Source: Alphaproteobacteria bacterium (GTDB lineage Bacteria > Pseudomonadota > Alphaproteobacteria > RF32 > CAG-239). Taken from it: 64,000 bases of DNA. Position 1 is the first letter of the stretch. The number at the start of each line of letters is the position of its first letter. Location: positions 16,097-80,096 of the forward strand of contig JAGCXO010000037.1 in the NCBI GenBank assembly GCA_017961285.1, read 5' to 3'. Shown one piece after another: positions 1 to 64,000 of the stretch. The translations under genes and the position numbers were made by a program. Below the pieces are notes generated by a model, which searched no databases, was not told where the DNA came from, and saw nothing but the letters and a program-made list of their open reading frames with translations.

Positions 1-60
1 GCTGCAATTATTAGCAACCAACCTCAAAAGACAAGAAAAAAGAAAAAAAGACTTGGACCT

Positions 61-2019
61 TTGGCTTCATATTGGTTAAACCTAATCTTTTTATTTCTTA
101 TCGGCTTTTCTCTCCTTGGTATAGATTTTATGCTCTACAACTCTACCGGAAGTGAAAATATCTTCAGTTCTTTCCCGATTTTGCGCACCGAAATTATAAT
201 TTCTCTTGTTACAATAGCCGTCTTATGCGGAATAATATATTTTTGTCTTTCCGGATTCACCATTTTATTGTGTATCTTAACCAGCGGAATTGCTTATATA
301 TGCTTTTATGCATTTCTAAGCCAGTTTGCCGACTTCTCAACTCTCACTGCCGTCGGTTATTCCTCTGTATATATCGCAGGTGTCGCCGCATTATTAGTCT
401 TTTCCCTCCTGTTTTTCAGCAACACCAAATTTCGCATCCTTCTAAGCTTTATAACTTTGGCAATTTTCTGTGCAGTAACATACAAATGCAATCGTAACTT
501 GCCGGAATTTTCTGTTGAAAATTATCAAACTGCAACGGCGGAAACACAAAACAAACAAAAAATCATCAATATTATGATACCAAACCTGCCTTCATACGCA
601 GTCTTAAGTAAATTAGAAGATCAAAACACCAACAAATTTTATCGCGATCAGTTAGTCTCCATAATGATGGGCTTCTACGCAAAGTATAACTTCAAATTAT
701 ATACCAACTCTTTCACAAAATCAGGCAATCCATATCTAAATGCCGCTGATAGTCTGAATATGACTTTGCCGGAGGATATATATGCAAACTTGCAAAACAA
801 ACTCATAAAAACAAACAGTTGGAACTTTGGACAACATAATAATTTCAATGTTTATCTGCAAAACTATAAATTACTCGATCTCTTAAAGAACGACGAATAC
901 AATATAAACGCATATCAGAGCAGCGGTATAAACCTTTGCCAACAAAATAATCTCAATGTTGTCAACCGATGTGTTACACAAAATACCTTTCCGTCTTTTA
1001 AGAGATATACAAAATCAATCAGCCCGCTTGAATATAGTGCTGTTTTGTTGCTAAATTGGCTTGAAAGCACAAAGTGGATGGAATGGTTGGCAAAACCAGT
1101 TTATCACAGTATCAACAGCATATTTTCTGCAGACAACATCCCGACAATAGGCTATAGCTACAAAAATATATCAGTCATCAATTCAATGCAAACCTTGAAC
1201 AAATTGTTTGAAGATATATCACAAGATCAAGGTAACAACGCTTATTTTGTTTTGCTGAATCTCCCTTCCGAAATGTTTTTATTTGACGATATGTGCCAAC
1301 TGAAAGATATGACATCTTGGCAAATAAAAAACAATCATCCATGGGCAAAACAAAACAACAACATGGAAAAACGCAGCGCCTATTTTCAACAAACTATGTG
1401 CTTATTTGGTAAATTAAGCCAGTTTATGCAAAATATTCAAAACATCGGAGCTCTCAACGACTCTGTTATCATCATTCAAGGACTTACCGGCATAGACGAC
1501 TTGCCCGAAAACGAAACCATGCTTGAAAACTTCTTAAACAGCCAAATGAGTCCTTTGGCCATTTATACTCCGGAAAACAAATCATTTTCCATCAACAAAG
1601 CGATATGTTCATCTCCAAGCATCATCAACCAATTCTTTACCGAAGAAAAATGCGTTGATTTTAACGGCACAAATATTGCAAAAACCACTCGCAATAATAT
1701 AATCAAATATCTTAGCCCGGTTACCTACAGCTCTGATAAAATTCAAAATTATTATCATGAATATATCGAATGGCTTCGCTCCTGGAACCAACAAAATTTT
1801 CAATCAACATTTTCTTCATCACAGCCTATATCTTCTGAGACAGAGCTGGAAATAATTCGTCCCAAAGCACAACTCATACCTTTGGAAGAAAAAACGATCA
1901 CAGAACAAAAAGTAATGGAAAAAACCGTGAATTCGGCTCCGGAACCAGAAGTTGAATCCATTTCAACTGCCGCCCAAAAGACCCCGCTCATAGAAGAGGA
2001 AAACATTGATAAACAATAG
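61..2019 (+). CDS. Hypothetical polytopic membrane protein with large hydrophilic C-terminal domain (possibly 5'-truncated by window edge)
   Basis: 652-aa ORF. The first ~150 aa form several hydrophobic helices and the rest is N/Q/S-rich and soluble. The frame is open back to base 1, so the true start may lie upstream of the window. It overlaps the downstream permease gene by 14 nt. The layout resembles membrane-anchored sulfatase/LtaS-type enzymes, but I could not see their catalytic motifs. Confidence 0.55.
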   Translation: MASYWLNLIFLFLIGFSLLGIDFMLYNSTGSENIFSSFPILRTEIIISLVTIAVLCGIIYFCLSGFTILLCILTSGIAYICFYAFLSQFADFSTLTAVGYSSVYIAGVAALLVFSLLFFSNTKFRILLSFITLAIFCAVTYKCNRNLPEFSVENYQTATAETQNKQKIINIMIPNLPSYAVLSKLEDQNTNKFYRDQLVSIMMGFYAKYNFKLYTNSFTKSGNPYLNAADSLNMTLPEDIYANLQNKLIKTNSWNFGQHNNFNVYLQNYKLLDLLKNDEYNINAYQSSGINLCQQNNLNVVNRCVTQNTFPSFKRYTKSISPLEYSAVLLLNWLESTKWMEWLAKPVYHSINSIFSADNIPTIGYSYKNISVINSMQTLNKLFEDISQDQGNNAYFVLLNLPSEMFLFDDMCQLKDMTSWQIKNNHPWAKQNNNMEKRSAYFQQTMCLFGKLSQFMQNIQNIGALNDSVIIIQGLTGIDDLPENETMLENFLNSQMSPLAIYTPENKSFSINKAICSSPSIINQFFTEEKCVDFNGTNIAKTTRNNIIKYLSPVTYSSDKIQNYYHEYIEWLRSWNQQNFQSTFSSSQPISSETELEIIRPKAQLIPLEEKTITEQKVMEKTVNSAPEPEVESISTAAQKTPLIEEENIDKQ

Positions 2020-3019
2020 GATAAAAGAAAAGTTTAAATCCAATAAAAGAGCCTATTGGGCAACAATAATCTTCGGCACTGTTATGATAATAAGTTTTTT
2101 GGCCGAGTTTATCGCCAACGACAAGCCATTATTGTTAAAATATAATAATAACTTTTACTTTCCCATTTTCAAAACCTATACCGACATAGACTTTGGCGGC
2201 GATTTTCCTACTCCTGCAGATTATCGTGATCAGTATATAGCCAATAACATCAAACAAAATGGCTGGATGATAATGCCGCTCATTCCATATTCATATAACA
2301 CCGTAGATTTTTTTCTTTCTACCCCCACACCATCAGCCCCCAACAAAAACCATTGGTTGGGAACCGATGACGAAGGACGAGATATTTTAGCACGCATAAT
2401 ATATGGGATAAGGCTTTCAGTTATTTTTGCCTTCTTATTGACTGTTATATCATCAATTATCGGCATAATATGCGGCGCTGTTCAGGGATATTTCGGCGGC
2501 AAAACAGACATTATTATGCAACGATTTATCGAAATTTGGGATTCGTTACCGCAACTTTTCATATTGATAATTGTTGCCAGCCTTTTTGCGCCGACATTTT
2601 GGAGCCTGTTGATTATTTTGCTATTTTTCTCTTGGACATCACTAACCGGTATGGTCAGAGCAGAGTTTATGCGCACCCGCAATTTTGAATATGTAAAAGC
2701 GGCTCGCATACTTGGCATAAGCAATTGGCGCATAATCTACCGCCATATTCTACCCAATGCACTTGTTGCTTCCATAACTTTTATTCCTTTCCTCATTTCC
2801 GAAGCCATTGTCGCTTTGACTGCACTTGATTTTCTTGGGCTAGGACTTCCTCAGGAATATCCGTCATTGGGCGATTTGGTCCGTCAAGGAAAAGACAATT
2901 TACAAGCTCCTTGGATTGGGATTTCAATATTCATTGTTCTTTCTACATTATTGACTTTGCTCATTTTTATAGGCGAAGGCGTCCGTGATGCTCTTGACAG
3001 CAGAAAGGAGCAAACATGA
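2006..3019 (+). CDS. yejE: ABC transporter permease, OppC/DppC/YejE family
   Basis: HWLGTDDEGRDILARIIYG motif and a BPD-transporter core (IEIWDSLPQLFILIIVASLF ... MRTRNFEYVKAARILG). TTG start. ATGA overlap with the downstream ATPase gene. Confidence 0.85.
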   Translation: MINNRIKEKFKSNKRAYWATIIFGTVMIISFLAEFIANDKPLLLKYNNNFYFPIFKTYTDIDFGGDFPTPADYRDQYIANNIKQNGWMIMPLIPYSYNTVDFFLSTPTPSAPNKNHWLGTDDEGRDILARIIYGIRLSVIFAFLLTVISSIIGIICGAVQGYFGGKTDIIMQRFIEIWDSLPQLFILIIVASLFAPTFWSLLIILLFFSWTSLTGMVRAEFMRTRNFEYVKAARILGISNWRIIYRHILPNALVASITFIPFLISEAIVALTALDFLGLGLPQEYPSLGDLVRQGKDNLQAPWIGISIFIVLSTLLTLLIFIGEGVRDALDSRKEQT

Positions 3020-4569
3020 CCATTTTGCAAGCAGAAAATCTGCAAATTTTCGTAGAAAACAACCGCTCTGTTGTCAACAATATCAGTTTTAACCTCACTA
3101 AAGGAGAAATATTAGGTATTGTCGGTGAATCAGGCTCGGGAAAATCCTTGACAGCCTTATCTTTACTTGGTCTGAAAAAATGCGCAAAACATAGTTATAT
3201 CAACATATTAGGCCACAAAATGAATAATGCGTCAGAAGAAGAATGGCGACAAATCAGAGGCAACAAAATAGGCTTTATTTTTCAAGAACCAATGTCTTCA
3301 CTAAATCCGCTGCATAAAATAGGGCAGCAAATTGCCGAAAACATCACAATTCATCAAAACATTTCTAAAAAACAAGCCCTGAAAGAAGCTCTCAATTTGC
3401 TCAAACTCGTCGGCATACAAAATGCTGCAGAGCGCATAAATGCATATCCCTTCGAACTCTCTGGCGGACAGCGACAACGCGTAATGATTGCCATGGCCAT
3501 TGCCAACAAACCCGATATTCTCATTGCCGACGAGCCGACAACCGCCCTCGACGTCACCGTTCAGGCACAAATTATAAACCTGTTACTCGATTTGCGACAA
3601 AAACTAAATATGGCAATAATTTTCATCAGTCACGACTTGTCTTTAATTAAAAAAATTGCCGATAATGTAATAGTGATGAAAGACGGAAATATTGTTGAAT
3701 ATGGAGATACAAATACAATCTTCAACCACCCCAAAAAAGAATATACTAAAACTTTAATTAATTCTATTAATAAATTGAATTTTAATAAAAAATCATCTAG
3801 TGATATTTTATTCCAAGCCCAAAATATCAACGTCTCTTTTATACTCAAAAAAAATCTATTTGGCCGCCCGACATCACAAATTATTGCCGTAAATAATATA
3901 TCTTTCAACCTTGCTCAAGGTGAAACTTTGGGCATTGTCGGAGAGTCTGGTTCCGGCAAAACAACTCTGGGCTTATCAATTGTCGGGCTAAACGATTACA
4001 AAGGGAAATTTTTATATCAAAATCAAGAAATTAGCGAAAAGAACCGGCATTTATTGAGACAACAAATTCAAATGGTTTTTCAAGATCCTTATAATTCACT
4101 AAATCCTCGTTTGACTGTTTTCGATATAGTCGGGGAGGGGCTTCGTGCCAATTTCCCAAAGCTCACCAAAGAACAACGCAAAAACAAGATAATATCCTCA
4201 TTAACTGAAGTTGGCTTAAGTCCTGAAGATCTATATAAATATCCGCACCAATTTTCCGGAGGACAACGCCAGCGAATTGCCATCGCCCGAGCTTTGGTTC
4301 TGGAACCCAAACTGATTATTTTAGATGAGCCGACATCAGCACTTGATGTCTCTATTCAAGCCCAGATTCTTACCCTATTGAAACAAATACAAAACAAACG
4401 TCAGATTAGTTATATATTTATATCACATGATATAAAAGCAGTTAGAGCAATTTCCGACAATATAATAGTAATGAAAGACGGCAAAATTATTGAAAAAGAT
4501 TCTGCCGAAAAAATTTTCAAGTTCCCCAAACAAGCTTATACAAAGCAATTGATAGAATCTGTAACATAA
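3016..4569 (+). CDS. yejF: ABC transporter ATP-binding protein with duplicated ATPase domains (YejF-like)
   Basis: Two Walker A motifs (GESGSGKS, GESGSGKT), two LSGGQRQR signatures and two Walker B motifs (ILIADEPT, LIILDEPT). AAAGGAG RBS upstream. Confidence 0.9.
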   Translation: MTILQAENLQIFVENNRSVVNNISFNLTKGEILGIVGESGSGKSLTALSLLGLKKCAKHSYINILGHKMNNASEEEWRQIRGNKIGFIFQEPMSSLNPLHKIGQQIAENITIHQNISKKQALKEALNLLKLVGIQNAAERINAYPFELSGGQRQRVMIAMAIANKPDILIADEPTTALDVTVQAQIINLLLDLRQKLNMAIIFISHDLSLIKKIADNVIVMKDGNIVEYGDTNTIFNHPKKEYTKTLINSINKLNFNKKSSSDILFQAQNINVSFILKKNLFGRPTSQIIAVNNISFNLAQGETLGIVGESGSGKTTLGLSIVGLNDYKGKFLYQNQEISEKNRHLLRQQIQMVFQDPYNSLNPRLTVFDIVGEGLRANFPKLTKEQRKNKIISSLTEVGLSPEDLYKYPHQFSGGQRQRIAIARALVLEPKLIILDEPTSALDVSIQAQILTLLKQIQNKRQISYIFISHDIKAVRAISDNIIVMKDGKIIEKDSAEKIFKFPKQAYTKQLIESVT

Positions 4570-4681
4570 TGTTATTTGTATCTTATTCTAATTAACTTTA
4601 TTTTAATAAATAGCTAATAATCTAGCAAAGTCTGGCAGTCATAAGACGTGCCAAAACATTAACTAAAAAAGGAGATATCTC

Positions 4682-5488
4682 ATGAACTTTAAGACTATGC
4701 TTTTAGGCACCGCTGCCGCTACTTTAATTGCTGGCGTTGCTAATGCAAAAGATTTTACTGGTTCTTTATTCTTGCCTTCTAAAGGCGAAATTTTATCAAC
4801 AACAACTGCTGGTTACAACAGAGAAACAACAAAACACGGTTGGTGGGCAGATGAAGATTTTGCTGCTGCTGAAGAATTAACCTATGGTGTTACCGACAAT
4901 TTCGCTGTATATGGCAGAATTTCTAACAACTTTGATTTCAAGAGATTAACAAATCGTAATTACAACAACGAGCATAACTTTGCATATGCTTTGGGTGCAA
5001 AATACAACCACAATTTTGGTAAAGTTTTGACACAAATCGGTGCTGAATATTTCACAGCTCAAGAAGCAAGCTGGTATGGTCATAAAGGAAACTCCAGCGA
5101 GTGGACTAAAGCTGTAGAAGTTGAAGCTCAAGTTGGATACGATATGGGCGACGGCTTAACTCCATACGTAAAAGCTACTGCAGCTTCTATTATCGACGAC
5201 AGAGATCGTGATATGGAATACAGCGTATTCGCCGGCGTTCACAAAACATTCGCTTGCGACAAAATGTCTGCTGACCTCGGTGTTCGTTATGAATTCACAA
5301 CAGACAATGGTCCTTGGGGATACAATGGTCATAATACCAATGATTGGTACTTACAAGGTGAAGTTAACTACTTCGTAACAGACAATGTTGCTGTTGGCGT
5401 ATTTGGTGACTATTATCTCGATGGAACAAAATCTCATTGGGTTGACTATGACTACACAGTTGGTGTTAACTTGAGAGTATTGTTCTAA
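4682..5488 (+). CDS. Outer-membrane beta-barrel protein (porin-like)
   Basis: Signal peptide MNFKTMLLGTAAATLIAGVANA. Alternating aromatic/Gly-rich strands and a C-terminal ...NLRVLF typical of OMPs. AAGGAGA RBS. Confidence 0.7.
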   Translation: MNFKTMLLGTAAATLIAGVANAKDFTGSLFLPSKGEILSTTTAGYNRETTKHGWWADEDFAAAEELTYGVTDNFAVYGRISNNFDFKRLTNRNYNNEHNFAYALGAKYNHNFGKVLTQIGAEYFTAQEASWYGHKGNSSEWTKAVEVEAQVGYDMGDGLTPYVKATAASIIDDRDRDMEYSVFAGVHKTFACDKMSADLGVRYEFTTDNGPWGYNGHNTNDWYLQGEVNYFVTDNVAVGVFGDYYLDGTKSHWVDYDYTVGVNLRVLF

Positions 5489-5509
5489 TTTGAATAAATA
5501 CCTATGATT

Positions 5510-5550
5510 TTAAGCCCCCTTGATTATTTTATAAGGGGGCTTAATTTTTG
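5510..5550 (+). terminator. Rho-independent terminator
   Basis: AAGCCCCCTT (5512-5521) pairs with AAGGGGGCTT (5533-5542), followed by AATTTTTG. Confidence 0.85.
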
Positions 5551-5564
5551 AAAGAAAAAAAGAA

Positions 5565-6326
5565 ATGAATGATATTTGGCAAGAACGTAAAAAACAAAAC
5601 GCAATCCGCGCATACAAAAAAGCAACCCTCAAAAAAAACATTACGAAGGCAGTAATACTAATCATAATTCTCAACTTCTTATTTCCACAATATATAAAAA
5701 GAGTAACATATCCTTTTTTGTTTGGGCATAATTCCACAGAACCAATGCAAATATCCAACGAAGATTCTTTTCAAGATATTACGTCAGCACCAATTACATT
5801 CAAGAAATCAGGCTATTCTTATATATTACAACCAAAAGTAAAATACTCGGTAACAGGAAGAGTAGGGTATGTCGATGCCTACGACACCCTATGGAACAAA
5901 TTTTATCGCGGCCACTCACAACATCGATATATAAACCTTGTTCCCAAAGACATATTTTTAGTTATCGGAAGCATGGCTAAGCCAGAAATTTTCTCTATGT
6001 TCAAATTTGAGCACGAAGAGCGGGGCGGAAGCATAAGTTGCAAGGGAGCAAAATATCATTGCTACCCCCATATAAAACAAGCCGAACTAAACAATTATCA
6101 TCCCATACCGGCAACATCAAAAATCAATCTCGGGCTCAGCACACTTTTACCAAACGACATTCTTTATATGGAAGGCTATCTTGTAGACGTTCCGCAAATG
6201 GGGTTGAGCACCGGCACAAGAAAAGAGCAAACTCACTCTAATATAATAATGAACGGCTACAACCCCGGCAAATGTTTCGTTCTATACACCACCAAAATAA
6301 TAATAAATGGTGTTATTTACGAATAA
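5565..6326 (+). CDS. Hypothetical protein with N-terminal membrane anchor
   Basis: 253-aa ORF with a basic N-terminus followed by one hydrophobic helix (AVILIIILNFLF). No family recognised. Confidence 0.55.
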   Translation: MNDIWQERKKQNAIRAYKKATLKKNITKAVILIIILNFLFPQYIKRVTYPFLFGHNSTEPMQISNEDSFQDITSAPITFKKSGYSYILQPKVKYSVTGRVGYVDAYDTLWNKFYRGHSQHRYINLVPKDIFLVIGSMAKPEIFSMFKFEHEERGGSISCKGAKYHCYPHIKQAELNNYHPIPATSKINLGLSTLLPNDILYMEGYLVDVPQMGLSTGTRKEQTHSNIIMNGYNPGKCFVLYTTKIIINGVIYE

Positions 6327-6338
6327 ATAACACCATTT
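6309..6338. terminator. Hairpin between convergent genes (stop codon inside the 3' arm)
   Basis: GGTGTTATTTA (6309-6319) pairs with TAAATAACACC (6324-6334). The T-tracts on either side are weak. Confidence 0.5.
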
Positions 6339-6369
6339 GACAGTTATAATATAATTACAAAGCTTAATT

Positions 6370-7362
6370 TCAGCCTCTTGCCGAAATTATTTCATGCATT
6401 TTTTTCTTATATTGTGTTTCTTTCCCTGCTTTAGCTTTGGCTTTGCGGGTTTCTTTCCTTTTTTCTTCCTTTATCTTTTTATCTTCGGCATTTTTTTGCT
6501 CTTTTTGAATTTTATCATTATGTGCCTTTATCTTCACATCAAAAGTGCGCTCGGCAGCCTCGGCAATTTCTCGCCTTGCCATAACTTCGGCAAATTCTAC
6601 GGAAGAAACATCAAAAGCTTGCGCAGCAGCGATTGATTTTTCATTATAAATATCCATAAATTTATTAACTGCCGGATCGCCTTTAACTCCCATAACTCTT
6701 GATTTCATCGGCTCATTAGGAATATTTTTTGCCATCTCGGTAAAATCTTTTCTATGTCTTCTTAAATGATCTTTATCAAAAAAATCATGCAAAAGTTTCT
6801 TTGTAGAGCGCAGAGAATCTCTACCATAAATTTTATCCATCATTTTACCGAAAACACCACGTCCTGGTTCCTTAATATCTTCATAAGAATCACCTTTACC
6901 GATGGTGCCCAAGACCTCTTTGGCATATTTCACAACAGCAGCATATCTTTTCCCAGATTTATCTTCATTATAAGCATCTGCCAAATCGTATGTAAGCTGT
7001 CTTGCCAAATCTCCCATATAAATATTATGAGTCTGAGCTTCCTTTGCCTGTTTCAACTTTTCAAAACCGGCATCATATTCATCTTTAGAAACCATATCAT
7101 ATCCTGATAAAAGCTTTTTCTTCATTTTTTGAATTTCTGCCGGCTCATAATATTTATCTTTATCAAGCTTAACATCAATATTTTTACGATTAGCAAATAC
7201 ATCATACAATTCCGGATTATCATCGCGGGAGAGGGTAACTGATAGCAAATCATCAATACCATGCACCTGAAATTCGATAGCATCTTTCGAATATTGTTTT
7301 CGTATTGGGCGCTTAGAACCATACGCAAAATCATTCAATCTTTCTCTAGTTTTTGTAACCAT
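6370..7362 (-). CDS. Hypothetical highly charged protein with Lys/Arg-rich C-terminal tail
   Basis: 330-aa ORF with an AGGAGT RBS and no signal peptide. The C-terminal ~50 aa read KIQKEQKNAEDKKIKEEKRKETRKAKAKAGKETQYKKK. No family recognised. Confidence 0.6.
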   Translation of the reverse strand: MVTKTRERLNDFAYGSKRPIRKQYSKDAIEFQVHGIDDLLSVTLSRDDNPELYDVFANRKNIDVKLDKDKYYEPAEIQKMKKKLLSGYDMVSKDEYDAGFEKLKQAKEAQTHNIYMGDLARQLTYDLADAYNEDKSGKRYAAVVKYAKEVLGTIGKGDSYEDIKEPGRGVFGKMMDKIYGRDSLRSTKKLLHDFFDKDHLRRHRKDFTEMAKNIPNEPMKSRVMGVKGDPAVNKFMDIYNEKSIAAAQAFDVSSVEFAEVMARREIAEAAERTFDVKIKAHNDKIQKEQKNAEDKKIKEEKRKETRKAKAKAGKETQYKKKMHEIISARG

Positions 7363-7461
7363 ATTAAATACTCCTGTTAAAGTTATGAAAGTATATTAAA
7401 ACTATTTTATTAAGAAAAAGATAATAACAAAACACAAAAACACATATAAAATCACACACCA

Positions 7462-7487
7462 AAAGGGAAAATAAGTATTCCCTTTCA
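7462..7487 (-). terminator. Possible terminator of the rfb operon
   Basis: AAAGGGAA/TTCCCTTT 8-bp stem with an 8-nt loop. The T-tract is short. Confidence 0.4.
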
Positions 7488-7544
7488 TACTTATTATATT
7501 TGTCGCATAATCGATATTATGTATAGTTATGGATTTAAAAACCT

Positions 7545-8333
7545 TTAATTTTCAATTTTTAGCAAAAATTCAAAATCATCCGCCCACGGCTTTATTTCAA
7601 CAGGCAATCCTCGTCCGGTTTCCATTGTAATATAAGCATTATTCGACGTATAATCATTCAAAAAATGTTCCAACGGATAATTTCCTTTACCATAGTGCAA
7701 ATGCTTATCATCAATTTCATCAACCAGACCATCACATAAATGATAAACATCAGGTTTTAAGTCAAAAAATCCTTGTAATTGTTTTTCAACATCAAGTCCA
7801 AGCGAATTTGCCGCACATAAAGCATGTGAAAAATCAAAACAAAAACCGCAACCGCAATTTTCTTTTATAAAAGCAATCTCTTCCGGCGTATTTCCAGAAA
7901 GTTTGAGGCCCTCTTCCGCCACAACCGGCAAATTTTCGACCACTATACGTTCATCATCAAACAGCCTAAATTGCCTTACTGTCTCTTTCAGCGGGGCATT
8001 TTCCTTCCTGCAACCGGCATGCACAACAACAGTTTTTGCATTTAACAAATCGGCCACAAATTGAACATTTTCAAAAATCTTACGATTGCTGGCTTCAAGT
8101 TCCCTATTTCCAACATCAAAATTCATCATATGATGCGGCGCATGGAGCCTGACTTCAACACCTTTCAGCCTCAATTTCAATTTTTCAAAATCCTCAGCCG
8201 CCGTATTTGGAACAACCATCAATTCTATAAACATTCTATCTCTATGCTCAAAAACAAATTTTATACTCTCATCCAAAACCCTTGGATTATCATGCAGATT
8301 TGAGCTAAACAATTTAAATCCATATTTACGCAT
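7545..8333 (-). CDS. Xylose-isomerase-like TIM-barrel protein (sugar phosphate isomerase/epimerase or AP-endonuclease-2 fold)
   Basis: The pattern ...VRLHAPHH...TVVVHAG...VVENL...FCFDFSHA... resembles the metal-binding strands of this fold. The start overlaps the rfbB stop by 8 nt (ATGCGTAA). Confidence 0.6.
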   Translation of the reverse strand: MRKYGFKLFSSNLHDNPRVLDESIKFVFEHRDRMFIELMVVPNTAAEDFEKLKLRLKGVEVRLHAPHHMMNFDVGNRELEASNRKIFENVQFVADLLNAKTVVVHAGCRKENAPLKETVRQFRLFDDERIVVENLPVVAEEGLKLSGNTPEEIAFIKENCGCGFCFDFSHALCAANSLGLDVEKQLQGFFDLKPDVYHLCDGLVDEIDDKHLHYGKGNYPLEHFLNDYTSNNAYITMETGRGLPVEIKPWADDFEFLLKIEN

Positions 8334-9336
8334 TTTGCAAATACCACTCCACGGTTTTTACAATTCCGCTAGCAAAATTTTCGTCGGCTTTCCATTGCAA
8401 TTGCTCTGTCAACTTGGTTGCATCAATCGCATATCTCTTATCATGCCCCGGTCTGTCCTTTACAAAAACTACCAAATCTTTGTAATGTTTTCCGCTAGCC
8501 CGTGGTCTTTTTTGATCCAATATCGAGCAAATTGCATCAACAATCTCAAGATTATTTTTCTCATTATGCCCGCCGATATTATAAGTTTCACCGCTTTTAC
8601 CATTGTGATAAATTAAATCAATAGCCTTACAATGATCAAGAACATACAGCCAATCACGAACATTTTTCCCATCACCATAAATCGGTATATCCTTTCCGTT
8701 CAATGCATTGGAAATAATCTTTGGAATCAGCTTTTCCGAATGCTGCTTAGGTCCGTAATTATTGGAACAATTTGAAACCGTAACATTCATTCCGTATGTG
8801 CGGTGATATGCCCGAACAATCATATCCGAAGAAGCTTTTGATGAAGAATAAGGTGAACTGGGATCATATGGAGTTTTTTCCGTAAAATAGCCGGTATCTC
8901 CCAAAGCGCCATAAACTTCATCTGTAGAAATATGATGAAAACGGCAATCTTCATACCCTGCCCTAAACTGATACGGAGCAGTCATCCAGTAGTTGCGCGC
9001 AACATCCAAAAGAGTAAAAGTTCCCAAAACATTTGTTTCAATAAATGCCTGCGGACCGGTAATTGAATTATCTACATGGCTCTCAGCCGCAAAATGAACA
9101 ACTCCTCTTATATCATAATCCTTAAACAATTTTTCTACCAATGCGCGATTGCAAATATCACCTTTTACAAAGGCATAATTTTCAGCATTTTCACATTCTT
9201 TAAGGTTATCCAGATTGCCGGCATATGTCAACTTATCAAGATTGATAATTTCATATTCCGGATATTTTGCCACCATGTAAGGTATAAAATTAGAGCCGAT
9301 AAACCCAGCTCCACCGGTAACCAAAATCGATTTCAT
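8326..9336 (-). CDS. rfbB: dTDP-glucose 4,6-dehydratase
   Basis: MKSILVTGGAGFIGSNF Rossmann start, YSSSKASSD catalytic YxxxK, and the DRPGHDKRYAID motif. I chose the internal ATG at 9336 rather than the 21-codon extension in the ORF track. Confidence 0.93.
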   Translation of the reverse strand: MKSILVTGGAGFIGSNFIPYMVAKYPEYEIINLDKLTYAGNLDNLKECENAENYAFVKGDICNRALVEKLFKDYDIRGVVHFAAESHVDNSITGPQAFIETNVLGTFTLLDVARNYWMTAPYQFRAGYEDCRFHHISTDEVYGALGDTGYFTEKTPYDPSSPYSSSKASSDMIVRAYHRTYGMNVTVSNCSNNYGPKQHSEKLIPKIISNALNGKDIPIYGDGKNVRDWLYVLDHCKAIDLIYHNGKSGETYNIGGHNEKNNLEIVDAICSILDQKRPRASGKHYKDLVVFVKDRPGHDKRYAIDATKLTEQLQWKADENFASGIVKTVEWYLQNA

Positions 9337-9337
9337 T

Positions 9338-10171
9338 TTACATTCTCTCCATATTTTTAATACATTCCTGCAAAGCCTGTTGCCAATGGCGATTTTCAAC
9401 TCCGCATTTTGCTCTAATCTTTGCCTTATTCAAAACTGAATAAAAAGGACGTGTTGCTTTTGTCGGATATTGTGAACTCTCAATTGGCAATATATTACAC
9501 TTCAAATTAGATTTTTTCATAATATCCACGGCAAAATCATACCAAGAACAAACCCCCTCATTTGAAAAATGATAAACTTCCTTTGTTCCGGTCTTTATTT
9601 GTGGCAAAATATTGACAATTGCCTGCGCCAAATCTTTTGCATAAGTAGGTGTTCCGACTTGGTCAAATACCACATTCAAACTATCTTTTTCTGCACCAAG
9701 TCTACGCATAGTTTTAACAAAATTATTACCGAATTCCGAATATAACCAAGCCGTTCGAATAATCACCGCCGTATCAGCAACCTCAAGAACAGCCTGCTCT
9801 CCGGCAAGCTTTGTCCGCCCATAAGCAGATTTTGGATTTGGAACATCATCTTCTTTGTATGGAACACAACTTCTTCCGTCAAAAACATAGTCGGTAGAAA
9901 TATGCACCAATGGAACTCCTGTTAAAGCTAAATTTTTCGGTCCTTCTACATTAATTTTATAAGCCAAATCCTCTTCATCCTCAGCATTATCCACTGCCGT
10001 ATAAGCCGCACAGTTAATAACCGCTTGATATTTTTCAGGCTTTACAAAACTTAAAACCACCTGTTTATCGGTAATATCAAGCTCTTCTTTATCAACGTAT
10101 TCGGCCTTATCTTGCAACAACAACCGCAATTCATTACCAAGCTGCCCGTTAGCACCAACAACTAAAAACAT
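9338..10171 (-). CDS. rfbD: dTDP-4-dehydrorhamnose reductase
   Basis: GANGQLG Rossmann motif, STDYVFDG, and YGRTKLAGE (YxxxK). Confidence 0.9.
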   Translation of the reverse strand: MFLVVGANGQLGNELRLLLQDKAEYVDKEELDITDKQVVLSFVKPEKYQAVINCAAYTAVDNAEDEEDLAYKINVEGPKNLALTGVPLVHISTDYVFDGRSCVPYKEDDVPNPKSAYGRTKLAGEQAVLEVADTAVIIRTAWLYSEFGNNFVKTMRRLGAEKDSLNVVFDQVGTPTYAKDLAQAIVNILPQIKTGTKEVYHFSNEGVCSWYDFAVDIMKKSNLKCNILPIESSQYPTKATRPFYSVLNKAKIRAKCGVENRHWQQALQECIKNMERM

Positions 10172-10707
10172 TCCACTTCCTCCAACAACATATTATTTTT
10201 ATCTTTCTCAGATAAAATTGCCTTATTTTCATCTATTTTCCAATCAATATTCAAGGTTGGATCATTATAGCGAATACCACATTCGGAAGCTTTGTTATAA
10301 ACATTGTCGCATTTATAAGCAAAAACAGCCATCTCGCTCAAAACGGAAAAACCATGCCCGAAACCTCTCGGTATCATGAGTTGACGTTTATTTTCCGCCG
10401 AGAGTTCAACTGCCACATGCTTACCGAAAGTCGGAGAATTTTTGCGCAAATCAACTGCAACATCAAGCACTGTTCCTTCCAAAACTCGCACCAACTTTGC
10501 CTGCGAAAATTCACCTTTTTGAAAATGAATTCCCCTGATTGTTCCGAATTTGGATTTTGACTGATTATCTTGAATAAAATTATAATCAATACCCTGTTTT
10601 TTTAAGTCGGCCTGATTATAGCTTTCAAAAAAATAACCGCGTTCATCTTCAAACACTATCGGCTCAATAATAAACACGCCTTCAATATCTGTTTTAATAA
10701 CCTTCAT
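10162..10707 (-). CDS. rfbC: dTDP-4-dehydrorhamnose 3,5-epimerase
   Basis: [16 protein letters not shown] and PRGFGHGF motifs. The start is taken at MKVIKT. Confidence 0.93.
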
Positions 10708-11578
10708 GACAATCCTCATAAACTTTTTTCAAATAGGCCTTATAATCAACTCCGTCTTTCAGTTCATTAATAATCTTCAATAACTGTTTATCGTCAATAA
10801 AGCCTTTCCGATAAGCAATCTCTTCAATACAAGCAATTTTCAAATCTTGACGTTTTTCAATAATTCCAATAAAATTAGATGCCTCCAACAAAGATTGCGG
10901 AGTTCCGGCATCAAGCCAAGCATTGCCACGTTTCATTGGCACAACATTCAACCTGCCCTCTTTAAGATACATGCGATTGAGATCTGTTATCTCAAGCTCT
11001 CCCCTTGCCGAAGGTTTTAATTGGCGCGCTTTTTCAACTACATCGGACTTATAGAAATAAAGCCCGACAACCGCATAATTTGACTTTGGTTGCTTGGGTT
11101 TTTCTTCAATAGAAATAGCACGAAAATCTTTATCAAACTCAACCACACCGAAACGTTCGGGATCAGATACGTGATAGCCAAAAACCGTTCCTCCGGCATT
11201 CTTAGAAATCTCTTCACGGAAAAGTTTAAATTGTTCTCCCATATAAAAGATGTTATCTCCCAAAATCAAGCATACATCATCATCACCTATAAAATCGGCA
11301 CCAATTGTAAAGGCTTGCGCAATACCCTTTGGTTCAGGTTGAATACGGTATTCTAAATGCATACCCAAGCGAGAACCATCACCAAACAATTTTTCAATAT
11401 TTGGAGTATCCTGTGGAGTTGAAATAATCAAAATATCCTTAATCCCGAACAACATCAAAGTTGACAATGGATAATAAATCATAGGTTTATCATAAACCGG
11501 CAAAAGTTGCTTACTGATAACATTAGTCAAAGGATAAAGACGAGAACCGCTGCCGCCTGCTAGAATGATACCTTTCAT
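10694..11578 (-). CDS. rfbA: Glucose-1-phosphate thymidylyltransferase
   Basis: [18 protein letters not shown] start, LGDNIF, and ELEITD motifs. Confidence 0.95.
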
Positions 11579-11725
11579 AAAAAACCTCCGTCACAATACT
11601 TAACTAGCCATAAGTTTACCCTGATATTTAAAAAAATAACGACTTTTATCCCTTTTATCCCCACAAAAAAACGCCAATAGCACTCCAAAAAAATGAGCAC
11701 CATACAAATTTTTATCTATAAGATA

Positions 11726-12643
11726 TTAACGCAAGAACAATTTGATTTCTTTTTTCAAAAATTTATATAATTTCTTACTGCAATGTCCTATATCCGGCAC
11801 AATTACCAACTTGGAATTAGGCATATTTTGATGCAAATCATAAGCTCCCTTCAACGGACAGACCATATCAAGGCGATTATGCACAATCAAAGTCGGAATA
11901 TTCTTAATATTTTCAATATGTTGCAAAATATAATCATCTTCCAGCATAAACTTTTGCGCAGCATAATTGATATAAATTTTACTCTTTGCAATATCATCCG
12001 CATCCAAATCCGTGAGTTCAAGTTTCGGCTTAAATTCGCCTAAAACCCTTTCATAACCGCTATATAATACTGCCGCACTGACCTGCTCTGTCATATCACC
12101 AAAATTTATCATTGAGGCAAAGCTGTCAGACAAAGATTTTGAGCCATTTTTCTTTTCATATAGCCTTTCCAATATATCAGGATAGAACAAACCGCTCTGC
12201 TCTTCTTCCCATTTTCTACTCATTTCATTGGCAAGAAAAATCTGGCTCAACAGCATACTTTTAACCTTTTGCGGATTTTTAATTGCAAACAACAAAGCCA
12301 AAGTTGAGCCCCAGGAACTTCCGCGCAAAATCACCTTATCTCTCACACCAAGATGGTCCAACAACCTTTCTGCATCATTAACCAATTTCCATGAAGTATT
12401 ACCTTCAATTTTCCCTACCGGCAAAGAATTATTACACCCTCTTTGGTCAAACAAAATCATACGATATTTACGTTTGTTAAAACCATCAGCATGCTTCAGT
12501 TTAGCACTTCCTCCGGGACCGCCGTGAAAAAACAAAACCGGCTCTCCGTCAGGATTTCCTGCTTCAAAAAAATATATTTTATGCCCGTCTTCTTCAGGAA
12601 GATAGCCACTGTTAAAAATTTTAGGACCAAAAAAATTAAACAT
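11726..12643 (-). CDS. pip: Proline iminopeptidase (alpha/beta hydrolase)
   Basis: FFHGGPGGS, DQRGCNNS and GSSWGSTLAL (nucleophile elbow) motifs. Confidence 0.85.
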   Translation of the reverse strand: MFNFFGPKIFNSGYLPEEDGHKIYFFEAGNPDGEPVLFFHGGPGGSAKLKHADGFNKRKYRMILFDQRGCNNSLPVGKIEGNTSWKLVNDAERLLDHLGVRDKVILRGSSWGSTLALLFAIKNPQKVKSMLLSQIFLANEMSRKWEEEQSGLFYPDILERLYEKKNGSKSLSDSFASMINFGDMTEQVSAAVLYSGYERVLGEFKPKLELTDLDADDIAKSKIYINYAAQKFMLEDDYILQHIENIKNIPTLIVHNRLDMVCPLKGAYDLHQNMPNSKLVIVPDIGHCSKKLYKFLKKEIKLFLR

Positions 12644-12710
12644 TTTTACTTTTCTTTCATAAATTACCCTAATAATAACATTAGATGTTTTTTATTAAAG
12701 GAGTATTAAG

Positions 12711-13514
12711 ATGCGAGTAATTATTAACTCCAACTACCAGCAATGCGCACAATGGGCAGCCGAATATGTTGCATATAAAATCAAAGCCGCACATCCGACA
12801 AAAGAAAAACCTTTTGTAATGGCATTGCCTGCAGGAAGCACCCCTCTCGGTATGTTCGAAGCATTGATTTCAATGTTCAAAAAAGGGAAAATTTCATTTC
12901 AAAATGTTGTGTTTTTCAACATGAACGAATATGTCGGCTTAGCTCCCGAAGATAAAAACAGTTTCAATTACTATTTATGGGACAATTTCTTTCAACATAT
13001 TGATATCAGAAAGAAAAATATTCACCTCTTGAATGGGCAAACCAAAGATTTTATGCAAGAATGTGCATCTTATGAAAAACTGATCCGCAGCTACGGAGGA
13101 ATAGATCTGCTTATTGCCGGAATTGGCGAAGACGGGCATATTGCCTTCAACGAACCAGGTTCATCTCTCGGCTCTCGCACCAGAGTAAAGGCCCTAAACC
13201 GCAACACTATCAGAGCCAATGCCCGCTTTTTTAATAATAACGAAAATCTTGTCCCAAAATTGGTCGTAACCATGGGTGTTGCTACTATTATGGATGCCGA
13301 TGAAGTTATGCTTATTGCCACTGGCGATAAAAAAGCCGATGCAATTCGTTGCGCCATTGAAGGCAGTGTCAACCATATGTGCCCTGTAAGCATATTGCAA
13401 ATGCACCCTCATGCCTTGATTGTCTGCGACGAAGAAGCAACCTCAAAATTACAATCTGATATTGTCCGTTATTTTAATGATAACGAAAATACCAAATTCG
13501 GCAGAAAAATATAA
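12711..13514 (+). CDS. nagB: Glucosamine-6-phosphate deaminase
   Basis: LPAGSTPLGMF, FNMNEYVGL and GIGEDGHIAFNEPGSSL motifs. GGAG RBS. Confidence 0.9.
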   Translation: MRVIINSNYQQCAQWAAEYVAYKIKAAHPTKEKPFVMALPAGSTPLGMFEALISMFKKGKISFQNVVFFNMNEYVGLAPEDKNSFNYYLWDNFFQHIDIRKKNIHLLNGQTKDFMQECASYEKLIRSYGGIDLLIAGIGEDGHIAFNEPGSSLGSRTRVKALNRNTIRANARFFNNNENLVPKLVVTMGVATIMDADEVMLIATGDKKADAIRCAIEGSVNHMCPVSILQMHPHALIVCDEEATSKLQSDIVRYFNDNENTKFGRKI

Positions 13515-13531
13515 CTTTTTTGTGAAAAAAC

Positions 13532-13560
13532 TTGACAAAATTTTGATATACGGTTAAACT
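13532..13560 (+). promoter_or_regulatory. Sigma-70-like promoter
   Basis: TTGACA(13532-13537)-N17-TAAACT(13555-13560), about 50 nt upstream of the 13613 ORF. Confidence 0.5.
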
Positions 13561-13612
13561 AATCGTAATTATGATTATTATCGCAATTTTTTATCACTAA
13601 AACTTTAAAAAT

Positions 13613-13987
13613 ATGGAAAAAGCAAAAAAACTGGCAACGATTGCCACCTGTTGTGTAAGTGCTACCGCCATTATTTGTTTATTGTTTGTCTTATTGGGAC
13701 TTTTTTATACCCAAGAAGGCGGCATTAATACAAGTTTTTTATCGTGGACAATTCTGGGTTGCACTGCGCTGTTTGTCGTTGTATTATACATTGACATCTA
13801 CTTGTATAGCCGCGGAGATGTTTCCTTTTATTTGGTTTTCTTCTCCTTTCTCTTAGTCATTTCAGGCTTTGTGGCATTTGGCTTCTTGGACCTTATCGGA
13901 ACACATCCGATGTTCTGGCTCTCTTGCGGCGCTACATCACTGATGGCAATGGTTTGTTTGCTATACAATGCACATGCAGCACTATAA
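13613..13987 (+). CDS. Hypothetical small membrane protein (about 4 TM helices)
   Basis: 124-aa hydrophobic ORF bounded by a promoter-like box and a terminator. Confidence 0.55.
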   Translation: MEKAKKLATIATCCVSATAIICLLFVLLGLFYTQEGGINTSFLSWTILGCTALFVVVLYIDIYLYSRGDVSFYLVFFSFLLVISGFVAFGFLDLIGTHPMFWLSCGATSLMAMVCLLYNAHAAL

Positions 13988-13994
13988 AACAATT

Positions 13995-14029
13995 ATCCCT
14001 TATGGTTTTTATCATAAGGGATTTTTTTA
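13995..14029 (+). terminator. Rho-independent terminator
   Basis: ATCCCTTATG (13995-14004) pairs with CATAAGGGAT (14013-14022), followed by TTTTTT. Confidence 0.85.
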
Positions 14030-14076
14030 TATTACTGTAAATTGAATAATTTTTTTCACAAAAAACAAATAAATAA

Positions 14077-14105
14077 TTGCCAAAATTGTTTTTAAGGATT
14101 ATACA
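14077..14105 (+). promoter_or_regulatory. Sigma-70-like promoter upstream of infA
   Basis: TTGCCA-N17-TATACA. Confidence 0.45.
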
Positions 14106-14138
14106 TCAATAAAAATGAACAACATTTAAGGATTTTTT

Positions 14139-14357
14139 ATGAAAGAAGAATTGTTAGAATTAACCGGCGAAGTTGTAGAAAAGCTCCCTAATGCCATGTT
14201 CAGGGTAAAACTTGAAAACGGAGTTGAAATCTTGGCAATGACTGCCGGAAAGATGCGCAAATTTCGCATCAGAGTAATGGTTGGCGACAAAGTAGATATT
14301 GAAATGACCCCATACGACCTTACCAAAGGACGTATAACTTTCCGCCACAAAGACTAG
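14139..14357 (+). CDS. infA: Translation initiation factor IF-1
   Basis: 72 aa. The sequence ...[60 protein letters not shown] is near-canonical IF-1. Confidence 0.97.
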
Positions 14358-14358
14358 A

Positions 14359-14937
14359 TTATAAATACTTAATCAGTAAAAAACCACCTATTAAAAGAAT
14401 AAAAAATATTATCGAGAGCAATCCAAAGTGTTTCTCGATAATTTTTTTAATCGGCTCTCCGAAAAACCTCAGCAATGCGGCAATTATAAAGAAGCGCAAT
14501 CCCCTAGCCACAACGGATGCTATACCGAAAACCCATATATTCATACCGACGACACCGCTGGCGATGGTAATAACTTTATACGGAAAAGGTGTAATTCCCG
14601 CGCCCAAAACAATCCAAGCACCATATTCATTATAATATCTGCTGAATTGCTCAAATTTTTCCAAATAGCCATAAAAATTGAGCAACGGCTTTGCAATCAA
14701 ATCATAACCGAGAAAACCTATCAAATAACCGAAATATCCGCCGATAACGCTTGCAATTGTTGCCACCAAAGCAATTTTCCATGCCCTCTTTGGTGTTGCA
14801 ACAATCATCGGAATAAGCATTATATCAGGAGGAATTGGGAAAAAAGAACTTTCAATAAAAGCAACTACAGCCAATGCCCACATAGCATTTCTTCCCGAAG
14901 CGGCATCAACCATCCATTGATATATTTTCTTAGTCAT
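14359..14937 (-). CDS. DedA/YqaA-family membrane protein
   Basis: FIESSFFPIPPDIMLIPM motif and multi-pass hydrophobic profile. Confidence 0.8.
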   Translation of the reverse strand: MTKKIYQWMVDAASGRNAMWALAVVAFIESSFFPIPPDIMLIPMIVATPKRAWKIALVATIASVIGGYFGYLIGFLGYDLIAKPLLNFYGYLEKFEQFSRYYNEYGAWIVLGAGITPFPYKVITIASGVVGMNIWVFGIASVVARGLRFFIIAALLRFFGEPIKKIIEKHFGLLSIIFFILLIGGFLLIKYL

Positions 14938-14976
14938 CTCAAATAACTCTTAAAAAAAATCTCCCTGCCACGGATA

Positions 14977-15570
14977 TTATTTAAGAATTGCTTTTAAATC
15001 TCCATCTTTTGTAATTTTTTCCACATAAAAAGTCTTTGCCATCGCAAATTTTTTGCTCAACTCAAGATATTTATCTCGATTACAACAAAGTCCTATTGCC
15101 CTTACCGCATTCTTTTCCAAAAACACTTTTGCGGCTCTCATATCATGAATTCGCAAAAACGATTGCTTTTCTTTTAGCAAATAATCCTCCTGTTTCTTTG
15201 GCTCAAAGAGCAAAAAATCATATTTTTTTCCGCCTTGACAATAAGCGCCGGCAACCTCCCCGAGTTTCTCATTAACCATAGACCTCAAAACATAATGAGA
15301 AACACCGGCATGCCAAGCTTCTTCAATATTTTTACAAATCACAGCCAGCGGAGTTTTAAAATTTTTAACCAAATATCCGATCAACATTTTATAATCCGGA
15401 TCCTTCACTTCGGCATCAACCACATACAAATCCGGCGAAAGCTCCTTAGAATACTTTGTCATTTTATAAACATTATTCGTAGCAAAAACCTCAATTCCTT
15501 TCTTCTCCAGCAATTTTGCGTAAAAATCCGCCCGTTCTTTCTTATCATCCACAATAAAAACCTTCCCCAT
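14977..15570 (-). CDS. Receiver-domain-like protein (probably degenerate pseudo-receiver)
   Basis: VFIVDDKK ... DLYVVDAEV ... PLAVICKN ... HYVLRS follows the CheY beta1/3/4/5 pattern, but the conserved Thr/Ser and Lys positions are replaced. No output domain recognised. GGAGGAG RBS. Confidence 0.45.
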   Translation of the reverse strand: MGKVFIVDDKKERADFYAKLLEKKGIEVFATNNVYKMTKYSKELSPDLYVVDAEVKDPDYKMLIGYLVKNFKTPLAVICKNIEEAWHAGVSHYVLRSMVNEKLGEVAGAYCQGGKKYDFLLFEPKKQEDYLLKEKQSFLRIHDMRAAKVFLEKNAVRAIGLCCNRDKYLELSKKFAMAKTFYVEKITKDGDLKAILK

Positions 15571-15668
15571 AATCTCCTCCCTTCCTGGGGTATAATATGG
15601 GATTTATTAAAGAATTTTCACCTGTCTTTTAGTTCTAAACAATATATCAAAAAGCAACAGTATTTTTA

Positions 15669-15697
15669 TTGACAAAAAAGCAAACTCTTGTTAGAAA
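15669..15697 (+). promoter_or_regulatory. Sigma-70-like promoter
   Basis: TTGACA-N17-TAGAAA, 50 nt upstream of the 15747 ORF. Confidence 0.45.
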
Positions 15698-15746
15698 AAG
15701 AACTCAAAATTGATATTATTATGTCTTATGTTTAATTTTTTGTATT

Positions 15747-16901
15747 ATGGAAAAACACCTATTATTCTCTCTGTTGGATAAAATTAATCCAACCACCGAC
15801 CAACTTCGCGAATATACGGAGTTGCGCACAAATGGAAAATTTCCCCTTCCGCTATTTTGGCGTGACCATTTAGGAGAATGTTTTTTCTCCAACAAATGGT
15901 ATGAAAACGCAACTGTCCTCGGCATTGCTTTGCCTGACAAAATCATCTTAAGAAGAACGATTGAGCCGGCCAAATGGCAAAAGGAACAAATCAGCACCCA
16001 AGACTTAGTCGAGCATGCAAAGCAAATTCATCCCGATGCCCTGCCCCTCCATTTCGGCGGCGACTCATCAGACGGCATCATTAATATGCTGTTGTTGCAT
16101 GGTCCTAAATACTTGGAAACAAGTATTTTGCTCGAAAAACACGGCATCAAAATGCCTAGTTTATTTGAGCCGATGGCCTATGTCGCCGGCGGAGATGCAA
16201 TTCTTGCGCAAGAAAACTTCAATATCCGTGTCTTTCAAATTGGTCAAAGGGAACAAAAATCGGTTCCCATCAAGCTCATCGACAAGATGATAGTCCTCAT
16301 CCCCGTCTCAGGATACAACTTTAAAGTCGTTTCTCAAGAGTCACAGCCGGAAAAACACGACCTGGATGTCGGAACTGGCATTAACAGTTGCGACTTTCCG
16401 CCAGATCGAACCACGCAAGAAAAATTCGAGTTTTCACTCCCTTTATTTCTGCGCGACACTAATGGCAAATATTTTGTCAGCAACAAAATTGTCGACGGTT
16501 GCACGGTTGAGGGTATTGCCCTGCGCGACACTATCATCCTGCGCCAGACAATTGCTCCCTGCAAAATAGACAAAGATGAACCGACGCAAGCCGATTTGTT
16601 TGAACTTGCCAAACAAGTTCACCCTTGCGCTCAACCACTTTATTTTGCCGGTTTTCCTTTCGGTGGCGGCATTATTACCCTGCTCTTGATCGACAAGAAA
16701 AAGTACATCCAAACATCCGAATTGCTCAGGAGATATGACGTAACCATGCCGGACATCAACAAAGAACTCTACTTTGTTGGTGGAAACTACCATCAAGGAG
16801 GTTATGTCAACGAAATCAAAGTAGGATGTTGGTCCGGAGGATCGAGGATTAAAGGCATCGAAGAAATGCTTCTTGCCATTCCTCGCAATCAAGTTGAGTA
16901 A
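15747..16901 (+). CDS. Hypothetical protein made of two tandem copies of an unrecognised ~190-aa domain
   Basis: aa 1-197 and 198-384 align colinearly (KFPLPLFWRD/FSLPLFLRD, VLGIALPDKIILRRTIEP/VEGIALRDTIILRQTIAP, QIHPDALPLHFGG/QVHPCAQPLYFAG). No signal peptide. Confidence 0.7.
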   Translation: MEKHLLFSLLDKINPTTDQLREYTELRTNGKFPLPLFWRDHLGECFFSNKWYENATVLGIALPDKIILRRTIEPAKWQKEQISTQDLVEHAKQIHPDALPLHFGGDSSDGIINMLLLHGPKYLETSILLEKHGIKMPSLFEPMAYVAGGDAILAQENFNIRVFQIGQREQKSVPIKLIDKMIVLIPVSGYNFKVVSQESQPEKHDLDVGTGINSCDFPPDRTTQEKFEFSLPLFLRDTNGKYFVSNKIVDGCTVEGIALRDTIILRQTIAPCKIDKDEPTQADLFELAKQVHPCAQPLYFAGFPFGGGIITLLLIDKKKYIQTSELLRRYDVTMPDINKELYFVGGNYHQGGYVNEIKVGCWSGGSRIKGIEEMLLAIPRNQVE

Positions 16902-16912
16902 ATGTAAAACCA

Positions 16913-16946
16913 AAGGCGGATATGAATATCCGCCTTTTCTGTTTTA
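16913..16946 (+). terminator. Rho-independent terminator
   Basis: AAAGGCGGATAT (16913-16924) pairs with ATATCCGCCTTT (16927-16938), followed by TCTGTTTT. Confidence 0.85.
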
Positions 16947-16977
16947 AAGATTTGGCAAAAATTTTATCGCACCTGTG

Positions 16978-17006
16978 TAACAAAAATGTCATTTTACAAT
17001 ATAATC
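16978..17006 (+). promoter_or_regulatory. Possible promoter of the giant gene
   Basis: GTAACA-N17-TATAAT (TATAAT at 17001-17006). Confidence 0.35.
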
Positions 17007-17063
17007 AAAATATTATATACTGATTGTAGTTATGATTGTATCTTCGGATAAAGGGGAAAAGCC

Positions 17064-20000
17064 ATGCCAAACAGTATTGAAACACCGATTGCCGTAAACA
17101 CTGAAGAAGTAACAATTGACGACAATATTTATATCAAAGAAACCTATGAAGACGGAACATATGCCTATAAAGACCAAGAAGGCAACGTCACCAGCGTTTA
17201 TTATCCCAGCGGTTATACTAAAGTTACCGCACTAGAAGACGGCGACGTCCTAAGTTTTTACGATGGCGGCAAAATCAAATCGGTAGAATCCTGCAACACC
17301 CATTCCTCATATACTGTTCTGCACGACAATGGTGAAATATATGAAAGCAACCCCCAATACGATTACAAACTGATAAATTCGCAAAATTATGATGAAAACG
17401 GCAATCTCGAAGAAGCAACACTCTCCGACGGCACCGAAATCAGTTACTATGAGAACGGCTATTGCGAAGAAATAATTACAGACGACGAAGATATCATCAA
17501 ATTCAACGATAACGGACAAGTAACCTCAATCCAATCCAGCGGAAAACATTCATCTTTCAGTTTTGACCACGCCAACGGCGAACACTGGCAAACTGCGCCC
17601 GAAGATGACTATACCGAAATAGAAGAGCAAACTTGGTATGACAACGGACAAACAAAAAGCAAAGATAACTTTGATGACAGCTACACCGCATATTATGAAA
17701 ACGGATATATAGAAACCTACTACAGCCCCGATCACGACCAAATAGAATTTGACGAAAATGGCAATCTAACCTCCATACATGCCTCCGGGAAACACTCCTC
17801 ATACGAACTTCAGCATGCCAACGGCGAAACATGGAAAAGCGATCCTCAATATGACTATACAAATACCAAACAACAAAAATGGCAGGACGGCAATCTTGTC
17901 AGCACCAGCGTAGATGTCAGTAACGAAGAAGTGGAAAAAATGGTAAAAGAGCGCGCCCATTGGCTTTGTGAACAATATATAGAAGCCACAGACCGACGTT
18001 TGGCAGAAATTCAAAGCTGTAACTCAACTGAAAAAACTCAATATGTAAAAGATATGTTTGACAGACTTGGTCATGGTCGAATATATGACAAATATTGCAT
18101 CGTTGGACAGTTAAATTGTCTGCAGGACGTATGCGACAGCAGCGGCAATCTTAACGATTCATATCACAACACCACCAATTGCGCAAACTTCATAGCCAAT
18201 ATGAAAAAGAATGGTTATGCCGACTGCTTCAGCAAAAATCCGAAAAAAGAAGATATTCACCCCGGAGATATGATTTTTACACCACGTGATAAAGATGGCA
18301 ACTACCATGTTGTTTCGGTAAAAGAAGTTTATCAGGATGAAAAAGGTGAAACTCACGTAATTGTCAACAGCTTCAACAGTGACGGAACAAAAGAGTTCAA
18401 AGGAAACGGCAACTACACCGTATTTAACACCGAAAAATATATGGAAAAAGCCCTCTATAAGGAACTGGAAGAACAAAATTTGTGGCAACAGGAACAAGAT
18501 AACGGACAATACATAGCCTCAAACGGCGATACTCGTCAAATGGATGCGGTAAAATATGCCGAAATGAATACTTATTTGACCCGCGGAATGGAACCTGAAT
18601 CAGATATTCAGCTTGCCGATGCCGTCGTTGAACATGATAATACATCACAAACTGTTCCGGAAGCTCCTCAACAAGAATCCCAAGAAGACCAAATAGTCAC
18701 AGGCCCAATTGACACCAAATATTACGAGGATGGCACACTGGCCTATGAAGAATATCCTGACGGCAGCGAAAAAAGCTATCGTAAAAACGGAAAGTTACAA
18801 TATGAAAAACTGCCTGATGGAACCGAAAAAACTTATTACATAAGTGGTAATTTGAAATATGAAAAACATCCCGATGGCACCGAAAAAAGCTATGATAATA
18901 CGGATGATTACTCCTTACAATATGAAAAACTTCCCGACGGCACTGAAAACACCTACAGTGATGGCAAGTTAATAGCAACAAAATCTAAAGACGGAGATTG
19001 GAATTACCAATCAACCCCTAAATATGCATCTCCATCACATACAAAAATTGAATATTATCCCGACGGCACCACACCAAAACATGTTGAACGGCCTGATGGA
19101 GTTATAATAGATTATTATGAAAATGGTCAATATAAACATTATGAGTGGCCTAGTGGAGATAAAGCAGATTATTATGAACATAACGGTATTCTTAAACATT
19201 ATGAGTGGGCTGAAGAAGAAAAAATAGTGGAAAAAGCCGACTTTGATGAGAAAGGTGTTGTAAAATATCAAGAAGATTCTGATGGCACCAAAATCTACTA
19301 TTATGAAAATGGTATACCCAAACACAAAGAACTTCCGGACGGCACAATAATCGACTATGATGAAAAAGGACAGATAAAAGAAGAGAATCAGTCAAATCCA
19401 CCAAGCATTGAAAAAACAGAAGACCAAATACTCGCTTCCAATCAACAAACACAAGATAACACTCAAACAACAACTACTATTACAAAAGAAGAGGAAAACA
19501 ATATGACAGAACAACAAACAAATGGAAATGATAATTGCCATGTAGAATATTATGACAACGGCAATATAAAATATGAAGAATGGCCCGATGGCTCAAAGAA
19601 CTTTTATTACGAAAGCGGAGCATTACAGCGCGCTGAACGTGATGATATGATAGTCGACTATTATGAGAACGGAAATTATAAGCGCTTAGATTATAAAGAC
19701 GACAATGTTATAGAATATTATGAAAACGGCAATATAAAAACCGCAGAATATCCTGAAGGCGATTATCTTGAATTCAACGAAAAAGGTGAACCCACACGTA
19801 TTCTTTCCTCTTTAACATATCCATCATACACCATCACACGGGGAGATAATCAAACTGAATGGACAAGCGACCCGCAATATGACTATACCCAAATAGCTGA
19901 ACAAACTTTTGAAAACGGTAAAGTTGTAAAAGAAATAAAATCCGAAGAACGCCAATTAGCACAAGAGAATGCTGCAGATTTTCATGAATATATTGCCCCT

Positions 20001-22508
20001 GAACATGCACAGAAAGATACCTCACCAAAATCAAAAACATACTACGAAAACGGCAATGTAAAATATGAAGAATTGGAAGACGGCTCAAAGAACTTCTATT
20101 ATGAAAACGGAAAATTGCAACGCACCGAAAGCGACGAAAGAAATGTTGACTACTACGAAAACGGTAGTTACAAGCGCGTTGACTACAAAAACGGCAATGC
20201 AACAGACTATTACGAAAACGGTTATGTTCAAAAGACCACTTGCGTCGAAGGTGATGTAATAGAGTTTGATGAGCAAGGACGTGCAACACATATAAAATCA
20301 TCAGGCAGATTTATCTCTTATGAAGTAAATCATGCCAACGGCGAAAAATGGCACAGCCCTGCACTGCGCAATTATACCAAAATAAAAGAACAAACATGGG
20401 AAAACGGCAAACTTAAAGATATTACAAGATTTACCAAAGAAGAAAGAGCCGCCAACTATAACAAATACCACAACCCGGACGGTCAAGCAATCATCAATGA
20501 CAACACCGAAGCCATCAATGATGTTGCAGATATTGCCCCCCAACCTCAAAATTCTGACATCATCACCAGAGAAAATCAGGTTGATGATGCCAATCTGAAA
20601 TGGTATGGAAACGATCAACTTGCTGAGGAAACTTTAGACAGCGGACTTTCTCGTAAACATTCCGCAGACGGCAAACTGCTCACCAGAACCTACCCCGGCA
20701 CAGGAAAGCCTTCTTTCTCAGAGCATTTACTAGGTAAAAAAGCTGAAGCAGAAGTTACCTACACATTTTATCCCAACGGACACCTAAAATCACAAACAAA
20801 TGCCGACGGCACCACCACCACTTTTGAAGAAAACGAAAAATTACCACAAGCCACAAGCATAAAATTACCAAACGGTGCTACTATCCATTATGATGCTGAA
20901 GGCAAAATGACCGCCGAAGAACTTTCTGACGGACGCAAAATTACCTATTCTGACAAAGGAAATGTGGAAACATATGAGTGGCCGGACGGCTCAAAAGCCA
21001 CCTATTATGAGACCGGTGAAGCCAAAAGCTGGCAGGAAAACAATACCGAAACATTTTATTATCCAAATGGAGGAGTTAAACAAGTCAATTACAACGACGG
21101 CAATCAAATAAAATTTGATGAAAATGGATCTCCTACATATATCAAATCATCAGGAAAAGCTAATAAAATCATTGTCAAAGATGCTAATGGAAATACTTTT
21201 TGGGAAAGCGACCAAAAATATGATTATACTAAAATACAAGAACAAGTTTTCTACGATAACGGAAATATAAAATACGAAAAGTTTACCGACGGCACTGAAA
21301 AAGCTTATACACGCGATGGCACTTACCATACTGAAAAACTTCCCGATAATACCCTAAGAACTTATGATGAAGGTAAAATAGAATACGAAAAACTTCCCGA
21401 TGGAACTGAAAAAACAAGTTTCCATGAAGGTTACAAAACGTATGAAAAACTTCCCGATGGAACTGAAAACACCTACCGCAATGGAGAGCTAATGTCCACC
21501 AAAATCCCCGGTGGAGAATGGCAGTATGTAGGAGCTAAAGTTGAGCCTTCAGAAGATGAAAAAATTGAATATTACCCGAGCGGCGCAGAAAAACACATTG
21601 AATTCTCTGATGGTCGAAAATACGATTTTTATGAAAATGGTATGCCAAAACATAAGGAATGGCCAGATGGGCAAAAAGAAGATTTCTATGAAAATGGATC
21701 TGTTAAACATGTCGAGTGGAATGATGGTGCCAAAGGCGATTTTTCTGAAAACGGTATACAAGAATGTCAAATTTATCCTGACGGCACAAAAAAATACACT
21801 CACCCCAACGGATTGTTAAAACATCAAGAAAATCCAGACGGATCAAAAGTTGATTATTATGAAAACGGAATGCTCAGCAAAAAAACAGATAAAGACGGCA
21901 ATGAAACCAACTATGATAAAGAAGGCAATCAGATAACAGAAAAATCTACTCATCAAAAAGAAGAAAACTCTGACGAACTTGCCGATAAAACCGAAACAAA
22001 AAACAATAAAAAATCACATAAATCAAAATCATCAAATGCCGAATATCACGAAAACGGCTACATAAAAACCTATAATTCACCCGACGGCGATGTCTTAGAG
22101 TTTGATGACAGAGGAAATATAACTCATATCCAATCTTCCGGCAAAGTCTCAAGCTATGATATTGAACACCCCAATGGTGAACATTGGCAAAGTCCTGCTC
22201 AATACGACTATACAAAAATTGAAGAGCAAACCTACGAAAACGGCGAGTTAAAATCACACGTCGACAAACAAAAAGAAGATGATCAGAAAAAAGCTCGCGA
22301 AGAAGAACGTAAGAAAAGAAGAGAAGAACGCAAAGCCAGAAGACTTGAGCGACTCGCCAAACTAAAAGCCCTGATTGCAGAGCGCTATGCCGCAGAAAAC
22401 GGCGATTCTCCGACGGGAATATTCCAACGTCATCGCCAAAATGACAATCAAGAGCGCCAAAGCCCAGTTATGCAATGGTTCAAAAACAGACAATCACAAA
22501 ATAACTAA
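17064..22508 (+). CDS. Giant (1814 aa) MORN-like repeat protein with embedded Cys/His papain-fold-like domain and basic C-terminal tail
   Basis: Single uninterrupted ORF with an AAGGGGA RBS. Dozens of YYENG.../E(K/W)(L/P)PDG(T/S)EK.. units resemble MORN/YwqK-type repeats. No N-terminal signal peptide. Confidence 0.85.
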   Translation: MPNSIETPIAVNTEEVTIDDNIYIKETYEDGTYAYKDQEGNVTSVYYPSGYTKVTALEDGDVLSFYDGGKIKSVESCNTHSSYTVLHDNGEIYESNPQYDYKLINSQNYDENGNLEEATLSDGTEISYYENGYCEEIITDDEDIIKFNDNGQVTSIQSSGKHSSFSFDHANGEHWQTAPEDDYTEIEEQTWYDNGQTKSKDNFDDSYTAYYENGYIETYYSPDHDQIEFDENGNLTSIHASGKHSSYELQHANGETWKSDPQYDYTNTKQQKWQDGNLVSTSVDVSNEEVEKMVKERAHWLCEQYIEATDRRLAEIQSCNSTEKTQYVKDMFDRLGHGRIYDKYCIVGQLNCLQDVCDSSGNLNDSYHNTTNCANFIANMKKNGYADCFSKNPKKEDIHPGDMIFTPRDKDGNYHVVSVKEVYQDEKGETHVIVNSFNSDGTKEFKGNGNYTVFNTEKYMEKALYKELEEQNLWQQEQDNGQYIASNGDTRQMDAVKYAEMNTYLTRGMEPESDIQLADAVVEHDNTSQTVPEAPQQESQEDQIVTGPIDTKYYEDGTLAYEEYPDGSEKSYRKNGKLQYEKLPDGTEKTYYISGNLKYEKHPDGTEKSYDNTDDYSLQYEKLPDGTENTYSDGKLIATKSKDGDWNYQSTPKYASPSHTKIEYYPDGTTPKHVERPDGVIIDYYENGQYKHYEWPSGDKADYYEHNGILKHYEWAEEEKIVEKADFDEKGVVKYQEDSDGTKIYYYENGIPKHKELPDGTIIDYDEKGQIKEENQSNPPSIEKTEDQILASNQQTQDNTQTTTTITKEEENNMTEQQTNGNDNCHVEYYDNGNIKYEEWPDGSKNFYYESGALQRAERDDMIVDYYENGNYKRLDYKDDNVIEYYENGNIKTAEYPEGDYLEFNEKGEPTRILSSLTYPSYTITRGDNQTEWTSDPQYDYTQIAEQTFENGKVVKEIKSEERQLAQENAADFHEYIAPEHAQKDTSPKSKTYYENGNVKYEELEDGSKNFYYENGKLQRTESDERNVDYYENGSYKRVDYKNGNATDYYENGYVQKTTCVEGDVIEFDEQGRATHIKSSGRFISYEVNHANGEKWHSPALRNYTKIKEQTWENGKLKDITRFTKEERAANYNKYHNPDGQAIINDNTEAINDVADIAPQPQNSDIITRENQVDDANLKWYGNDQLAEETLDSGLSRKHSADGKLLTRTYPGTGKPSFSEHLLGKKAEAEVTYTFYPNGHLKSQTNADGTTTTFEENEKLPQATSIKLPNGATIHYDAEGKMTAEELSDGRKITYSDKGNVETYEWPDGSKATYYETGEAKSWQENNTETFYYPNGGVKQVNYNDGNQIKFDENGSPTYIKSSGKANKIIVKDANGNTFWESDQKYDYTKIQEQVFYDNGNIKYEKFTDGTEKAYTRDGTYHTEKLPDNTLRTYDEGKIEYEKLPDGTEKTSFHEGYKTYEKLPDGTENTYRNGELMSTKIPGGEWQYVGAKVEPSEDEKIEYYPSGAEKHIEFSDGRKYDFYENGMPKHKEWPDGQKEDFYENGSVKHVEWNDGAKGDFSENGIQECQIYPDGTKKYTHPNGLLKHQENPDGSKVDYYENGMLSKKTDKDGNETNYDKEGNQITEKSTHQKEENSDELADKTETKNNKKSHKSKSSNAEYHENGYIKTYNSPDGDVLEFDDRGNITHIQSSGKVSSYDIEHPNGEHWQSPAQYDYTKIEEQTYENGELKSHVDKQKEDDQKKAREEERKKRREERKARRLERLAKLKALIAERYAAENGDSPTGIFQRHRQNDNQERQSPVMQWFKNRQSQNN
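17196..17903 (+). repeat. Three tandem ~82-aa coding repeats (aa 45-280 of the giant protein)
   Basis: Each unit is YYENGY..E...D.D.I.F + a ~48-aa module (F[DN]-[ED]-[NK]G..T.I.SSGKHSS....HANGE.W...P.YDYT....Q.W.[DN]G). Confidence 0.8.
17949..18398 (+). other. Putative papain-fold (CHAP / NlpC-P60-like) Cys-His domain inside the giant protein
   Basis: Candidate nucleophiles are C345 (DKYCIVGQ, nt 18096-18098) or C373 (TNCANF, nt 18180-18182). They are followed by HPGDMIFTPRDKDGNYH415VVSV and THVIVNSFN. This matches the GD(L/M)(I/V)F...H(V/I) pattern of these amidases. Confidence 0.4.
18720..19379 (+). repeat. Segmental coding duplication, copy 1 (aa 553-772)
   Basis: Colinear with aa 1396-1622. 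Both contain YEKLPDGTEKT, YEKLPDGTENTY, KIEYYP.G...H and (D/F)YENG..KH.EWP.G. Confidence 0.75.
19539..20423 (+). repeat. Two tandem ~165-aa coding repeats (aa 826-955 and 992-1120)
   Basis: YYDNGNIKYEEWPDGSKNFYYESGALQRAE..VDYYENGNYKRLDYK aligns with YYENGNVKYEELEDGSKNFYYENGKLQRTE..VDYYENGSYKRVDYK. Each copy ends in the 48-aa module. Confidence 0.8.
21249..21929 (+). repeat. Segmental coding duplication, copy 2 (aa 1396-1622)
   Basis: See copy 1 at 18720-19379. Confidence 0.75.
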
Positions 22509-22531
22509 GTTATAAAAAACTTGACAAAAAT

Positions 22532-22571
22532 AATGTTCTGAAGTAAGACAACACTTCAGAACATTATTTTT
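22532..22571 (+). terminator. Rho-independent terminator of the giant gene
   Basis: Perfect 13-bp stem: AATGTTCTGAAGT (22532-22544) pairs with ACTTCAGAACATT (22553-22565), followed by ATTTTT. Confidence 0.9.
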
Positions 22572-22584
22572 AAATATAACTATT

Positions 22585-23202
22585 ATGAGAACCTTAGAAT
22601 TGTTAAAAAGGTTGGAAAAAATAGATCCGACCGATGAGCAACTTGCATTATGCATGGAAATACGGAAGAAAAATTTTCCTCTTCCGTTATATGTAAAACT
22701 CCCCAACGGAGAACATCTGTTGACACGCAAACTGGAAGACCGTATGATTGTCGAGGGAATTGCCACTGAACTCGGTATATATTTAACAGCCGAAATCCAC
22801 CCTATCCAATTTGGCAATAACGAAGTTACGGTTGCCGATTTGTATATTGCCGCAAGAGAAGTCCATCCCGATGCACGTCCTCTTACCAAAGACGACATTT
22901 TCGGAAAAAACAAACACAACCTCTCTTCGCTTATATCCCTAGACTCAACATTGGAAATTATGCAATATGAACTCAACCGTCTCAAATGCTGTGGTAGCAG
23001 AAGTATTGAATTTCTCAATCACAATTTTGAGTGTTATGCTCTCCCTAAACAAGCATTGCTTTCCGACACACATATAGCCCGATACAACGCCTATATTGAG
23101 GATTATGAATGTGAAGTTGCCATCAACGAGATTTATAAACTCGGATTATTTATTCCCGAAAAAAACATAAAAAATTATTATTATGGTAGAAAAGACAATT
23201 AA
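22585..23202 (+). CDS. Hypothetical protein; N-terminal third copy of the domain found in ORF 15747-16901
   Basis: NFPLPLYVK sits at the same offset as KFPLPLFW in the upstream ORF, and IVEGIA and TVADLYIAAREVHPDARPL are also shared. The C-terminal ~90 aa are unrelated and Cys-containing. Confidence 0.65.
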   Translation: MRTLELLKRLEKIDPTDEQLALCMEIRKKNFPLPLYVKLPNGEHLLTRKLEDRMIVEGIATELGIYLTAEIHPIQFGNNEVTVADLYIAAREVHPDARPLTKDDIFGKNKHNLSSLISLDSTLEIMQYELNRLKCCGSRSIEFLNHNFECYALPKQALLSDTHIARYNAYIEDYECEVAINEIYKLGLFIPEKNIKNYYYGRKDN

Positions 23203-23407
23203 GCAAATTGCCGCCGATGTTTACGATTTACCTGAGGGTTGTATCGAAGAAAATGACAAGTTTTCCTCTCTCGGCGACAGTCTCGACCACATCGAGATGG
23301 TAAGAAGAATGGAAGACGAATTCAATGTACAAATCTCCATCAAAAAAATGGAAGATCTCCCAACCATCGGAGATGCAATAAAATATGTTGAAGCTCGTCT
23401 TAAATAA
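23183..23407 (+). CDS. Acyl/peptidyl carrier protein-like (orphan ACP)
   Basis: 74 aa. SLGDSLDHIEMVRRMEDEFNVQI matches the ACP LG(A)DSLD..E(L)V...E.EF helix II region. The putative phosphopantetheine Ser is at nt 23279-23281. The ORF overlaps the upstream ORF by 20 nt. Confidence 0.75.
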   Translation: MVEKTIKQIAADVYDLPEGCIEENDKFSSLGDSLDHIEMVRRMEDEFNVQISIKKMEDLPTIGDAIKYVEARLK

Positions 23408-23414
23408 GAAAATT

Positions 23415-23445
23415 TCCCTCGCAATTCAATTGCGAGGGATTTTTA
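23415..23445 (+). terminator. Rho-independent terminator
   Basis: TCCCTCGCAATT (23415-23426) pairs with AATTGCGAGGGA (23428-23439), followed by TTTTT. Confidence 0.85.
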
Positions 23446-23474
23446 TTGACAAAAAATTCTTTATCTGCTACACA
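23446..23474 (+). promoter_or_regulatory. Sigma-70-like promoter
   Basis: TTGACA-N17-TACACA immediately after the terminator. The -10 element is weak. Confidence 0.35.
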
Positions 23475-23512
23475 AAAAATCCAAGAAGTATTATTCACAA
23501 AATTATAAAAAT

Positions 23513-23926
23513 ATGAAAAAAACATCTTTGTCCGTTACAATGACTATGGCTTTTATGACATTCGGCTTCATTTTAGCCGGACTGATTAATCTCATCAATG
23601 AGAGTAATATTAACAATACCGTAATAATTGCCGCAACAGGAATTATTGCTACAACGAGTTTAATCATGCTCTTAATCAATACCATAATAGCTGCCAAAAT
23701 CATTGACAGCCCGCAGTTGGTTGAAAGAGTTCCGAACAAACTTATCGGAGCAAGCTTATCCTTAACAGCCCTGTTGTTAACCGCGAGTATTGCCGCATTT
23801 ATCCTGGCAATACTGGTGAAACCGGCACAAAATTTGTATCTAGCAATGTTTATACTGATGGGCTTACTATCTCTGCCGCAATCAGTAACAAGCGCTAACA
23901 TAGACTTCAGATTAAGATTAAACTAA
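23513..23926 (+). CDS. Hypothetical membrane protein (about 4 TM helices)
   Basis: 137-aa hydrophobic ORF. I preferred it to the overlapping minus-strand ORF because a promoter box precedes it and a terminator follows it. Confidence 0.5.
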   Translation: MKKTSLSVTMTMAFMTFGFILAGLINLINESNINNTVIIAATGIIATTSLIMLLINTIIAAKIIDSPQLVERVPNKLIGASLSLTALLLTASIAAFILAILVKPAQNLYLAMFILMGLLSLPQSVTSANIDFRLRLN

Positions 23927-23931
23927 AACAA

Positions 23932-23958
23932 AACCCGCAATTAGAAATTGCGGGTTTT
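23932..23958. terminator. Bidirectional hairpin terminator between convergent genes
   Basis: AACCCGCAATT (23932-23942) pairs with AATTGCGGGTT (23946-23956). An A-run lies upstream and TTG downstream. Confidence 0.7.
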
Positions 23959-23962
23959 GCGT

Positions 23963-24814
23963 TTATTTATCCTTCTCTATAAATTCTTTAATTTTATCAA
24001 GCATTTTCAATGCATCATTGCGCCCAAGCTCATACATTTCCCGCACAATATCCAAATTTTGCTCCATTTTGCTTATTTTCACCAACCTACTCGGCCTCAA
24101 CACAAAAGCCCTGCCCGCTTTTTCCTGTTCCACTACATAATCAAGTTCTGCATTATACACTTTATACCTGTTCAAACAAGTTTCCACAAACTTGGGATAT
24201 TTTCTATACAACCATGAAAATAACCAGATAAAATGCGGCTTTCTTTTTCTATAACCTTGCGGACGTGTCAGCACTACAATATTTTTCTCAAAACCCAAGT
24301 TCTCCGCGGCTTTCAATGGAATACTGTCAGCAATCCCGCCATCCAACAGCTTTTTGCCGCCAACCTCAACAATTTGTGAGACCAAAGGCATTGAAGCCGA
24401 TGCCCTGATATAATCAATATCGGCAAACATATCATTGCATTTGATATATTCCGCCTGCCCTGTCTCAACATTTGAACAAACCGCATAAAATTCAATGCCG
24501 GAACGCATAAAAGCCTCATTATCATATGGATCGAGCTTTTCCGGCAACTCGTGATAACAAAACTCCGTTTCAACCATATTTCCGGTCAAAAACAAAGACT
24601 TAAAGCTCATAAATCGATAATCACGTCCATATTTTATATTATAGCGAATACTTCTTCCTGCCTGCATTGAGGCATAGGAACAACCATGAATTGCCCCTGC
24701 CGAAACACCGATAACCCCGTCGGCAATCAAACCGTTTTCTAACAAGACATCCAATACACCGGCAGTATATATCCCGCGCTTTGCCCCGCCTTCCAAAACC
24801 AAACCTATTTTCAT
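23963..24814 (-). CDS. Patatin-like phospholipase
   Basis: LEGGAKRG oxyanion motif, GVSAG (GxSxG) nucleophile, and a later DGG(I) catalytic Asp motif. Confidence 0.88.
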   Translation of the reverse strand: MKIGLVLEGGAKRGIYTAGVLDVLLENGLIADGVIGVSAGAIHGCSYASMQAGRSIRYNIKYGRDYRFMSFKSLFLTGNMVETEFCYHELPEKLDPYDNEAFMRSGIEFYAVCSNVETGQAEYIKCNDMFADIDYIRASASMPLVSQIVEVGGKKLLDGGIADSIPLKAAENLGFEKNIVVLTRPQGYRKRKPHFIWLFSWLYRKYPKFVETCLNRYKVYNAELDYVVEQEKAGRAFVLRPSRLVKISKMEQNLDIVREMYELGRNDALKMLDKIKEFIEKDK

Positions 24815-24929
24815 ATTTTTATTTCCCTACACAAACTTTCTCGCCTATAATTATTACAACAACATATATAGCAATATCAATATACTAGCAACAAAAAATT
24901 AAAAACCTGTTTAATCAATTTACAAAACA

Positions 24930-24959
24930 TTGACTCATCCGATTCGTTAAACATATAAT
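24930..24959 (+). promoter_or_regulatory. Sigma-70-like promoter
   Basis: TTGACT(24930-24935)-N18-TATAAT(24954-24959), 70 nt upstream of the 25029 ORF. Confidence 0.55.
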
Positions 24960-25028
24960 TTTCCAAAAAAGCTGCCGATTTAGAGAAGTTAATTTTGATA
25001 ATTTTAATAAATTGAGAGGAAATTAAAA

Positions 25029-25442
25029 ATGATTAACAAGTACACAATAATTGCAACACTTGCTCCTATACTAGGAAAAGCAGCTTATGATGATTATAAA
25101 AATTTGGTTTTACGAAAAAAAGACATGGAAAAAGCCGGATTAATTGGTGGAGATAATTACTATCACCGTCTAGCTATGTGTGAAAATGCACAAAAAGGAT
25201 TACCTCATGTAATTACATCTTTTAGTGGCGGTATTGCAAAAGAATTAAAAGATATATTTTGTAAATCAACAGGATTTTGCGATAAAAAAGATACTCTCAT
25301 AAATGCAATAAAAGATAGTTGGAAAGATATGGAAAATAATGTTGAAGGTCTTTATCATGGTTTGACAGATCCGAATACTGATTGTAAAATATGGCTAAAT
25401 GATTTGGATTATAGGACAAACACATGGAAAACAATAAAATAA
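25029..25442 (+). CDS. Hypothetical protein with serum-amyloid-A-like core motif
   Basis: 137-aa ORF with a GAGAGGAA RBS. DMEKAGLIGGDNYYHRLAMCENAQKG resembles the conserved SAA core [26 protein letters not shown]. Confidence 0.6.
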   Translation: MINKYTIIATLAPILGKAAYDDYKNLVLRKKDMEKAGLIGGDNYYHRLAMCENAQKGLPHVITSFSGGIAKELKDIFCKSTGFCDKKDTLINAIKDSWKDMENNVEGLYHGLTDPNTDCKIWLNDLDYRTNTWKTIK

Positions 25443-25567
25443 AAATATTTTTTAATCACCTGAGAAAATATTGCAAAGATATATTGTTTTCACTTGCATT
25501 TATTTGTGGAATAATTTTTATCTGCTTTCTAATTGCATTTTTTGTAGATCCGGTGTGGAATAAATAA
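25424..25567 (+). CDS. Tiny (47 aa) single-pass membrane ORF, not in the supplied ORF track
   Basis: Hand translation gives MENNKIKIFFNHLRKYCKDILFSLAFICGIIFICFLIAFFVDPVWNK. The ATG overlaps the end of the upstream ORF by 19 nt. Confidence 0.4.
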   Translation: MENNKIKIFFNHLRKYCKDILFSLAFICGIIFICFLIAFFVDPVWNK

Positions 25568-25629
25568 AACAAAAACTTGTTTTCACACATCACAAAACCG
25601 TAACTACATTTAGATTACGTGAGGAATAA

Positions 25630-25749
25630 ATGGGAAAAGTAAGAAAAATAGTAGAAATACTATATAAAATTGCAATTTGGGGATTTTGCATAGTTGTACT
25701 TTGGATTTTAATCTCATTTATTTATAGCGGTTTATCAATCGGAAAATAA
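25630..25749 (+). CDS. Tiny (39 aa) single-pass membrane ORF, not in the supplied ORF track
   Basis: Hand translation gives MGKVRKIVEILYKIAIWGFCIVVLWILISFIYSGLSIGK. A GAGGA RBS lies 5 nt upstream, and a terminator-like hairpin follows. Confidence 0.45.
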   Translation: MGKVRKIVEILYKIAIWGFCIVVLWILISFIYSGLSIGK

Positions 25750-25760
25750 ATCGCCATACA

Positions 25761-25809
25761 AAAAACCGCCCCTAAGGACGGCTTTTTCTTTACTGGTAGG
25801 CGCGCAGGA
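25761..25809 (-). repeat. Direct repeat copy A: terminator hairpin plus 16-nt fragment of the tRNA-Lys 3' end
   Basis: AAAAACCGCCCCTAAGGACGGCTTTTT...TGGTAGGCGCGCAGGA. The stretch 25794-25808 is identical to 25990-26004. Confidence 0.8.
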
Positions 25810-25957
25810 CGGCCGAAGAAAAAAGTGCTGTAATACACTTTTTTTCAAGGAGACACAATGAGACTTGCTTTTGCAAGCCAGCGACAGCAACGCACAGCAA
25901 AAGCAAAGTCGGAATTGAACGAACCCTTGGGTTCGAATCCCTTTACTTTCTATATGA

Positions 25958-26005
25958 CAAAAGCCGCCCTAAGGACGGCCTTTTTTCAATGGTAGGCGCG
26001 CAGGG
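25958..26005 (-). repeat. Direct repeat copy B: tRNA-Lys terminator plus the genuine tRNA 3' end
   Basis: AAAAGCCGCCCTAAGGACGGCCTTTTTT...TGGTAGGCGCGCAGGG. On the minus strand this is the tRNA 3' end followed by a hairpin and T-run. Confidence 0.8.
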
Positions 26006-26066
26006 ATTCGAACCCTGGACCCACTGATTAAGAGTCAGTTGCTCTATCCAACTGAGCTACGCACCC
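25990..26066 (-). tRNA. tRNA-Lys (anticodon CUU), CCA encoded
   Basis: Minus-strand sequence GGGTGCGTAGCTCAGTTGGATAGAGCAACTGACTCTTAATCAGTGGGTCCAGGGTTCGAATCCCTGCGCGCCTACCA folds by hand into a 77-nt cloverleaf. The acceptor stem has 7 bp including two G-U pairs, the anticodon loop is CTCTTAA, and the T-loop is TTCGAAT. Confidence 0.9.
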
Positions 26067-26136
26067 ACAATCTACGAACGCGAATATAAACTGCTAATAT
26101 TTTTTTTGCAAGATATTTTTTTATATTTTTTACAAA

Positions 26137-28404
26137 TTAAAGCGCCGCACTATTCAGATTTGCCTTGCTACATTTAGCAATATCTTCAAAATTTTTAATC
26201 TTTTGCCAAATTGCCGCCACATTTTTCTGGGCATATTTCTTATAACAAAAATCAGCCCGATAAAAATCTGCCGCAACACTTGCCGCCTCTTTGGCAAAAC
26301 AAATCGGATTATCTGCCATCACCATAGTTTGACAATTTTTCGAGCGTGCCCAATAAGTTTTTCCATCTTTTGCAAATTTCATCCATTTTAAATCTTTCTT
26401 GCACTTTGCACAATCATTATCGCGCACACAAACTGCACTCCAAAACAGCGGCACATCTTGATAAACAGGCATAACAACTTTTAGCGAAGATATCTGCGCC
26501 AAATTTTGCATATTTAGCAAACAATCCTCAACCGAAAGACAAATTCTCGAAATTTTCATCTCTTTTGCCGCCGACACTGCTTGTGAGTTCATCATATAAA
26601 GCCCGTTATCAAAAGCAATATCAACACCACCTTTTGACGGCAAAACTTCCAATCCCCACCAATTTCCTATCGTCCACTTTTTATATCCTGCAGACAAAAG
26701 ATTTTCCACCATTTTACGCCAAAAAGACATATTACGGGCAACCTGCGGCAAAACCAACCTTATTTTCGACTTTGGTAATTTTTGCAAATCTGCAATATCA
26801 GAATCAACATCAAGCAAAAACTCAACTTCTGCAACTTCATCCAAATTGACCCCGGCAATATTCTCCACATCATCAGTCCGCACAATCCACTTTGGATCTT
26901 GCTTTTCTCTTTGCTCAAAAACTTTCGGCAGCTCACCGTTTTTCTTTACAATCTCCACTTTTGCATACAAATCTCGGCGCAATTCATTAAGCATAGATAC
27001 CGGCACAAACAGTCCTTGTTTGTTTTCAATTGACAATTTTCCCAAAATCAGCTTTGTATCGCCTGTTTTATCAAAAGCCTTTTTTATTGCATCTTCAGTC
27101 TTTGCCGCATCTTTTGCCGGCTCAAATTTTCCTTCAATTTCACTTTTATATTTTCCAGCACTCGCAAGCACTTTATCCTCCGACACCTCAACTTTTACAT
27201 CAACATTTTGCCGCGCTGCAAATTCTCCTTGTTTTGGGCGCTTATAATCATAACTACCCTTAACTTCACTCGAGGATGCCAAATATATTTTTTGCCCTTT
27301 TTTCAATAATTCCGCCTCAAAAGGCACAACCACCATAGCCTCTTTATCAGCAACAGTTTCAAAAACATTTTTACCGTCAACCTGCAACTTTTGCGCCGAG
27401 AACCCCAAAGGTTTTTCTCTGCCCTCAATATCAATTTGCAAACCGTCGTGACGACAAATTTTATATTTGCTGCGAAAATACATCTTATTGCCGGCAACAC
27501 GCGATATTTGCCCAATCTCAAGCCCTCTGTGACCGACAAAATCCCTATCAACAACATTTTTATTTTTGCCGTTCAGCATAAACTTGCACCATGGACGCGA
27601 AAAAATCTGTTTAATATTGTCGGCTCGCTTCTCATCAGCCCCTTTACCGTCAAGAATACGTCGATAATAATCCGTAACCGCCGCCACATAAAGCGCACTC
27701 TTTTTTCTGCCCTCAATTTTCAAAGAATTTACCGGCAATTTCAGCACTTGCTCTTGCAAAGCCATATCTTTCATTGAAAAATAATGCTTTTCTCCGCTTT
27801 CACCCTTAAAAATTGCCCGACAAGGATACAAACATTTTCCCCTATTGGCACTTCGCCCGCTTTCAAGTGATGAAAATAAACACATCCCGCTATAAGAATA
27901 GCACAATGCTCCATGAATAAAAGCTTCTGTTTCAAGTTGCGGAATAGCGGCAATTTCCTTAATTTCGCTCAAAGACAATTCTCTTGCCAGCACAACTCGC
28001 TTAAACCCAAGTTTTTGTAAGGCTAAAGCGCCTTCTTTATTATGAACAGCCATCTGCGTGCTGGCATGCAACTCCAACTCCGGATACTTTTCTTTGATAA
28101 TTCTTGCCACACCCAAATCTTGCAAGATAATTCCATCAACATTACAATTTGAACAAACATCAAGTGTTAACAGCAGACTTTGCAATTCACTCTCCTGCAC
28201 CAAAGTATTTACCGTAACATAAACCTTGCGTTTCAAACTATGGGCATACCCGACAAAATTATCCAACTCTTCCGGCGAAAAGTTGACAGCCGTTGCTCGT
28301 GCCGAAAAGTTTTTTAACCCCAAATAAACCGCATCTGCCCCATAAAATATCGCAGCATAACCCGCCTCTATATCGCCGGCCGGTGCTAAAAGTTCCGTCT
28401 TCAT
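26137..28404 (-). CDS. Peptidase U32 family protein (long form)
   Basis: MKTELLAPAG start and the U32 signature EAFIHGALCYSYSGMCLFSS. 755 aa. It lies 6 nt downstream of the ABC exporter gene. Confidence 0.85.
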   Translation of the reverse strand: MKTELLAPAGDIEAGYAAIFYGADAVYLGLKNFSARATAVNFSPEELDNFVGYAHSLKRKVYVTVNTLVQESELQSLLLTLDVCSNCNVDGIILQDLGVARIIKEKYPELELHASTQMAVHNKEGALALQKLGFKRVVLARELSLSEIKEIAAIPQLETEAFIHGALCYSYSGMCLFSSLESGRSANRGKCLYPCRAIFKGESGEKHYFSMKDMALQEQVLKLPVNSLKIEGRKKSALYVAAVTDYYRRILDGKGADEKRADNIKQIFSRPWCKFMLNGKNKNVVDRDFVGHRGLEIGQISRVAGNKMYFRSKYKICRHDGLQIDIEGREKPLGFSAQKLQVDGKNVFETVADKEAMVVVPFEAELLKKGQKIYLASSSEVKGSYDYKRPKQGEFAARQNVDVKVEVSEDKVLASAGKYKSEIEGKFEPAKDAAKTEDAIKKAFDKTGDTKLILGKLSIENKQGLFVPVSMLNELRRDLYAKVEIVKKNGELPKVFEQREKQDPKWIVRTDDVENIAGVNLDEVAEVEFLLDVDSDIADLQKLPKSKIRLVLPQVARNMSFWRKMVENLLSAGYKKWTIGNWWGLEVLPSKGGVDIAFDNGLYMMNSQAVSAAKEMKISRICLSVEDCLLNMQNLAQISSLKVVMPVYQDVPLFWSAVCVRDNDCAKCKKDLKWMKFAKDGKTYWARSKNCQTMVMADNPICFAKEAASVAADFYRADFCYKKYAQKNVAAIWQKIKNFEDIAKCSKANLNSAAL

Positions 28405-28410
28405 AACATT

Positions 28411-30216
28411 TTACCTTAATTGACTGTTATACAAAGAAGCATAAACACTGTTTTCTTTTGCCAAAAGTTCCTCATGTGTTCCTTCTTCAACAATTTCGCC
28501 ATAATTAACCACTACAATCTTGTCGGCATTACGCACAGTAGAAAGACGATGGGCTACAATAAACACCGTTCTGTCTTTCATCAAATTATCAATCGCTTTC
28601 TGCACCACCGCCTCAGCCTTATTATCCAAAGCCGAAGTCGCCTCATCCAAAATAACAATCGGCGCATTTTTAATAAAAGCTCTGGCAATGGCAATTCTTT
28701 GTTTTTGTCCGCCTGAAAGCAAAACACCTCTTTCACCTATTTGTGTATCCCAACCTTTTTCCAAACTATCGACAAACTCTTTCAGACAGGCAGCCTCAAC
28801 AGCATGCTCAATCTCTTCTTTTGAAGCATTTTCTTTACCAAGCAAAATATTATCCCTGATTGTGCCTGCAAACAAAAAATTGTCCTGAAAAACAATAGCA
28901 ATATTATCACGCAAAGAAAACAAATCGTAATTTTTTATATTTTTCCCGTTTATCAAAATTTCTCCGCTTGTAACATCATAAAAACGAGGCAACAGATTTA
29001 CCATTGTTGTCTTTCCGCCCCCCGAATTACCGACAAAAGCAACTGTTTCACCTACATTGATTTTAAGATTTACATTCTTCAAAACCGGCTTATTTTTCAA
29101 ATATTCAAAACAAACATTTTTATATTCAATAATTCCGGACACATTTTTCAATTTAACAGGATTACCACAATTTCTAACTGCCGGCAAACGCTCCATCAGA
29201 TTAAAAACTCTTTCCATCGCCAAAAAAGCCAATTGCACGCTGTTAAAATTATTACCTATCGATTTTATTGGATTATACAGCATAATCAGCGCCGTAATAA
29301 ACGATACAAAGTTTCCCGGCGTAATTTGATGATTAACAATCAAATAGTTTCCCAACCAAATCACCGCGGCAATTCCCAATGACACAATAAAATGCATTAA
29401 AGGAGACATCATACCCGTGCGCTGCGTCATTTTTATACCGAGCTTAAAAACAGATTTTAATGTTTCACGAAAACGTTTCCCTTGATAATCATAAAGATTA
29501 TACGAGGCAATAATTCTATTTCCGTTAAAAGTTTCATTAAAATGACTGATAACCGCCGCTCCGGAAAAAATTGTCTTATCCATAATCGCCTTAATTTTGC
29601 GTCTGACTGTTGTCAGCGGATATAATGCACAAAACAAAATCACAACGGCAATAATCGCCAACTGCCATGAATTATAAAATAAAACCGCAATCAAAGAAAG
29701 AGAAGAAAACACCCTGGTTGTAAAGAGTTTTAAGTTCGACAACAATCCGTTGCATGCCGAATCAACATCCGAATTATACCTAAACACAATCTGCCCCGAA
29801 GTCATTTTATCAAAAAAAGTAGCTTCGCTCTGCATCAACCGATCAAACAAAACCATTTTAACATCATTGGCAATCTTTCTCCCTACCCACACATTGAGAT
29901 ATGTAGCAGCATAATTCAGCAGACTTTGCAAGCAGCTGAAAATTATTATAAGAAGAGGTATGTAGCCCACAAAACTGGTAGATTTCTCTACCATAACAAC
30001 ATCCATATAAGGCTTTAGCGACCAGGCAATAACCGCATCCATAGCGCCAATCGGAATTGTTATTAAAACAGAAGTCAAACCTCTGCCCCAATATGGTTTT
30101 ATATATGGCCACATTTTTTTATAATTAGTTACAAAATGCGTAGATACCAGCTTTTCTTTAATTTTTGCAAACATTATCACACTCTTAGAAATAATCGGAC
30201 TACACACAGAATACAT
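28411..30216 (-). CDS. ABC exporter, fused permease/ATPase (MsbA-like)
   Basis: Six-helix TMD followed by GNSGGGKTT (Walker A), LSGGQKQRIAIARA and ILDEATSALD. The start is ambiguous (ATG at 30216 or 30174). Confidence 0.88.
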   Translation of the reverse strand: MYSVCSPIISKSVIMFAKIKEKLVSTHFVTNYKKMWPYIKPYWGRGLTSVLITIPIGAMDAVIAWSLKPYMDVVMVEKSTSFVGYIPLLIIIFSCLQSLLNYAATYLNVWVGRKIANDVKMVLFDRLMQSEATFFDKMTSGQIVFRYNSDVDSACNGLLSNLKLFTTRVFSSLSLIAVLFYNSWQLAIIAVVILFCALYPLTTVRRKIKAIMDKTIFSGAAVISHFNETFNGNRIIASYNLYDYQGKRFRETLKSVFKLGIKMTQRTGMMSPLMHFIVSLGIAAVIWLGNYLIVNHQITPGNFVSFITALIMLYNPIKSIGNNFNSVQLAFLAMERVFNLMERLPAVRNCGNPVKLKNVSGIIEYKNVCFEYLKNKPVLKNVNLKINVGETVAFVGNSGGGKTTMVNLLPRFYDVTSGEILINGKNIKNYDLFSLRDNIAIVFQDNFLFAGTIRDNILLGKENASKEEIEHAVEAACLKEFVDSLEKGWDTQIGERGVLLSGGQKQRIAIARAFIKNAPIVILDEATSALDNKAEAVVQKAIDNLMKDRTVFIVAHRLSTVRNADKIVVVNYGEIVEEGTHEELLAKENSVYASLYNSQLR

Positions 30217-30250
30217 AAATTTAAAAATTTTGCAAAACTTTTTTACATTA

Positions 30251-30288
30251 TCAAAACAAAAAAAGGCTCTGTTTTTTCAACAGAGCCT
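30251..30288 (-). terminator. Rho-independent terminator of the map-radC unit
   Basis: On the minus strand, AGGCTCTGTT pairs with AACAGAGCCT and is followed by TTTTTTTGTTTTG. Confidence 0.8.
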
Positions 30289-30396
30289 AAAGGAGAAAAA
30301 TCAGAAAATACAAATGAGCGCTAAATAAATGGGTATCCGAATTACTTAACAATGTATTAACTATAGCACAAAATTAAGCAAGAATCAATATAAATT

Positions 30397-31083
30397 TTAA
30401 ATCAATTTATGTTCCTTAAAACTATAATAACCGCTCTCACAGATTATCAAATGGTCTTGAAGCTTGATCCCTACGGCTTCCAATGCATTTTTAACTTGCA
30501 TAGTAACCCTTTCATCATCGCCCGAAGGTTTCAAACTTCCGGAAGGATGATTGTGCACCATAATTACACATGCCGCACCATAAGCCAAAGCAGATCTGAC
30601 AACTTCTGCCGGATGCACTGCAACTCCGCTGGTCGAACCCCTCTGTTGAACCTCTTCCGCAATAATCCTGCACTTTGCATCCAGCATCAAAAGCACCATT
30701 TCTTCACGCTTTTTGTTAGCCATTTTCATATGGCAATAATCAAGCAAACTATCCCAAGTAGTAATCACCGGTTGATCACCAGATGATAAATTCTGCCATG
30801 TCATTCTGATAGCGGCCTCGCGGATAACATCAAAAAGTATGATACTGTTTTCTTTCACCCCTGGAAAGGACATCAAAGCCTCTTTATTTGCAAAAATAAC
30901 CTTGGCAAAACTGCCGAATTGCTTAATCAACGCTTTTGCTATAGGTTTTGTATCCTTCCGCGGAATGGCATAAGTCAACAGCAGCTCCAAAAACTCATAA
31001 TCTGCCATATCCTTGCCCTGTCCGAGCAAAAATCGCTCCTTAATCCGTTGCCTGTGCCCGATATAATCTTTTTCTTCTGTCAT
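30397..31083 (-). CDS. radC: RadC-family JAB-domain protein
   Basis: HNHPSGSLKPSGDD JAMM-like motif and an N-terminal helix-hairpin-helix-like region. Confidence 0.88.
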   Translation of the reverse strand: MTEEKDYIGHRQRIKERFLLGQGKDMADYEFLELLLTYAIPRKDTKPIAKALIKQFGSFAKVIFANKEALMSFPGVKENSIILFDVIREAAIRMTWQNLSSGDQPVITTWDSLLDYCHMKMANKKREEMVLLMLDAKCRIIAEEVQQRGSTSGVAVHPAEVVRSALAYGAACVIMVHNHPSGSLKPSGDDERVTMQVKNALEAVGIKLQDHLIICESGYYSFKEHKLI

Positions 31084-31091
31084 AAATACCC

Positions 31092-31907
31092 CTATTTTTT
31101 ATATGGCGGACGATCAAGTCCTTTGGGCGAATAAGTAAACACTTCACAACCGTCTTTTGTAACCCCCAAAGAGTGTTCAAATTGCGCCGAAAGGGTTTTA
31201 TCTCTGGTAACGGCAGTCCAACCGTTTGCCAATATCAATCCCTCTTTTTTGCCCACATTTATCATCGGCTCAATGGTAAAAATCATACCTTCTTCCATCA
31301 CCGGACCGGTTCCTTTTACTCCGCAATGCATAACATTGGGATTATCATGAAAAACCTTGCCGACACCGTGTCCGCAAAACATATCTACCACAGAATAACC
31401 GTATTTATGTGCATATTCTTCTATTACCGCCCCGATATCACCGAAATGTGCTCCCGGTTTGACAACATCAATACCTCTCATCAGGCATTCATACGTAACA
31501 TCACAAAGCCTTGTTGCTTTCAATTTCGGCTTTCCGACATAATACATTCTGCTTGTATCGCCGAACCACCCGTCAACAATAACCGTAACATCAATATTGA
31601 TAATATCACCGTTCGCCAACTTTTGCGTAGCGCTCGGAATACCGTGGCAAATTACATGATTTGCGGAAATGCAAGTATATTTCGGATATCCGTGATACCC
31701 CATACAAGCCGATACCCCTCCATGTTCAACAATATATTTGTTGCACAAATCGTCCAAATATTCGGTAGAAACACCGACATCGACATAATCTGTGATATAA
31801 TCCAAAACTTCGGCGGCCAATTGACCGGCTTTACACATACCGTCAAAATCCTCATCGGTATTATAAATGGTAATATTATCTTGATTCTTTCTGCTCAATT
31901 TTATCAC
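31092..31907 (-). CDS. map: Methionine aminopeptidase, type I
   Basis: The metal ligand pattern (NIDVTVIVDGWFGD, HGVG, FTIEP, QFEH) is typical of MetAP-I. Confidence 0.93.
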   Translation of the reverse strand: MIKLSRKNQDNITIYNTDEDFDGMCKAGQLAAEVLDYITDYVDVGVSTEYLDDLCNKYIVEHGGVSACMGYHGYPKYTCISANHVICHGIPSATQKLANGDIINIDVTVIVDGWFGDTSRMYYVGKPKLKATRLCDVTYECLMRGIDVVKPGAHFGDIGAVIEEYAHKYGYSVVDMFCGHGVGKVFHDNPNVMHCGVKGTGPVMEEGMIFTIEPMINVGKKEGLILANGWTAVTRDKTLSAQFEHSLGVTKDGCEVFTYSPKGLDRPPYKK

Positions 31908-32019
31908 TCCTTATTTTGCCCCAAGCTACAACAATAAGACTAATTTTGCAACCATTAACTTGAATTATTATCAAGCAAAATTATATCCATAAAAAACAGC
32001 ATAAAAGAAAGGGATTAAA

Positions 32020-32514
32020 ATGAAAATAAATTACCAAAAACTGATTTATTGCTTTGTTATGACCTTTGCCGCCATGGCAATCGGCGCCTATTACAACGAC
32101 TTTGGCATGGAAAAATGGTATCACAACATATCTCAACCTGCAGCCACCCCTCCCGATATGGTATTTCCGATTGTTTGGGGAATTCTATATGCCCTAATGG
32201 CAACAAGTTTCTATCTTACTTTTGTAACCGAAGATAAAAAAGCGCAAAATCAAAAGATTAACAGTCTGTTCATAGGTTTGTTATTTTTACACATTGTTTG
32301 GACATATTGCTTTTTCTATATGGGATATATAGCCTTGGCTTTTGGGGTTTTGTTATTTATAGACTTTTTGAGTTATTACATTTTAATGATGTTTTGGGGC
32401 ATACACAAAACAGCAGCATGGCTTTTTATGCCATATTTCTTATGGATACTGTTTGCCACATACCTAAACGCCGCGTTCATAAACCTGAACAGCTACATAA
32501 TCGTGGTTGAATAG
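32020..32514 (+). CDS. tspO: TspO/MBR family tryptophan-rich sensory protein
   Basis: Five TM helices. W-rich motifs PPDMVFPIVWGILYALMA and WTYCFF. Confidence 0.8.
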   Translation: MKINYQKLIYCFVMTFAAMAIGAYYNDFGMEKWYHNISQPAATPPDMVFPIVWGILYALMATSFYLTFVTEDKKAQNQKINSLFIGLLFLHIVWTYCFFYMGYIALAFGVLLFIDFLSYYILMMFWGIHKTAAWLFMPYFLWILFATYLNAAFINLNSYIIVVE

Positions 32515-32596
32515 CACAAATTTTTGCTTGCCATAACGCACTTTTTGCATTAAAAAAGACTTTTAAAAACAAAATGTAAAAACAGAGGTAAACAAA

Positions 32597-35221
32597 ATGA
32601 CTGCTACCGTAAATCAAATTCGTAAAACTTTTTTGGATTATTTTGCCAAAAACGGACATACTATTGTGCCTTCTTCATCACTCGTTCCGGACAACGACCC
32701 CACCCTGATGTTTACCAACTCGGGTATGGTTCAGTTCAAAAATATTTTGGCCGGCACCGAAACACGCGACTATAAAACCGCAGCAACCGCACAAAAATCT
32801 GTCCGCGCCGGAGGCAAACATAACGATTTGGATAGCGTCGGATATGATGTTCGCCACCATACATTTTTTGAAATGCTCGGTAACTTCTCATTTGGCGATT
32901 ATTTCAAAGAAAAAGCCATTTTTTATGCTTGGGAGCTTTTAACCAAAGAATTTTGCCTGCCAAAAGAAAAACTTTTGGCCACGGTCTATCATACTGATGA
33001 CGAAGCTTTCAACCTCTGGAAAAAAATCTCCGGTCTTCCTGATGAAAGAATAATCCGTATCCCGACCAAAGATAATTTTTGGCAGATGGGCGACACCGGT
33101 CCTTGCGGTCCCTGCTCCGAAATTTTTTATGACCATGGTCCGGAGGTATGGGGCGGAATGCCCGGCACTCCCGAAGAGGATGGTGACCGCTACATAGAAA
33201 TTTGGAACCTTGTTTTTGATCAATACGAAGATTTGCCTGACGGCTCACGCATCAACCTCAAAAAGCCTTCCATTGATACTGGTATGGGGCTTGAGCGCAT
33301 TGCCGCCATTTTACAAGGCGTTCACTCCAATTTTGATATTGATTTATTCAAAAATCTCATCAACAACATTGCTGAGATTGCTCATTCCGACCCCAAAGGC
33401 AAACTGCAATCCTCTCACAACGTTATTGCCGACCACATGCGTTCTTCGGCATTTTTGATAGCCGACGGCGTTTTACCGTCTAACGAAGGCAGAGGTTATG
33501 TCCTGCGCCGCATTATGCGCCGCGCTATGCGCCATATCCAAATGCTTGGCGTCAAAGAGCCGATGATGCACAAACTTCTTCCTGCTTTACAAAAAGAAAT
33601 GGGCAAAGCCTATCCCGAACTCTACCGTGCCGAAGATTTGATTGTCGAAACACTTAAAACCGAAGAAAGTAAGTTTATCAAGACATTAGACAAAGGACTT
33701 AAACTTTTAGAAGAAGAAACAGCCAATCTTTCTGCCGGTGACACTTTGAACGGACAAACTGCTTTCAAACTATATGATACCTATGGTTTTCCGCTCGATT
33801 TAACCCAAGATGCCTTAAAACTGAAAAATATCAATGTTGATGTTGACGGTTTTAATCAAGCTATGGAAAAACAACGCGCCGAAGCACGTAAAAACTGGGC
33901 CGGCAGCGGTGACAGCGGAATTGAAAAAATTTGGTTTGAAGCTTTTGACAAATATGGCTCAAGCGAATTTTTAGGGTACGAGCACATTAAAGCCGACGGA
34001 GAAATAAAAGCTTTGATACAAAACTCCAACTTTGTTGACAGTATTTCTGCCGGCGATTTTTATCTTATTGCCAACCAAACCCCGTTTTATGGCGAATCCG
34101 GCGGTCAAGTCGGCGATATCGGAATTATCAAAGGCAAAAATTTCACTGCCGAGGTTACCGATACACAAAAGAAAATCAATGGTATGATTGTCCATAACTG
34201 CCACCTTTTGAACGGAACCATAAAAGTATCCGATTTTGCAAGCTTTGAAGTTAATGAGCAAAATCGCAACCAAATTCGCGCCAACCACTCAGTAACTCAC
34301 CTGCTTCATCGTGCATTGCGTGATGTTTTGGGTAAACACGTCGCCCAAAAAGGTTCAATGGTTGCTGCTGACCGCGCCAGATTTGACATTTCTCACCCCA
34401 AACAAATTTCTTTAGAAGAATTGCGCAAGGTTGAGGCTATTGTAAACCAAGCAGTTCGCCACAATTACAAATGCGTAACGCGCGTTATGTTGCCGGAAGA
34501 TGCCATCAAACAAGGTGCAATGGCGCTGTTCGGTGAAAAATATGGCGAAACTGTCCGTGTTGTCAGTATGGAAGACGGAAAAGAGGCATTTTCGGTAGAA
34601 TTGTGCGGCGGAACTCATGTTAATGCTACCGGCGATATTGGATATTTCAGCATTGTTGCCGAGTCGGCAGTTGCCGCTGGTGTCAGAAGGCTTGAATTTG
34701 TAACCGGACAAGCCGCGGCAGAGATTGCTTATCAGGAAAAAGACCAGATCAGCAGAATTTGCCAAACCCTAAGATCTAATCCGCATGACTTGGAAGCAAA
34801 AATATCTCAATTGATTGAAGACAAGAAAAAACTTGAACTCGAGGTCATAAATCTCAAAAAAGAGATTATGAACGGTGGTACAAAAGAAGAAACACTGGAA
34901 CAAGTTAACGGTATCAATTTTGTGGCCAAAAAGCTGGAAAATATTTCACCAAAAGAGCTCAAAGGCTTTGTCGATGAATTGAAAGACCAAATAAAAAGCG
35001 GCATAATCGCCCTCTTCTCTGTTGCCGAAGGCAAAGTTTCAGTAGTAATCGGCGCCACAGACGACATTGCTTCAAAATGTCCGGCAAATAATCTGATAAA
35101 AGTCGTCGCACCGTTTATCGGCGCCAACGGTGGTGGAGGTCGCCCCGATATGGCACAAACCGGCGGCTCCGACAGCTCCAAACTTGATGAGGCTATATCG
35201 GCATTGAAAAAAGCCATATAA
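32597..35221 (+). CDS. alaS: Alanine--tRNA ligase
   Basis: [35 protein letters not shown], the HSVTHLLH editing motif and a C-terminal GGG(R)PDMAQ DHHA1 motif. Confidence 0.97.
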
Positions 35222-35247
35222 AAGCTTGACAAAAACCACAAAAAAAA

Positions 35248-35280
35248 ATAGTGTTAACGCAAGTTATCACTATTTTTCTT
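35248..35280 (+). terminator. Terminator of alaS
   Basis: ATAGTGTTAAC pairs with GTTATCACTAT (10 of 11 bp), followed by TTTTCTT. Confidence 0.7.
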
Positions 35281-35303
35281 ATTATTAACCAAAACCAAAT
35301 CTT

Positions 35304-35564
35304 ATGTTCTTGTTCCTAATTAAAGTATTGTTTATCATAATTGAGTTAGGTATGATTGCCTTTCTGGTTGTGATACTGTGGCATCCACTAAAAAACTTTA
35401 CAACATACTCCTCAAAGGAAAAATTTGAAGTTGTTGTAGTTTGTTTAATTACTTTAGCAATTTTATTCGGCACCGGAATGTCTTTTTATTGGTTTTTCTT
35501 TTCCGAAGGAATGAGTCATCTCATTCCTTTTTTTTGTAACAGAATTGCAACTTTACAATTATAG
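35304..35564 (+). CDS. Doubtful small hydrophobic ORF (86 aa)
   Basis: The hydrophobic profile is plausible. However, there is no room for a promoter or RBS after the alaS terminator. A strong terminator (35506-35536) also lies inside the ORF, 28 nt before its stop. Confidence 0.3.
   Translation: MFLFLIKVLFIIIELGMIAFLVVILWHPLKNFTTYSSKEKFEVVVVCLITLAILFGTGMSFYWFFFSEGMSHLIPFFCNRIATLQL
35506..35536 (+). terminator. Rho-independent terminator
   Basis: AAGGAATGAG (35506-35515) pairs with CTCATTCCTT (35520-35529), followed by TTTTTT. Confidence 0.85.
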
Positions 35565-35609
35565 AATTCTATGCTACCTTACACCTAGTGTGTTTTATAA
35601 GGAATCACA

Positions 35610-36041
35610 ATGGACGACGATTATATAAAAGAATTAACCGAAGAAGAAAAAAGAGTTTTTCTTTCAATTTTCTGCAAGTTAGTCATGGCCGATAAAAGTG
35701 TCGAAAAAGAAGAAGTTAATTTTCTAAAATTGATTGCCGCACGCTACGATGTTGACAATAGCGTTATGGTTGAAATTATCAAAGCACAAAATATTGACCA
35801 TATAGAGCTGGCTAAAAAAATCCATAGTCGCCAGCATGCGCTGGAACTTATAAAGGAACTTTGTGTCCTGTCCAATATTGACGGCGATTTACATGACAAT
35901 GAATTAGATATCATTATTGATGTCGCAAGAGCCCTGAAAATAGAACCTCAAAAAGTCCTTCTAATCAACCGATGGGTTTTAGACAGCGCCATCGTCATCA
36001 AAACAGGCGAGCAAATTTTGGAGCGAAAACATGAGCATTGA
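35610..36041 (+). CDS. TerB-like (tellurite-resistance TerB / DjlA N-terminal-type) domain protein, paralogue 1
   Basis: Four-helix pattern with FCKLVMADKSVEKEEVNFL and LCVLSNIDGDLHDNELDII (the repeated aDG..eE.efl motif). About 30% identical by eye to ORF 41706-42131. AAGGAA RBS. Confidence 0.6.
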   Translation: MDDDYIKELTEEEKRVFLSIFCKLVMADKSVEKEEVNFLKLIAARYDVDNSVMVEIIKAQNIDHIELAKKIHSRQHALELIKELCVLSNIDGDLHDNELDIIIDVARALKIEPQKVLLINRWVLDSAIVIKTGEQILERKHEH

Positions 36042-36336
36042 GCTGAAAAGAGCCTTACAGCAACAAGCTTCAACTTTTGAGCAAGACATCACCAACAAAA
36101 TGATTTATTTGCAAGGAGATGAAGACTTGGGCATCGACTATTATCAATATTCAGCCATAATCTCCTCTCAATCTTCCCAAAGGGCGTCCCCAAAAAAATC
36201 AGAAAATCTAACTGCATCAGAAGAAAATCAATCAGATTTCCAACAGCGTAAAGACAGAATAATGGCTCGCATTGAAGCCATAAAAGGAAAATCATTCCCC
36301 GGCTCATATCTCCGAACATCATCAGCAGCACAATAG
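36031..36336 (+). CDS. Hypothetical 101-aa protein, translationally coupled to the TerB-like gene
   Basis: The ATG overlaps the upstream stop (…CATGAGCATTGA). Hydrophilic, with no family recognised. Confidence 0.45.
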   Translation: MSIELKRALQQQASTFEQDITNKMIYLQGDEDLGIDYYQYSAIISSQSSQRASPKKSENLTASEENQSDFQQRKDRIMARIEAIKGKSFPGSYLRTSSAAQ

Positions 36337-36367
36337 CCTCTGTTCATCTGCGAAGTGGCATTAAACA

Positions 36368-36396
36368 TTGACAAGAAAGACCGCATAATGTAAAGT
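36368..36396 (+). promoter_or_regulatory. Sigma-70-like promoter
   Basis: TTGACA-N17-TAAAGT. Confidence 0.45.
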
Positions 36397-36422
36397 ATTT
36401 ATATATAATGTGGAGAATTACC

Positions 36423-38906
36423 ATGGTTGAAAGACTTAGTCCGAAAGAAAAAGAATACAAAAAACAAGGAGATCAGATATCAGATGCTATAAAAAATAGC
36501 GATATTAAAACTTTGCAACAACTTCTTCCGACTGCAGAAGACCTGGTAAAAGCTACCGAATATTGTGATGACCGCGACCACGATATTATGGATCAAATTG
36601 CCCTTACCGGCAATCATGAAATGCTCAAAAAAATCCTCAATACCTATTTTAGCGACCGTTCCGAAGAAAATGATGATCTCCGCCGCCGGTTTTTGCTAAG
36701 CCATAGAAAATCAAACGGTTACCCAAAGAACTTTCACTACATTGGTTTTTCTGTCCTTCCTCCATTTAAGGCCATGGAAAAAGTCATTTTATCCAAAACC
36801 GAAGAAGAACAATTCTCAAACATTCAAGAATTTAAGCGAATAAACGAAGATTTCAAAAAACCGACAGACGACAAAAATAAGCAATTAGATCAAAGAAAAA
36901 TGGAAGTTTATATAACTATTCGTGATGCCTATATGGAAGTATATCCCAAAACCAATCCTCATCTACCAATGAAAAACAAAAGATATGGCCTCGCCCCAAA
37001 AGGAGAAGCTTCTAATGAATTTGTGGGCTATACATCAACAGATCCTCTTAAAGGATTCGTCGTCAAAAAATATGACATCACATACCCGATGATTCGCCTT
37101 GTAAATATTCCAGAGAACCAAAATGAAAACGAGCCTTTGATGTGCCAGTGCTTTGAAGTTAAAAATGCCAAATTTACCGAAGGCAAAAACGATTTAGCCG
37201 AACAAGTTTTTCGCCAAATGGCTTTCCCCGATGCTTGGACTGATGGTAATTATTTTACGTTTCTTCAAAAATATGGAGAAACCTATCAAAAAATTCACGA
37301 CGATCCTATTGCTGATGCCGTTGTCCATAATTTCAATCAAAACAATGGTTATCACACTTTTGAAAATCGTAAAGACAAAACTACCAAAATAAATATAAAA
37401 GCCGGAAATGATTACAGAGGATACGCATACAGAGACCATATATGCCTGCGTACTGATTACATATATAATGAAGGAACAATATTCCATGAAGGCGGACACA
37501 ATACCGACGACAGAGAATTTAACCAGACAGATTTATACAAATTTGTTGCCACTGCCATTTATGCCACCCCCGAAAAAAGCCAAGAAAGAAAATTAGCTGT
37601 TAATGACACACTACAATATTACAATTGTTCAGAATTTGAAGTTGAAAGTTTGGCAAGAATTCCTCAACAATATTTTTCTTCTCACAATTTTGAGAACGAC
37701 CCTCTTCTCAGAGCAACTTGCGATATTTTTTCTGCTTATGGCAAAGCTAAACTAGAGAAAAAATCTGCTGTTCTTGAAAGAATAAATCATTGCATGCGTT
37801 TGCGTCTCTCCGGCAAAATAGGATATAAAAATCTTTCTAATATTACGGATATGCGACTGAATTATTTTGCTGAAAAAGATAGAGCAAAAGAAGAAAAGCC
37901 AGATCCTTATACCGGTTCTTTTGCTCCTGTCCTATCATCTGAAGAGCTTAAACAGCAAGAACAAGATCTCAGACAGCAATACGCTGTTTTAAATGGCAAT
38001 GGAAATTTTGTTGAAAATGAAATCACAAAATGCATAAATACAGAACTAAAAGCCATTGAAAAGATAAATCAACATCCTTTGGCCGAAAAAATCATATTGG
38101 ATTTGGATACAATCTCGCGCGACAACATAACTGAAGAAGAACCTCTGGAGGTTTTGATTGCCAAAACCTATGAAAGCACTAAAAAAATCAGCCCTCTTCG
38201 CGCACAAAAAATGAGCGAACAAGAGCTGGCAAAAGAAACAAAAAAACTCATCTCTATGGGAAAAGAAACGCTTAGTGAACTTAAAAAAGATAAAGACGAC
38301 GGAATGTTGCTTGATCGCGCACTTTATTGTACTGCAATAAGACATACCGCAACCGCGGCAATGTATACATCTTTTTTGACCGAAAAATACTTTTCCAAAC
38401 AAACCTTTAATGATGATATACAAGCTTATATTCCAAACGAACTTTATGGTACATCTTTCACGCTAACCAAACTTCAAAATGTTCAAGATAATATTCAAAT
38501 CGTCAATAATGAGAACTCGGAAACGCGCATCTTACCCGAAATGTTTGATGATCCATTATTGTCAATGCAACGTAGAATAAACGAAGGACAATATAACTAT
38601 GAAGACAACAAAGATCTTATTGAACCGCAAGATCGCATTGAAAATATGAAAGAACTTTTCTTAAAAAAGGATCCCATAGAAACCATGCGTCTGATGCAGC
38701 TTTTATACAAAGAATTTAATCCGCAAGCCAAATCCTTGCCGGAAGATTTGCATTTTGCCTCACTGACAAAAGAAAAGATCAAAAACGGCGACTGGCAAAG
38801 GGCAGTAAACAAATACCAAGATCAATTTGTCAAACAACTGGAAAAACAAGCTCATAATTCACAAACACAAGCACCGATAAGCAAAGACTCTTCTCATTCT
38901 TTGTAA
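36423..38906 (+). CDS. Large hypothetical protein with HExxH zinc-metallopeptidase-like motif
   Basis: Long ORF. I preferred the ATG at 36423, which is preceded by GGAGA, over the ATG at 36408. TIFHEGGHNTDD (HEGGH at nt 37485-37499) is the only recognisable motif. No signal peptide. Confidence 0.7.
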   Translation: MVERLSPKEKEYKKQGDQISDAIKNSDIKTLQQLLPTAEDLVKATEYCDDRDHDIMDQIALTGNHEMLKKILNTYFSDRSEENDDLRRRFLLSHRKSNGYPKNFHYIGFSVLPPFKAMEKVILSKTEEEQFSNIQEFKRINEDFKKPTDDKNKQLDQRKMEVYITIRDAYMEVYPKTNPHLPMKNKRYGLAPKGEASNEFVGYTSTDPLKGFVVKKYDITYPMIRLVNIPENQNENEPLMCQCFEVKNAKFTEGKNDLAEQVFRQMAFPDAWTDGNYFTFLQKYGETYQKIHDDPIADAVVHNFNQNNGYHTFENRKDKTTKINIKAGNDYRGYAYRDHICLRTDYIYNEGTIFHEGGHNTDDREFNQTDLYKFVATAIYATPEKSQERKLAVNDTLQYYNCSEFEVESLARIPQQYFSSHNFENDPLLRATCDIFSAYGKAKLEKKSAVLERINHCMRLRLSGKIGYKNLSNITDMRLNYFAEKDRAKEEKPDPYTGSFAPVLSSEELKQQEQDLRQQYAVLNGNGNFVENEITKCINTELKAIEKINQHPLAEKIILDLDTISRDNITEEEPLEVLIAKTYESTKKISPLRAQKMSEQELAKETKKLISMGKETLSELKKDKDDGMLLDRALYCTAIRHTATAAMYTSFLTEKYFSKQTFNDDIQAYIPNELYGTSFTLTKLQNVQDNIQIVNNENSETRILPEMFDDPLLSMQRRINEGQYNYEDNKDLIEPQDRIENMKELFLKKDPIETMRLMQLLYKEFNPQAKSLPEDLHFASLTKEKIKNGDWQRAVNKYQDQFVKQLEKQAHNSQTQAPISKDSSHSL

Positions 38907-39742
38907 TTTTGTTTTTCATAAGCAAGCCATGTGTTTTGCATAAGCATTGCAACGGTCATCGGCCCTACTCCGCCCGGAACAGGTGTGATATATTGAGCTT
39001 TTGGCGCAACCTTTGCAAAATTTACATCACCATATATTTTGCCATTCACACGCGTAATCCCGACATCAATAACCGTAGCGCCTTTTTTCACCCACTTGTC
39101 ATCAACCATTGTAGGCACTCCGCAGGCCGAAACCAAAATATCTGCCTGCGCCGCCAGTTTTTGCAAATCCACACTTTGTTTATGTCCGATAGTAACCGTG
39201 CAATCGCTATTCAGCAATAGCGAAGCCAATGGCCGTCCCACAATATTTGAACGTCCGATAATCACGGCATTTTTGCCGGCAATATTACCAAGTGTATGCT
39301 CCAACATATACAAAACCGCTTTCGGAGTAGCGGGAATGAGAGCATTTTTGCAATTTGAATGCAACAATCCCATATTATATGGGCTAAAGCCATCAACATC
39401 TTTTTCCAAAGCAATATTTTCAAGCACTTTATCAGAGTCAATATGCTCCGGTAGCGGCATTTGCACAATAATTCCATTGATACCTTTGTCTTTATTGAGC
39501 GAATTTAATAAATTTAGCAACTCCTTTTCTGAAGTTTTTTCGTCCAAATGATGGACACTACATTTCATACCAATATTTTCTGCCAGCTTCTGCTTATTGC
39601 GAACATAAATCAAGCTGGCTTCATTATTTCCTACCAACACCACAGCCAAATGCGGCTTTTTTTGCACACTGGCAACTTTTTTGCTTAAATCATCAGCAAT
39701 CTTCGCCGCCATTTCTTTGCCATCAATTATTTGCGCAACCAT
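38894..39742 (-). CDS. folD: Bifunctional methylenetetrahydrofolate dehydrogenase/cyclohydrolase
   Basis: The QIIDGK start region, VGNNEASLIYVRNK, GRSNIVGRP and PVPGGVGPMT motifs. The start is at 39742, preceded by GGAGGG. Confidence 0.93.
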   Translation of the reverse strand: MVAQIIDGKEMAAKIADDLSKKVASVQKKPHLAVVLVGNNEASLIYVRNKQKLAENIGMKCSVHHLDEKTSEKELLNLLNSLNKDKGINGIIVQMPLPEHIDSDKVLENIALEKDVDGFSPYNMGLLHSNCKNALIPATPKAVLYMLEHTLGNIAGKNAVIIGRSNIVGRPLASLLLNSDCTVTIGHKQSVDLQKLAAQADILVSACGVPTMVDDKWVKKGATVIDVGITRVNGKIYGDVNFAKVAPKAQYITPVPGGVGPMTVAMLMQNTWLAYEKQNYKE

Positions 39743-40058
39743 TTGCCCTCCATTCATTTAACTTGGTTATAACATCAGAAGATTGTGTATCTATCAAAAT
39801 CTTTTTATAATGCGAAGTTTCCCCAACTGCAATAGAAAATGCACTTTTTGGCAGTTTTAGCTCTTTACTCAACAATTTTATCACTTCTTTGTTTGCCTTG
39901 CCCTTCTCTGGCACACAGCTCACCAAAACGCGTAAAAACTCTTTTCCGTCCGCATCTTTCACCACATCTTTAATCTGCGTCGAACCGGCATTCGGCACAA
40001 CCTTTAGCGAAAGCAACAAACCTTTTTCAGACTCCACATACATATCACGCACAAACAA
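39723..40058 (-). CDS. yggU: DUF167 / YggU-family protein
   Basis: L.VKVVPNAG......LRV.V...PEKGKAN.E.IK.L pattern. The true start may be the ATG at 40043, because a terminator T-run overlaps 40052-40064. Confidence 0.75.
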   Translation of the reverse strand: MFVRDMYVESEKGLLLSLKVVPNAGSTQIKDVVKDADGKEFLRVLVSCVPEKGKANKEVIKLLSKELKLPKSAFSIAVGETSHYKKILIDTQSSDVITKLNEWRANGCANN

Positions 40059-40083
40059 AAAAACAGGCGGCCAAAAGCCGCCT
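40052..40083 (-). terminator. Hairpin/T-run between the yggT-like gene and yggU
   Basis: On the minus strand, AGGCGGC-TTTTG-GCCGCCT is followed by GTTTTTTTGTTTG. Confidence 0.6.
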
Positions 40084-40102
40084 TAAAAGTAAAAAACAAA
40101 AT

Positions 40103-40372
40103 TTAGAACATCCACTGTCCCAAAACTGCCAAAACAATAAAAATCAGCAACGGCACAATATTAAAGCCCAAAACCGTTCTAAATTTCTCAGGCAAAACTT
40201 CCGTAACCTTCTCATAAACTGGCGATGTAAGCTTGCTGACAAAATCAACTGTTTTCTGCATAATCTCATTTTTTGAAAAATCAAACATCTTATATTTCTT
40301 GAACAAAGAAACAACCATGTCAAACAAAACAATCAAAGCACAAACAATAAATACAAAACCGACTAAACTCAT
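40103..40372 (-). CDS. Small membrane protein, YggT/Ycf19-like
   Basis: Two TM helices flank LTSPVYEKV....P.....GFNIVPLL, resembling the YggT LTEP...P.R...P..GG.D.SP motif. The position upstream of yggU matches the known yggT-yggU linkage. Confidence 0.5.
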   Translation of the reverse strand: MSLVGFVFIVCALIVLFDMVVSLFKKYKMFDFSKNEIMQKTVDFVSKLTSPVYEKVTEVLPEKFRTVLGFNIVPLLIFIVLAVLGQWMF

Positions 40373-40455
40373 GTAAAACTCCTTAAATAAAAGTTATAAA
40401 CTATCAACAATTATGAAACTATTTTTCTTAATTGTCTAGCCATTTTTCAAAAAAA

Positions 40456-41688
40456 TCACATCCTGTTATCTTTTAGGCAAAAAGCTCTATACTTAGCTGC
40501 CTCAAAGAACTTTGGATGATTAAAAGTACAATTTTTACAACGCCCACGCAAAGTAGAAATTCTCGATTCGACATCGCTCCTGCTTTCACAAGACTGAGTA
40601 AGCAACAATTCTTCAGCATAGGATTGTTTTTCAAAAAATTGCTTATTCATACATTGCATAAAATTATATCTCAAATCTGATGCAAAATCATATTGCTCAT
40701 GTGGCGGCAAAGCCAAAAGCCCACTACTGGCAGAATTCAGCGCAAAATTTTCATGTGCAGGCAAAGCACTCAAACCAGACGTTGTTTCAGGTAACGCTAT
40801 TGCTTCCGTATGTTCCGGCAAGGATATATTCTCTGCCGGAGACAACGCCGGAACATCATCAAATACTTGCGATTTTGGTGGCAACGCATTGACCTTCTTA
40901 TGAGGCGTCAAAGAGGGATAAAAATATTCATATTCAGGGAACAAATCAAAATCATTCCCATGATACATCCCCAACCCGATAAGTTCTTCTTTTGACAAAT
41001 TCCACATAATATCGTTTTGAGCAATCAAAGTAATTGCCGCAGTAGAAGCCATAGCTCTCTGGCGCAACTGTTTCATTTTTTGTTCTTTTTCCTCTTGCTC
41101 GTCACTGACTGCAATTGTCGCATTCTGAATAGCCGAACGCAATTGCCGCAACTTCACAAGCTTGTTATACAGCAAATTATGACGTTCTCTAGCAAGCGGA
41201 TAAGAACTGCTCTGATACAATGCCAAACAAGTCATAATTTCGGCTTCTCTGACATAGGAATCACTAATCCAAGTATTACGAATTTCCAAATCAGCATCAG
41301 AAACATAACCATCATTCATCCTGGTAATAATATTATCACATTCTCCGAACCACGAATAATATTCTTGTCTGGAATCTGTTCCGGAACATAAATTCTCAAT
41401 CGATTCTGCCAACATAAACTGCAAATCCGCAACCTTAATTTCTTGATCTTTTACGGTCACTTCCTTATCAGTAGGCAACAAAACAACATCATAAGACAAC
41501 TTGACAAGATCTTCATTCTCGATATCGGGATCAATATTTTTCAATCCCTTCATTACAGCGTTTCTCTGCGCTGCATCAAACATAATTCGATTCCTATATC
41601 TATGACAAATTGCCTGCAATTTGGCTTTTTTATCCAATTTCTTTTCAGCTGTCTTATCTGCTGTTTTATCAGTTTTCTTTTTTTGCAT
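40456..41688 (-). CDS. Hypothetical 410-aa protein with short (A/S)LP-containing repeats
   Basis: Long ORF 17 nt downstream of the second TerB-like gene. The N-terminus is K-rich. Six or so degenerate repeats (VNALPPK, VPALSPAE, ISLPEH, IALPET, LSALPAH, LLALPPHE) are encoded at about 40683-40893. Confidence 0.65.
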   Translation of the reverse strand: MQKKKTDKTADKTAEKKLDKKAKLQAICHRYRNRIMFDAAQRNAVMKGLKNIDPDIENEDLVKLSYDVVLLPTDKEVTVKDQEIKVADLQFMLAESIENLCSGTDSRQEYYSWFGECDNIITRMNDGYVSDADLEIRNTWISDSYVREAEIMTCLALYQSSSYPLARERHNLLYNKLVKLRQLRSAIQNATIAVSDEQEEKEQKMKQLRQRAMASTAAITLIAQNDIMWNLSKEELIGLGMYHGNDFDLFPEYEYFYPSLTPHKKVNALPPKSQVFDDVPALSPAENISLPEHTEAIALPETTSGLSALPAHENFALNSASSGLLALPPHEQYDFASDLRYNFMQCMNKQFFEKQSYAEELLLTQSCESRSDVESRISTLRGRCKNCTFNHPKFFEAAKYRAFCLKDNRM

Positions 41689-41705
41689 CGGTTCACTCGT
41701 AAAAA

Positions 41706-42131
41706 CTAGACTTCGTCAAAAATAATTCTGGCTTTTTCAGTTAAAATCATTTTTTCGACAACCCAATCGCTGATTTCTTCAACTTTTGCAGGATCAACAC
41801 CCATAGCCTCACCGATCTTACCGATAAATACCAACTCTTTTTCAGAAAGATCTTTATCAGCATAACCTAAAAAGCACAAATCTTTAATCAGTTCCAACGC
41901 AGCGCGACGGCTTTTGATATTTTTAACTGCAGCAATAACATTATCATCACTGGCATTAAAAACTTCGGGCAAACGTTTCTTAGGCAACATATAGTCCTTT
42001 GCCATATTTTCAATAAATTTTTTTTCTTTGGCATCAAAAACACCATCTGCATGAGCAAGTTTTGTAAACGCTTGCAAATATGCAACTTTTGCATCATCGT
42101 TCAAACTCATAATTTCATCATAAACTTCCAT
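41706..42131 (-). CDS. TerB-like domain protein, paralogue 2
   Basis: FTKLAHADGVFDAKEKKFI and LCFLGYADKDLSEKELVFI motifs. RAALELIKDLC aligns with HALELIKELC in paralogue 1. The start is the ATG at 42131, preceded by GGAGGA; the ORF-track extension is rejected. Confidence 0.6.
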   Translation of the reverse strand: MEVYDEIMSLNDDAKVAYLQAFTKLAHADGVFDAKEKKFIENMAKDYMLPKKRLPEVFNASDDNVIAAVKNIKSRRAALELIKDLCFLGYADKDLSEKELVFIGKIGEAMGVDPAKVEEISDWVVEKMILTEKARIIFDEV

Positions 42132-42283
42132 AATATCCTCCAATAAAGTGAACAATCCAGTATAGAAAAACAAAAAAACGTTAAATTATATTTAAAAAAG
42201 TAAAAAAACATAAAAATTGCTTGAAATGCACAATGATTGGTCTAATATAGGTAAAATAAAAATATATAAAGGTCACAAAAACA

Positions 42284-43627
42284 TTGCGCTACTACATCAA
42301 AACTTTCGGCTGTCAAATGAATGTCTACGATTCGCAAAGAATTGCCGACATTTTGGATAATATGGGACACACACCCGTATCCCAAATTAAAAATGCCGAT
42401 ATAATTTTGTTTAATACTTGCCACATCAGGGAAAAAGCCGCCGAAAAACTTTTTTCCGATCTCGGTCGAGCCGAAATCATAAAACAAGATCGAGCTCTCG
42501 AAGGCAAAGAAACAATTATCGGTGTTGTCGGTTGTGTTGTTCAAGCCGAAAACGAACAAATTTCCAAAAGAGCGCCCTATGTCAACTTTGCCACCGGCCC
42601 GTTGACCTATCACCGCATACCGGAAATTTTGGAACGTATTGCCAGACAAAAAAACATTTGTATTATTGATACCGAATTTCCTGCTGAAAGCAAATTCGAT
42701 TATCTGCCCGAAAATCATGCTCACGGCGGTTGTGCATACCTTGCGGTTCAAGAAGGATGCAACAATTTCTGCACCTATTGCATTGTTCCCTACACTCGCG
42801 GAGTTGAAACTTCACGTCCGATTGATGATGTTATCAATGAAGCAAAAATACTCGTAAATTCCGGAGTTTTGGAAATCAACCTTTTGGGACAAAATGTAAA
42901 TTCATACCACGGAGAAGATGCCAACGGCAAAGAACACAACTTGGCATATCTATTAAATAAAATGTCCGAAATCGAGGGCTTACAGCGCCTGCGTTATACC
43001 ACATCATATCCTGCTGATATGACAGACGACCTCATTTCGTGCCATAAAAATCTTTCAAAACTTATGCCCTACCTGCATTTACCTCTCCAATCAGGCTCGG
43101 ATAAAATCTTAAAAGCCATGAACAGACGCCATAATACCGCGCAATATTTAACTGTTATCGAAAAATTGCAAAATGCCAACCCAAATTTGCGTTTTGCTTC
43201 CGACTTTATCGTAGGCTTCCCCGGTGAAACCGACCAAGATTTTGAAGCAACACTAAAAATCGCAAAACAAATAAATTACATTCAATCCTTTTCTTTCAAA
43301 TATAGTCGTCGCCCCGGCACACCCGCTGCCGTTTTTCCCAATCAGGTAGAAGAAAAGATTAAACAACAGCGTCTTGCCGTTTTGCAAGACGAACTATTTG
43401 CTATGCAACTAAAGTTCAATCAATCTTGCACCGGCAAAACGATGCCTGTCCTATTTGAGAGCAAAGGCAAACAAAAAGGTGAGATTTTCGGACGCACTCC
43501 CTACATGCAAACATTGGTAGCAAAAGGAGATGTATCCAATCTAAATCTCATCAAAAACGTAACAATCACCTCCGGCGGAATGAACTCGCTGGCAGGAACC
43601 ATCATCAATCCAACAAAGGTGTTATAA
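42284..43627 (+). CDS. miaB: tRNA-2-methylthio-N6-dimethylallyladenosine synthase
   Basis: YIKTFGCQMN start, the radical-SAM CNNFCTYCIVP motif, and a TRAM-type C-terminus. TTG start. Confidence 0.93.
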   Translation: MRYYIKTFGCQMNVYDSQRIADILDNMGHTPVSQIKNADIILFNTCHIREKAAEKLFSDLGRAEIIKQDRALEGKETIIGVVGCVVQAENEQISKRAPYVNFATGPLTYHRIPEILERIARQKNICIIDTEFPAESKFDYLPENHAHGGCAYLAVQEGCNNFCTYCIVPYTRGVETSRPIDDVINEAKILVNSGVLEINLLGQNVNSYHGEDANGKEHNLAYLLNKMSEIEGLQRLRYTTSYPADMTDDLISCHKNLSKLMPYLHLPLQSGSDKILKAMNRRHNTAQYLTVIEKLQNANPNLRFASDFIVGFPGETDQDFEATLKIAKQINYIQSFSFKYSRRPGTPAAVFPNQVEEKIKQQRLAVLQDELFAMQLKFNQSCTGKTMPVLFESKGKQKGEIFGRTPYMQTLVAKGDVSNLNLIKNVTITSGGMNSLAGTIINPTKVL

Positions 43628-43628
43628 A

Positions 43629-44597
43629 ATGGCAAAAATAGAATTTGAACTTTTTAACAATCAACTCTTACAACAGCTTGTCGGCGCAAACGATGCCAAC
43701 CTCAATCTGATTGAAGAAATGCTTAGCGTAGAAATTACAACCATAGGCAACCAAATTCATATCAAAGGAGATAAAAATAATTGCGAAAAAGCCAAACTTG
43801 CCCTAACCGACCTATACAACAAAGTAAGTCGTAGCATTGAAATTGGCGAACAAGAAGTTAAAGCTGCTGTCAGAATGCATAACGGAACGGAGAAAGATAA
43901 CACTCAAAAAACAGACATCAACCTGAGCGATATTGTTCTAAAGACCAAAAAACGCCATATCTATCCGCGTTCTCAAACTCAGGCCAAATATATACTTGAA
44001 ATGATGAATAATGAGCTTGTTTTCGGCCTTGGACCTGCCGGTACCGGAAAAACCTATCTTGCAGTTGCATTGGCTGTATCAATGATGTTGGAAGGAACCA
44101 TTGATAAGATAATTCTTTCTCGTCCTGCGGTCGAAGCAGGAGAAAATTTGGGATTTCTACCCGGAGACCTGAAAGAAAAAGTTGATCCATATTTACGCCC
44201 GCTATACGACGCTTTATATGAAATGCTCCCCAACGAACAAGTTGATAAAAAAATTGCCGCAGGCGAAATTGAAATTGCCCCTCTTGCCTTTATGTGCGGT
44301 AGAACTTTGTCTAATGCCTTTGTAATCTTGGACGAAGCGCAAAACACAACCCCTATGCAGATGAAAATGTTTCTGACCCGTCTCGGTGAAAATTCACGTA
44401 TGGTCGTCAACGGAGACCTAAGTCAGGTTGACTTGCCGCGCGGCAGTGTATCGGGATTGAAAGACGCTCTCGGCACCCTACGAAACATCAAAGGTATAAC
44501 TTCTGTTACCTTTACTGCAGAAGATGTTGTCCGTCACGGCTTGGTATCAAAAATTGTCCTTGCTTATGAAAAACGCAAAAAGGAAGAAAATGATTAA
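43629..44597 (+). CDS. phoH: PhoH-like ATPase
   Basis: GPAGTGKTYLAVA Walker A, ILDEAQN Walker B, and the GDLSQVDLP motif. Confidence 0.92.
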   Translation: MAKIEFELFNNQLLQQLVGANDANLNLIEEMLSVEITTIGNQIHIKGDKNNCEKAKLALTDLYNKVSRSIEIGEQEVKAAVRMHNGTEKDNTQKTDINLSDIVLKTKKRHIYPRSQTQAKYILEMMNNELVFGLGPAGTGKTYLAVALAVSMMLEGTIDKIILSRPAVEAGENLGFLPGDLKEKVDPYLRPLYDALYEMLPNEQVDKKIAAGEIEIAPLAFMCGRTLSNAFVILDEAQNTTPMQMKMFLTRLGENSRMVVNGDLSQVDLPRGSVSGLKDALGTLRNIKGITSVTFTAEDVVRHGLVSKIVLAYEKRKKEEND

Positions 44598-45099
44598 AAC
44601 CAAACTCAATCTTGATTTTGCCGATAAAAATTGGAAAAAAGAACTGCCTGATGTGCAAAAAATTTCCAAAGATATTTTGACGCTTGTCATCAACGACAAA
44701 AACCCTTCTTGGTTGCAAAACAAAGAAGTTTGTGTCAATTTATCTTTGAGTAATGACAGCCAAATCAAACAGCTAAACTCCGAATTTCGCAATTTGGATA
44801 AACCGACAAATGTCCTGTCTTTTGCCAATATTGATGACGAAGAGTTCGAGCATTATCTCAGCATAAACAAGCAAATAGAACTCGGCGACATTATCATTTC
44901 CTTACAAACCATGCTTGAGCAAAGTCAGCAAGAAGAAATCAGCCTCCATGACCACTATTGCCACATCTTAATCCATGCCCTGCTCCACCTTTTGGGCTAT
45001 GATCACATAGGACAAGAAGAAGCCGAAGAAATGGAAAGTGAAGAAATAAGAATTTTACAAACCTTAAATATAGCAAACCCATATAAGGAGAAAATTTAA
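44590..45099 (+). CDS. ybeY: Endoribonuclease YbeY
   Basis: HALLHLLGYDH zinc motif. The ATG overlaps the phoH stop, and the upstream extension in the ORF track is rejected. Confidence 0.92.
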   Translation: MIKTKLNLDFADKNWKKELPDVQKISKDILTLVINDKNPSWLQNKEVCVNLSLSNDSQIKQLNSEFRNLDKPTNVLSFANIDDEEFEHYLSINKQIELGDIIISLQTMLEQSQQEEISLHDHYCHILIHALLHLLGYDHIGQEEAEEMESEEIRILQTLNIANPYKEKI

Positions 45100-45101
45100 T
45101 T

Positions 45102-45971
45102 ATGAGTGATGAAAATCAAAGTCACGGTTTTTGCAGTTATTTTAAGAACATTTTCAACAAAGGCAATGAAGATGTCCGTGAAACTATTGAAGATTTAATA
45201 GAAGAAGCCGTTGATAATACCGGCAAAGATGCCTTCAGCGAGCACGAACAGCTCCTAATATCCAATCTCTTGGGCATAAAAGACAAAAAGGCTTGCCGCG
45301 TAATGGTTCCCCGATCCGATATTATTGCCTTCCAAAAAAACGGCACTGTTGAAGAATTGGCAAAGATGATGGTTGAAAGAGGTCATTCCCGCATCCCTAT
45401 TTATGGAGAATCTTTAGACGACATCACGGGATTTTTGCATATCATAGACTTAGCAAAATGCTTACTTAAAGGAGAAGATAAAACTCCCGTATCACAGATA
45501 GAAATCAACAAAATCAAATTTACTTCACCCGATATTCCGGTTCTTGATTTATTGAAAGATATGCAGCAAAACAAAAACCACATGGCAATTATTGTTGATG
45601 ATTACGGCGGAGTATGCGGTTTGGTAACCATTGAAGATTTGCTCGAAGAAATTGTCGGTGATATAGAAGATGAATACGATTTGGAAGAAAATCACATTAT
45701 AACCTTGCAAAATAAAGGACTATTTATTGCCGATGCCAAAGCTTATCTGGACGAAGTAAAAGAAACAACAGGCCTCGATCTTGAAAGTATTGATGAAGAA
45801 GGCAACACCGTTGATACTCTCGGCGGTTATGTTTTTGACTTGGCACAACGCATCCCTAATAAAGGAGAAATTATCTCCGGACATGACGGTGTCAAATTCA
45901 AAATTTTGGATGTTGACCCGAGCCGCATTAAAAAAATTATGATTATCTTGCCAACTTCAAATGCCGAATAA
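45102..45971 (+). CDS. corC: CBS-pair / CorC-HlyC domain protein (TlyC/CorC family)
   Basis: CBS pair (VMVPRSDI..., GHSRIPIY, AIIVDDYGGVCGLVTIEDLLEEIVG) plus a C-terminal transporter-associated domain. Confidence 0.88.
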   Translation: MSDENQSHGFCSYFKNIFNKGNEDVRETIEDLIEEAVDNTGKDAFSEHEQLLISNLLGIKDKKACRVMVPRSDIIAFQKNGTVEELAKMMVERGHSRIPIYGESLDDITGFLHIIDLAKCLLKGEDKTPVSQIEINKIKFTSPDIPVLDLLKDMQQNKNHMAIIVDDYGGVCGLVTIEDLLEEIVGDIEDEYDLEENHIITLQNKGLFIADAKAYLDEVKETTGLDLESIDEEGNTVDTLGGYVFDLAQRIPNKGEIISGHDGVKFKILDVDPSRIKKIMIILPTSNAE

Positions 45972-47523
45972 AATGCTCAACATCAAGAAAATTTCTCAAT
46001 ATCCGAAAACTTTGGCTCTCGTCTTGGGAATATTAGCAACTTTTGCACTTCCTCCATATTATCAGATATGCTTTCTTTTCATATCTTTCGGGCTATTTAC
46101 TGTCTTGTTGGAAAAGTCAGAAAACAAACTTCAAGCATTTCTGCTCGGTTATTGCTTTGGAGCCGGCTTTTTTGCCATAGGTTTTTCTTGGGTTGCCAAT
46201 GCCCTGGCTTTGGATATCAAAAGCTTCGGATGGCTCATTCCCCTTGCCTTATTAGGCTCAGGTTTGTTTTTTGGGCTGTTTAGCGGCTTTGCTGCTTTCT
46301 GTAGTTCATTCTTCAAAGGCCTATATGCCAAAATCATTGCTCTTGGCGCATTTTGGGGAATATCAGAGTGGTTGCGTTCATTTATATTGACCGGATTTCC
46401 TTGGAACTTACTCGGCAGTATTTGGACATTTGATCATACATGGCTGCAAACCGTATCCTTGTTCGGTACCTACGGACTATCAGCATTAAGCGTTATCATT
46501 TTTTCTTTACCTGCTGTTTTTATAGTCAAGCCCTGCAAAAAAAATGCCGTAATATCCCTATTGACGGCTATGAGCATTTTATTATGTATGGAAATATTCG
46601 GACTTTGGAACTGTCAAAGACACGGAGAAATAAAAAATTCATCATTATCAATAAGAGTTGTCCAACCCAGCATTCCCCAAAGCCTAAAATGGGATTTTGC
46701 CAAATTGGAAGCAAACTTATATGAATATATCGCTATGTCGCAAGAAATGGGATTTGAAGGCAAGGATGTTATTATTTGGGGCGAAACCGCCAGCACATTT
46801 CCCTTAAGCATAGACCACACCCATTTTGAACAAACCAAACTTGCTGTTCCTCCTCACGGCTATTTGATAACCGGTAGTGTTGACTATTTTTCCGATTCAG
46901 ATGACCGTTGGATACCTATAAATGCCGCCCATATAATTGAGCAAGACAAAGGCATTATAAACAGTTACATAAAATCACATCTTGTTCCTTTTGGCGAATA
47001 TATTCCATTCCGCAAATTTTTACCTCAACAATTGCGCCCTATCACCAAAGTTATAACCGATTTCAAAGCCGGCGACGGAGCAAAAACCTTTTTTGTTTCC
47101 AATCTTCCTCCGTTAGGTTTGCTTATTTGCTACGAAATTATTTTTCCTCACCAAATTATCGATCAAAACAATCGCCCTGAATGGATAATCAACATGACCA
47201 ATGATGGTTGGTATGGTTTGAGTGCCGGCCCTTATCAACACTTGGCCACAGCACAACTGCGCGCCGCTGAAGAAGGAATCACAATAGTCAGAGCTGCAAA
47301 TTCAGGCATCTCTGCTCTCATTTCTCAAACCGGAAAAATAATAAAATCCGCTCCATTACACAGTAAACAAAATCTCGATTTTTATTTACCACAAAATCTT
47401 TCTTATAAAACCATATATTCAAAATATGGCAATTATACATTTTTTGCTTTTGTGTTTTTACTATCTCTTATCGCCCTGCTCGCCTCGATATTACACAAAA
47501 GCCCCAATGTAGATAATACATAA
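45961..47523 (+). CDS. lnt: Apolipoprotein N-acyltransferase
   Basis: N-terminal multi-TM region followed by a nitrilase-type domain with GLLICYEIIFP and WGE motifs. Confidence 0.9.
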   Translation: MPNKMLNIKKISQYPKTLALVLGILATFALPPYYQICFLFISFGLFTVLLEKSENKLQAFLLGYCFGAGFFAIGFSWVANALALDIKSFGWLIPLALLGSGLFFGLFSGFAAFCSSFFKGLYAKIIALGAFWGISEWLRSFILTGFPWNLLGSIWTFDHTWLQTVSLFGTYGLSALSVIIFSLPAVFIVKPCKKNAVISLLTAMSILLCMEIFGLWNCQRHGEIKNSSLSIRVVQPSIPQSLKWDFAKLEANLYEYIAMSQEMGFEGKDVIIWGETASTFPLSIDHTHFEQTKLAVPPHGYLITGSVDYFSDSDDRWIPINAAHIIEQDKGIINSYIKSHLVPFGEYIPFRKFLPQQLRPITKVITDFKAGDGAKTFFVSNLPPLGLLICYEIIFPHQIIDQNNRPEWIINMTNDGWYGLSAGPYQHLATAQLRAAEEGITIVRAANSGISALISQTGKIIKSAPLHSKQNLDFYLPQNLSYKTIYSKYGNYTFFAFVFLLSLIALLASILHKSPNVDNT

Positions 47524-47593
47524 ATAAACATTGACAAAACAAGGCTTTTATACAACGATACATACATAAAATTCTTATCGGAGATACCAAAAA

Positions 47594-48115
47594 ATGACTA
47601 CACAAAAATCCAAAAAAGCAAGCCGAGGACGCACCCCAAGCGGACAGCCTAACCCCATTGATATCCACGTCGGAAATCGCATACGTTTACGCCGCAATGT
47701 TTTGGGATGGAGCCAGGAAAAAATGGCCGAAATGTTGGGTCTTACTTTTCAACAGCTTCAAAAATATGAGCGTGGCAACAATCGTGTCAGCGCAAGCCGT
47801 TTGTGGGACATTGGCAATATCTTAAATGTTCCGATCGGCTTTTTCTTTGAAGATATGGATAAAAGTGTATCATCACAAAGCCCTCGCACATTCAGTATGC
47901 CTGCAAGCGACACCGACACTCTTTATCTGCACGAAGATACTCCGGAAATTGAACTTGACCCGATGAAAAAACAAGAAACATTGGAACTTGTAAATTCATA
48001 TTATAAAATCAATAACCGCAAAGCAGCACACTTACTTTTAGAATTGGCAATCACAATGTCTAAATCTAACTTCTCACAAAAAACACAAGATGAAGAAGAT
48101 GATGAAGACGAATAA
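47594..48115 (+). CDS. XRE-family helix-turn-helix transcriptional regulator with acidic tail
   Basis: RLRRNVLGWSQEKMAEMLGLTFQQLQKYERGNNRVSASRLWDI HTH region. The C-terminus is DEEDDEDE. Confidence 0.85.
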   Translation: MTTQKSKKASRGRTPSGQPNPIDIHVGNRIRLRRNVLGWSQEKMAEMLGLTFQQLQKYERGNNRVSASRLWDIGNILNVPIGFFFEDMDKSVSSQSPRTFSMPASDTDTLYLHEDTPEIELDPMKKQETLELVNSYYKINNRKAAHLLLELAITMSKSNFSQKTQDEEDDEDE

Positions 48116-48154
48116 TGCAATAAGCTGTTTTTTTATTCTATCTTGGAGACAATT

Positions 48155-49297
48155 ATGAGTTATTTATTTACCAGCGAAGCCGTATCCTGCGGACACCCAG
48201 ATAAAATTTGCGATCAAATTTCCGATGCAATATTAGATTTGCACCTTGCCCAAGATCCTAATGCCCACACCGCAATAGAAACCCTGGCAACGACAAACCA
48301 TGTTACCATTGCCGGCGAAACTTTAAGCAAGACCAAAATTTCTATAGACCAAATCGAAGAAGTCATTCGCGGCACCGTCAAAAATATCGGCTATGAACAA
48401 TCAGGCTTCCACTGGAAAACTCTCCGCATTGAAAATTTATTACATACCCAATCAGCCGACATTGCCGAAGGAATAAAAGACTTTGGCGCCGGAGATCAAG
48501 GAATTATGTTCGGATATGCAAAAAAAGAAACCGGATTTGACACCGAATATATGCCCTTGGCCGCATTTTTATCCAATAAAATATTGCACAATCTGCGCCT
48601 GCAAAATAACCCAGATATTTTACCGGATGCCAAAAGCCAAGTAACTGTAGAATATTCAAACGATGGCACCGCAAAAAAAGTAACCAAAATTGTCCTTTCA
48701 ACTCAACACACTGCAAAAACTCCTCTCGATAAAGTTGCCGAGATTGTAAAACCGATAATTTTTAATACAATTCCCGAAAAACTTTGCCCGCAAAAAGCAG
48801 AACTTTTGATAAATCCTGCCGGCAAATTTGTTATCGGCGGCCCAGATGGTGATACCGGTCTTACCGGACGCAAAATAATTGTTGATACCTATGGCGGTTA
48901 CGCGCCTCACGGAGGCGGTGCGTTTTCCGGCAAAGATCCGAGCAAAGTTGACCGTTCTGCTGCATATATGTTGCGCTGGTTAGCAAAAAATATTGTTGCC
49001 GCCAATCTTGCCAAAGAATGTTTATTGCAAATTTCTTATGCCATTGGCAAGGCCGAGCCACTCTCATTATATATAAATTGCAAAAACACCGCCAATACGG
49101 ATGAGAAAAAAATCTTACAATTCATTAAGAAAAATATTGATCTCACCCCAAAGGGAATTATCAAAGCTCTTGAACTGAAAAAACCGATTTATCTGCCGAC
49201 TGCAGCCTATGGACATTTTGGAAGACAAGCCGACAATTTTGGGCACTTTAGTTGGGAAAAAGAAAATCTGGTTACGGAATTTGCCCAATGCTTATAG
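48155..49297 (+). CDS. metK: S-adenosylmethionine synthase
   Basis: SEAVSCGHPDKICDQISDA, GAGDQGIMFGYA, DTYGGY and GGGAFSGKDPSKVDRSAAY motifs. ATG at 48155 follows GGAGA. Confidence 0.96.
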   Translation: MSYLFTSEAVSCGHPDKICDQISDAILDLHLAQDPNAHTAIETLATTNHVTIAGETLSKTKISIDQIEEVIRGTVKNIGYEQSGFHWKTLRIENLLHTQSADIAEGIKDFGAGDQGIMFGYAKKETGFDTEYMPLAAFLSNKILHNLRLQNNPDILPDAKSQVTVEYSNDGTAKKVTKIVLSTQHTAKTPLDKVAEIVKPIIFNTIPEKLCPQKAELLINPAGKFVIGGPDGDTGLTGRKIIVDTYGGYAPHGGGAFSGKDPSKVDRSAAYMLRWLAKNIVAANLAKECLLQISYAIGKAEPLSLYINCKNTANTDEKKILQFIKKNIDLTPKGIIKALELKKPIYLPTAAYGHFGRQADNFGHFSWEKENLVTEFAQCL

Positions 49298-50001
49298 GAG
49301 ATAAGCCCCATTTTTACGGCCGCAGACAAGGCCGCAGATTACGCAAAGCAAAATCAGCTTTAATGGATGTATTTCTACCAAGCATAAAACTTGATAGCAA
49401 AAACCCTTTATCATTTGTCGGCAAAAACCAAAAACTTTACCTCGAAATCGGCTTTGGAGACGGCGACCACCTTGCCGAGCATTCACTTAAAAACAAAGAT
49501 ATTTGTTACATTGGTGCCGAAGTTTTCAAAAATGGAGTTGCCAATTTGTTGAGCCTTATCACCGGTATCAAAACCAACGATGAAGTATCAGAACAAATAT
49601 CACTACTTTCCAATCGCACTGATAATATAAGAATTTGGGATGATGACATCAGACTGCTTTTTCCTCTGCTACCCGATGCTTGTTTGGATAAAGTTTTTTT
49701 GCTTTTTCCCGACCCGTGGCCCAAAAAACGCCATGCCAACCGCCGTTTTGTAAATCCCGAAAATTTACAAATTTTAGCACGTCTAATCAAACCAAACGGC
49801 ATATTACGCATTGCAACCGACCACACCACATACAAATTTTGGACCCTGCGCCAACTGCACAATTGCCCATATTTTGAATGGACCGCAACTTGTGGAGCAG
49901 ACTGGAAAAATCCCCCTGCAGATTGGGTGGAAACCAAATATCAAAGAAAAGCCTTGCGCGAAGGAAGAAAACCTGTTTTTTTGGATTTTCGTCGCAAATA
50001 A
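49288..50001 (+). CDS. trmB: tRNA (guanine-N7)-methyltransferase
   Basis: FYGRRQGRRLR, EIGFGDGDHL and LFPDPWPKKRH motifs. The ATG overlaps the metK stop. Confidence 0.9.
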   Translation: MLIGDKPHFYGRRQGRRLRKAKSALMDVFLPSIKLDSKNPLSFVGKNQKLYLEIGFGDGDHLAEHSLKNKDICYIGAEVFKNGVANLLSLITGIKTNDEVSEQISLLSNRTDNIRIWDDDIRLLFPLLPDACLDKVFLLFPDPWPKKRHANRRFVNPENLQILARLIKPNGILRIATDHTTYKFWTLRQLHNCPYFEWTATCGADWKNPPADWVETKYQRKALREGRKPVFLDFRRK

Positions 50002-50002
50002 C

Positions 50003-50737
50003 TTATTTTATTTTTCTTTGCTCCATATTTTCAGGAGAAACAATACCTCCCGAAACTACAAACTTCAAAGCCTCTTCCACACTCATATCTAAAAATATCA
50101 CTTCATTTCGCGGCACAAAAATCAAAAATCCGGAAGTAGGATTAGGTGTTGTAGGCACAAACACATTTATCATATCTTGCTTCAAAACATCCTTAACCTC
50201 ACCTTCCGTATCGGTGCTCACCAAGGCCAAAATCCAAATTCCTTTACGTGGATACTCAAGCAATACCACTTTTGAAAAAGCCGAAGTACTATCCGATAGA
50301 AACGTTTCAAAAACTTTTTTTAGTAATGAATAAATTGTAGAGATTAACGGAATCTTCTTAACAATCCAATCACCGAGTTTTATAAAAAACTTTCCGATAA
50401 AACCGGCAGCAAACATTCCTATAAAAGTCATAATTACAATCAGCACAATAAGTCCCAGCCCCGGAACGGTAAAAGGCAAGGTATCATAATATTCTCTGAA
50501 ACGCGGCGGCAAGAGCTTGCCAACTACATTATCTACCCAAAAAATAATCTTATATGCTACATAAAAAGTCATTGCCACCGGCGCCGTAACCAAAACACCG
50601 GTAAAGAAATAAGCTCTAAGCTTTGCCCCCAGTTTCATAAAAACTCTTTGTTCACGCGCCTGCTTCTCCTGTGAGCGCCTTATATCTTTAATTTTTCCAG
50701 CACGTTTATAAGCTTTTTTTGAATGTTTTCTTGTCAT
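50003..50737 (-). CDS. DUF502-family membrane protein
   Basis: Two TM helices with IPGLG-type and PTTPNPTSGFL motifs typical of DUF502. Confidence 0.75.
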   Translation of the reverse strand: MTRKHSKKAYKRAGKIKDIRRSQEKQAREQRVFMKLGAKLRAYFFTGVLVTAPVAMTFYVAYKIIFWVDNVVGKLLPPRFREYYDTLPFTVPGLGLIVLIVIMTFIGMFAAGFIGKFFIKLGDWIVKKIPLISTIYSLLKKVFETFLSDSTSAFSKVVLLEYPRKGIWILALVSTDTEGEVKDVLKQDMINVFVPTTPNPTSGFLIFVPRNEVIFLDMSVEEALKFVVSGGIVSPENMEQRKIK

Positions 50738-52504
50738 TTATGCCTCCATTGCATCTTCAATAATAAATTGCGCCTGATTACGTCCTTGCCAGTTATCACG
50801 ACGTAACACACCGACAAAATTAAAAGTTTTACCAACTCCGTTAATTAAAGCCTTTCCCATTTCGCTGTCTGCACATCTGAACGCCATTGCCTTAACCGAA
50901 CCTGAGTTCAGCGAAGTCAAAAAGCATCTTAAATGCCCTGCACCGACAATATCCGCCTTTTTCAAAAGAGCATTTGCCAACATCAATTTTGGTTCCGGAT
51001 TGCCGGCACCATACGGCTCCAATAACTGCAACTCATCCAACAAAGCAACATTTGCCGCCCCCGCATCAATACTGGCATCAACATCCAAAACTGGCACCAA
51101 ACTATCGGTTTGCATAGTTTCATTAACATAATTACCGACAAATTCTCTAAACTCTTCCAACTTATCTTCTTCCAAAGAAAAACCGGCTGCCATAATATGT
51201 CCGCCGCCTTTGGTCAATATTCCTTTTTCCTTTGCCGCCATAATTAAAGCTCCTAAATCAATACCGGCAATAGAACGAGCCGACCCCTTAACCTCATCAT
51301 CTTCAATTGACATAACAAATGCCGGAAGATTATATCTTTCTTTCAGCTTTCCGGCAACAATACCTATCACACCCTGATGCCAATCCTTACCATAAACAAA
51401 TGCAATCGGATATTTTTGCGGCTGTCCTTCCAAAATTTCGATTGCCTGTAACAAAACATAAGCTTCAATTTCCTTGCGTTGCGCATTAAAATTATCCAGT
51501 TCTTCAGCCAATTTTTCTGCCTGAATTTTATCTTTACAACACAAAAGTCTGCTTCCAAAAGAAGAATCTCCCACTCTTCCTCCGGCATTTATGCGCGGCC
51601 CCAACACATAACCAAGATGATAGCTTGTCATGGCTTCATTTATCGCCACTTTTTCCGCCAAAGCCGAAATTCCCAAATTCGGACACTGGCGTATAACACT
51701 CAAACCCTGTTTTACAAAAGCCCTGTTCAACCCAAGCAAAGGCACCACATCACAAACCGTTCCTAAAGCGACCAAATCAAGCCACTTCAACAAATCGACA
51801 GCTTTTCTTTCCGCAAAAAAGTTCTGCTCGCGCAAACGCCGATTGACAGCCACCACAGTCATAAAAACAACTCCTACCGCCGCCATATATTTAAGATATG
51901 GATAATCATTTTGCTCATCAAGTCTTTTCGGATTGACTAAAGCCAAAACTTTAGGTAAACGAGCCTCCGCCTCATGATGGTCCAACACAATTACCGGAAG
52001 ATTTTTTTCTGCAGCATAATCAAAAACCTCAAAAGCCGAAGTTCCGCAATCAACTGTAATCAAAAGCTCCGCACCTTGCGCCAAAAAATCATCAACCGCC
52101 TTAACACTTGGGCCATATCCCTCATCTCTTTCCGGAATATGCAACATCGGATCAACATTAAGTTCTTGCAAAAACAAGCTTAATAACGAAGAAGAAGTAG
52201 CTCCGTCAACATCATAGTCACCTATTATGGCAATTTTTTTCTTGTCAATAATGGCATTTGCAATTGTCTCGGCAGCTTTCTGCATATCTTTCATCACATA
52301 CGGATCCGGCATCAAATTTTGCATTTTAGGCGCAATAAAAGCCGCAGCTGAGTCCGCATCAATTCCTCTGGAAACCAAAATTTTTGCCAACAACAACGAA
52401 AAATTATTCTTCTGTGCCATTTGCTCAACCAAACGCTCATCAGGAGAAGAAAAATCCCAAATATTTCCGTTCAAAGATTTCGTTGTTTCAAAAATTTTTA
52501 CCAC
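50738..52504 (-). CDS. recJ: Single-stranded-DNA-specific exonuclease RecJ
   Basis: DHH motifs (IIGDYDVDGATS, VDCG, VLDHHE) and DHHA1 (GGGHIMAAG). Confidence 0.93.
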   Translation of the reverse strand: MVKIFETTKSLNGNIWDFSSPDERLVEQMAQKNNFSLLLAKILVSRGIDADSAAAFIAPKMQNLMPDPYVMKDMQKAAETIANAIIDKKKIAIIGDYDVDGATSSSLLSLFLQELNVDPMLHIPERDEGYGPSVKAVDDFLAQGAELLITVDCGTSAFEVFDYAAEKNLPVIVLDHHEAEARLPKVLALVNPKRLDEQNDYPYLKYMAAVGVVFMTVVAVNRRLREQNFFAERKAVDLLKWLDLVALGTVCDVVPLLGLNRAFVKQGLSVIRQCPNLGISALAEKVAINEAMTSYHLGYVLGPRINAGGRVGDSSFGSRLLCCKDKIQAEKLAEELDNFNAQRKEIEAYVLLQAIEILEGQPQKYPIAFVYGKDWHQGVIGIVAGKLKERYNLPAFVMSIEDDEVKGSARSIAGIDLGALIMAAKEKGILTKGGGHIMAAGFSLEEDKLEEFREFVGNYVNETMQTDSLVPVLDVDASIDAGAANVALLDELQLLEPYGAGNPEPKLMLANALLKKADIVGAGHLRCFLTSLNSGSVKAMAFRCADSEMGKALINGVGKTFNFVGVLRRDNWQGRNQAQFIIEDAMEA

Positions 52505-52516
52505 TTAGAAAATTCC

Positions 52517-53185
52517 TCAATATACAAGATAAACTTCAGCTCGACGATTTAAACGCTCACCTTCAAGCATTTTATCATTGAGCATCGGCATTGCATCAGC
52601 AAAAGCCTCTACCACAATATTTTTTTTATTCACTCCGATATTTTCCAAAACCTCGGCAACTTTTTGTGCTCTCTTCAGTGACATCTTAAAATTTATAATT
52701 TTCTGACTTTCAAAATCAGCATTTCTCGTCTTGCTTGAAGCATAACCATAAACCAAAACCTTTACATTATCATCTTTTGCTTTTTTTGCCACTTTTTGCA
52801 ACTCTGAAATATATTTATTATCAACTTCTGCACTACCGTTCTCAAACAAAATCATTGCCACCATCATATTTTTCAAACTTTGCGTATCAGGCATTTTGTT
52901 TTCTATCACAATCGGAACATTTTGATTATTGGCAACTTCACTAGTATTATCAGATTCTATTTTAACATTTGCCTGAACATCAGCCACTTTTTCATTATCA
53001 TTTTGCGCATCACTATAATTGGCATTTTCATTATCTGCCACAAAAGATTTAGTAGAATTTATCTGATGTATCGGATGATAATAAGCCCCACTGTTTTTAA
53101 TGTCATCAGCATCTTCTACCGTTGAAGCACACGCGCCCAACAACAAAAAAACTGACAAGAAATAAAAAAAACTGACTTTATGCAA
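52517..53185 (-). CDS. OmpA-like domain lipoprotein
   Basis: Lipobox LLLGAC and a C-terminal OmpA-like region (GYAS....N..LS..RA..V...L......I....FA......N......RLNRRAEV). TTG start preceded by AGGAGA. Confidence 0.7.
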   Translation of the reverse strand: MHKVSFFYFLSVFLLLGACASTVEDADDIKNSGAYYHPIHQINSTKSFVADNENANYSDAQNDNEKVADVQANVKIESDNTSEVANNQNVPIVIENKMPDTQSLKNMMVAMILFENGSAEVDNKYISELQKVAKKAKDDNVKVLVYGYASSKTRNADFESQKIINFKMSLKRAQKVAEVLENIGVNKKNIVVEAFADAMPMLNDKMLEGERLNRRAEVYLVY

Positions 53186-53240
53186 CGCATTTCTCCTTTC
53201 TTCTTATCCTCAAACATTGTTATATAGCAAAAGTTGAAGA

Positions 53241-53269
53241 TTGACAAGAGCAATTTTGTTTAGTAAGGT
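53241..53269 (+). promoter_or_regulatory. Sigma-70-like promoter
   Basis: TTGACA-N17-TAAGGT. Confidence 0.45.
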
Positions 53270-53314
53270 TAACAAAGAATTGTTAAAATCTTTATTTTCC
53301 TCGGGAGATAGAAT

Positions 53315-53878
53315 ATGTCAAAATTCGTAAAATTAGCCTTAATTATTTTAATTTTTTCCGCCTGCACAAAAGTTGTAAAAAAAGATGATTTATCAATCCT
53401 CGGACCGGAAGGTGAAAAAGTTGCCTATAAAGTAGAAATTGCCACCACCAAACAAGAACTTGAAACTGGTTTAATGAACCGTCCCGTTTTAGCTGAAGAT
53501 TCGGGCATGCTTTTTGACTTACGCCCAATCAAAGAGCCGGTTTCTATGTGGATGAAAGACACTAAAATTTCTTTGGATATGATTTTTATTGATAAAGACG
53601 GAAGCATTTTCTGGATTTACGAAAATGCAGAACCAATGTCCACAACACTCATTCTTCCGCCATACAATCCGGCCGCAGTTCTCGAAGTTAATGCCGGTGA
53701 TGCCAAGAAATATAACATCAGAGTTGGCGACGTCATCAAATACAAATGGTTTGCAAACGCAGCTCCTGTCAAAGCTGTAGCTTCCGAACCTGTTGCAGAA
53801 GCAGCAACCGAAGCTCTTACTAACGAAACTCAGGCAGAACAAACTGCCCCTGCAGAGCCTGAAATTATGACAGAATAA
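53315..53878 (+). CDS. DUF192-domain lipoprotein
   Basis: Lipobox IFSAC, GLMNR...GMLF....(V)SMWMKDT.ISLDMIFID pattern, and an A/E/P-rich tail. Confidence 0.8.
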   Translation: MSKFVKLALIILIFSACTKVVKKDDLSILGPEGEKVAYKVEIATTKQELETGLMNRPVLAEDSGMLFDLRPIKEPVSMWMKDTKISLDMIFIDKDGSIFWIYENAEPMSTTLILPPYNPAAVLEVNAGDAKKYNIRVGDVIKYKWFANAAPVKAVASEPVAEAATEALTNETQAEQTAPAEPEIMTE

Positions 53879-53900
53879 GCGTTAACATCTTCAAAACCCA

Positions 53901-53933
53901 AATAACCTCGAGATTCTCGAGGTTATTTTTTTT
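53901..53933 (+). terminator. Rho-independent terminator
   Basis: AATAACCTCGAG (53901-53912) pairs with CTCGAGGTTATT (53916-53927), followed by TTTTTT. Confidence 0.85.
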
Positions 53934-54004
53934 ACACAACAAGCACAAAAAGCCCCTTGAAAAGATAAAAAAATCTCATAAATCAAAAACAAAGGAGCAA
54001 ATGC

Positions 54005-54472
54005 ATGATATTCAAAATTATAATTTTATGTTTGCTAACTGTAGGTGCCTCTGCGACAGAACTTATTGAAAGCACAGCATCACCCCAAGATGAAACCACT
54101 ATTTTCGGAGAAGCCGCACAGCCAAACGGAACATTCAATGAATTTATGCTTGAACAACCGCAAAATGCAAACAACCCATTGGGAAATCCCATATATTACA
54201 CACCATCAGGTACCCCTGAAATATTTGCTCCGCAGGCACCGACACCACCTGCTCCACAAACAACTCCTGCCACAAACGGTGTCAGCGAAATAAGCCCGCA
54301 AAATCCATCCTTCAGCCAAATGTCGCCGCAAACCGTTGGCAACGAAATTCAGAACAAACTCTACCAATCCGGCAACCGCATTTATGACGTTCAATCATAT
54401 CCGGCAAAAGATATCGGCTACATCAATCAAAACAACCAAAACAATGCAATAACAAACTATCCGGCATATTAA
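54005..54472 (+). CDS. Secreted low-complexity (P/Q/N-rich) protein
   Basis: Signal peptide MIFKIIILCLLTVGASA. Low-complexity mature part. Its stop overlaps the stop of the convergent uppP gene by 4 nt. Confidence 0.55.
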   Translation: MIFKIIILCLLTVGASATELIESTASPQDETTIFGEAAQPNGTFNEFMLEQPQNANNPLGNPIYYTPSGTPEIFAPQAPTPPAPQTTPATNGVSEISPQNPSFSQMSPQTVGNEIQNKLYQSGNRIYDVQSYPAKDIGYINQNNQNNAITNYPAY

Positions 54473-55281
54473 AACCGCAAAACATCATAGCTGTAAAGCA
54501 ACAAAACTGTTCCCAAAATCACCCTATATACCACAAACGGCAGAAAAGTTCTGTTTTTAAGCCAATTCATCATTATCCAAATCGCGCTTAACGAAGCTGC
54601 AAAAGAAAAAACAATTCCGAGCATCACCCAATCAAAATCTTGAGCCCCGTTTTTCAACATTTGATATCCCACAAGCAAACCGGCACCTGCAATCGTCGGA
54701 ATTGAAAGCAACATACAAAACTTTGCCGCCTCTCTGCGTTCAATCCCTAAAAACCTGCTCATCGTAATTGTAATTCCCGAGCGCGAAGTCCCCGGAATCA
54801 AAGACAAACATTGCGCTAATCCGATCAAAATTGCATCAATTAAACCTATATTCTCAATTTTCCTGATTGACAACGAACATCTATCGGCAAACCAAAGCAA
54901 AATACCGAAAATCAATATATTCCAACCGATAATTTTGGTATTTCTCATCCACTCCATACCATTATTGTTCAACATCAAACCGACCATCGCCGCTGGAATA
55001 CTGGCAATTATAATCAACCAAAAAAGCTTGCATCCCTCGTTGGCAAAAGACGGCAACAACTTCTCCTTGAAAACACCTTTAACAATATTCCAAATATCCT
55101 TGGCAAAATATATCAAAACTGCAGCAATAGAACCTATATGCACTGCAACATCCATTGCCAGCCCTTGGTCTGGAAAATCAGTAAATTTAGAAACCAAAAT
55201 AAGATGCCCCGATGAACTAACCGGCAAAAACTCCGTAATTCCCTGAACTATTGATAACACTAAAACCTGCAACAAACTCAT
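54469..55281 (-). CDS. uppP: Undecaprenyl-diphosphate phosphatase
   Basis: QGITEFLPVSSSGH, PGTSRSG(I)TI and multi-TM profile. Confidence 0.93.
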   Translation of the reverse strand: MSLLQVLVLSIVQGITEFLPVSSSGHLILVSKFTDFPDQGLAMDVAVHIGSIAAVLIYFAKDIWNIVKGVFKEKLLPSFANEGCKLFWLIIIASIPAAMVGLMLNNNGMEWMRNTKIIGWNILIFGILLWFADRCSLSIRKIENIGLIDAILIGLAQCLSLIPGTSRSGITITMSRFLGIERREAAKFCMLLSIPTIAGAGLLVGYQMLKNGAQDFDWVMLGIVFSFAASLSAIWIMMNWLKNRTFLPFVVYRVILGTVLLLYSYDVLRF

Positions 55282-55282
55282 T

Positions 55283-56182
55283 TTATTCTCCCATATATTT
55301 GCCGTCTATTTGTTGACATCTCTTGCTGTTTATATCCAGCAACGACTGAGGACGAAAACGCACATTATTTAAGGATGCTCCCCAGTGCAAATGCGGGCCG
55401 GTTGCCCGACCGGTTTTACCAACCAAACCGATAATATCACCTTGTTTGACAATATCACCCTCTTTCACTTTACTTTCTTTAAGGTGTGCATAAATAGTCT
55501 GCAACCCCTGCCCGTGATCAATAATTACCATATTGCCGGTATAAAAATAATCTTTACCGCTCAATATAACCTCTCCATCACCCGAAGCCTTGACCGGAGT
55601 TCCTTCCGGTGCGGCAATATCTGCTCCGGTATGAGGGCTCTTTGGAATTCCGTTAAAAATTCTTTGATTGCCGAAACTTCCGCTGAGACGTCCCTCAACC
55701 GGCAGAATAAATCCTTTTTGCCAATAATTATTGTTAGCAAAATGTGTCAGCGAACGACCAACATCTTTTTGTTCACGCAAAATCTCTGCATCATGGCTTT
55801 TATCCGGGGTCACTTTTGATTGAGCAACTCCTTCTATACGTTGTATATCCCACTTTGTAGGCTCAATCTGCAATTCATAAAATGTCCCGGCATCTGTCAA
55901 AGGATAACTTCCGAGGGTAACTATTGCGGGAGCATCACGATGAAACGCCACCAAAGCCACACCATCTGATGTAAATTTATAATCTTTTGTATTTTTATGT
56001 TTATAATTACCGTCAGACAATTTATCCATCCCAACTCCGCTAAACAACGTCAGCGTTTTTGAGTTGATATCTTTGAGCAAAACCAATTCTCCCTGTTTCA
56101 GTTCTCCGCATATCTCAAGTGCATACACAGGGCGAATAAACAACAAACTACAAATTATCAAACAAGTCGCCTTGCAATTCAT
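55283..56182 (-). CDS. M23-family metallopeptidase
   Basis: Signal peptide. HTGADIAAPEGTPV, IIDHGQGLQTIYAHL and GPHLHWG motifs. Confidence 0.9.
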   Translation of the reverse strand: MNCKATCLIICSLLFIRPVYALEICGELKQGELVLLKDINSKTLTLFSGVGMDKLSDGNYKHKNTKDYKFTSDGVALVAFHRDAPAIVTLGSYPLTDAGTFYELQIEPTKWDIQRIEGVAQSKVTPDKSHDAEILREQKDVGRSLTHFANNNYWQKGFILPVEGRLSGSFGNQRIFNGIPKSPHTGADIAAPEGTPVKASGDGEVILSGKDYFYTGNMVIIDHGQGLQTIYAHLKESKVKEGDIVKQGDIIGLVGKTGRATGPHLHWGASLNNVRFRPQSLLDINSKRCQQIDGKYMGE

Positions 56183-57452
56183 CTTTTTTCTCCATAGTCA
56201 TAACTTTAACATTACCATCAGCAAAATCAATCTGTAACAATTTATTTTTAACTGCATCACCTTTACCATAAACAGTTTTGCCCGCCTGCGTTTTCACCCA
56301 CGCAAAACCACGCTTCAAAACCGACTCAATTGAAACCGATTCTAATCTTGCTGCAAGCCCTGATAAATTTTCTTTTTTTCTCTCAACGATATTTGCAATA
56401 TAAATAGGCTTAATATCACTTAGCGCTAATCTGTTTTCTTTCAATTCCAAACAATTCTTAAAAGCAATCTTCAGTCTTTCCACCCTTTCATCAAGTTTTT
56501 GCACATTATCGCTTAAGATTTGCTCTAAATTTGGGATTCCTCTAGCCAAACCATCCAAATAATTTTTCTTTTCCTCGCAAAGTCTGTGAACGGCATTTAT
56601 CATTCTGCTTGTTTGTGTCATCAATTTGGCAACAATCTCACTCTTTACCGGCACGGTAAACTCCGCCGCTCCCGTAGGTGTCGGTGCCCGTAAATCCGCA
56701 GCATAATCAATCAACATCGTATCTGTTTCATGCCCAACAGCAGAAATTATCGGAATTTCCGAATTATAAACCGCTCTGACCACATTTTCTTCATTAAAAC
56801 ACCACAAATCTTCAAGACTTCCGCCGCCTCTTGCCACAATCAGCACATCAGGTCGAGGAATATCCCCATTTTCCGGCAAGGCATTAAAACCTTCTATTGC
56901 CGCACTTATCTGCGCCGCCGCACCTTCTCCCTGCACCAACGTCGGCCAAACAATAATCCGGCTCGGAAATCTGTCTCTCACTCTGTGGATAATATCTCTG
57001 ATTACCGCTCCTGTAGGGCTTGTCACCACGCCAATAACCTGCGGCAAAAAAGGAATCTGTTTTTTATGCGAGGCATCAAACAGCCCCTCTTCTGCAAACT
57101 TTTTCTTTCTCTCTTCCAAAAGTTTCAACAAAGCACCGCTACCGGCAACTTCCATCTTTTCAATCACCAACTGATATGAGCTTTTCCCCGAAAAGGTAGT
57201 AATTCTTCCGGTAACCACAACTTCCAGACCGTCTTCAGGTTTAATCGGCAAAGATAAGGCCACACCTTTCCAACAAACAGCGGAAAGCACTGCATTTTCA
57301 TCCTTCAAAGACATGTAATAGTGGCCGGAATCTGCCCTTTTGCAACCGGATATCTCGCCTCTAACCCTCACCGACTGAAAAGTAGTTTCCATCAGCTTTT
57401 TAATAACTGCCGAAATCTCAGTAACACTAAACTCTGGAATTTGCTCTATCAT
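56148..57452 (-). CDS. xseA: Exodeoxyribonuclease VII large subunit
   Basis: OB-fold N-terminus (V.V.GEIS......SGH.Y..LKD), GVVTSPTGA, ARGGGSLEDLW and ISAVGHE.D motifs. Confidence 0.93.
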   Translation of the reverse strand: MIEQIPEFSVTEISAVIKKLMETTFQSVRVRGEISGCKRADSGHYYMSLKDENAVLSAVCWKGVALSLPIKPEDGLEVVVTGRITTFSGKSSYQLVIEKMEVAGSGALLKLLEERKKKFAEEGLFDASHKKQIPFLPQVIGVVTSPTGAVIRDIIHRVRDRFPSRIIVWPTLVQGEGAAAQISAAIEGFNALPENGDIPRPDVLIVARGGGSLEDLWCFNEENVVRAVYNSEIPIISAVGHETDTMLIDYAADLRAPTPTGAAEFTVPVKSEIVAKLMTQTSRMINAVHRLCEEKKNYLDGLARGIPNLEQILSDNVQKLDERVERLKIAFKNCLELKENRLALSDIKPIYIANIVERKKENLSGLAARLESVSIESVLKRGFAWVKTQAGKTVYGKGDAVKNKLLQIDFADGNVKVMTMEKKDELQGDLFDNL

Positions 57453-57609
57453 TTTTTATCCTTTACTGAATGTGGATTTTACAAAAAACGACTACCGACA
57501 GCAAGAAAAAAAATTTTTTTTCACAAGACAACGCTACATATTTTTTTTGCTTGAATACAACAAAATCTATGATAAATTAAGAAAAAGTTAAAATTAAAGA
57601 AAGACTATC

Positions 57610-58179
57610 ATGACAAAAGTCGCAATATGGTGTCGTCACCAAGAAGATAACGTAATTGGTATTGGACCGAATATCCCTTGGCATATAAAGTCCGATTTTC
57701 AACGTTTCCGCCGCATTACCGAGGGACAAAATATTGTCGCCGGACAGACAACTTATGAGAGTTTTCCGGACCGAACCCTACCCAATCGCAATATATATGT
57801 TGTAACTTTGGATAAAAATTATGTTGTCAGCAACGAAAAGCACCATTTTGTAATCAATGACATCAACTTTTTTAAAGATTTTGAAGAAGATATTTATATT
57901 TCCGGCGGCGCTTCAATATACAAACTTTTTATGACCGGCGCTCCGAGTTTGATGCCCGACATTGTTGTTGATTGTGTTTATATGGGTGATTTAAATCCTA
58001 ATCTAAAAGGTGAAAAAGTTACAATAACTGATTGTATTGATGTATTAAATAAAAAATACACTCAAGTTGCTCCGGATTTTGAACTCGATAATATCGTCAC
58101 CAAAGTTTATATGCGCAAAGGTGAGTTTGTCGAGCAATCAGTTTTGAAAAGAATTATTTTAGAAATTACTAACTTTTAA
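57610..58179 (+). CDS. folA: Dihydrofolate reductase (divergent)
   Basis: IGPNIPWHIKSDFQRFRRIT.GQ..V.GQTTYESF and ISGGASIY match the DHFR pattern. The position directly upstream of thyA supports the call. Confidence 0.75.
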   Translation: MTKVAIWCRHQEDNVIGIGPNIPWHIKSDFQRFRRITEGQNIVAGQTTYESFPDRTLPNRNIYVVTLDKNYVVSNEKHHFVINDINFFKDFEEDIYISGGASIYKLFMTGAPSLMPDIVVDCVYMGDLNPNLKGEKVTITDCIDVLNKKYTQVAPDFELDNIVTKVYMRKGEFVEQSVLKRIILEITNF

Positions 58180-58199
58180 ATTAACAAAAAGGTAAAGTT

Positions 58200-58988
58200 A
58201 TGAAACAGTATTTAGATTTGTTACAAGACATTATGGAAAACGGTCAGGACGGTGAAAACCGCACCGGAGAATGCGCCCGCAAAGTTTTTGGACGCCAAAA
58301 ACGTTTTGATTTGCAAGAGGGTTTTCCTCTGGTTACTACCAAAAAGATGTTCCTGAAAGGAGTTATCTATGAGCTTCTTTGGTTTTTGCAGGGCAACACC
58401 AACATCAAATACCTCTTGGACAACAATGTCCATATTTGGGATGAGTGGGCCGATGAAAACGGTGATTTGGGGCCTGTTTATGGACACCAATGGCGCGACT
58501 GGAACTCTGACAACATCGACCAAGTTAAAGGTGTGATTGAGCGAATCAAAAAAGATCCAACCGATCGCAGACTGATTGTCAGTGCGTGGAATCCTTCGCA
58601 ACTTGACCAAATGGCCTTGGCTCCCTGTCACTGTCTTTTCCAATTTGATGTAACTCCCGACGGCAAACTCAATTGCCAACTCTATCAGCGCAGCTGCGAT
58701 ATGTTTCTCGGTGTTCCTTTCAACATCGCTTCTTATGCCTTGCTCACCATGATGATTGCGCAAGTATGCGGCCTGAAAGCCGGAGAATTTGTCCACACTT
58801 ATGGCAATGCGCATATTTATCACAATCACTTTGAGCAGGTCAAGGTGCAATTGACCAGAACACCATATCCTTTGCCACAGATGAAAATTAATCCATCTGT
58901 CAAAAATATTGATGATTTTAGGTTTGAAGATTTCGAACTTATCAATTATCAATGCCATCCGGCACTTAAAGGCGAAGTTGCTGTATAA
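58200..58988 (+). CDS. thyA: Thymidylate synthase (ThyA type)
   Basis: [19 protein letters not shown] (catalytic Cys) and [16 protein letters not shown] motifs. Confidence 0.97.
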
Positions 58989-59001
58989 GTGCATGTTTTT
59001 T

Positions 59002-59036
59002 AATCCCGCTCAGTTTTATATTGGGCGGGATTTTTG
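59002..59036 (+). terminator. Rho-independent terminator
   Basis: AATCCCGC (59002-59009) pairs with GCGGGATT (59025-59032), followed by TTTT. Confidence 0.7.
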
Positions 59037-59057
59037 CCTTTTTTAACGGAGAATAAA

Positions 59058-59456
59058 ATGAACGAAATTAAAACTTTTTTCCAAGAATATTGCCGCTGTG
59101 TTGACGGAGTGACTTCTGAACCAAGCCGCAGCGACGAGGTTTATATCCAACAAATGCAAAAATTGTCGAAATGGCTCAACGGCAGTTATTCCCGCATGGA
59201 TACCGCTATGACCGGACTTGCCGGCGAAGTCGGAGAATGTTGCGATTTATGGAAAAAGCTAAAATTTCAGGGCAAAGATTTAAGCGAAGAAAACCGCCAA
59301 AAGCTTATTGATGAGTTAGGTGACGTATGTTGGTATTTGTCCCAGGCTTCAATGGCTCTTGGAATCGGCATTGAAGAAATAATCGCAAAAAATATGCAAA
59401 AAATCTGCGACCGCTATCCCAACGGCTTTTCTCCCGCACATACCAACAACAAATAA
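59058..59456 (+). CDS. MazG-like all-alpha nucleoside-triphosphate pyrophosphohydrolase
   Basis: GLAGEVGECCDLWKK and ELGDVCWYL motifs (paired E.GE / E..D metal motifs). The ATG at 59058 follows GGAGAA. Confidence 0.75.
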   Translation: MNEIKTFFQEYCRCVDGVTSEPSRSDEVYIQQMQKLSKWLNGSYSRMDTAMTGLAGEVGECCDLWKKLKFQGKDLSEENRQKLIDELGDVCWYLSQASMALGIGIEEIIAKNMQKICDRYPNGFSPAHTNNK

Positions 59457-59459
59457 TCA

Positions 59460-59488
59460 TTGACAAAATATTCCTTTTCATAATAATT
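59460..59488 (+). promoter_or_regulatory. Sigma-70-like promoter
   Basis: TTGACA-N17-ATAATT, with an overlapping TAATAAT. Confidence 0.45.
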
Positions 59489-59520
59489 GGAAACAGAAAC
59501 CAATTAAAAATCTAATTATT

Positions 59521-60024
59521 ATGAAAAAAACACTTTTTTTAGCTGTTTTATTTGCATTGCTTTTTAGCAGTTGCGTCAAAACTGCAGTTGTAAGCACAAA
59601 CGAAAAGCTTTGCGTTGTGAAATCTGTTGAACAAACCGATAACGGTTACCGCATAAGTCTTGAAAAAGATACCTTGTTCTACAAAAATAACCCCCGACTT
59701 TCAAAAGATCTTGTCGTTATTTTTGACAGTAAAAATTTGTCATTAACAAAATTATTTTACTATGACAAAAAATCCGAGAAATTCTATCCTTTGGAAAACA
59801 ATCACAAAATCTATGAGGCGCAATCAATCGAAAGAAACGGCGACATCTACAACATTTATACGGAAAAAGGCAAAATTATCATGCACCAAAAGCCCGAATT
59901 CAAAAAAAACGGCATTTTCATAATGCCTGACAGCATACCGTATAATATATATGACCAAAAAAATTATCGTCGGCTTAATCGTATGATAAAAGCCAACAAA
60001 ATCATGGAATATTTTCCTGATTAA
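59521..60024 (+). CDS. Hypothetical lipoprotein
   Basis: Lipobox LLFSSC. Shares an N-terminal ~45-aa segment with the ORF at 60131. Confidence 0.6.
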   Translation: MKKTLFLAVLFALLFSSCVKTAVVSTNEKLCVVKSVEQTDNGYRISLEKDTLFYKNNPRLSKDLVVIFDSKNLSLTKLFYYDKKSEKFYPLENNHKIYEAQSIERNGDIYNIYTEKGKIIMHQKPEFKKNGIFIMPDSIPYNIYDQKNYRRLNRMIKANKIMEYFPD

Positions 60025-60030
60025 TCAAAA

Positions 60031-60060
60031 ACGCCGCTCTTAATAAAAGCGGTGTTTTTT
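60031..60060 (+). terminator. Rho-independent terminator
   Basis: ACGCCGCT pairs with AGCGGTGT (8 bp, one G-U pair), followed by TTTTT. Confidence 0.7.
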
Positions 60061-60061
60061 G

Positions 60062-60090
60062 TTGACAAAGTTCACTTTATAACATATCAC
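60062..60090 (+). promoter_or_regulatory. Sigma-70-like promoter
   Basis: TTGACA-N17-TATCAC, immediately after the terminator. Confidence 0.45.
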
Positions 60091-60130
60091 TCGGATAACA
60101 AACGAATTTTTCTAACCAATTATTACACTT

Positions 60131-60493
60131 ATGAAAAAAATCCTTTTTATTATTGCCTTTTTTGCCGCCATTATTCCGGCAAAGGCATCAGGTATAAAGT
60201 TTTATGAACCGTGGCGATTGGTTTTGGATAGCAATGAAAAAATATACACAGTCCAATATGTTATCCAAACTGACAGCGATTTTAGAGGAATAACCTTAGA
60301 CGACACACTCATCTTCAATTCCGAGCCGAATTTTCGCTGCAATCAGGCAATCATCGTCAACACCCAAACCGGTCATTGTGACCAGTTATATCGCAACGAA
60401 GATATAACAACTCTACTTCTCTTTCTCGGAGGGTTATTTTTATTTGTATGGATACTAACCGTCTTTTTGGTAGTATTGATATGTAAAAAATAA
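60131..60493 (+). CDS. Hypothetical exported protein with C-terminal membrane anchor
   Basis: Signal peptide MKKILFIIAFFAAIIPAKA and a C-terminal TM helix LLLFLGGLFLFVWILTVFLVVLI. Confidence 0.6.
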   Translation: MKKILFIIAFFAAIIPAKASGIKFYEPWRLVLDSNEKIYTVQYVIQTDSDFRGITLDDTLIFNSEPNFRCNQAIIVNTQTGHCDQLYRNEDITTLLLFLGGLFLFVWILTVFLVVLICKK

Positions 60494-60498
60494 CTTTG

Positions 60499-60531
60499 AC
60501 GCTGTTTCTTTATAAGAAGCAGCGTTTTTTA
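60499..60531 (+). terminator. Rho-independent terminator
   Basis: ACGCTGTTTCTT pairs with AAGAAGCAGCGT (one G-U pair), followed by TTTTTT. Confidence 0.8.
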
Positions 60532-60594
60532 TTGCCGGCTTTAATTTTTTCTTAACAATATTTATATAAAAGCAATAAATATCGGAGAAAATAT

Positions 60595-61896
60595 ATGGAC
60601 CCTAAAATTTTAGCCGCCCTAATTCTTTTTATAACCTACGCTATCTTATTTTCTGAAATGATAAATCGTGCCATAGTTGCTATGCTTGGCGCATGCATAA
60701 TGATTTTATGTGGCATCCTGACCCAAAACGCCGCTATAACGGGCATTGATTTCAACACCATATTTTTGCTTATCGGTATGATGATAATTGCCGGCATATC
60801 AGAAAAATCAGGCCTTTTTGAATATATTGCCGTATGCTGTGTAAAAAAAGTTAAAGCCAACCCTCGTTTGTTAATGATTGTTCTTGGCTGCCTGACCGCT
60901 CTGCTTTCAGCCTTATTAGACAATGTAACTACCGTTTTACTGATTGTTCCGATAACTTTTCAAATTACCAAACAACTAAAAATCACACCATATCCATATC
61001 TTTTGCTTGAAATATTTACTTCCAACATTGGCGGCACCGCAACCCTCATCGGCGATCCACCGAACATTCTTATCGGTTCGGCATTAAATTTGAGTTTTAT
61101 GGACTTTGTCAAAGAACTAACTCCAATCGTTATAGTTGTTCTTTTCACCACCATCATAATTTTCGACCTATATTGGCACAACAAACTGCACGCCTCAGAC
61201 AAAGATTGTCAATCAATAATGCGACTTGATGCTAAAAAAAGTATCAAAGACGGAAGATTAAGCATTTTATCAATCATTATATTGTTTACCGTCATTTCAG
61301 GATTTATTATTGCCGAACATTTACATCTCGAAAACGGCACGGTTGCTCTTTTCGGCGCAGCAATTTTATTGTTGATATATAGTTTTATGCACACACCGCA
61401 AGAACGCGAACACAAAATATCCGAAGCTTTTAACTTGGTAGATTGGACTACCATATTCTTTTTTGCCGGTTTATTCATCATTGTTCACGGGCTTGAAACA
61501 ACCGGCCTGTTAAAAATTGTCGGCAACAAACTCTCTGATTTTTCACAAGGCAGCATCAACAAAATGAGCATGTTGATTCTGTGGTTCTCTGCCCTTTTAT
61601 CTTCTGCCATCGACAACATTCCTTTTGTTGCCACCATGATTCCGATGTTAAAATCTGTTGAAGAAAGTTTGGGAGGAAGAGAAGCAATGATGCCTGTATG
61701 GTGGGCACTGTCGCTGGGTTCTTGTTTCGGCGGCAACGGCTCATTGATTGCAGCCTCTGCCAACGTGATTGTCGCCGGAATTGCCGCACGAGAAAATCAT
61801 CCTATCAAATTCGGACGTTTTTTGTTTTGGTCAATACCGATAACTCTCATAAGCATTGTTATATCCAGTATTTTTCTATACATCCGATATTTTTAA
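60595..61896 (+). CDS. ArsB/NhaD-superfamily permease (CitMHS-like anion transporter), copy 1
   Basis: Multi-pass membrane protein with LDNVTTVLL, FTSNIGGTATLIGDPPNILIG and AIDNIPFVATMIPM motifs. Confidence 0.8.
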   Translation: MDPKILAALILFITYAILFSEMINRAIVAMLGACIMILCGILTQNAAITGIDFNTIFLLIGMMIIAGISEKSGLFEYIAVCCVKKVKANPRLLMIVLGCLTALLSALLDNVTTVLLIVPITFQITKQLKITPYPYLLLEIFTSNIGGTATLIGDPPNILIGSALNLSFMDFVKELTPIVIVVLFTTIIIFDLYWHNKLHASDKDCQSIMRLDAKKSIKDGRLSILSIIILFTVISGFIIAEHLHLENGTVALFGAAILLLIYSFMHTPQEREHKISEAFNLVDWTTIFFFAGLFIIVHGLETTGLLKIVGNKLSDFSQGSINKMSMLILWFSALLSSAIDNIPFVATMIPMLKSVEESLGGREAMMPVWWALSLGSCFGGNGSLIAASANVIVAGIAARENHPIKFGRFLFWSIPITLISIVISSIFLYIRYF

Positions 61897-61964
61897 TATA
61901 TTTTAACCAAAATTTAGTAAGCTTCGAATAAAAATATTTGGACACTATAAAAAAAGGAACAATA

Positions 61965-63305
61965 ATGCAGTTGTTTGATTTTATACAAAACTTTTCCCAA
62001 TATGATTCGGCAAAGATAGTTGCCGTATCAGTTTTTGCCATCTGCTATCTTGTCCTTTTTTCCGAAAAAGTAAATCGCGCTGTTGTTGCTCTTTTAGGTG
62101 CCGCTGTTTTGATTTTAACCGGTATCTTAACCCAAACATCCGCACTTGATGGAATAGATTTTAATACCCTGTCTTTGTTGATTGGTATGATGATTATCAT
62201 CGGCACGTCAGAAAAATCTGGTTTATACGAATATATCTCAATTTGGGCAGTAAAAAAAGTAAAAGCCAATCCTCGAGGATTATTGATTGTTCTGGCAGTT
62301 GTTACTGCCGTATTTTCTGCCTTTTTAGACAACGTAACAACTGTTCTGCTCATTGCCCCAATCACCATCAAAATAACCAAACAATTACAGATAAATCCCT
62401 ACCCTTATCTCATTTTGGAAATTTTTACTTCCAATATCGGCGGCACTGCAACCCTTATCGGAGATCCTCCAAACATTCTGATTGGCTCAGCATTGCATTT
62501 AAGTTTTATGGACTTTGTTAAAGAACTCACTCCTATTGTTGTGTCTTGCCTGCTTATTGTCATTTTTATTTTCGATTTATCATGGAAAAAAACACTCATA
62601 GCTACTACTGAAAATCGTTTAAAAATAATGCTCTTAAACGAAAAAGAAGTTATCCGCAAACCGAATTTGTTAAAAAAATCGCTTTTTGTACTTTTCATCG
62701 TCATTTTAGGATTTATTACCGCAGAAGAAACTCATCTTGCTAACGGTGTAATTGCACTTGCCGGTGCCGGACTAATTTTATTTCTATATACATTAGGAAA
62801 AAACCAAGATGTTCGTGACCAAAGAGTAGAAAAAATTTTTGCGGATATTGATTGGACGACCATATTCTTTTTCACCGGGCTGTTCGTAATTGTATATGGC
62901 CTCGAAGAAACAGGAATATTAAAACTTCTTGGCGAAAAATTTTTGGACATCACTAACAATAATCTGGAAAAAATAACCTTAATGACAATTTGGGTTTCGG
63001 CAATACTATCAAGCATTGTCGATAACATTCCTTTTGTTGCCACCATGATTCCTATGCTGAAATCTATGGAAGAAAGTATTGGTGGCAGAGAAATAATGAT
63101 GCCGGCATGGTGGGCTCTCTCACTTGGCGCATGTTTTGGCGGCAACGGCACTATTATCGGTGCTTCTGCAAACGTTATAATCGCCGGAATTGCCGCCCGC
63201 GAAGGACATCCGATAAGATTTTTATCATTTATGAAGTGGTCAATCCCTATAATGATACTCACCATAGCCATATCAACAATTTGGCTAAAAATTCAATATT
63301 TCTAA
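61965..63305 (+). CDS. ArsB/NhaD-superfamily permease, copy 2 (tandem paralogue)
   Basis: Colinear with copy 1 and highly similar, with long identical runs such as FTSNIGGTATLIGDPPNILIGSAL and MDFVKELTPIV. The ATG at 61965 follows AAGGA. Confidence 0.8.
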   Translation: MQLFDFIQNFSQYDSAKIVAVSVFAICYLVLFSEKVNRAVVALLGAAVLILTGILTQTSALDGIDFNTLSLLIGMMIIIGTSEKSGLYEYISIWAVKKVKANPRGLLIVLAVVTAVFSAFLDNVTTVLLIAPITIKITKQLQINPYPYLILEIFTSNIGGTATLIGDPPNILIGSALHLSFMDFVKELTPIVVSCLLIVIFIFDLSWKKTLIATTENRLKIMLLNEKEVIRKPNLLKKSLFVLFIVILGFITAEETHLANGVIALAGAGLILFLYTLGKNQDVRDQRVEKIFADIDWTTIFFFTGLFVIVYGLEETGILKLLGEKFLDITNNNLEKITLMTIWVSAILSSIVDNIPFVATMIPMLKSMEESIGGREIMMPAWWALSLGACFGGNGTIIGASANVIIAGIAAREGHPIRFLSFMKWSIPIMILTIAISTIWLKIQYF

Positions 63306-63365
63306 AAAATTAACTTTTTATTTGCTATTTAAGATTATCATAGAATGAAATCTTATGAGGAAACA

Positions 63366-64000
63366 ATGTTTAAACTTGCCACAACTACAATTGCTGCTTT
63401 GATGTTGCTTTGTGCAGAATCTCTTGCATATCCAAAGCATACATCAAGTATTGCCATTGATATTGACAGCGGAGAATTTATATCAAGCGAGTCGCCTGAT
63501 ACTGTCATGTATCCGGCATCTTTAACAAAAGTTATGACACTATATCTCACCTTTGAAGCCATCGAAAAAGGCAAACTCAAGCTGAGCACCCCCTTACAAG
63601 TATCTCGCTATGCCGCCGCACGTTCACCCTCAAAACTTGGCGTTGCCCCTGGACAAACCATCACTGTTGAAAATGCTGTTAAAGCCGTAATCGTAAAATC
63701 TGCAAACGATTGTGCAACCGTTTTGGCCGAAGCTCTAGCAAAAGATGAACGAGAATTTGCCAAATTGATGACCGCAAAAGCAAAAAAACTCGGTATGAAA
63801 AAAACCGTTTTCAAAAACGCCTCTGGCCTCAACAATTCCCAACAAGTTACAACCGCAAGAGATATGGCTGTTTTAGGTAGTGCAATATATCATCATTTTC
63901 CTCAATATTACAAACTCTTTTCTATGCGCACATTTACCTATAAGGGCAAAACAATATATACCCATAACCATATATTAAAAAGCTTCAAAGGAGCCGACGG
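63366..64000 (+). CDS. D-alanyl-D-alanine carboxypeptidase (peptidase S11, PBP5/6-like), 3'-truncated by window end
   Basis: Not in the ORF track because it is open at the window edge. Hand translation gives a signal peptide, then PASLTKVMT (SxxK) and KSANDCA (SxN). GAGGAA RBS. Confidence 0.85.
   Translation, partial: MFKLATTTIAALMLLCAESLAYPKHTSSIAIDIDSGEFISSESPDTVMYPASLTKVMTLYLTFEAIEKGKLKLSTPLQVSRYAAARSPSKLGVAPGQTITVENAVKAVIVKSANDCATVLAEALAKDEREFAKLMTAKAKKLGMKKTVFKNASGLNNSQQVTTARDMAVLGSAIYHHFPQYYKLFSMRTFTYKGKTIYTHNHILKSFKGAD

Follow-up and report, generated by a model that had tools for sequence, protein, structure and literature searches.

Within the window, the stretch of 64,000 nucleotides of alphaproteobacterial DNA that was analysed, an island of variable genes lies between a receiver-like gene and a patatin gene. 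The receiver-like gene (14977-15570, minus strand) encodes 197 aa with a Pfam Response_reg score below the cutoff (E=3e-6); it is divergent from the first cassette and is the left edge of the island in all versions. There follow, all on the plus strand, gene A (15747-16901, 384 aa), a giant gene (17064-22508, 1814 aa), gene B (22585-23202, 205 aa), a gene for an ACP-like protein (23183-23407, 74 aa) and one for a multi-pass membrane protein (23513-23926, 137 aa). The membrane protein is a variable member of the island; its orthologues are 54-58% identical and the gene is missing from one relative (L003). The patatin-like phospholipase gene (23963-24814, minus strand) is the conserved right flank, 89-93% identical, and stands outside the variable set. 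A preliminary description of this DNA had placed its open reading frames correctly, and A and B flank the giant gene on the same strand, as it stated.

A and B are built of a unit of ~190 residues, of which the window holds three, and BLASTP and a unit HMM show these to be genuine repeats. A had been described as an internal duplication, and its halves do match each other (E=2e-33, 41% identity over 158 aa). Unit 1 of A (15747-16337, plus strand) is of the U1 type, with an N-terminal helical hairpin (HMM 1-190, E=7e-65); unit 2 (16338-16898, plus strand) is of the C type, without the hairpin (E=3.5e-71), and is the family's most conserved unit, 75% identical to the C-unit of P0002. B had been seen as a third copy limited to some 110 aa. 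It matches both halves of A (E about 1e-15), but it is a complete single unit (HMM 1-190, E=1e-62) that aligns over aa 1-192 with the N-type units of homologues (E=1e-36).

Does the unit belong to a known family? The profile checks that had been proposed found none, in line with the preliminary description, which could not place the unit in any family: scans of A and B against Pfam, NCBIfam, PADLOC and PHROGs gave no match for the units, and the result was the same when A, B and the unit profile were run against PDB sequences. When each of 32 units was scanned against Pfam at E<=1, only scattered single-member noise appeared. A word-indexed homolog search with B returned B itself and nothing else, and a viral scan and a plasmid tblastn gave no matches for the units. 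In an exhaustive profile search of 1.84 billion protein representatives, the family amounts to only 22 genuine clusters; P0025 and P0029, also returned, are repeat-protein artefacts and were removed. The units are a tiny, lineage-restricted and undescribed multigene family of uncultured host-associated/gut Alphaproteobacteria.

Conservation is concentrated in the N-terminal half of the unit, and the C-terminal sheet varies: mean pairwise column identity is 0.31-0.39 over the hairpin, over sheet 1 and over the HPxAxPL helix, and falls to 0.15 over the C-terminal sheet. In a comparison of 32 units, G58 and L130 are the only invariant residues. Among these same units there are no invariant catalytic-type residues and no conserved Cys pairs, and neither the canonical CTLD disulfide cysteines nor Ca2+/carbohydrate motifs were found.

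Structure prediction followed by a Foldseek search, another proposal of the preliminary description, gave a confident model but only weak fold matches. The first AF2 model, that of the two-unit protein, has a pLDDT of 64 and is too poor to be read by itself. B was modelled with a pLDDT of 90.5 and a pTM of 0.83. The predicted unit consists of an N-terminal helical hairpin and an alpha/beta body. A search of PDB structures with the unit model gave a best E of 0.025 (TMt 0.43-0.50; none <=1e-3). In BFVD, the matches include a DUF1566 protein (E=2.6e-3, probability 1.0, TMt 0.59) and a poxvirus C-type lectin (E=7e-3), with TMt 0.59-0.61 for the viral structures. The modelled body bears a weak resemblance to C-type-lectin/DUF1566 folds.

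Could the units be exported lectin-like effectors or adhesins, the hairpin being a non-classical export or docking signal and the C-terminal sheet a binder of host or prey glycans? The weak fold matches are all extracellular CTLD/DUF1566 proteins, the DUF1566 domain of Lcl binds glycosaminoglycans (PMC11162425), and a hairpin that is the most conserved segment, together with a variable C-terminal sheet, would be consistent with such a role. However, the structural matches fall short of clear significance, the hairpin is packed on the domain in the model (pLDDT about 90), and secretion-system genes were not seen in the Pfam lists for the window and the unit loci. The units also appear to carry no signal peptide; the earlier claim to this effect agrees with inspection of the N-termini by eye, and the model shows N-terminal amphipathic helices there. 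The units appear to be cytoplasmic, and export as lectins is improbable.

The giant protein matches RHS_repeat (60.5 bits, cutoff 22) and MORN_2 (37.9 bits, cutoff 29.6). Its 19-aa repeats are MORN_2/YD-like; besides these it has a larger module of ~110 aa that recurs, a Cys/His domain at its centre and, at the C-terminus, a charged coiled coil. Its DNA contains 57-nt repeat families. Orthologues are present in two relatives, L008 (51% identical) and L013 (56%), and all three giants share a conserved C-terminal coiled coil and tail. The central domain (aa 285-513; 17916-18602, plus strand) is the most constrained part of the protein, 76-77% identical to that of L008 vs 51% for the whole giant, and C345, C357, C373, C388, H399, H415 and H431 are common to all three. 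It aligns with Pfam NLPC_P60 (PF00877) at E=0.048 and 14.1 bits, below the cutoff of 23. The order of C345, C357, C373, H399, H415 and H431 is compatible with the NlpC/P60 catalytic Cys ... His ... His/polar. With the central domain as query, a PDB sequence search gave no match, a word-indexed homolog search came back empty, and metagenome scans and a viral scan gave no matches, so no giants were found elsewhere. A reading of the giant as an Rhs shell was rejected, as the DPxGL or PxxxxDPxGL core motif is absent from all three proteins. RHS_repeat and MORN_2 are the only matches in the giant; no secretion/trafficking domain or variable C-terminal toxin was detected.

Is the bracketing of the giant by units a fixed arrangement? 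The gene-neighbourhood comparison that had been suggested was made on five versions of the orthologous island (window, L008, L013, L003 and L005/L007) and on other unit sites. The giant is present in three of the five versions: the window, L008 and L013. In the latter two all the units lie on its downstream side and do not bracket it. L003 and L005/L007 have intact units and the ACP-like gene and no giant in the contigs examined, although it may be encoded elsewhere. The bracketing, and the overlap of B with the ACP-like gene, are rearrangement products found in this genome only.

The origins of A and B can be read from their relatives. Over residues 1-186, A shares 68-72% identity with the U1 genes that stand alone in L005/L007/L008/L013, and its C-terminal half is 67-75% identical to the C-units of the two-unit gene Q. 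By these alignments A is an in-register recombinant, U1 x Q, in which a stand-alone U1 (aa 1-~186) has been joined to the linker and C-unit of Q; the breakpoint in the DNA falls between 16275 and 16310. B is 59-60% identical over 195 aa to the N-unit of a second two-unit paralog, P, in L003/L005/L007, and because it is orthologous to that N-unit it is a truncated P.

Every gene or cassette has its own terminator, and the hairpins are related. Of the two hairpin terminators that had been proposed, the one after A is well formed, a GC-rich stem followed by a T-tract (16912-16937, plus strand; AAAGGCGGAT..ATCCGCCTTT); its orthologue in L013 is the hairpin that follows Q. The one between the giant and B (22525-22572), a 20-bp AT-rich stem, is weaker as a plus-strand terminator because the scan scored it on the minus strand only; in L005/L003 the homologous DNA lies upstream of the unit genes P and Q. 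The hairpin scan also found a terminator after the ACP-like gene (23415-23439, plus strand; TCCCTCGCAATT..GCGAGGGA), of a type that recurs after the ACP-like gene and after U4 in L013. Promoter-like boxes had been reported as well, and upstream of the giant there is TTTACA-17-TATACT at 16993-17021 (region 16977-17021, plus strand), which is kept upstream of the L013 giant. These boxes travel with the giant cassette, window 16957-18590 being homologous at the DNA level to L013 4111-5743. Rfam gave no match over 13000-26000, and a search for tandem DNA repeats found none.

The preliminary description had proposed the unit as a dedicated partner of the giant, and this part of it is not supported: the giant is found in only three of five island versions, the genes have separate terminators, and units occur at six other chromosomal sites with no giant or ACP within 8-10 kb. 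These sites include tandem arrays beside gyrB and a second locus (L012) in the same MAG as the giant-bearing L008. Since the relatives show free-standing cassettes, usually without a giant, bracketing fails as a sign of dedicated partnership, and in the window it is attributed to local gene shuffling. One unit copy, nested in the alphaproteobacterial Q clade, was found inside a genetic-code-25 contig, where it is TGA-free and has no giant or ACP with it. This suggests that the unit gene is self-sufficient and transferable and, if real, it would be a rare documented gene transfer over a genetic-code boundary.

All three giants found so far adjoin units. They are at orthologous loci and therefore amount to one evolutionary observation, but with adjacency in three of three a facultative link to the giant is possible, though the units do not require one. 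Might the units still be immunity proteins, chaperones or adaptors of a giant effector, which neutralise or escort its NlpC/P60-like domain, the giant-less units being orphans as in Rhs/CDI arrays? The location of every known giant in a unit island would fit, as would the strong conservation of a central domain with NlpC/P60-like motif order and the rapid and deep divergence of the units, whose variable copy number and persistence without the giant resemble those of orphan immunity genes. Yet gene order is not conserved, the genes are not co-transcribed and have terminators between them, and units occupy the six other sites, including one in a giant-bearing MAG. The giant itself has no detected secretion/trafficking domain, Rhs core or variable C-terminal toxin, and its enzyme-like domain sits at the centre and is better conserved than any other part. 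A peptidoglycan amidase would, moreover, need periplasmic immunity, and the units are without signal peptides by inspection. On balance, a role of the units as partners of a giant effector is unlikely.

The neighbour that is constant is the ACP-like gene: in each of the four island versions in which the region can be seen, it directly follows a unit gene. Its product matches PP-binding (PF00550; E=5e-10, 39.9 bits vs a cutoff of 20.8), and the Ser of its GDSLD motif aligns with S36 of E. coli AcpP. It is below all NCBIfam AcpP cutoffs (best 48.4 vs 66) and, judged by these scores, is not the housekeeping AcpP equivalog. Orthologues share only 32-49% identity with it, and DSL has become SSS or NSR in relatives. 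The 20-nt overlap with B that had been noticed is present, but in relatives Q and the ACP-like gene are about 113 nt apart, with a terminator between them, and the overlap is therefore a product of the truncation of P.

Do the units then act with the ACP-like protein, binding, loading or using an acyl- or aminoacyl-carrier as part of a small pathway for lipids or secondary metabolites, with which the patatin might be connected? The position of the gene in four of four versions, its overlap with B and the conserved attachment-site Ser would speak for this. Against it, no ACP is seen at the six other unit sites, the D-S-L context of the Ser decays in relatives, where terminator and gap also intervene, and the island encodes neither a ligase nor a phosphopantetheinyl transferase or synthase. 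Conserved catalytic residues are missing from the units, and the patatin is part of the conserved flank. Such a pathway is very doubtful. The constant presence of the ACP-like gene beside the island units is, however, not accounted for by their interpretation as autonomous cassettes.

The island genes are under purifying selection yet are far more diverged than the flanks. Their dN/dS is 0.08-0.21; dN is 0.13-0.49 in the island vs 0.006-0.05 in the flanks, and island dS is at or near saturation. The receiver-like protein at the left edge is 66-71% identical to its orthologues vs 93-99% for the adjoining DedA and InfA. Are the units decaying remnants of a gene that was once functional and has no present function? 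Fusions, truncations and rapid divergence are seen, as decay would produce, but the open reading frames are intact in all lineages, the motifs are strongly conserved and a confident fold is predicted. A dN/dS of about 0.2 or lower rejects a pseudogene reading, and decay is extremely improbable.

What are the units, then? An evenly poised judgement is that they are a strain-variable family of binding proteins, encoded by autonomous, shuffling cassettes that do not need the giant. They would be cytoplasmic and probably non-enzymatic, each gene forming a single-gene cassette that carries a promoter-like region and a terminator of its own. Such cassettes would duplicate, fuse to two-unit proteins, truncate and shuffle as paralogs recombine, at a small number of hot spots in the chromosomes of uncultured Alphaproteobacteria that live with hosts. 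The giant would be one more accessory cassette, belonging to the hot spot that lies between the receiver-like and patatin genes. In this genome, U1 and Q would have crossed over in register, the giant cassette moved and the paralog P been truncated, so that the giant came to lie between units and one unit ended up against the ACP-like gene. The family and its narrow distribution, the variants of the island, the breakpoints of the rearrangements, purifying selection and deep divergence are established by the data; the role of the units is an inference. The weak fold resemblance, the missing catalytic residues and the evolutionary pattern hint at a binding or 'immunity-like' role, and the units may be strain-specific recognition/neutralisation modules, similar to immunity proteins, that function without need for the giant or the ACP-like protein.

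A bolder reading is that the giant, the unit cassettes and perhaps the degenerate ACP-like protein form an unrecognised effector-immunity/conflict system of gut Alphaproteobacteria, in which the units are a new immunity or neutraliser fold and the cassettes spread horizontally, even into a code-25 candidate-phyla-radiation bacterium; this is unlikely. Should the units prove to be strain-specific modules for binding or neutralisation, the bacterial conflict/recognition proteins would gain a new fold family, and there would be a way into the biology of a gut clade of Alphaproteobacteria that is uncultured. This locus is also a clean natural case of paralog cassettes that fuse, truncate and relocate via in-register recombination. 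Its practical value is moderate, because the function is unproven and a dedicated system is unsupported.

How does the locus compare with known systems? NlpC/P60 proteins are papain-like amidases and peptidases. The central domain of the giant shares with them the motif order Cys ... HPGD ... H ... H, and the weak Pfam alignment spans the catalytic core, but the domain is sub-threshold, lies in the middle of a repeat protein and has no export signal. With MORN2/YwqK-type proteins, such as the expanded MORN2 proteins of Fusobacterium, the giant shares its construction from ~19-20-aa MORN_2-type repeats and a host-associated organism; function is unknown in both, and the Fusobacterium proteins mostly have signal sequences (PMC12940168). 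The giant, in contrast, has none, and in addition to its repeats it has the Cys/His domain at the centre and a charged coiled coil as its tail.

Orphan immunity arrays (Rhs/CDI/T6SS) resemble the units in being small, fast-diverging paralogs in tandem and in variable number, found beside a large repeat protein in some strains and alone in others, with deeply diverged alleles and conserved flanks. They differ in that this locus has no trafficking domain, Rhs core or variable C-terminal toxin, no operon and no fixed toxin-then-immunity order (the order in the window differs from that in L008/L013), and no unit matches a known immunity family.

Closest in predicted fold are CTLD/DUF1566 domains, among them the Lcl C-terminal domain (PF07603), which are the top and sole consistent Foldseek matches for two independent models. 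Both have four strands, then helices, then four or five strands, and the units are without disulfides or Ca2+ motifs, as is Lcl-CTD (PMC11162425). They differ in that the units have no sequence match to PF07603 or PF00059, the Foldseek matches are distant (E 2.6e-3 to 2.5e-2, TM 0.3-0.6, rmsd 5-8 A), and the unit has an additional N-terminal helical hairpin, no export signal and an apparently cytoplasmic location. The variable proteins of diversity-generating retroelements (CLec fold) likewise place a C-terminal variable region on a CTLD-like scaffold. A retroelement was considered here and rejected, there being no template/variable repeat pair in 14900-25500 and no reverse transcriptase among the open reading frames scanned; the diversity of the units comes instead from paralogy and recombination.

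The locus is unusual, as the preliminary description held. Its four open reading frames are confirmed on the + strand: A (15747-16901, 384 aa), the giant protein G (17064-22508, 1814 aa), B (22585-23202, 205 aa) and an ACP-like gene (23183-23407, 74 aa), which overlaps B by a genuine 20 nt. A is an internal duplication, its halves matching mutually (BLASTP E=2e-33, 41% identity), and both halves match B (BLASTP E about 1e-15). B had been described as a third, partial copy of ~110 aa of the repeated ~190-aa unit; it is indeed a third copy, but a complete one (HMM positions 1-190, E=1e-62), and its residues 1-192 align with the N-terminal units of homologues (E=1e-36). Hairpins do separate the genes, at 16912-16937 (a GC-rich stem, then a T-tract) and at 22525-22572 (an AT-rich 20-bp stem).

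Searches of Pfam, NCBIfam, PADLOC and PHROGs, and of PDB sequences with either a single-sequence or a profile query, gave no match for the unit, in keeping with its earlier characterization as unrecognised, and the family is undescribed. It is also very small and lineage-restricted. Of 5.8 billion proteins searched by word index, 10 were returned, every one a two-unit protein of 375-403 aa; a HMMER profile search, exhaustive over 1.84 billion representatives, gave 24 matches, two of which were dropped as repeat-protein artefacts. Members with a named source all come from 'Alphaproteobacteria bacterium' MAGs, one of them from yak omasum. The genuine two-unit proteins divide into two paralogous types (P and Q). 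The other members are U1 and U4, with one unit each, lone single-unit or partial proteins (C-type-only or truncated), and a distant single-unit subfamily of ~180 aa with the motif LFxxFDACxPT..IHPKAxPL. The last is found in another lineage at a different conserved site, beside gyrB-polA-PBP1, as tandem arrays of 1-3 genes (L016 679-2561; L017 376-1662; L018/L019 7370-7915).

Is the unit a dedicated partner of the giant, e.g. a chaperone, adaptor, immunity protein or modifier, as had been proposed? The window and its relatives share a left flank (abhydrolase, glucosamine-6-P isomerase, infA, DedA and the receiver-like gene) and a right flank (patatin, a 137-aa ORF and U32 peptidase). The stretch that separates the receiver-like gene from patatin is a variable island that comes in five versions. 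In the window the order is U1 joined to the second (C-) unit of Q, giant, first (N-) unit of P, ACP-like gene, membrane protein. Elsewhere it is U1 - P - Q - ACP-like - U4 - membrane protein (L005/L006/L007), P - three unrelated opposite-strand genes - Q - ACP-like (L003/L004), giant - U1 - Q - ACP-like - U4 (L013) and giant - U1 - Q, followed by the contig end (L008). Thus, the giant is absent from two of the five versions, with unit genes intact and the ACP-like gene kept; in L008 and L013 it stands upstream of every unit, unbracketed. Judged by identity in the flanks, the window belongs with L013 and L008 (abhydrolase 93-95% identical to that of the window, vs 78-80% in L005 and L003), so that the giant marks one subclade. 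Six other chromosomal sites hold units with neither giant nor ACP within 8-10 kb: L012 (in the same MAG as L008), L010, L011, L014, L001/L002, and L016-L019, where 1-3 single units lie in tandem beside gyrB-polA. A homolog search and metagenome and viral scans, all with the giant's central domain, found no giant outside the island.

Units therefore outnumber the giant and persist without it, their gene order is not conserved and the genes are terminated separately, all of which goes against a dedicated partnership. Might the relation be facultative, of the effector-immunity or adaptor type, with orphan unit copies? All three known giants adjoin units, but at orthologous loci, and hence they amount to one independent observation; we consider this main rival unlikely. 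The reading we prefer, with perhaps an even chance of being right, is that the units form autonomous cassettes for binding proteins, a family restricted to one lineage and located in hypervariable hot spots; the giant would share the island as a co-resident accessory cassette. The feature is thus genuine, its family undescribed and its evolutionary behaviour of interest, but the proposed system is not established. In L003, the genes between P and Q (7164-9822, minus strand) encode a PPDK_N-domain protein, a SIR2-family protein and a nitroreductase, an arrangement that further shows that the island site takes up foreign cassettes. SIR2 proteins are often found in defence systems.

How did the bracket arise? 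Residues 1-186 of A are 68-72% identical to the stand-alone U1 of L005/L007/L008/L013, its linker and second unit share 67-75% identity with the Q C-unit, and the breakpoint in the DNA can be placed in the interval 16275-16310, where a unit ends in the conserved 'FIP'. This pattern marks A as an in-register U1 x Q recombinant. The terminator 3' of A is the Q terminator. The giant cassette has its own, conserved promoter-like boxes and matches L013 at the DNA level (window 16957-18590, L013 4111-5743). For B and the DNA upstream of it, the counterpart is the P paralog found in L005 and L003 and absent from L013 and L008. Relatives have a terminator and about 113 nt of DNA between Q and the ACP-like gene; the overlap seen here thus stems from the shortening of P and is no conserved coupling. 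Bracketing and overlap are rearrangement products of this genome only, which likewise goes against a dedicated partnership.

Each island cassette has its own terminator. The hairpins (window 16912-16937 and 23415-23439; L013 9210-9234, 9891-9915, 11159-11185, 11514-11540 and 12197-12225) are of two related sequence types, AAAGGCGGAT..ATCCGCCTTT and TCCCTCGCAATT..GCGAGGGA, whose presence on all cassettes suggests that genes were duplicated jointly with their terminators. The repeated hairpins could act as recombination sites.

When the window is compared with L013, dN is 0.006-0.05 and dS 0.29-0.86 for flank genes, vs dN of 0.13-0.49 and dS of about 1 to >2, some saturated, for island genes. 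A decay of the units is disfavoured, as dN/dS in the island genes (receiver-like, U1, Q C-unit, giant N-terminus, ACP-like and TM124) is 0.08-0.21. These genes are functional, and their alleles are much older than the chromosome around them. Old alleles in younger surroundings are typical of strain-variable loci that recombination or frequency-dependent selection maintains. Two small membrane proteins (13613-13987 and 23513-23926, both +; 47-58% identity to orthologues) and the receiver-like protein (14977-15570, minus strand; 66-71%) diverge at the pace of the units, and the variable region thus reaches beyond the unit genes; the adjacent infA, DedA and GlcN isomerase are 93-99% identical to orthologues. 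Elsewhere in the window, in an otherwise ordinary housekeeping region (miaB-phoH-ybeY-corC-lnt, metK, recJ, folD), several sizeable ORFs have no Pfam match at E<=1e-5: 36408-38906 (+, 832 aa), 40456-41688 (-, 410 aa), 61-2019 (+, 652 aa), 4682-5488 (+, 268 aa), 5565-6326 (+, 253 aa) and 6370-7362 (-, 330 aa).

The ACP-like ORF is above the Pfam PP-binding threshold and below every cutoff of the NCBIfam AcpP models. Its orthologues (window 23183-23407; L005 11271-11516; L013 11269-11505) share only 32-49% identity; the attachment-site Ser is kept, and the canonical D-S-L context has become S-S-S in L005 and N-S-R in L013. The protein may no longer be a conventional carrier protein. An ACP-linked function of the units seems quite improbable.

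A two-unit gene is also present in L001 1-19611 (JGI 3300037455 Ga0394157_0000079), part of a 125.7-kb JGI contig on which the housekeeping genes can be read through only if TGA is taken as a sense codon. In its DnaK, 20 of 31 in-frame TGAs align with Gly of E. coli DnaK; this usage presumably corresponds to genetic code 25. A 4.8-kb block (8302-13094) of four consecutive ORFs, the two-unit gene included, has zero TGA, TAA stops throughout and a GC content above that of its flanks. At 68-71% identity to Q of L013 and L008, the two-unit gene nests in the alphaproteobacterial clade. Either the block crossed a genetic-code boundary by horizontal transfer or the assembly is chimeric; of the four insert genes, three (225, 382 and 576 aa) recur in L002, an independent assembly of 4.4 kb that has no junctions. 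Directly upstream of the two-unit gene, within the TGA-free insert, are two paralogous proteins of ~211/225 aa (8368-9003 and 9162-9839; 42% identical) with CxxC...CxC motifs and without homologues in the other loci.

The giant is built from MORN_2/YD-type repeats of 19 aa (above the Pfam threshold for both RHS_repeat and MORN_2), along with a larger module that occurs about five times. Between giants, identity is 76-77% in the central domain (aa 285-513), vs about 51% over the whole protein. Conserved Cys and His residues of this domain stand in NlpC/P60-like order (...VCDSSG..NCANF..HPGDMIFTP..NYHVVSV..THVIVNS); the Pfam score for NlpC/P60 stays below threshold (E=0.048). The C-terminus is formed by a charged coiled coil and its conserved tail. 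No signal peptide, trafficking domain or Rhs core motif was found in G. An 80-aa Glu/Arg-rich, highly charged ORF in the L013 island (12784-13026, minus strand), which the window lacks, echoes this C-terminus. The closest described analogues of the giant are Fusobacterium MORN2 proteins, of unknown function (PMC12940168).

What does the unit resemble? An AlphaFold2 model of B, built from a unit-level alignment of 32 sequences, is confident (pLDDT 90.5, pTM 0.83) and has two N-terminal helices, four strands, several helices and four further strands. Foldseek gave nothing at E<=1e-3 against PDB and a viral library. The top matches of this and of an earlier, poorer model, above E 1e-3, are consistently C-type-lectin-like: a phage DUF1566 protein (E=2.6e-3, TMt 0.59), a poxvirus C-type lectin (E=7e-3) and snaclecs (E about 0.025). 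These matches would suit exported lectin-like proteins, a reading to which we give little chance. Across the 32 aligned units there is no invariant catalytic-type residue; the helical hairpin, first sheet and HPxAxPL helix are conserved (mean pairwise column identity 0.31-0.39) vs a variable C-terminal sheet (0.15), from which we infer a binding scaffold with a variable face. The order of elements is similar to that in the C-terminal domain (DUF1566) of Legionella Lcl, which has been described as C-type-lectin-like, without disulfides or Ca2+ motifs (PMC11162425). The locus is a strain-variable paralog cassette array, in itself a known kind, built from an unclassified, possibly CTLD-like domain.

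Follow-up and report, generated by a model that had tools for sequence, protein, structure and literature searches.

Layout of the gene and integrity of its assembly

In the window (the whole stretch of 64,000 nucleotides that was analysed), the gene encoding P0001 forms one uninterrupted frame of 1814 codons, as a first-pass annotation of this DNA had claimed. The source is an uncultured gut alphaproteobacterium whose genus has reduced genomes of 1.0-2.0 Mb. The seven intervals assigned by that annotation to a 48-aa module are all in frame 0, and their translations show the motif reported for them; the Q/T/N- or K-rich linkers described between the repeat blocks are visible in the translation. 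The features of the gene are listed in Table 1. Three of the subjects treated below, namely: the domain at aa 282-509, the C-terminal tail and the T4SS of the genus, were not mentioned in the first-pass annotation.

Table 1. Features of the P0001 gene, with positions counted from the first letter of the window.
Feature	Residues (aa)	Position (nt)	Strand	Basis
P0001 ORF, stop codon counted		17064..22508	+	tiled collinearly by contigs from four metagenome runs
N-terminal 3 x 82-aa units	31-278	17154..17897	+	offset-82 diagonals; pairwise identity 36-50%; AlphaFold pLDDT 92, all-beta
48-aa module copy 1	65-112	17256..17399	+	module HMM, 80 bits
48-aa module copy 2	147-195	17502..17648	+	module HMM, 83.5 bits
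48-aa module copy 3	229-276	17748..17891	+	module HMM, 87.7 bits; strands mapped (AlphaFold)
Non-repetitive globular domain, divergent NlpC/P60-superfamily candidate	282-509	17907..18590	+	alignment, sub-threshold matches, AlphaFold
Block A copy 1: ~11 generic repeats and one irregular insert	546-772	18699..19379	+	
Q/T/N-rich linker	773-825	19380..19538	+	read from translation
164-aa unit copy 1: four generic repeats and module 4	826-960	19539..19943	+	
48-aa module copy 4	904-952	19773..19919	+	module HMM
164-aa unit copy 2: four generic repeats and module 5	990-1125	20031..20438	+	54.8% identity vs copy 1
48-aa module copy 5	1068-1115	20265..20408	+	module HMM
48-aa module copy 6	1351-1400	21114..21263	+	module HMM
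Block A copy 2	1389-1622	21228..21929	+	43.6% identity vs copy 1, E 3e-52
K-rich linker	1623-1658	21930..22037	+	read from translation
48-aa module copy 7	1680-1727	22101..22244	+	module HMM, 92 bits
Basic helical region and C-terminal tail, ending ...VMQWFKNRQSQNN	1735-1814	22266..22505	+	common to three paralogues in the same genome

The source genome is a MAG of 51 contigs that is 92% complete and has a depth of roughly 4-7x in the available runs. Contigs from four gut metagenome samples, one of which belongs to an independent bovine study, are collinear with the gene at 99% identity or more and show no joints or indels. The longest DNA repeat in the gene measures 194 nt at 75% identity, no long exact DNA words are common to the copies, and TRF detects no tandem DNA repeats in the gene. 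Furthermore, an orthologue assembled independently from another metagenome, which is 51% identical to P0001 and carries 8 modules, is encoded at a syntenic locus and agrees with P0001 in the layout of N-terminus, central domain and C-terminus. A word-indexed homologue search returned a single relative. With DNA copies only 60-85% identical and no rearrangement of the gene in the contigs of the four metagenomes, misassembly is unlikely. Thus, despite the fragmented, low-depth short-read MAG from which the gene is known, it is extremely improbable that the nested repeats result from collapse, expansion or chimerism in a short-read metagenome assembly, given the lack of long exact repeats, the collinear contigs and the matching layout of the syntenic orthologue.

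Hierarchical duplication of a beta-hairpin repeat

About 1300 residues of P0001 consist of a 19-aa beta-hairpin repeat of the MORN_2 / YD type, [YF][YD]ENGxhKxxxxPDGxxxx. Half of the 42 spacings between [FYW]xxNG anchors (21) are exactly 19 aa, and the other generic ones are 18-20 aa. With the whole of P0001 as query, Pfam RHS_repeat (PF05593) scores 60.5 bits against a cut-off of 22 and MORN_2 (PF07661) 37.9 bits against a gathering cut-off of 29.6 (E 1.1e-9), while NCBIfam YD_repeat_2x (TIGR01643) scores 20 bits against a cut-off of 15.8. A resemblance to the CPAP G-box is also detected by sequence, and no RTX or Ig-like family is found among the Pfam matches of P0001. Bacterial MORN_2 proteins and P0001 have in common YxxNG-type hairpin repeats, long variable tandem arrays and local duplication, and the adhesive or binding function presumed for the former is presumed for P0001 as well. 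P0001 differs from MORN_2 in its period (19 aa vs 22-23 aa) and in possessing an enzyme-like domain, a family-specific tail and a 44-48-aa double-hairpin variant of the repeat.

The higher-order duplications were located by a BLOSUM62 diagonal scan of P0001 followed by block-against-block blastp. This self-comparison recovered all three levels proposed earlier (3 x ~82, 2 x ~165 and 2 x ~220 aa); they are far above chance and measure 82, 164 and ~225 aa. The 82-aa units, each composed of two generic 19-aa hairpin repeats and one 44-45-aa module, occur three times at the N-terminus with a fourth unit near the C-terminus, and are 36-57% identical in pairwise blastp (E 1e-14 to 3e-27). At the next level, aa 826-960 and aa 990-1125 are 54.8% identical at an offset of 164 (E 5e-45), while the two copies of Block A, aa 546-772 and aa 1389-1622, have 43.6% identity across 236 aligned columns (E 3e-52), with a Smith-Waterman score of 515 compared to 57 +/- 10 for 200 shuffles. 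Since either copy of Block A matches the remaining arrays of P0001 at E >= 1e-12 at best, the pair represents a specific block duplication that goes beyond generic repeat similarity.

The order of growth is 19 aa, then 82 aa, then 164 aa (twice), plus the ~225-aa block copied 840 aa away. The earlier proposal that the gene was built by repeated intragenic duplication is thus supported by the diagonals, the anchor spacing and blastp. Later divergence has left the copies 36-57% identical in protein and 60-85% in DNA, and the two known orthologues differ mid-protein by whole blocks.

The structure prediction that had been suggested for an 82-aa unit was carried out on aa 20-292 and yielded an all-beta hairpin array. 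The AlphaFold model has a pLDDT of 92.1, a pTM of 0.81 and 26 beta-strands of 3-7 residues, and is based on a shallow alignment of 13 rows, 11 of which span unit 3 only. Its short strands, tight turns and hairpin-array matches are those of a single-layer hairpin meander. Foldseek returned 56 PDB matches at E<=0.001 and, among the best 50 of the 56, all but two are hairpin-array sheets; they include Rhs/teneurin shells (E 1e-7), an engineered OspA single-layer sheet, the TCP10 domain of CPAP and T. gondii MORN1. The alignments cover the model from end to end, with 280-340 columns for its 273 residues. From the secondary structure and the types of Foldseek match, we infer that the predicted sheet is continuous and curved.

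Like P0001, the CPAP/SAS-4 G-box (TCP10_C), MORN1/MORN4 and engineered OspA are elongated hairpin arrays that lack a conventional hydrophobic core. The match to CPAP is seen in both sequence and fold, and engineered OspA gives the best query-normalised TM-score (TMq 0.42). CPAP, MORN1 and MORN4 are eukaryotic and cytoplasmic, OspA is a spirochaete surface lipoprotein, and none of them has two enlarged loops or a hydrolase-like fusion, unlike P0001. The repeats of P0001 would provide long spacers or binding surfaces, semi-rigid and multivalent.

The YD/Rhs repeats of Rhs toxins and teneurins are likewise tyrosine-rich beta-hairpins of ~20 aa, and they give the best Pfam and Foldseek scores. RHS_repeat and YD_repeat_2x exceed their curated cut-offs, the lowest Foldseek E-values belong to T6SS Rhs cores, and small conserved genes of one family (~190 aa) flank the P0001 gene in both genomes, all of which would fit an Rhs/YD polymorphic toxin: a closed shell around a toxin, delivered by a T6SS or in a Tc-like manner, with the flanking ~190-aa products as immunity or chaperone proteins. 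However, a regular-expression search of P0001 finds neither DPxG[LIVM] nor PxxxxDPxG, so that the Rhs core/autoproteolysis motif (DPxGL / PxxxxDPxG) is missing, as is RVxxxxxxxG. In place of a C-terminal toxin there is a basic helix and tail, with the enzyme-like domain being internal. In addition, low-complexity linkers interrupt the arrays and split them into pieces of 80-330 aa, too short for a cocoon of ~700 aa, and TMq against the Rhs shells is about 0.2. TssC (PF05943) of the T6SS is found in neither the source genome (G000) nor its sister genome (G020). The ~190-aa genes do not adjoin the other NlpC-like paralogue; as the sole other copy lies at C28:346-948, a role for them as immunity partners of every NlpC-like paralogue was rejected. 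Overall, we consider a toxin of this kind highly unlikely.

The 48-aa module as a double-hairpin variant

An HMM built from the seven modules scores its own copies at 76-92 bits and has no significant match among the ~40 generic repeats of P0001. In the three modules whose closing anchor matches the [FYW]xxNG pattern, the module fills a slot of 44-45 aa between two normal anchors and is in register with the 19-aa repeat. MORN_2 recognises one of 15 module copies (E 0.004, below cut-off) and RHS_repeat also one of 15; in hhalign, the generic repeat aligns with no more of the module than its residues 1-19 (P 2e-4), and the interior of the module is never hit by the generic-repeat HMM. At the sequence level, therefore, the initial impression that this is not a plain MORN repeat holds. 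The module HMM, which had been recommended for searching large protein sets, finds full-length matches only in P0002, P0006 and P0007 (3 clusters) among 1.84 billion protein representatives, and its signature is thus lineage-specific. Partial matches of the BNR-repeat protein P0004 involve the xANGExW turn, and we rejected an Asp-box/BNR kinship as a short-motif resemblance.

In the AlphaFold model, the module consists of four short strands (two hairpins) of 5, 3, 3 and 6-7 residues, connected by loops of 8, 5 and 9 residues, within an unbroken strand-turn-strand array; pLDDT is 90-97 across modules 2 and 3. Two loops, SSGKxSS and SxPQYDYT, set the module apart from a pair of generic repeats; both are enlarged and highly conserved. 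Since the turns of a meander alternate between its edges, these loops would be neighbours on one edge of the sheet.

The first-pass annotation had suggested that the module may be a distinct fold, i.e. a small independent domain inserted seven times between MORN-like repeats. The interior (about residues 12-43) is unseen by the generic-repeat HMM and by Pfam MORN_2 and RHS_repeat, and the module has its own strongly conserved, lineage-restricted signature, as expected for such an insertion. Nevertheless, it shares its anchors with the surrounding repeats and is exactly in register with them, its predicted structure contains only short strands and turns that resemble the adjacent repeats (pLDDT 92), and Foldseek matches no small globular domain but places the whole model on continuous hairpin arrays. 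A separate fold is accordingly improbable. On the predicted model, the module is a derived double repeat, a lineage-specific double-hairpin variant, with no new fold.

The module is the final element ahead of a linker, globular domain or tail in four of its seven copies in P0001 and in all three paralogues, whereas further repeats come immediately after modules 1, 2 and 6. The module may therefore cap the end of an array and/or be a knob for binding that occurs repeatedly, the cap role not being universal.

A hydrolase-like domain, the C-terminal tail and candidate export routes

The globular domain at aa 282-509 has five invariant residues in its family alignment, namely: C345, C373, C388, H415 and N438. 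In its AlphaFold model (pLDDT 89), C345 and C373 are positioned at helix starts (60 and 92 of the model), H415 is on strand 133-143 and N438 is in the loop after strand 149-155. This arrangement of Cys at a helix N-terminus, His on a strand and a polar third residue is of the NlpC/P60 type. The domain also carries the PGDhhF...H motif, with N438/D440 as the Asn/Asp, and shares these traits with the NlpC/P60-CHAP-LRAT superfamily. NLPC_P60 matches 6 of the 10 members of the domain family (best E 0.014), and LRAT (E 6e-4) and CHAP (E 0.04) match one member each, but none of the 10 members reaches the Pfam cut-off of any of the three families. The domain further departs from the superfamily in its large helical N-terminal extension, and Foldseek finds no PDB match at E<0.001. 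Among BFVD structures, a phage NLPC/P60 endopeptidase is matched with a probability of 1.00 but an E of only 0.023; the 137 aligned columns have an rmsd of 3.9 A, and TMt is 0.52. A Peptidase C51 is matched with a probability of 0.99. A match of the domain profile to SPT6 among PDB sequences (E 0.3) was dismissed as chance, and a Tudor/SH3-like barrel kinship was rejected, the Foldseek PDB matches being only partial. The best reading of aa 282-509, from sequence and predicted structure, is a candidate divergent NlpC/P60-like Cys/His hydrolase domain, and the repeat arrays would carry one such predicted domain.

Single-domain orthologues of aa 282-509 in the genus all have N-terminal signal or anchor sequences, and since these are Sec signals, the orthologues probably work outside the cytoplasm. 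Adjoining them is a gene for a large outer-membrane-type protein, which we take to be a putative OprB-like porin. The three cysteines are invariant in signal-bearing and signal-less forms alike, which would suit an oxidising compartment.

P0001 itself lacks a signal peptide or TM segment, in agreement with the first-pass annotation (highest Kyte-Doolittle 19-residue mean, 0.44). The protein is very hydrophilic overall, and its tail region contains 23 K+R vs 14 D+E. With an HMM of the basic, Gln-rich tail (~65 aa), no more than four ORFs of the genome are recovered, all of them signal-less: P0001 and its paralogues on C5 (469 aa), C20 (540 aa) and C18 (~350 aa). No Pfam family matches the tail. 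Such a common tail on four signal-less paralogues would be the likeliest targeting or export signal.

In order to be a giant repeat adhesin of the RTX/LapA-like type, P0001 would require a T1SS. In G000 and G020, the best match to the HlyD-type fusion protein (TIGR01843) scores 48 bits, the cut-off being 209, and this candidate, for which RTX/Ig-like repeats are also missing, was rejected. A T4CP (type IV coupling protein) is encoded at C48:91364-93544 of the source genome (198 bits) and is 82-86% identical within the genus, while VirB4 and VirB10/TrbI are not found in the source assembly. VirB4 is found in 23 of 26 genus genomes, among them the sister genome that encodes the P0001 orthologue, and that genome also has a VirB2/3/4-like operon. 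Since the T4CP occurs in genomes without the tail family as well, there is no specific co-occurrence of the two; the coupling protein belongs to the core genes of the genus. By sequence, the genus thus has a conserved, divergent T4SS, which is the sole candidate export route and is incomplete in the source assembly.

Xanthomonas-type T4SS effectors (X-Tfes) have a conserved C-terminal VirD4-binding domain, and some carry cell-wall-hydrolase-like domains. By analogy, the tail family would resemble them as a set of Sec-less, length-diverse paralogues with one conserved Gln-rich basic C-terminal region, in a lineage with a chromosomal T4SS and coupling protein. It differs in that no XVIPCD similarity is detected with Pfam and no lipoprotein immunity genes are adjacent. 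The tail may be recognised by the conserved, putative T4SS coupling protein. We regard it as a speculative idea with a slim chance of being right that the four paralogues are T4SS substrates and P0001 a giant effector, whose seven double-loop knobs on hairpin-sheet arms would bind a target surface multivalently, the NlpC/P60-like hydrolase then being delivered to that surface.

A stronger alternative, although still an unlikely one, is that P0001 is not exported and serves as a scaffold in the cytoplasm or at the inner leaflet, with the basic tail binding membrane or nucleic acid. It would account for the missing signal peptide and TM segment, the hydrophilic sequence with its strongly basic tail, the lack of a T1SS HlyD-type fusion protein and of a T6SS in G000 and G020, and the missing VirB4 and VirB10 of the source assembly; eukaryotic MORN proteins, moreover, are cytoplasmic. 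On the other hand, the signal or anchor sequences on all single-domain orthologues, the cysteines that are invariant across both forms, and the T4CP and genus-wide T4SS all speak against it. In invasive Fusobacterium, furthermore, an expanded, surface-associated family of MORN2 proteins is mostly predicted to be exported, 87% having a signal peptide, unlike P0001 (PMC4222103). The surface display or export of P0001 that the first-pass annotation proposed appears plausible from these sequence comparisons.

Taken together, P0001 is probably an elongated multivalent hairpin-repeat scaffold with nested duplications, double-repeat modules and one hydrolase-like domain. It provides a documented case of a hairpin-repeat protein that grew by hierarchical duplication and later diversified, and in which a sub-repeat could specialise by gaining two enlarged conserved loops within the parent fold. 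Such growth and loop specialisation are real but fairly ordinary, and would not surprise specialists; knowledge of the module helps in annotating repeat proteins, since it escapes MORN_2 and RHS_repeat of Pfam. Of greater interest is that the lineage has its own family of signal-less proteins that share a tail, in a genus with a conserved, divergent T4SS, and that P0001, a member of this family, is an 1814-aa fusion of hairpin arrays and a cell-wall-hydrolase-like domain. If the tail family and the T4SS are linked, they would give initial clues to the ways in which these gut bacteria, abundant but unstudied, interact with their neighbours or host.

Repeat architecture of P0001 and its orthologue

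The 1814-aa hairpin-repeat protein P0001 is encoded in one uninterrupted frame (17064-22508, forward strand), and translation places all seven copies of the 48-aa module described in the first-pass annotation in that frame. The copies share the consensus F[DN][ED]xGxxTxIxSSGKxSS[YF]xxxHANGExWxSxPQYDYTxIxEQT[WFY]xNG, and when the seven were combined into a profile, every copy scored 76-92 bits and nothing in the remainder of P0001 matched significantly.

The higher-order duplications of 82, ~165 and ~220 aa claimed for the protein were recovered by a BLOSUM62 diagonal scan of P0001 against itself, which gave offsets of 82, 164 and ~833-843 over a basic period of 19, and by pairwise alignment of the duplicated segments as separate sequences. 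Identity among the 82-aa units ranges over 36-57% (E 1e-14 to 3e-27). It is 54.8% between aa 826-960 and aa 990-1125 (E 5e-45), and between aa 546-772 and aa 1389-1622 it is 43.6% across 236 columns (E 3e-52; Smith-Waterman score 515, shuffles 57 +/- 10). The last two blocks have an irregular insert in common, and since they are far closer to each other than either is to the other P0001 arrays (E at least 1e-12), the pair represents a true block duplication. Growth by repeated intragenic duplication was thus judged to be right. Q/T/N-rich and K-rich linkers are present as described, and the highest Kyte-Doolittle mean of any 19-residue window is 0.44, so that P0001 indeed has no signal peptide or TM helix.

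In the nucleotide sequence, the repeat copies match at 60-85% identity over stretches of ~60 nt or less; the longest repeat in the gene, of 194 nt, is 75% identical, and Tandem Repeats Finder reported nothing. Copies this dissimilar should not be collapsed or expanded by a k-mer assembler. In addition, window positions 16500-23000 are tiled at 99% identity or more by contigs from four gut-metagenome runs, one of them from an independent bovine study, and no joints or indels were seen in these contigs.

The orthologue P0002 (1629 aa, 51% identity) comes from a different metagenome and a syntenic locus; glucosamine-6-P isomerase-like, small membrane protein and receiver-domain genes lie upstream in both. 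It carries eight modules. Two parts are conserved, namely: the N-terminal 3 x 82 array with the candidate enzyme domain (68% identity), and the last unit with the tail (58%). Whole-block differences lie mid-protein (P0001 aa 546-825 and 1436-1616 vs. P0002 aa 545-865): P0002 has no close equivalent of the latter halves of the ~220-aa P0001 blocks, and carries one additional module at aa 800-848.

The module as part of a hairpin array

P0001 contains 43 anchors of the form [YFW]xx[ND..]G, with a dominant spacing of exactly 19 aa (21 of 42 intervals), and ~40 generic repeats by a 19-aa HMM. The module runs from a normal anchor, FDENG, to the following one, [WFY]xNG, 44-45 aa on, i.e. over two repeat lengths plus 6-7 residues. 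hhalign matched module and generic repeat over residues 1-19 only (P 2e-4), while Pfam found MORN_2 in one and RHS_repeat in one of 15 module copies; this partial resemblance indicates that, at the sequence level, the module is a strongly diverged double repeat.

An AlphaFold2 model of aa 20-292, computed from a 13-row alignment of the orthologue and other units, has a pLDDT of 92.1, a pTM of 0.81 and 26 short strands of 3-7 residues, with no helix longer than one turn. Module 3 forms strands LTSIH, ELQ, TWK and TKQQKWQ, joined by loops ASGKHSSY (8 aa), HANGE (5 aa) and SDPQYDYTN (9 aa); a generic repeat pair has four ~5-residue strands and turns of 4-5 residues. Of the 56 PDB matches that Foldseek returned at E<=0.001, the best 50 are nearly all hairpin arrays. 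They include T6SS Rhs cores and teneurin YD shells (E ~1e-7, TMq ~0.2), engineered single-layer OspA (TMq 0.42), the CPAP TCP10 domain and T. gondii MORN1. Because the alignments cover the entire query, the earlier suggestion of a distinct fold is not upheld: the module is modelled as two hairpins within the repeat meander, with two enlarged loops. Since meander turns alternate between edges, these two long, most conserved loops should be adjacent, on the edge with the generic PDG turns.

A 48-position module profile from 15 copies, searched against 1.84 billion representative proteins, matched at full length only P0002, P0006 (540 aa, encoded in the P0001 genome) and P0007 (369 aa); its other matches were partial, to unrelated repeats. 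The genome of P0001 encodes seven modules in P0001 itself, one in the C20 tail paralogue and a weak match in the C18 one. In four of the seven P0001 copies and in the small paralogues it is the final element before a linker, globular domain or tail, which suggests a capping or terminal-knob role.

P0001 scores above cut-off for Pfam RHS_repeat (60.5 bits) and MORN_2 (37.9 bits) and passes that of NCBIfam YD_repeat_2x; the CPAP G-box is found weakly by sequence. Its closest described families are bacterial MORN_2 proteins, a group that has expanded in invasive Fusobacterium and is presumed to be adhesive there (PMC4222103), YD/Rhs repeats and single-layer beta-sheet proteins. A reading as an Rhs toxin fails on defining motifs, architecture and delivery machinery, TssC being absent from both the P0001 genome and its sister.

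A candidate hydrolase domain and a C-terminal tail family

The first-pass annotation, whose observations on the repeats were confirmed, missed a globular domain (aa 282-509) and the tail. C345, C373, C388, H415 and N438 of the domain (P0001 numbering) are invariant across 10 sequences. NLPC_P60 matches are weak (6 of 10 members), and LRAT (E 6e-4) and CHAP each match one of 10. In the AlphaFold model (pLDDT 89), both candidate cysteines lie at helix N-termini and H415 on a strand. A PDB fold search with this model was negative; in BFVD, a phage NLPC/P60 endopeptidase was matched (TMt 0.52, rmsd 3.9 A, 137 columns, E only 0.023). The domain is regarded as a candidate divergent NlpC/P60/CHAP-like hydrolase of the NlpC/P60 superfamily.

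Single-domain orthologues of 330-375 aa carry N-terminal signal or anchor sequences, and the Sec-signal form is present in 19 of 24 genus genomes sampled. Their genes adjoin a conserved ~400-aa gene whose outer-membrane-type product, with a signal peptide and an aromatic C-terminus, is taken to be a candidate OprB-like porin. A second paralogue in the P0001 genome is a 469-aa protein. One relative of the NlpC-like domain lies on a 4.5-kb contig labelled Bacteroidaceae (CAVIWQ010000086.1), probably a mis-binned alphaproteobacterial contig.

The last ~80 residues of P0001 comprise a basic helix and, after it, a tail that ends in ...VMQWFKNRQSQNN. Homologous tails close three more signal-less proteins of this genome and relatives, over ~65 aa comprising the basic helix, Y/FxExxQ... 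and, at the extreme end, hhxxW+x+xQN[GNA]. The four proteins are of very unequal length, and three, all except the C18 protein, share an N-terminal PPxAV...DGSYGIED-type motif. They form a lineage-specific family.

Features of the P0001 locus, its genome (contigs C) and the sister genome G020
Feature	Location	Strand	Remark
ORF, two copies of ~190-aa domain	window 15747-16901	+	upstream of P0001
Non-repetitive Cys/His domain	window 17907-18590	+	P0001 aa 282-509
Basic helix and tail	window 22266-22505	+	last ~80 residues of P0001
ORF, one copy of ~190-aa domain	window 22585-23202	+	downstream of P0001
ACP-like 74-aa gene	window 23183-23407	+	after downstream ~190-aa-domain ORF
Fourth copy of ~190-aa domain	C28:346-948		elsewhere in genome
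Tail paralogue	C5:10747-12177	+	~65-aa C-terminal region shared with P0001
Tail paralogue	C20:30104-31768	+	~65-aa C-terminal region shared with P0001
Tail paralogue	C18:28668-29741	-	~65-aa C-terminal region shared with P0001
Type IV coupling protein cluster	C48:91364-97871	-	five genes, contig end
~322-aa T2SSE/VirB11-size ATPase gene	C36:22690-23658	+	isolated
~322-aa T2SSE/VirB11-size ATPase gene	C2:524-1498	-	isolated
Divergent T4SS-like VirB2/VirB3/VirB4-like operon	L043 (G020 C29:38000-57900), 6717-19436		sister genome

Genomic setting and possible export

Related loci occur in uncultured gut Alphaproteobacteria MAGs (human, mouse and ruminant), with genomes of 1.0-2.0 Mb across the genus. 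The orthologous locus (L001 15058-17236) has both ~190-aa-domain copies and the ACP-like gene downstream; Pfam matched none of these, the fourth domain copy of the P0001 genome included.

An HlyD-type T1SS fusion protein is absent from the P0001 genome and its sister. The P0001 genome encodes a bona fide type IV coupling protein (726 aa, T4SS-DNA_transf 198 bits), accompanied by two small TM proteins and two unknown proteins and 82-86% identical across the genus, a core-gene-like conservation. Of 26 genus genomes, 23 carry VirB4. The P0001 assembly, which is 92% complete, lacks both VirB4 and TrbI. The sister-genome operon encodes a weak VirB2-like pilin, a PilS/bundlin-like pilin, a VirB3-like protein (also weak) and a VirB4 of 810 aa; the four proteins that follow (583, 223, 362 and 1520 aa) match no family. 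The two ~322-aa ATPases have similar N-termini (…FSDLYITP…) and lie outside any secretion gene cluster. We hypothesize that the signal-less P0001 may be exported through the divergent T4SS; a cytoplasmic role is also possible.

P0001 varies an already known type of hairpin-repeat protein and is by itself modestly interesting. Follow-up is better directed at its tail family, at the hydrolase-like domain and at the divergent T4SS.
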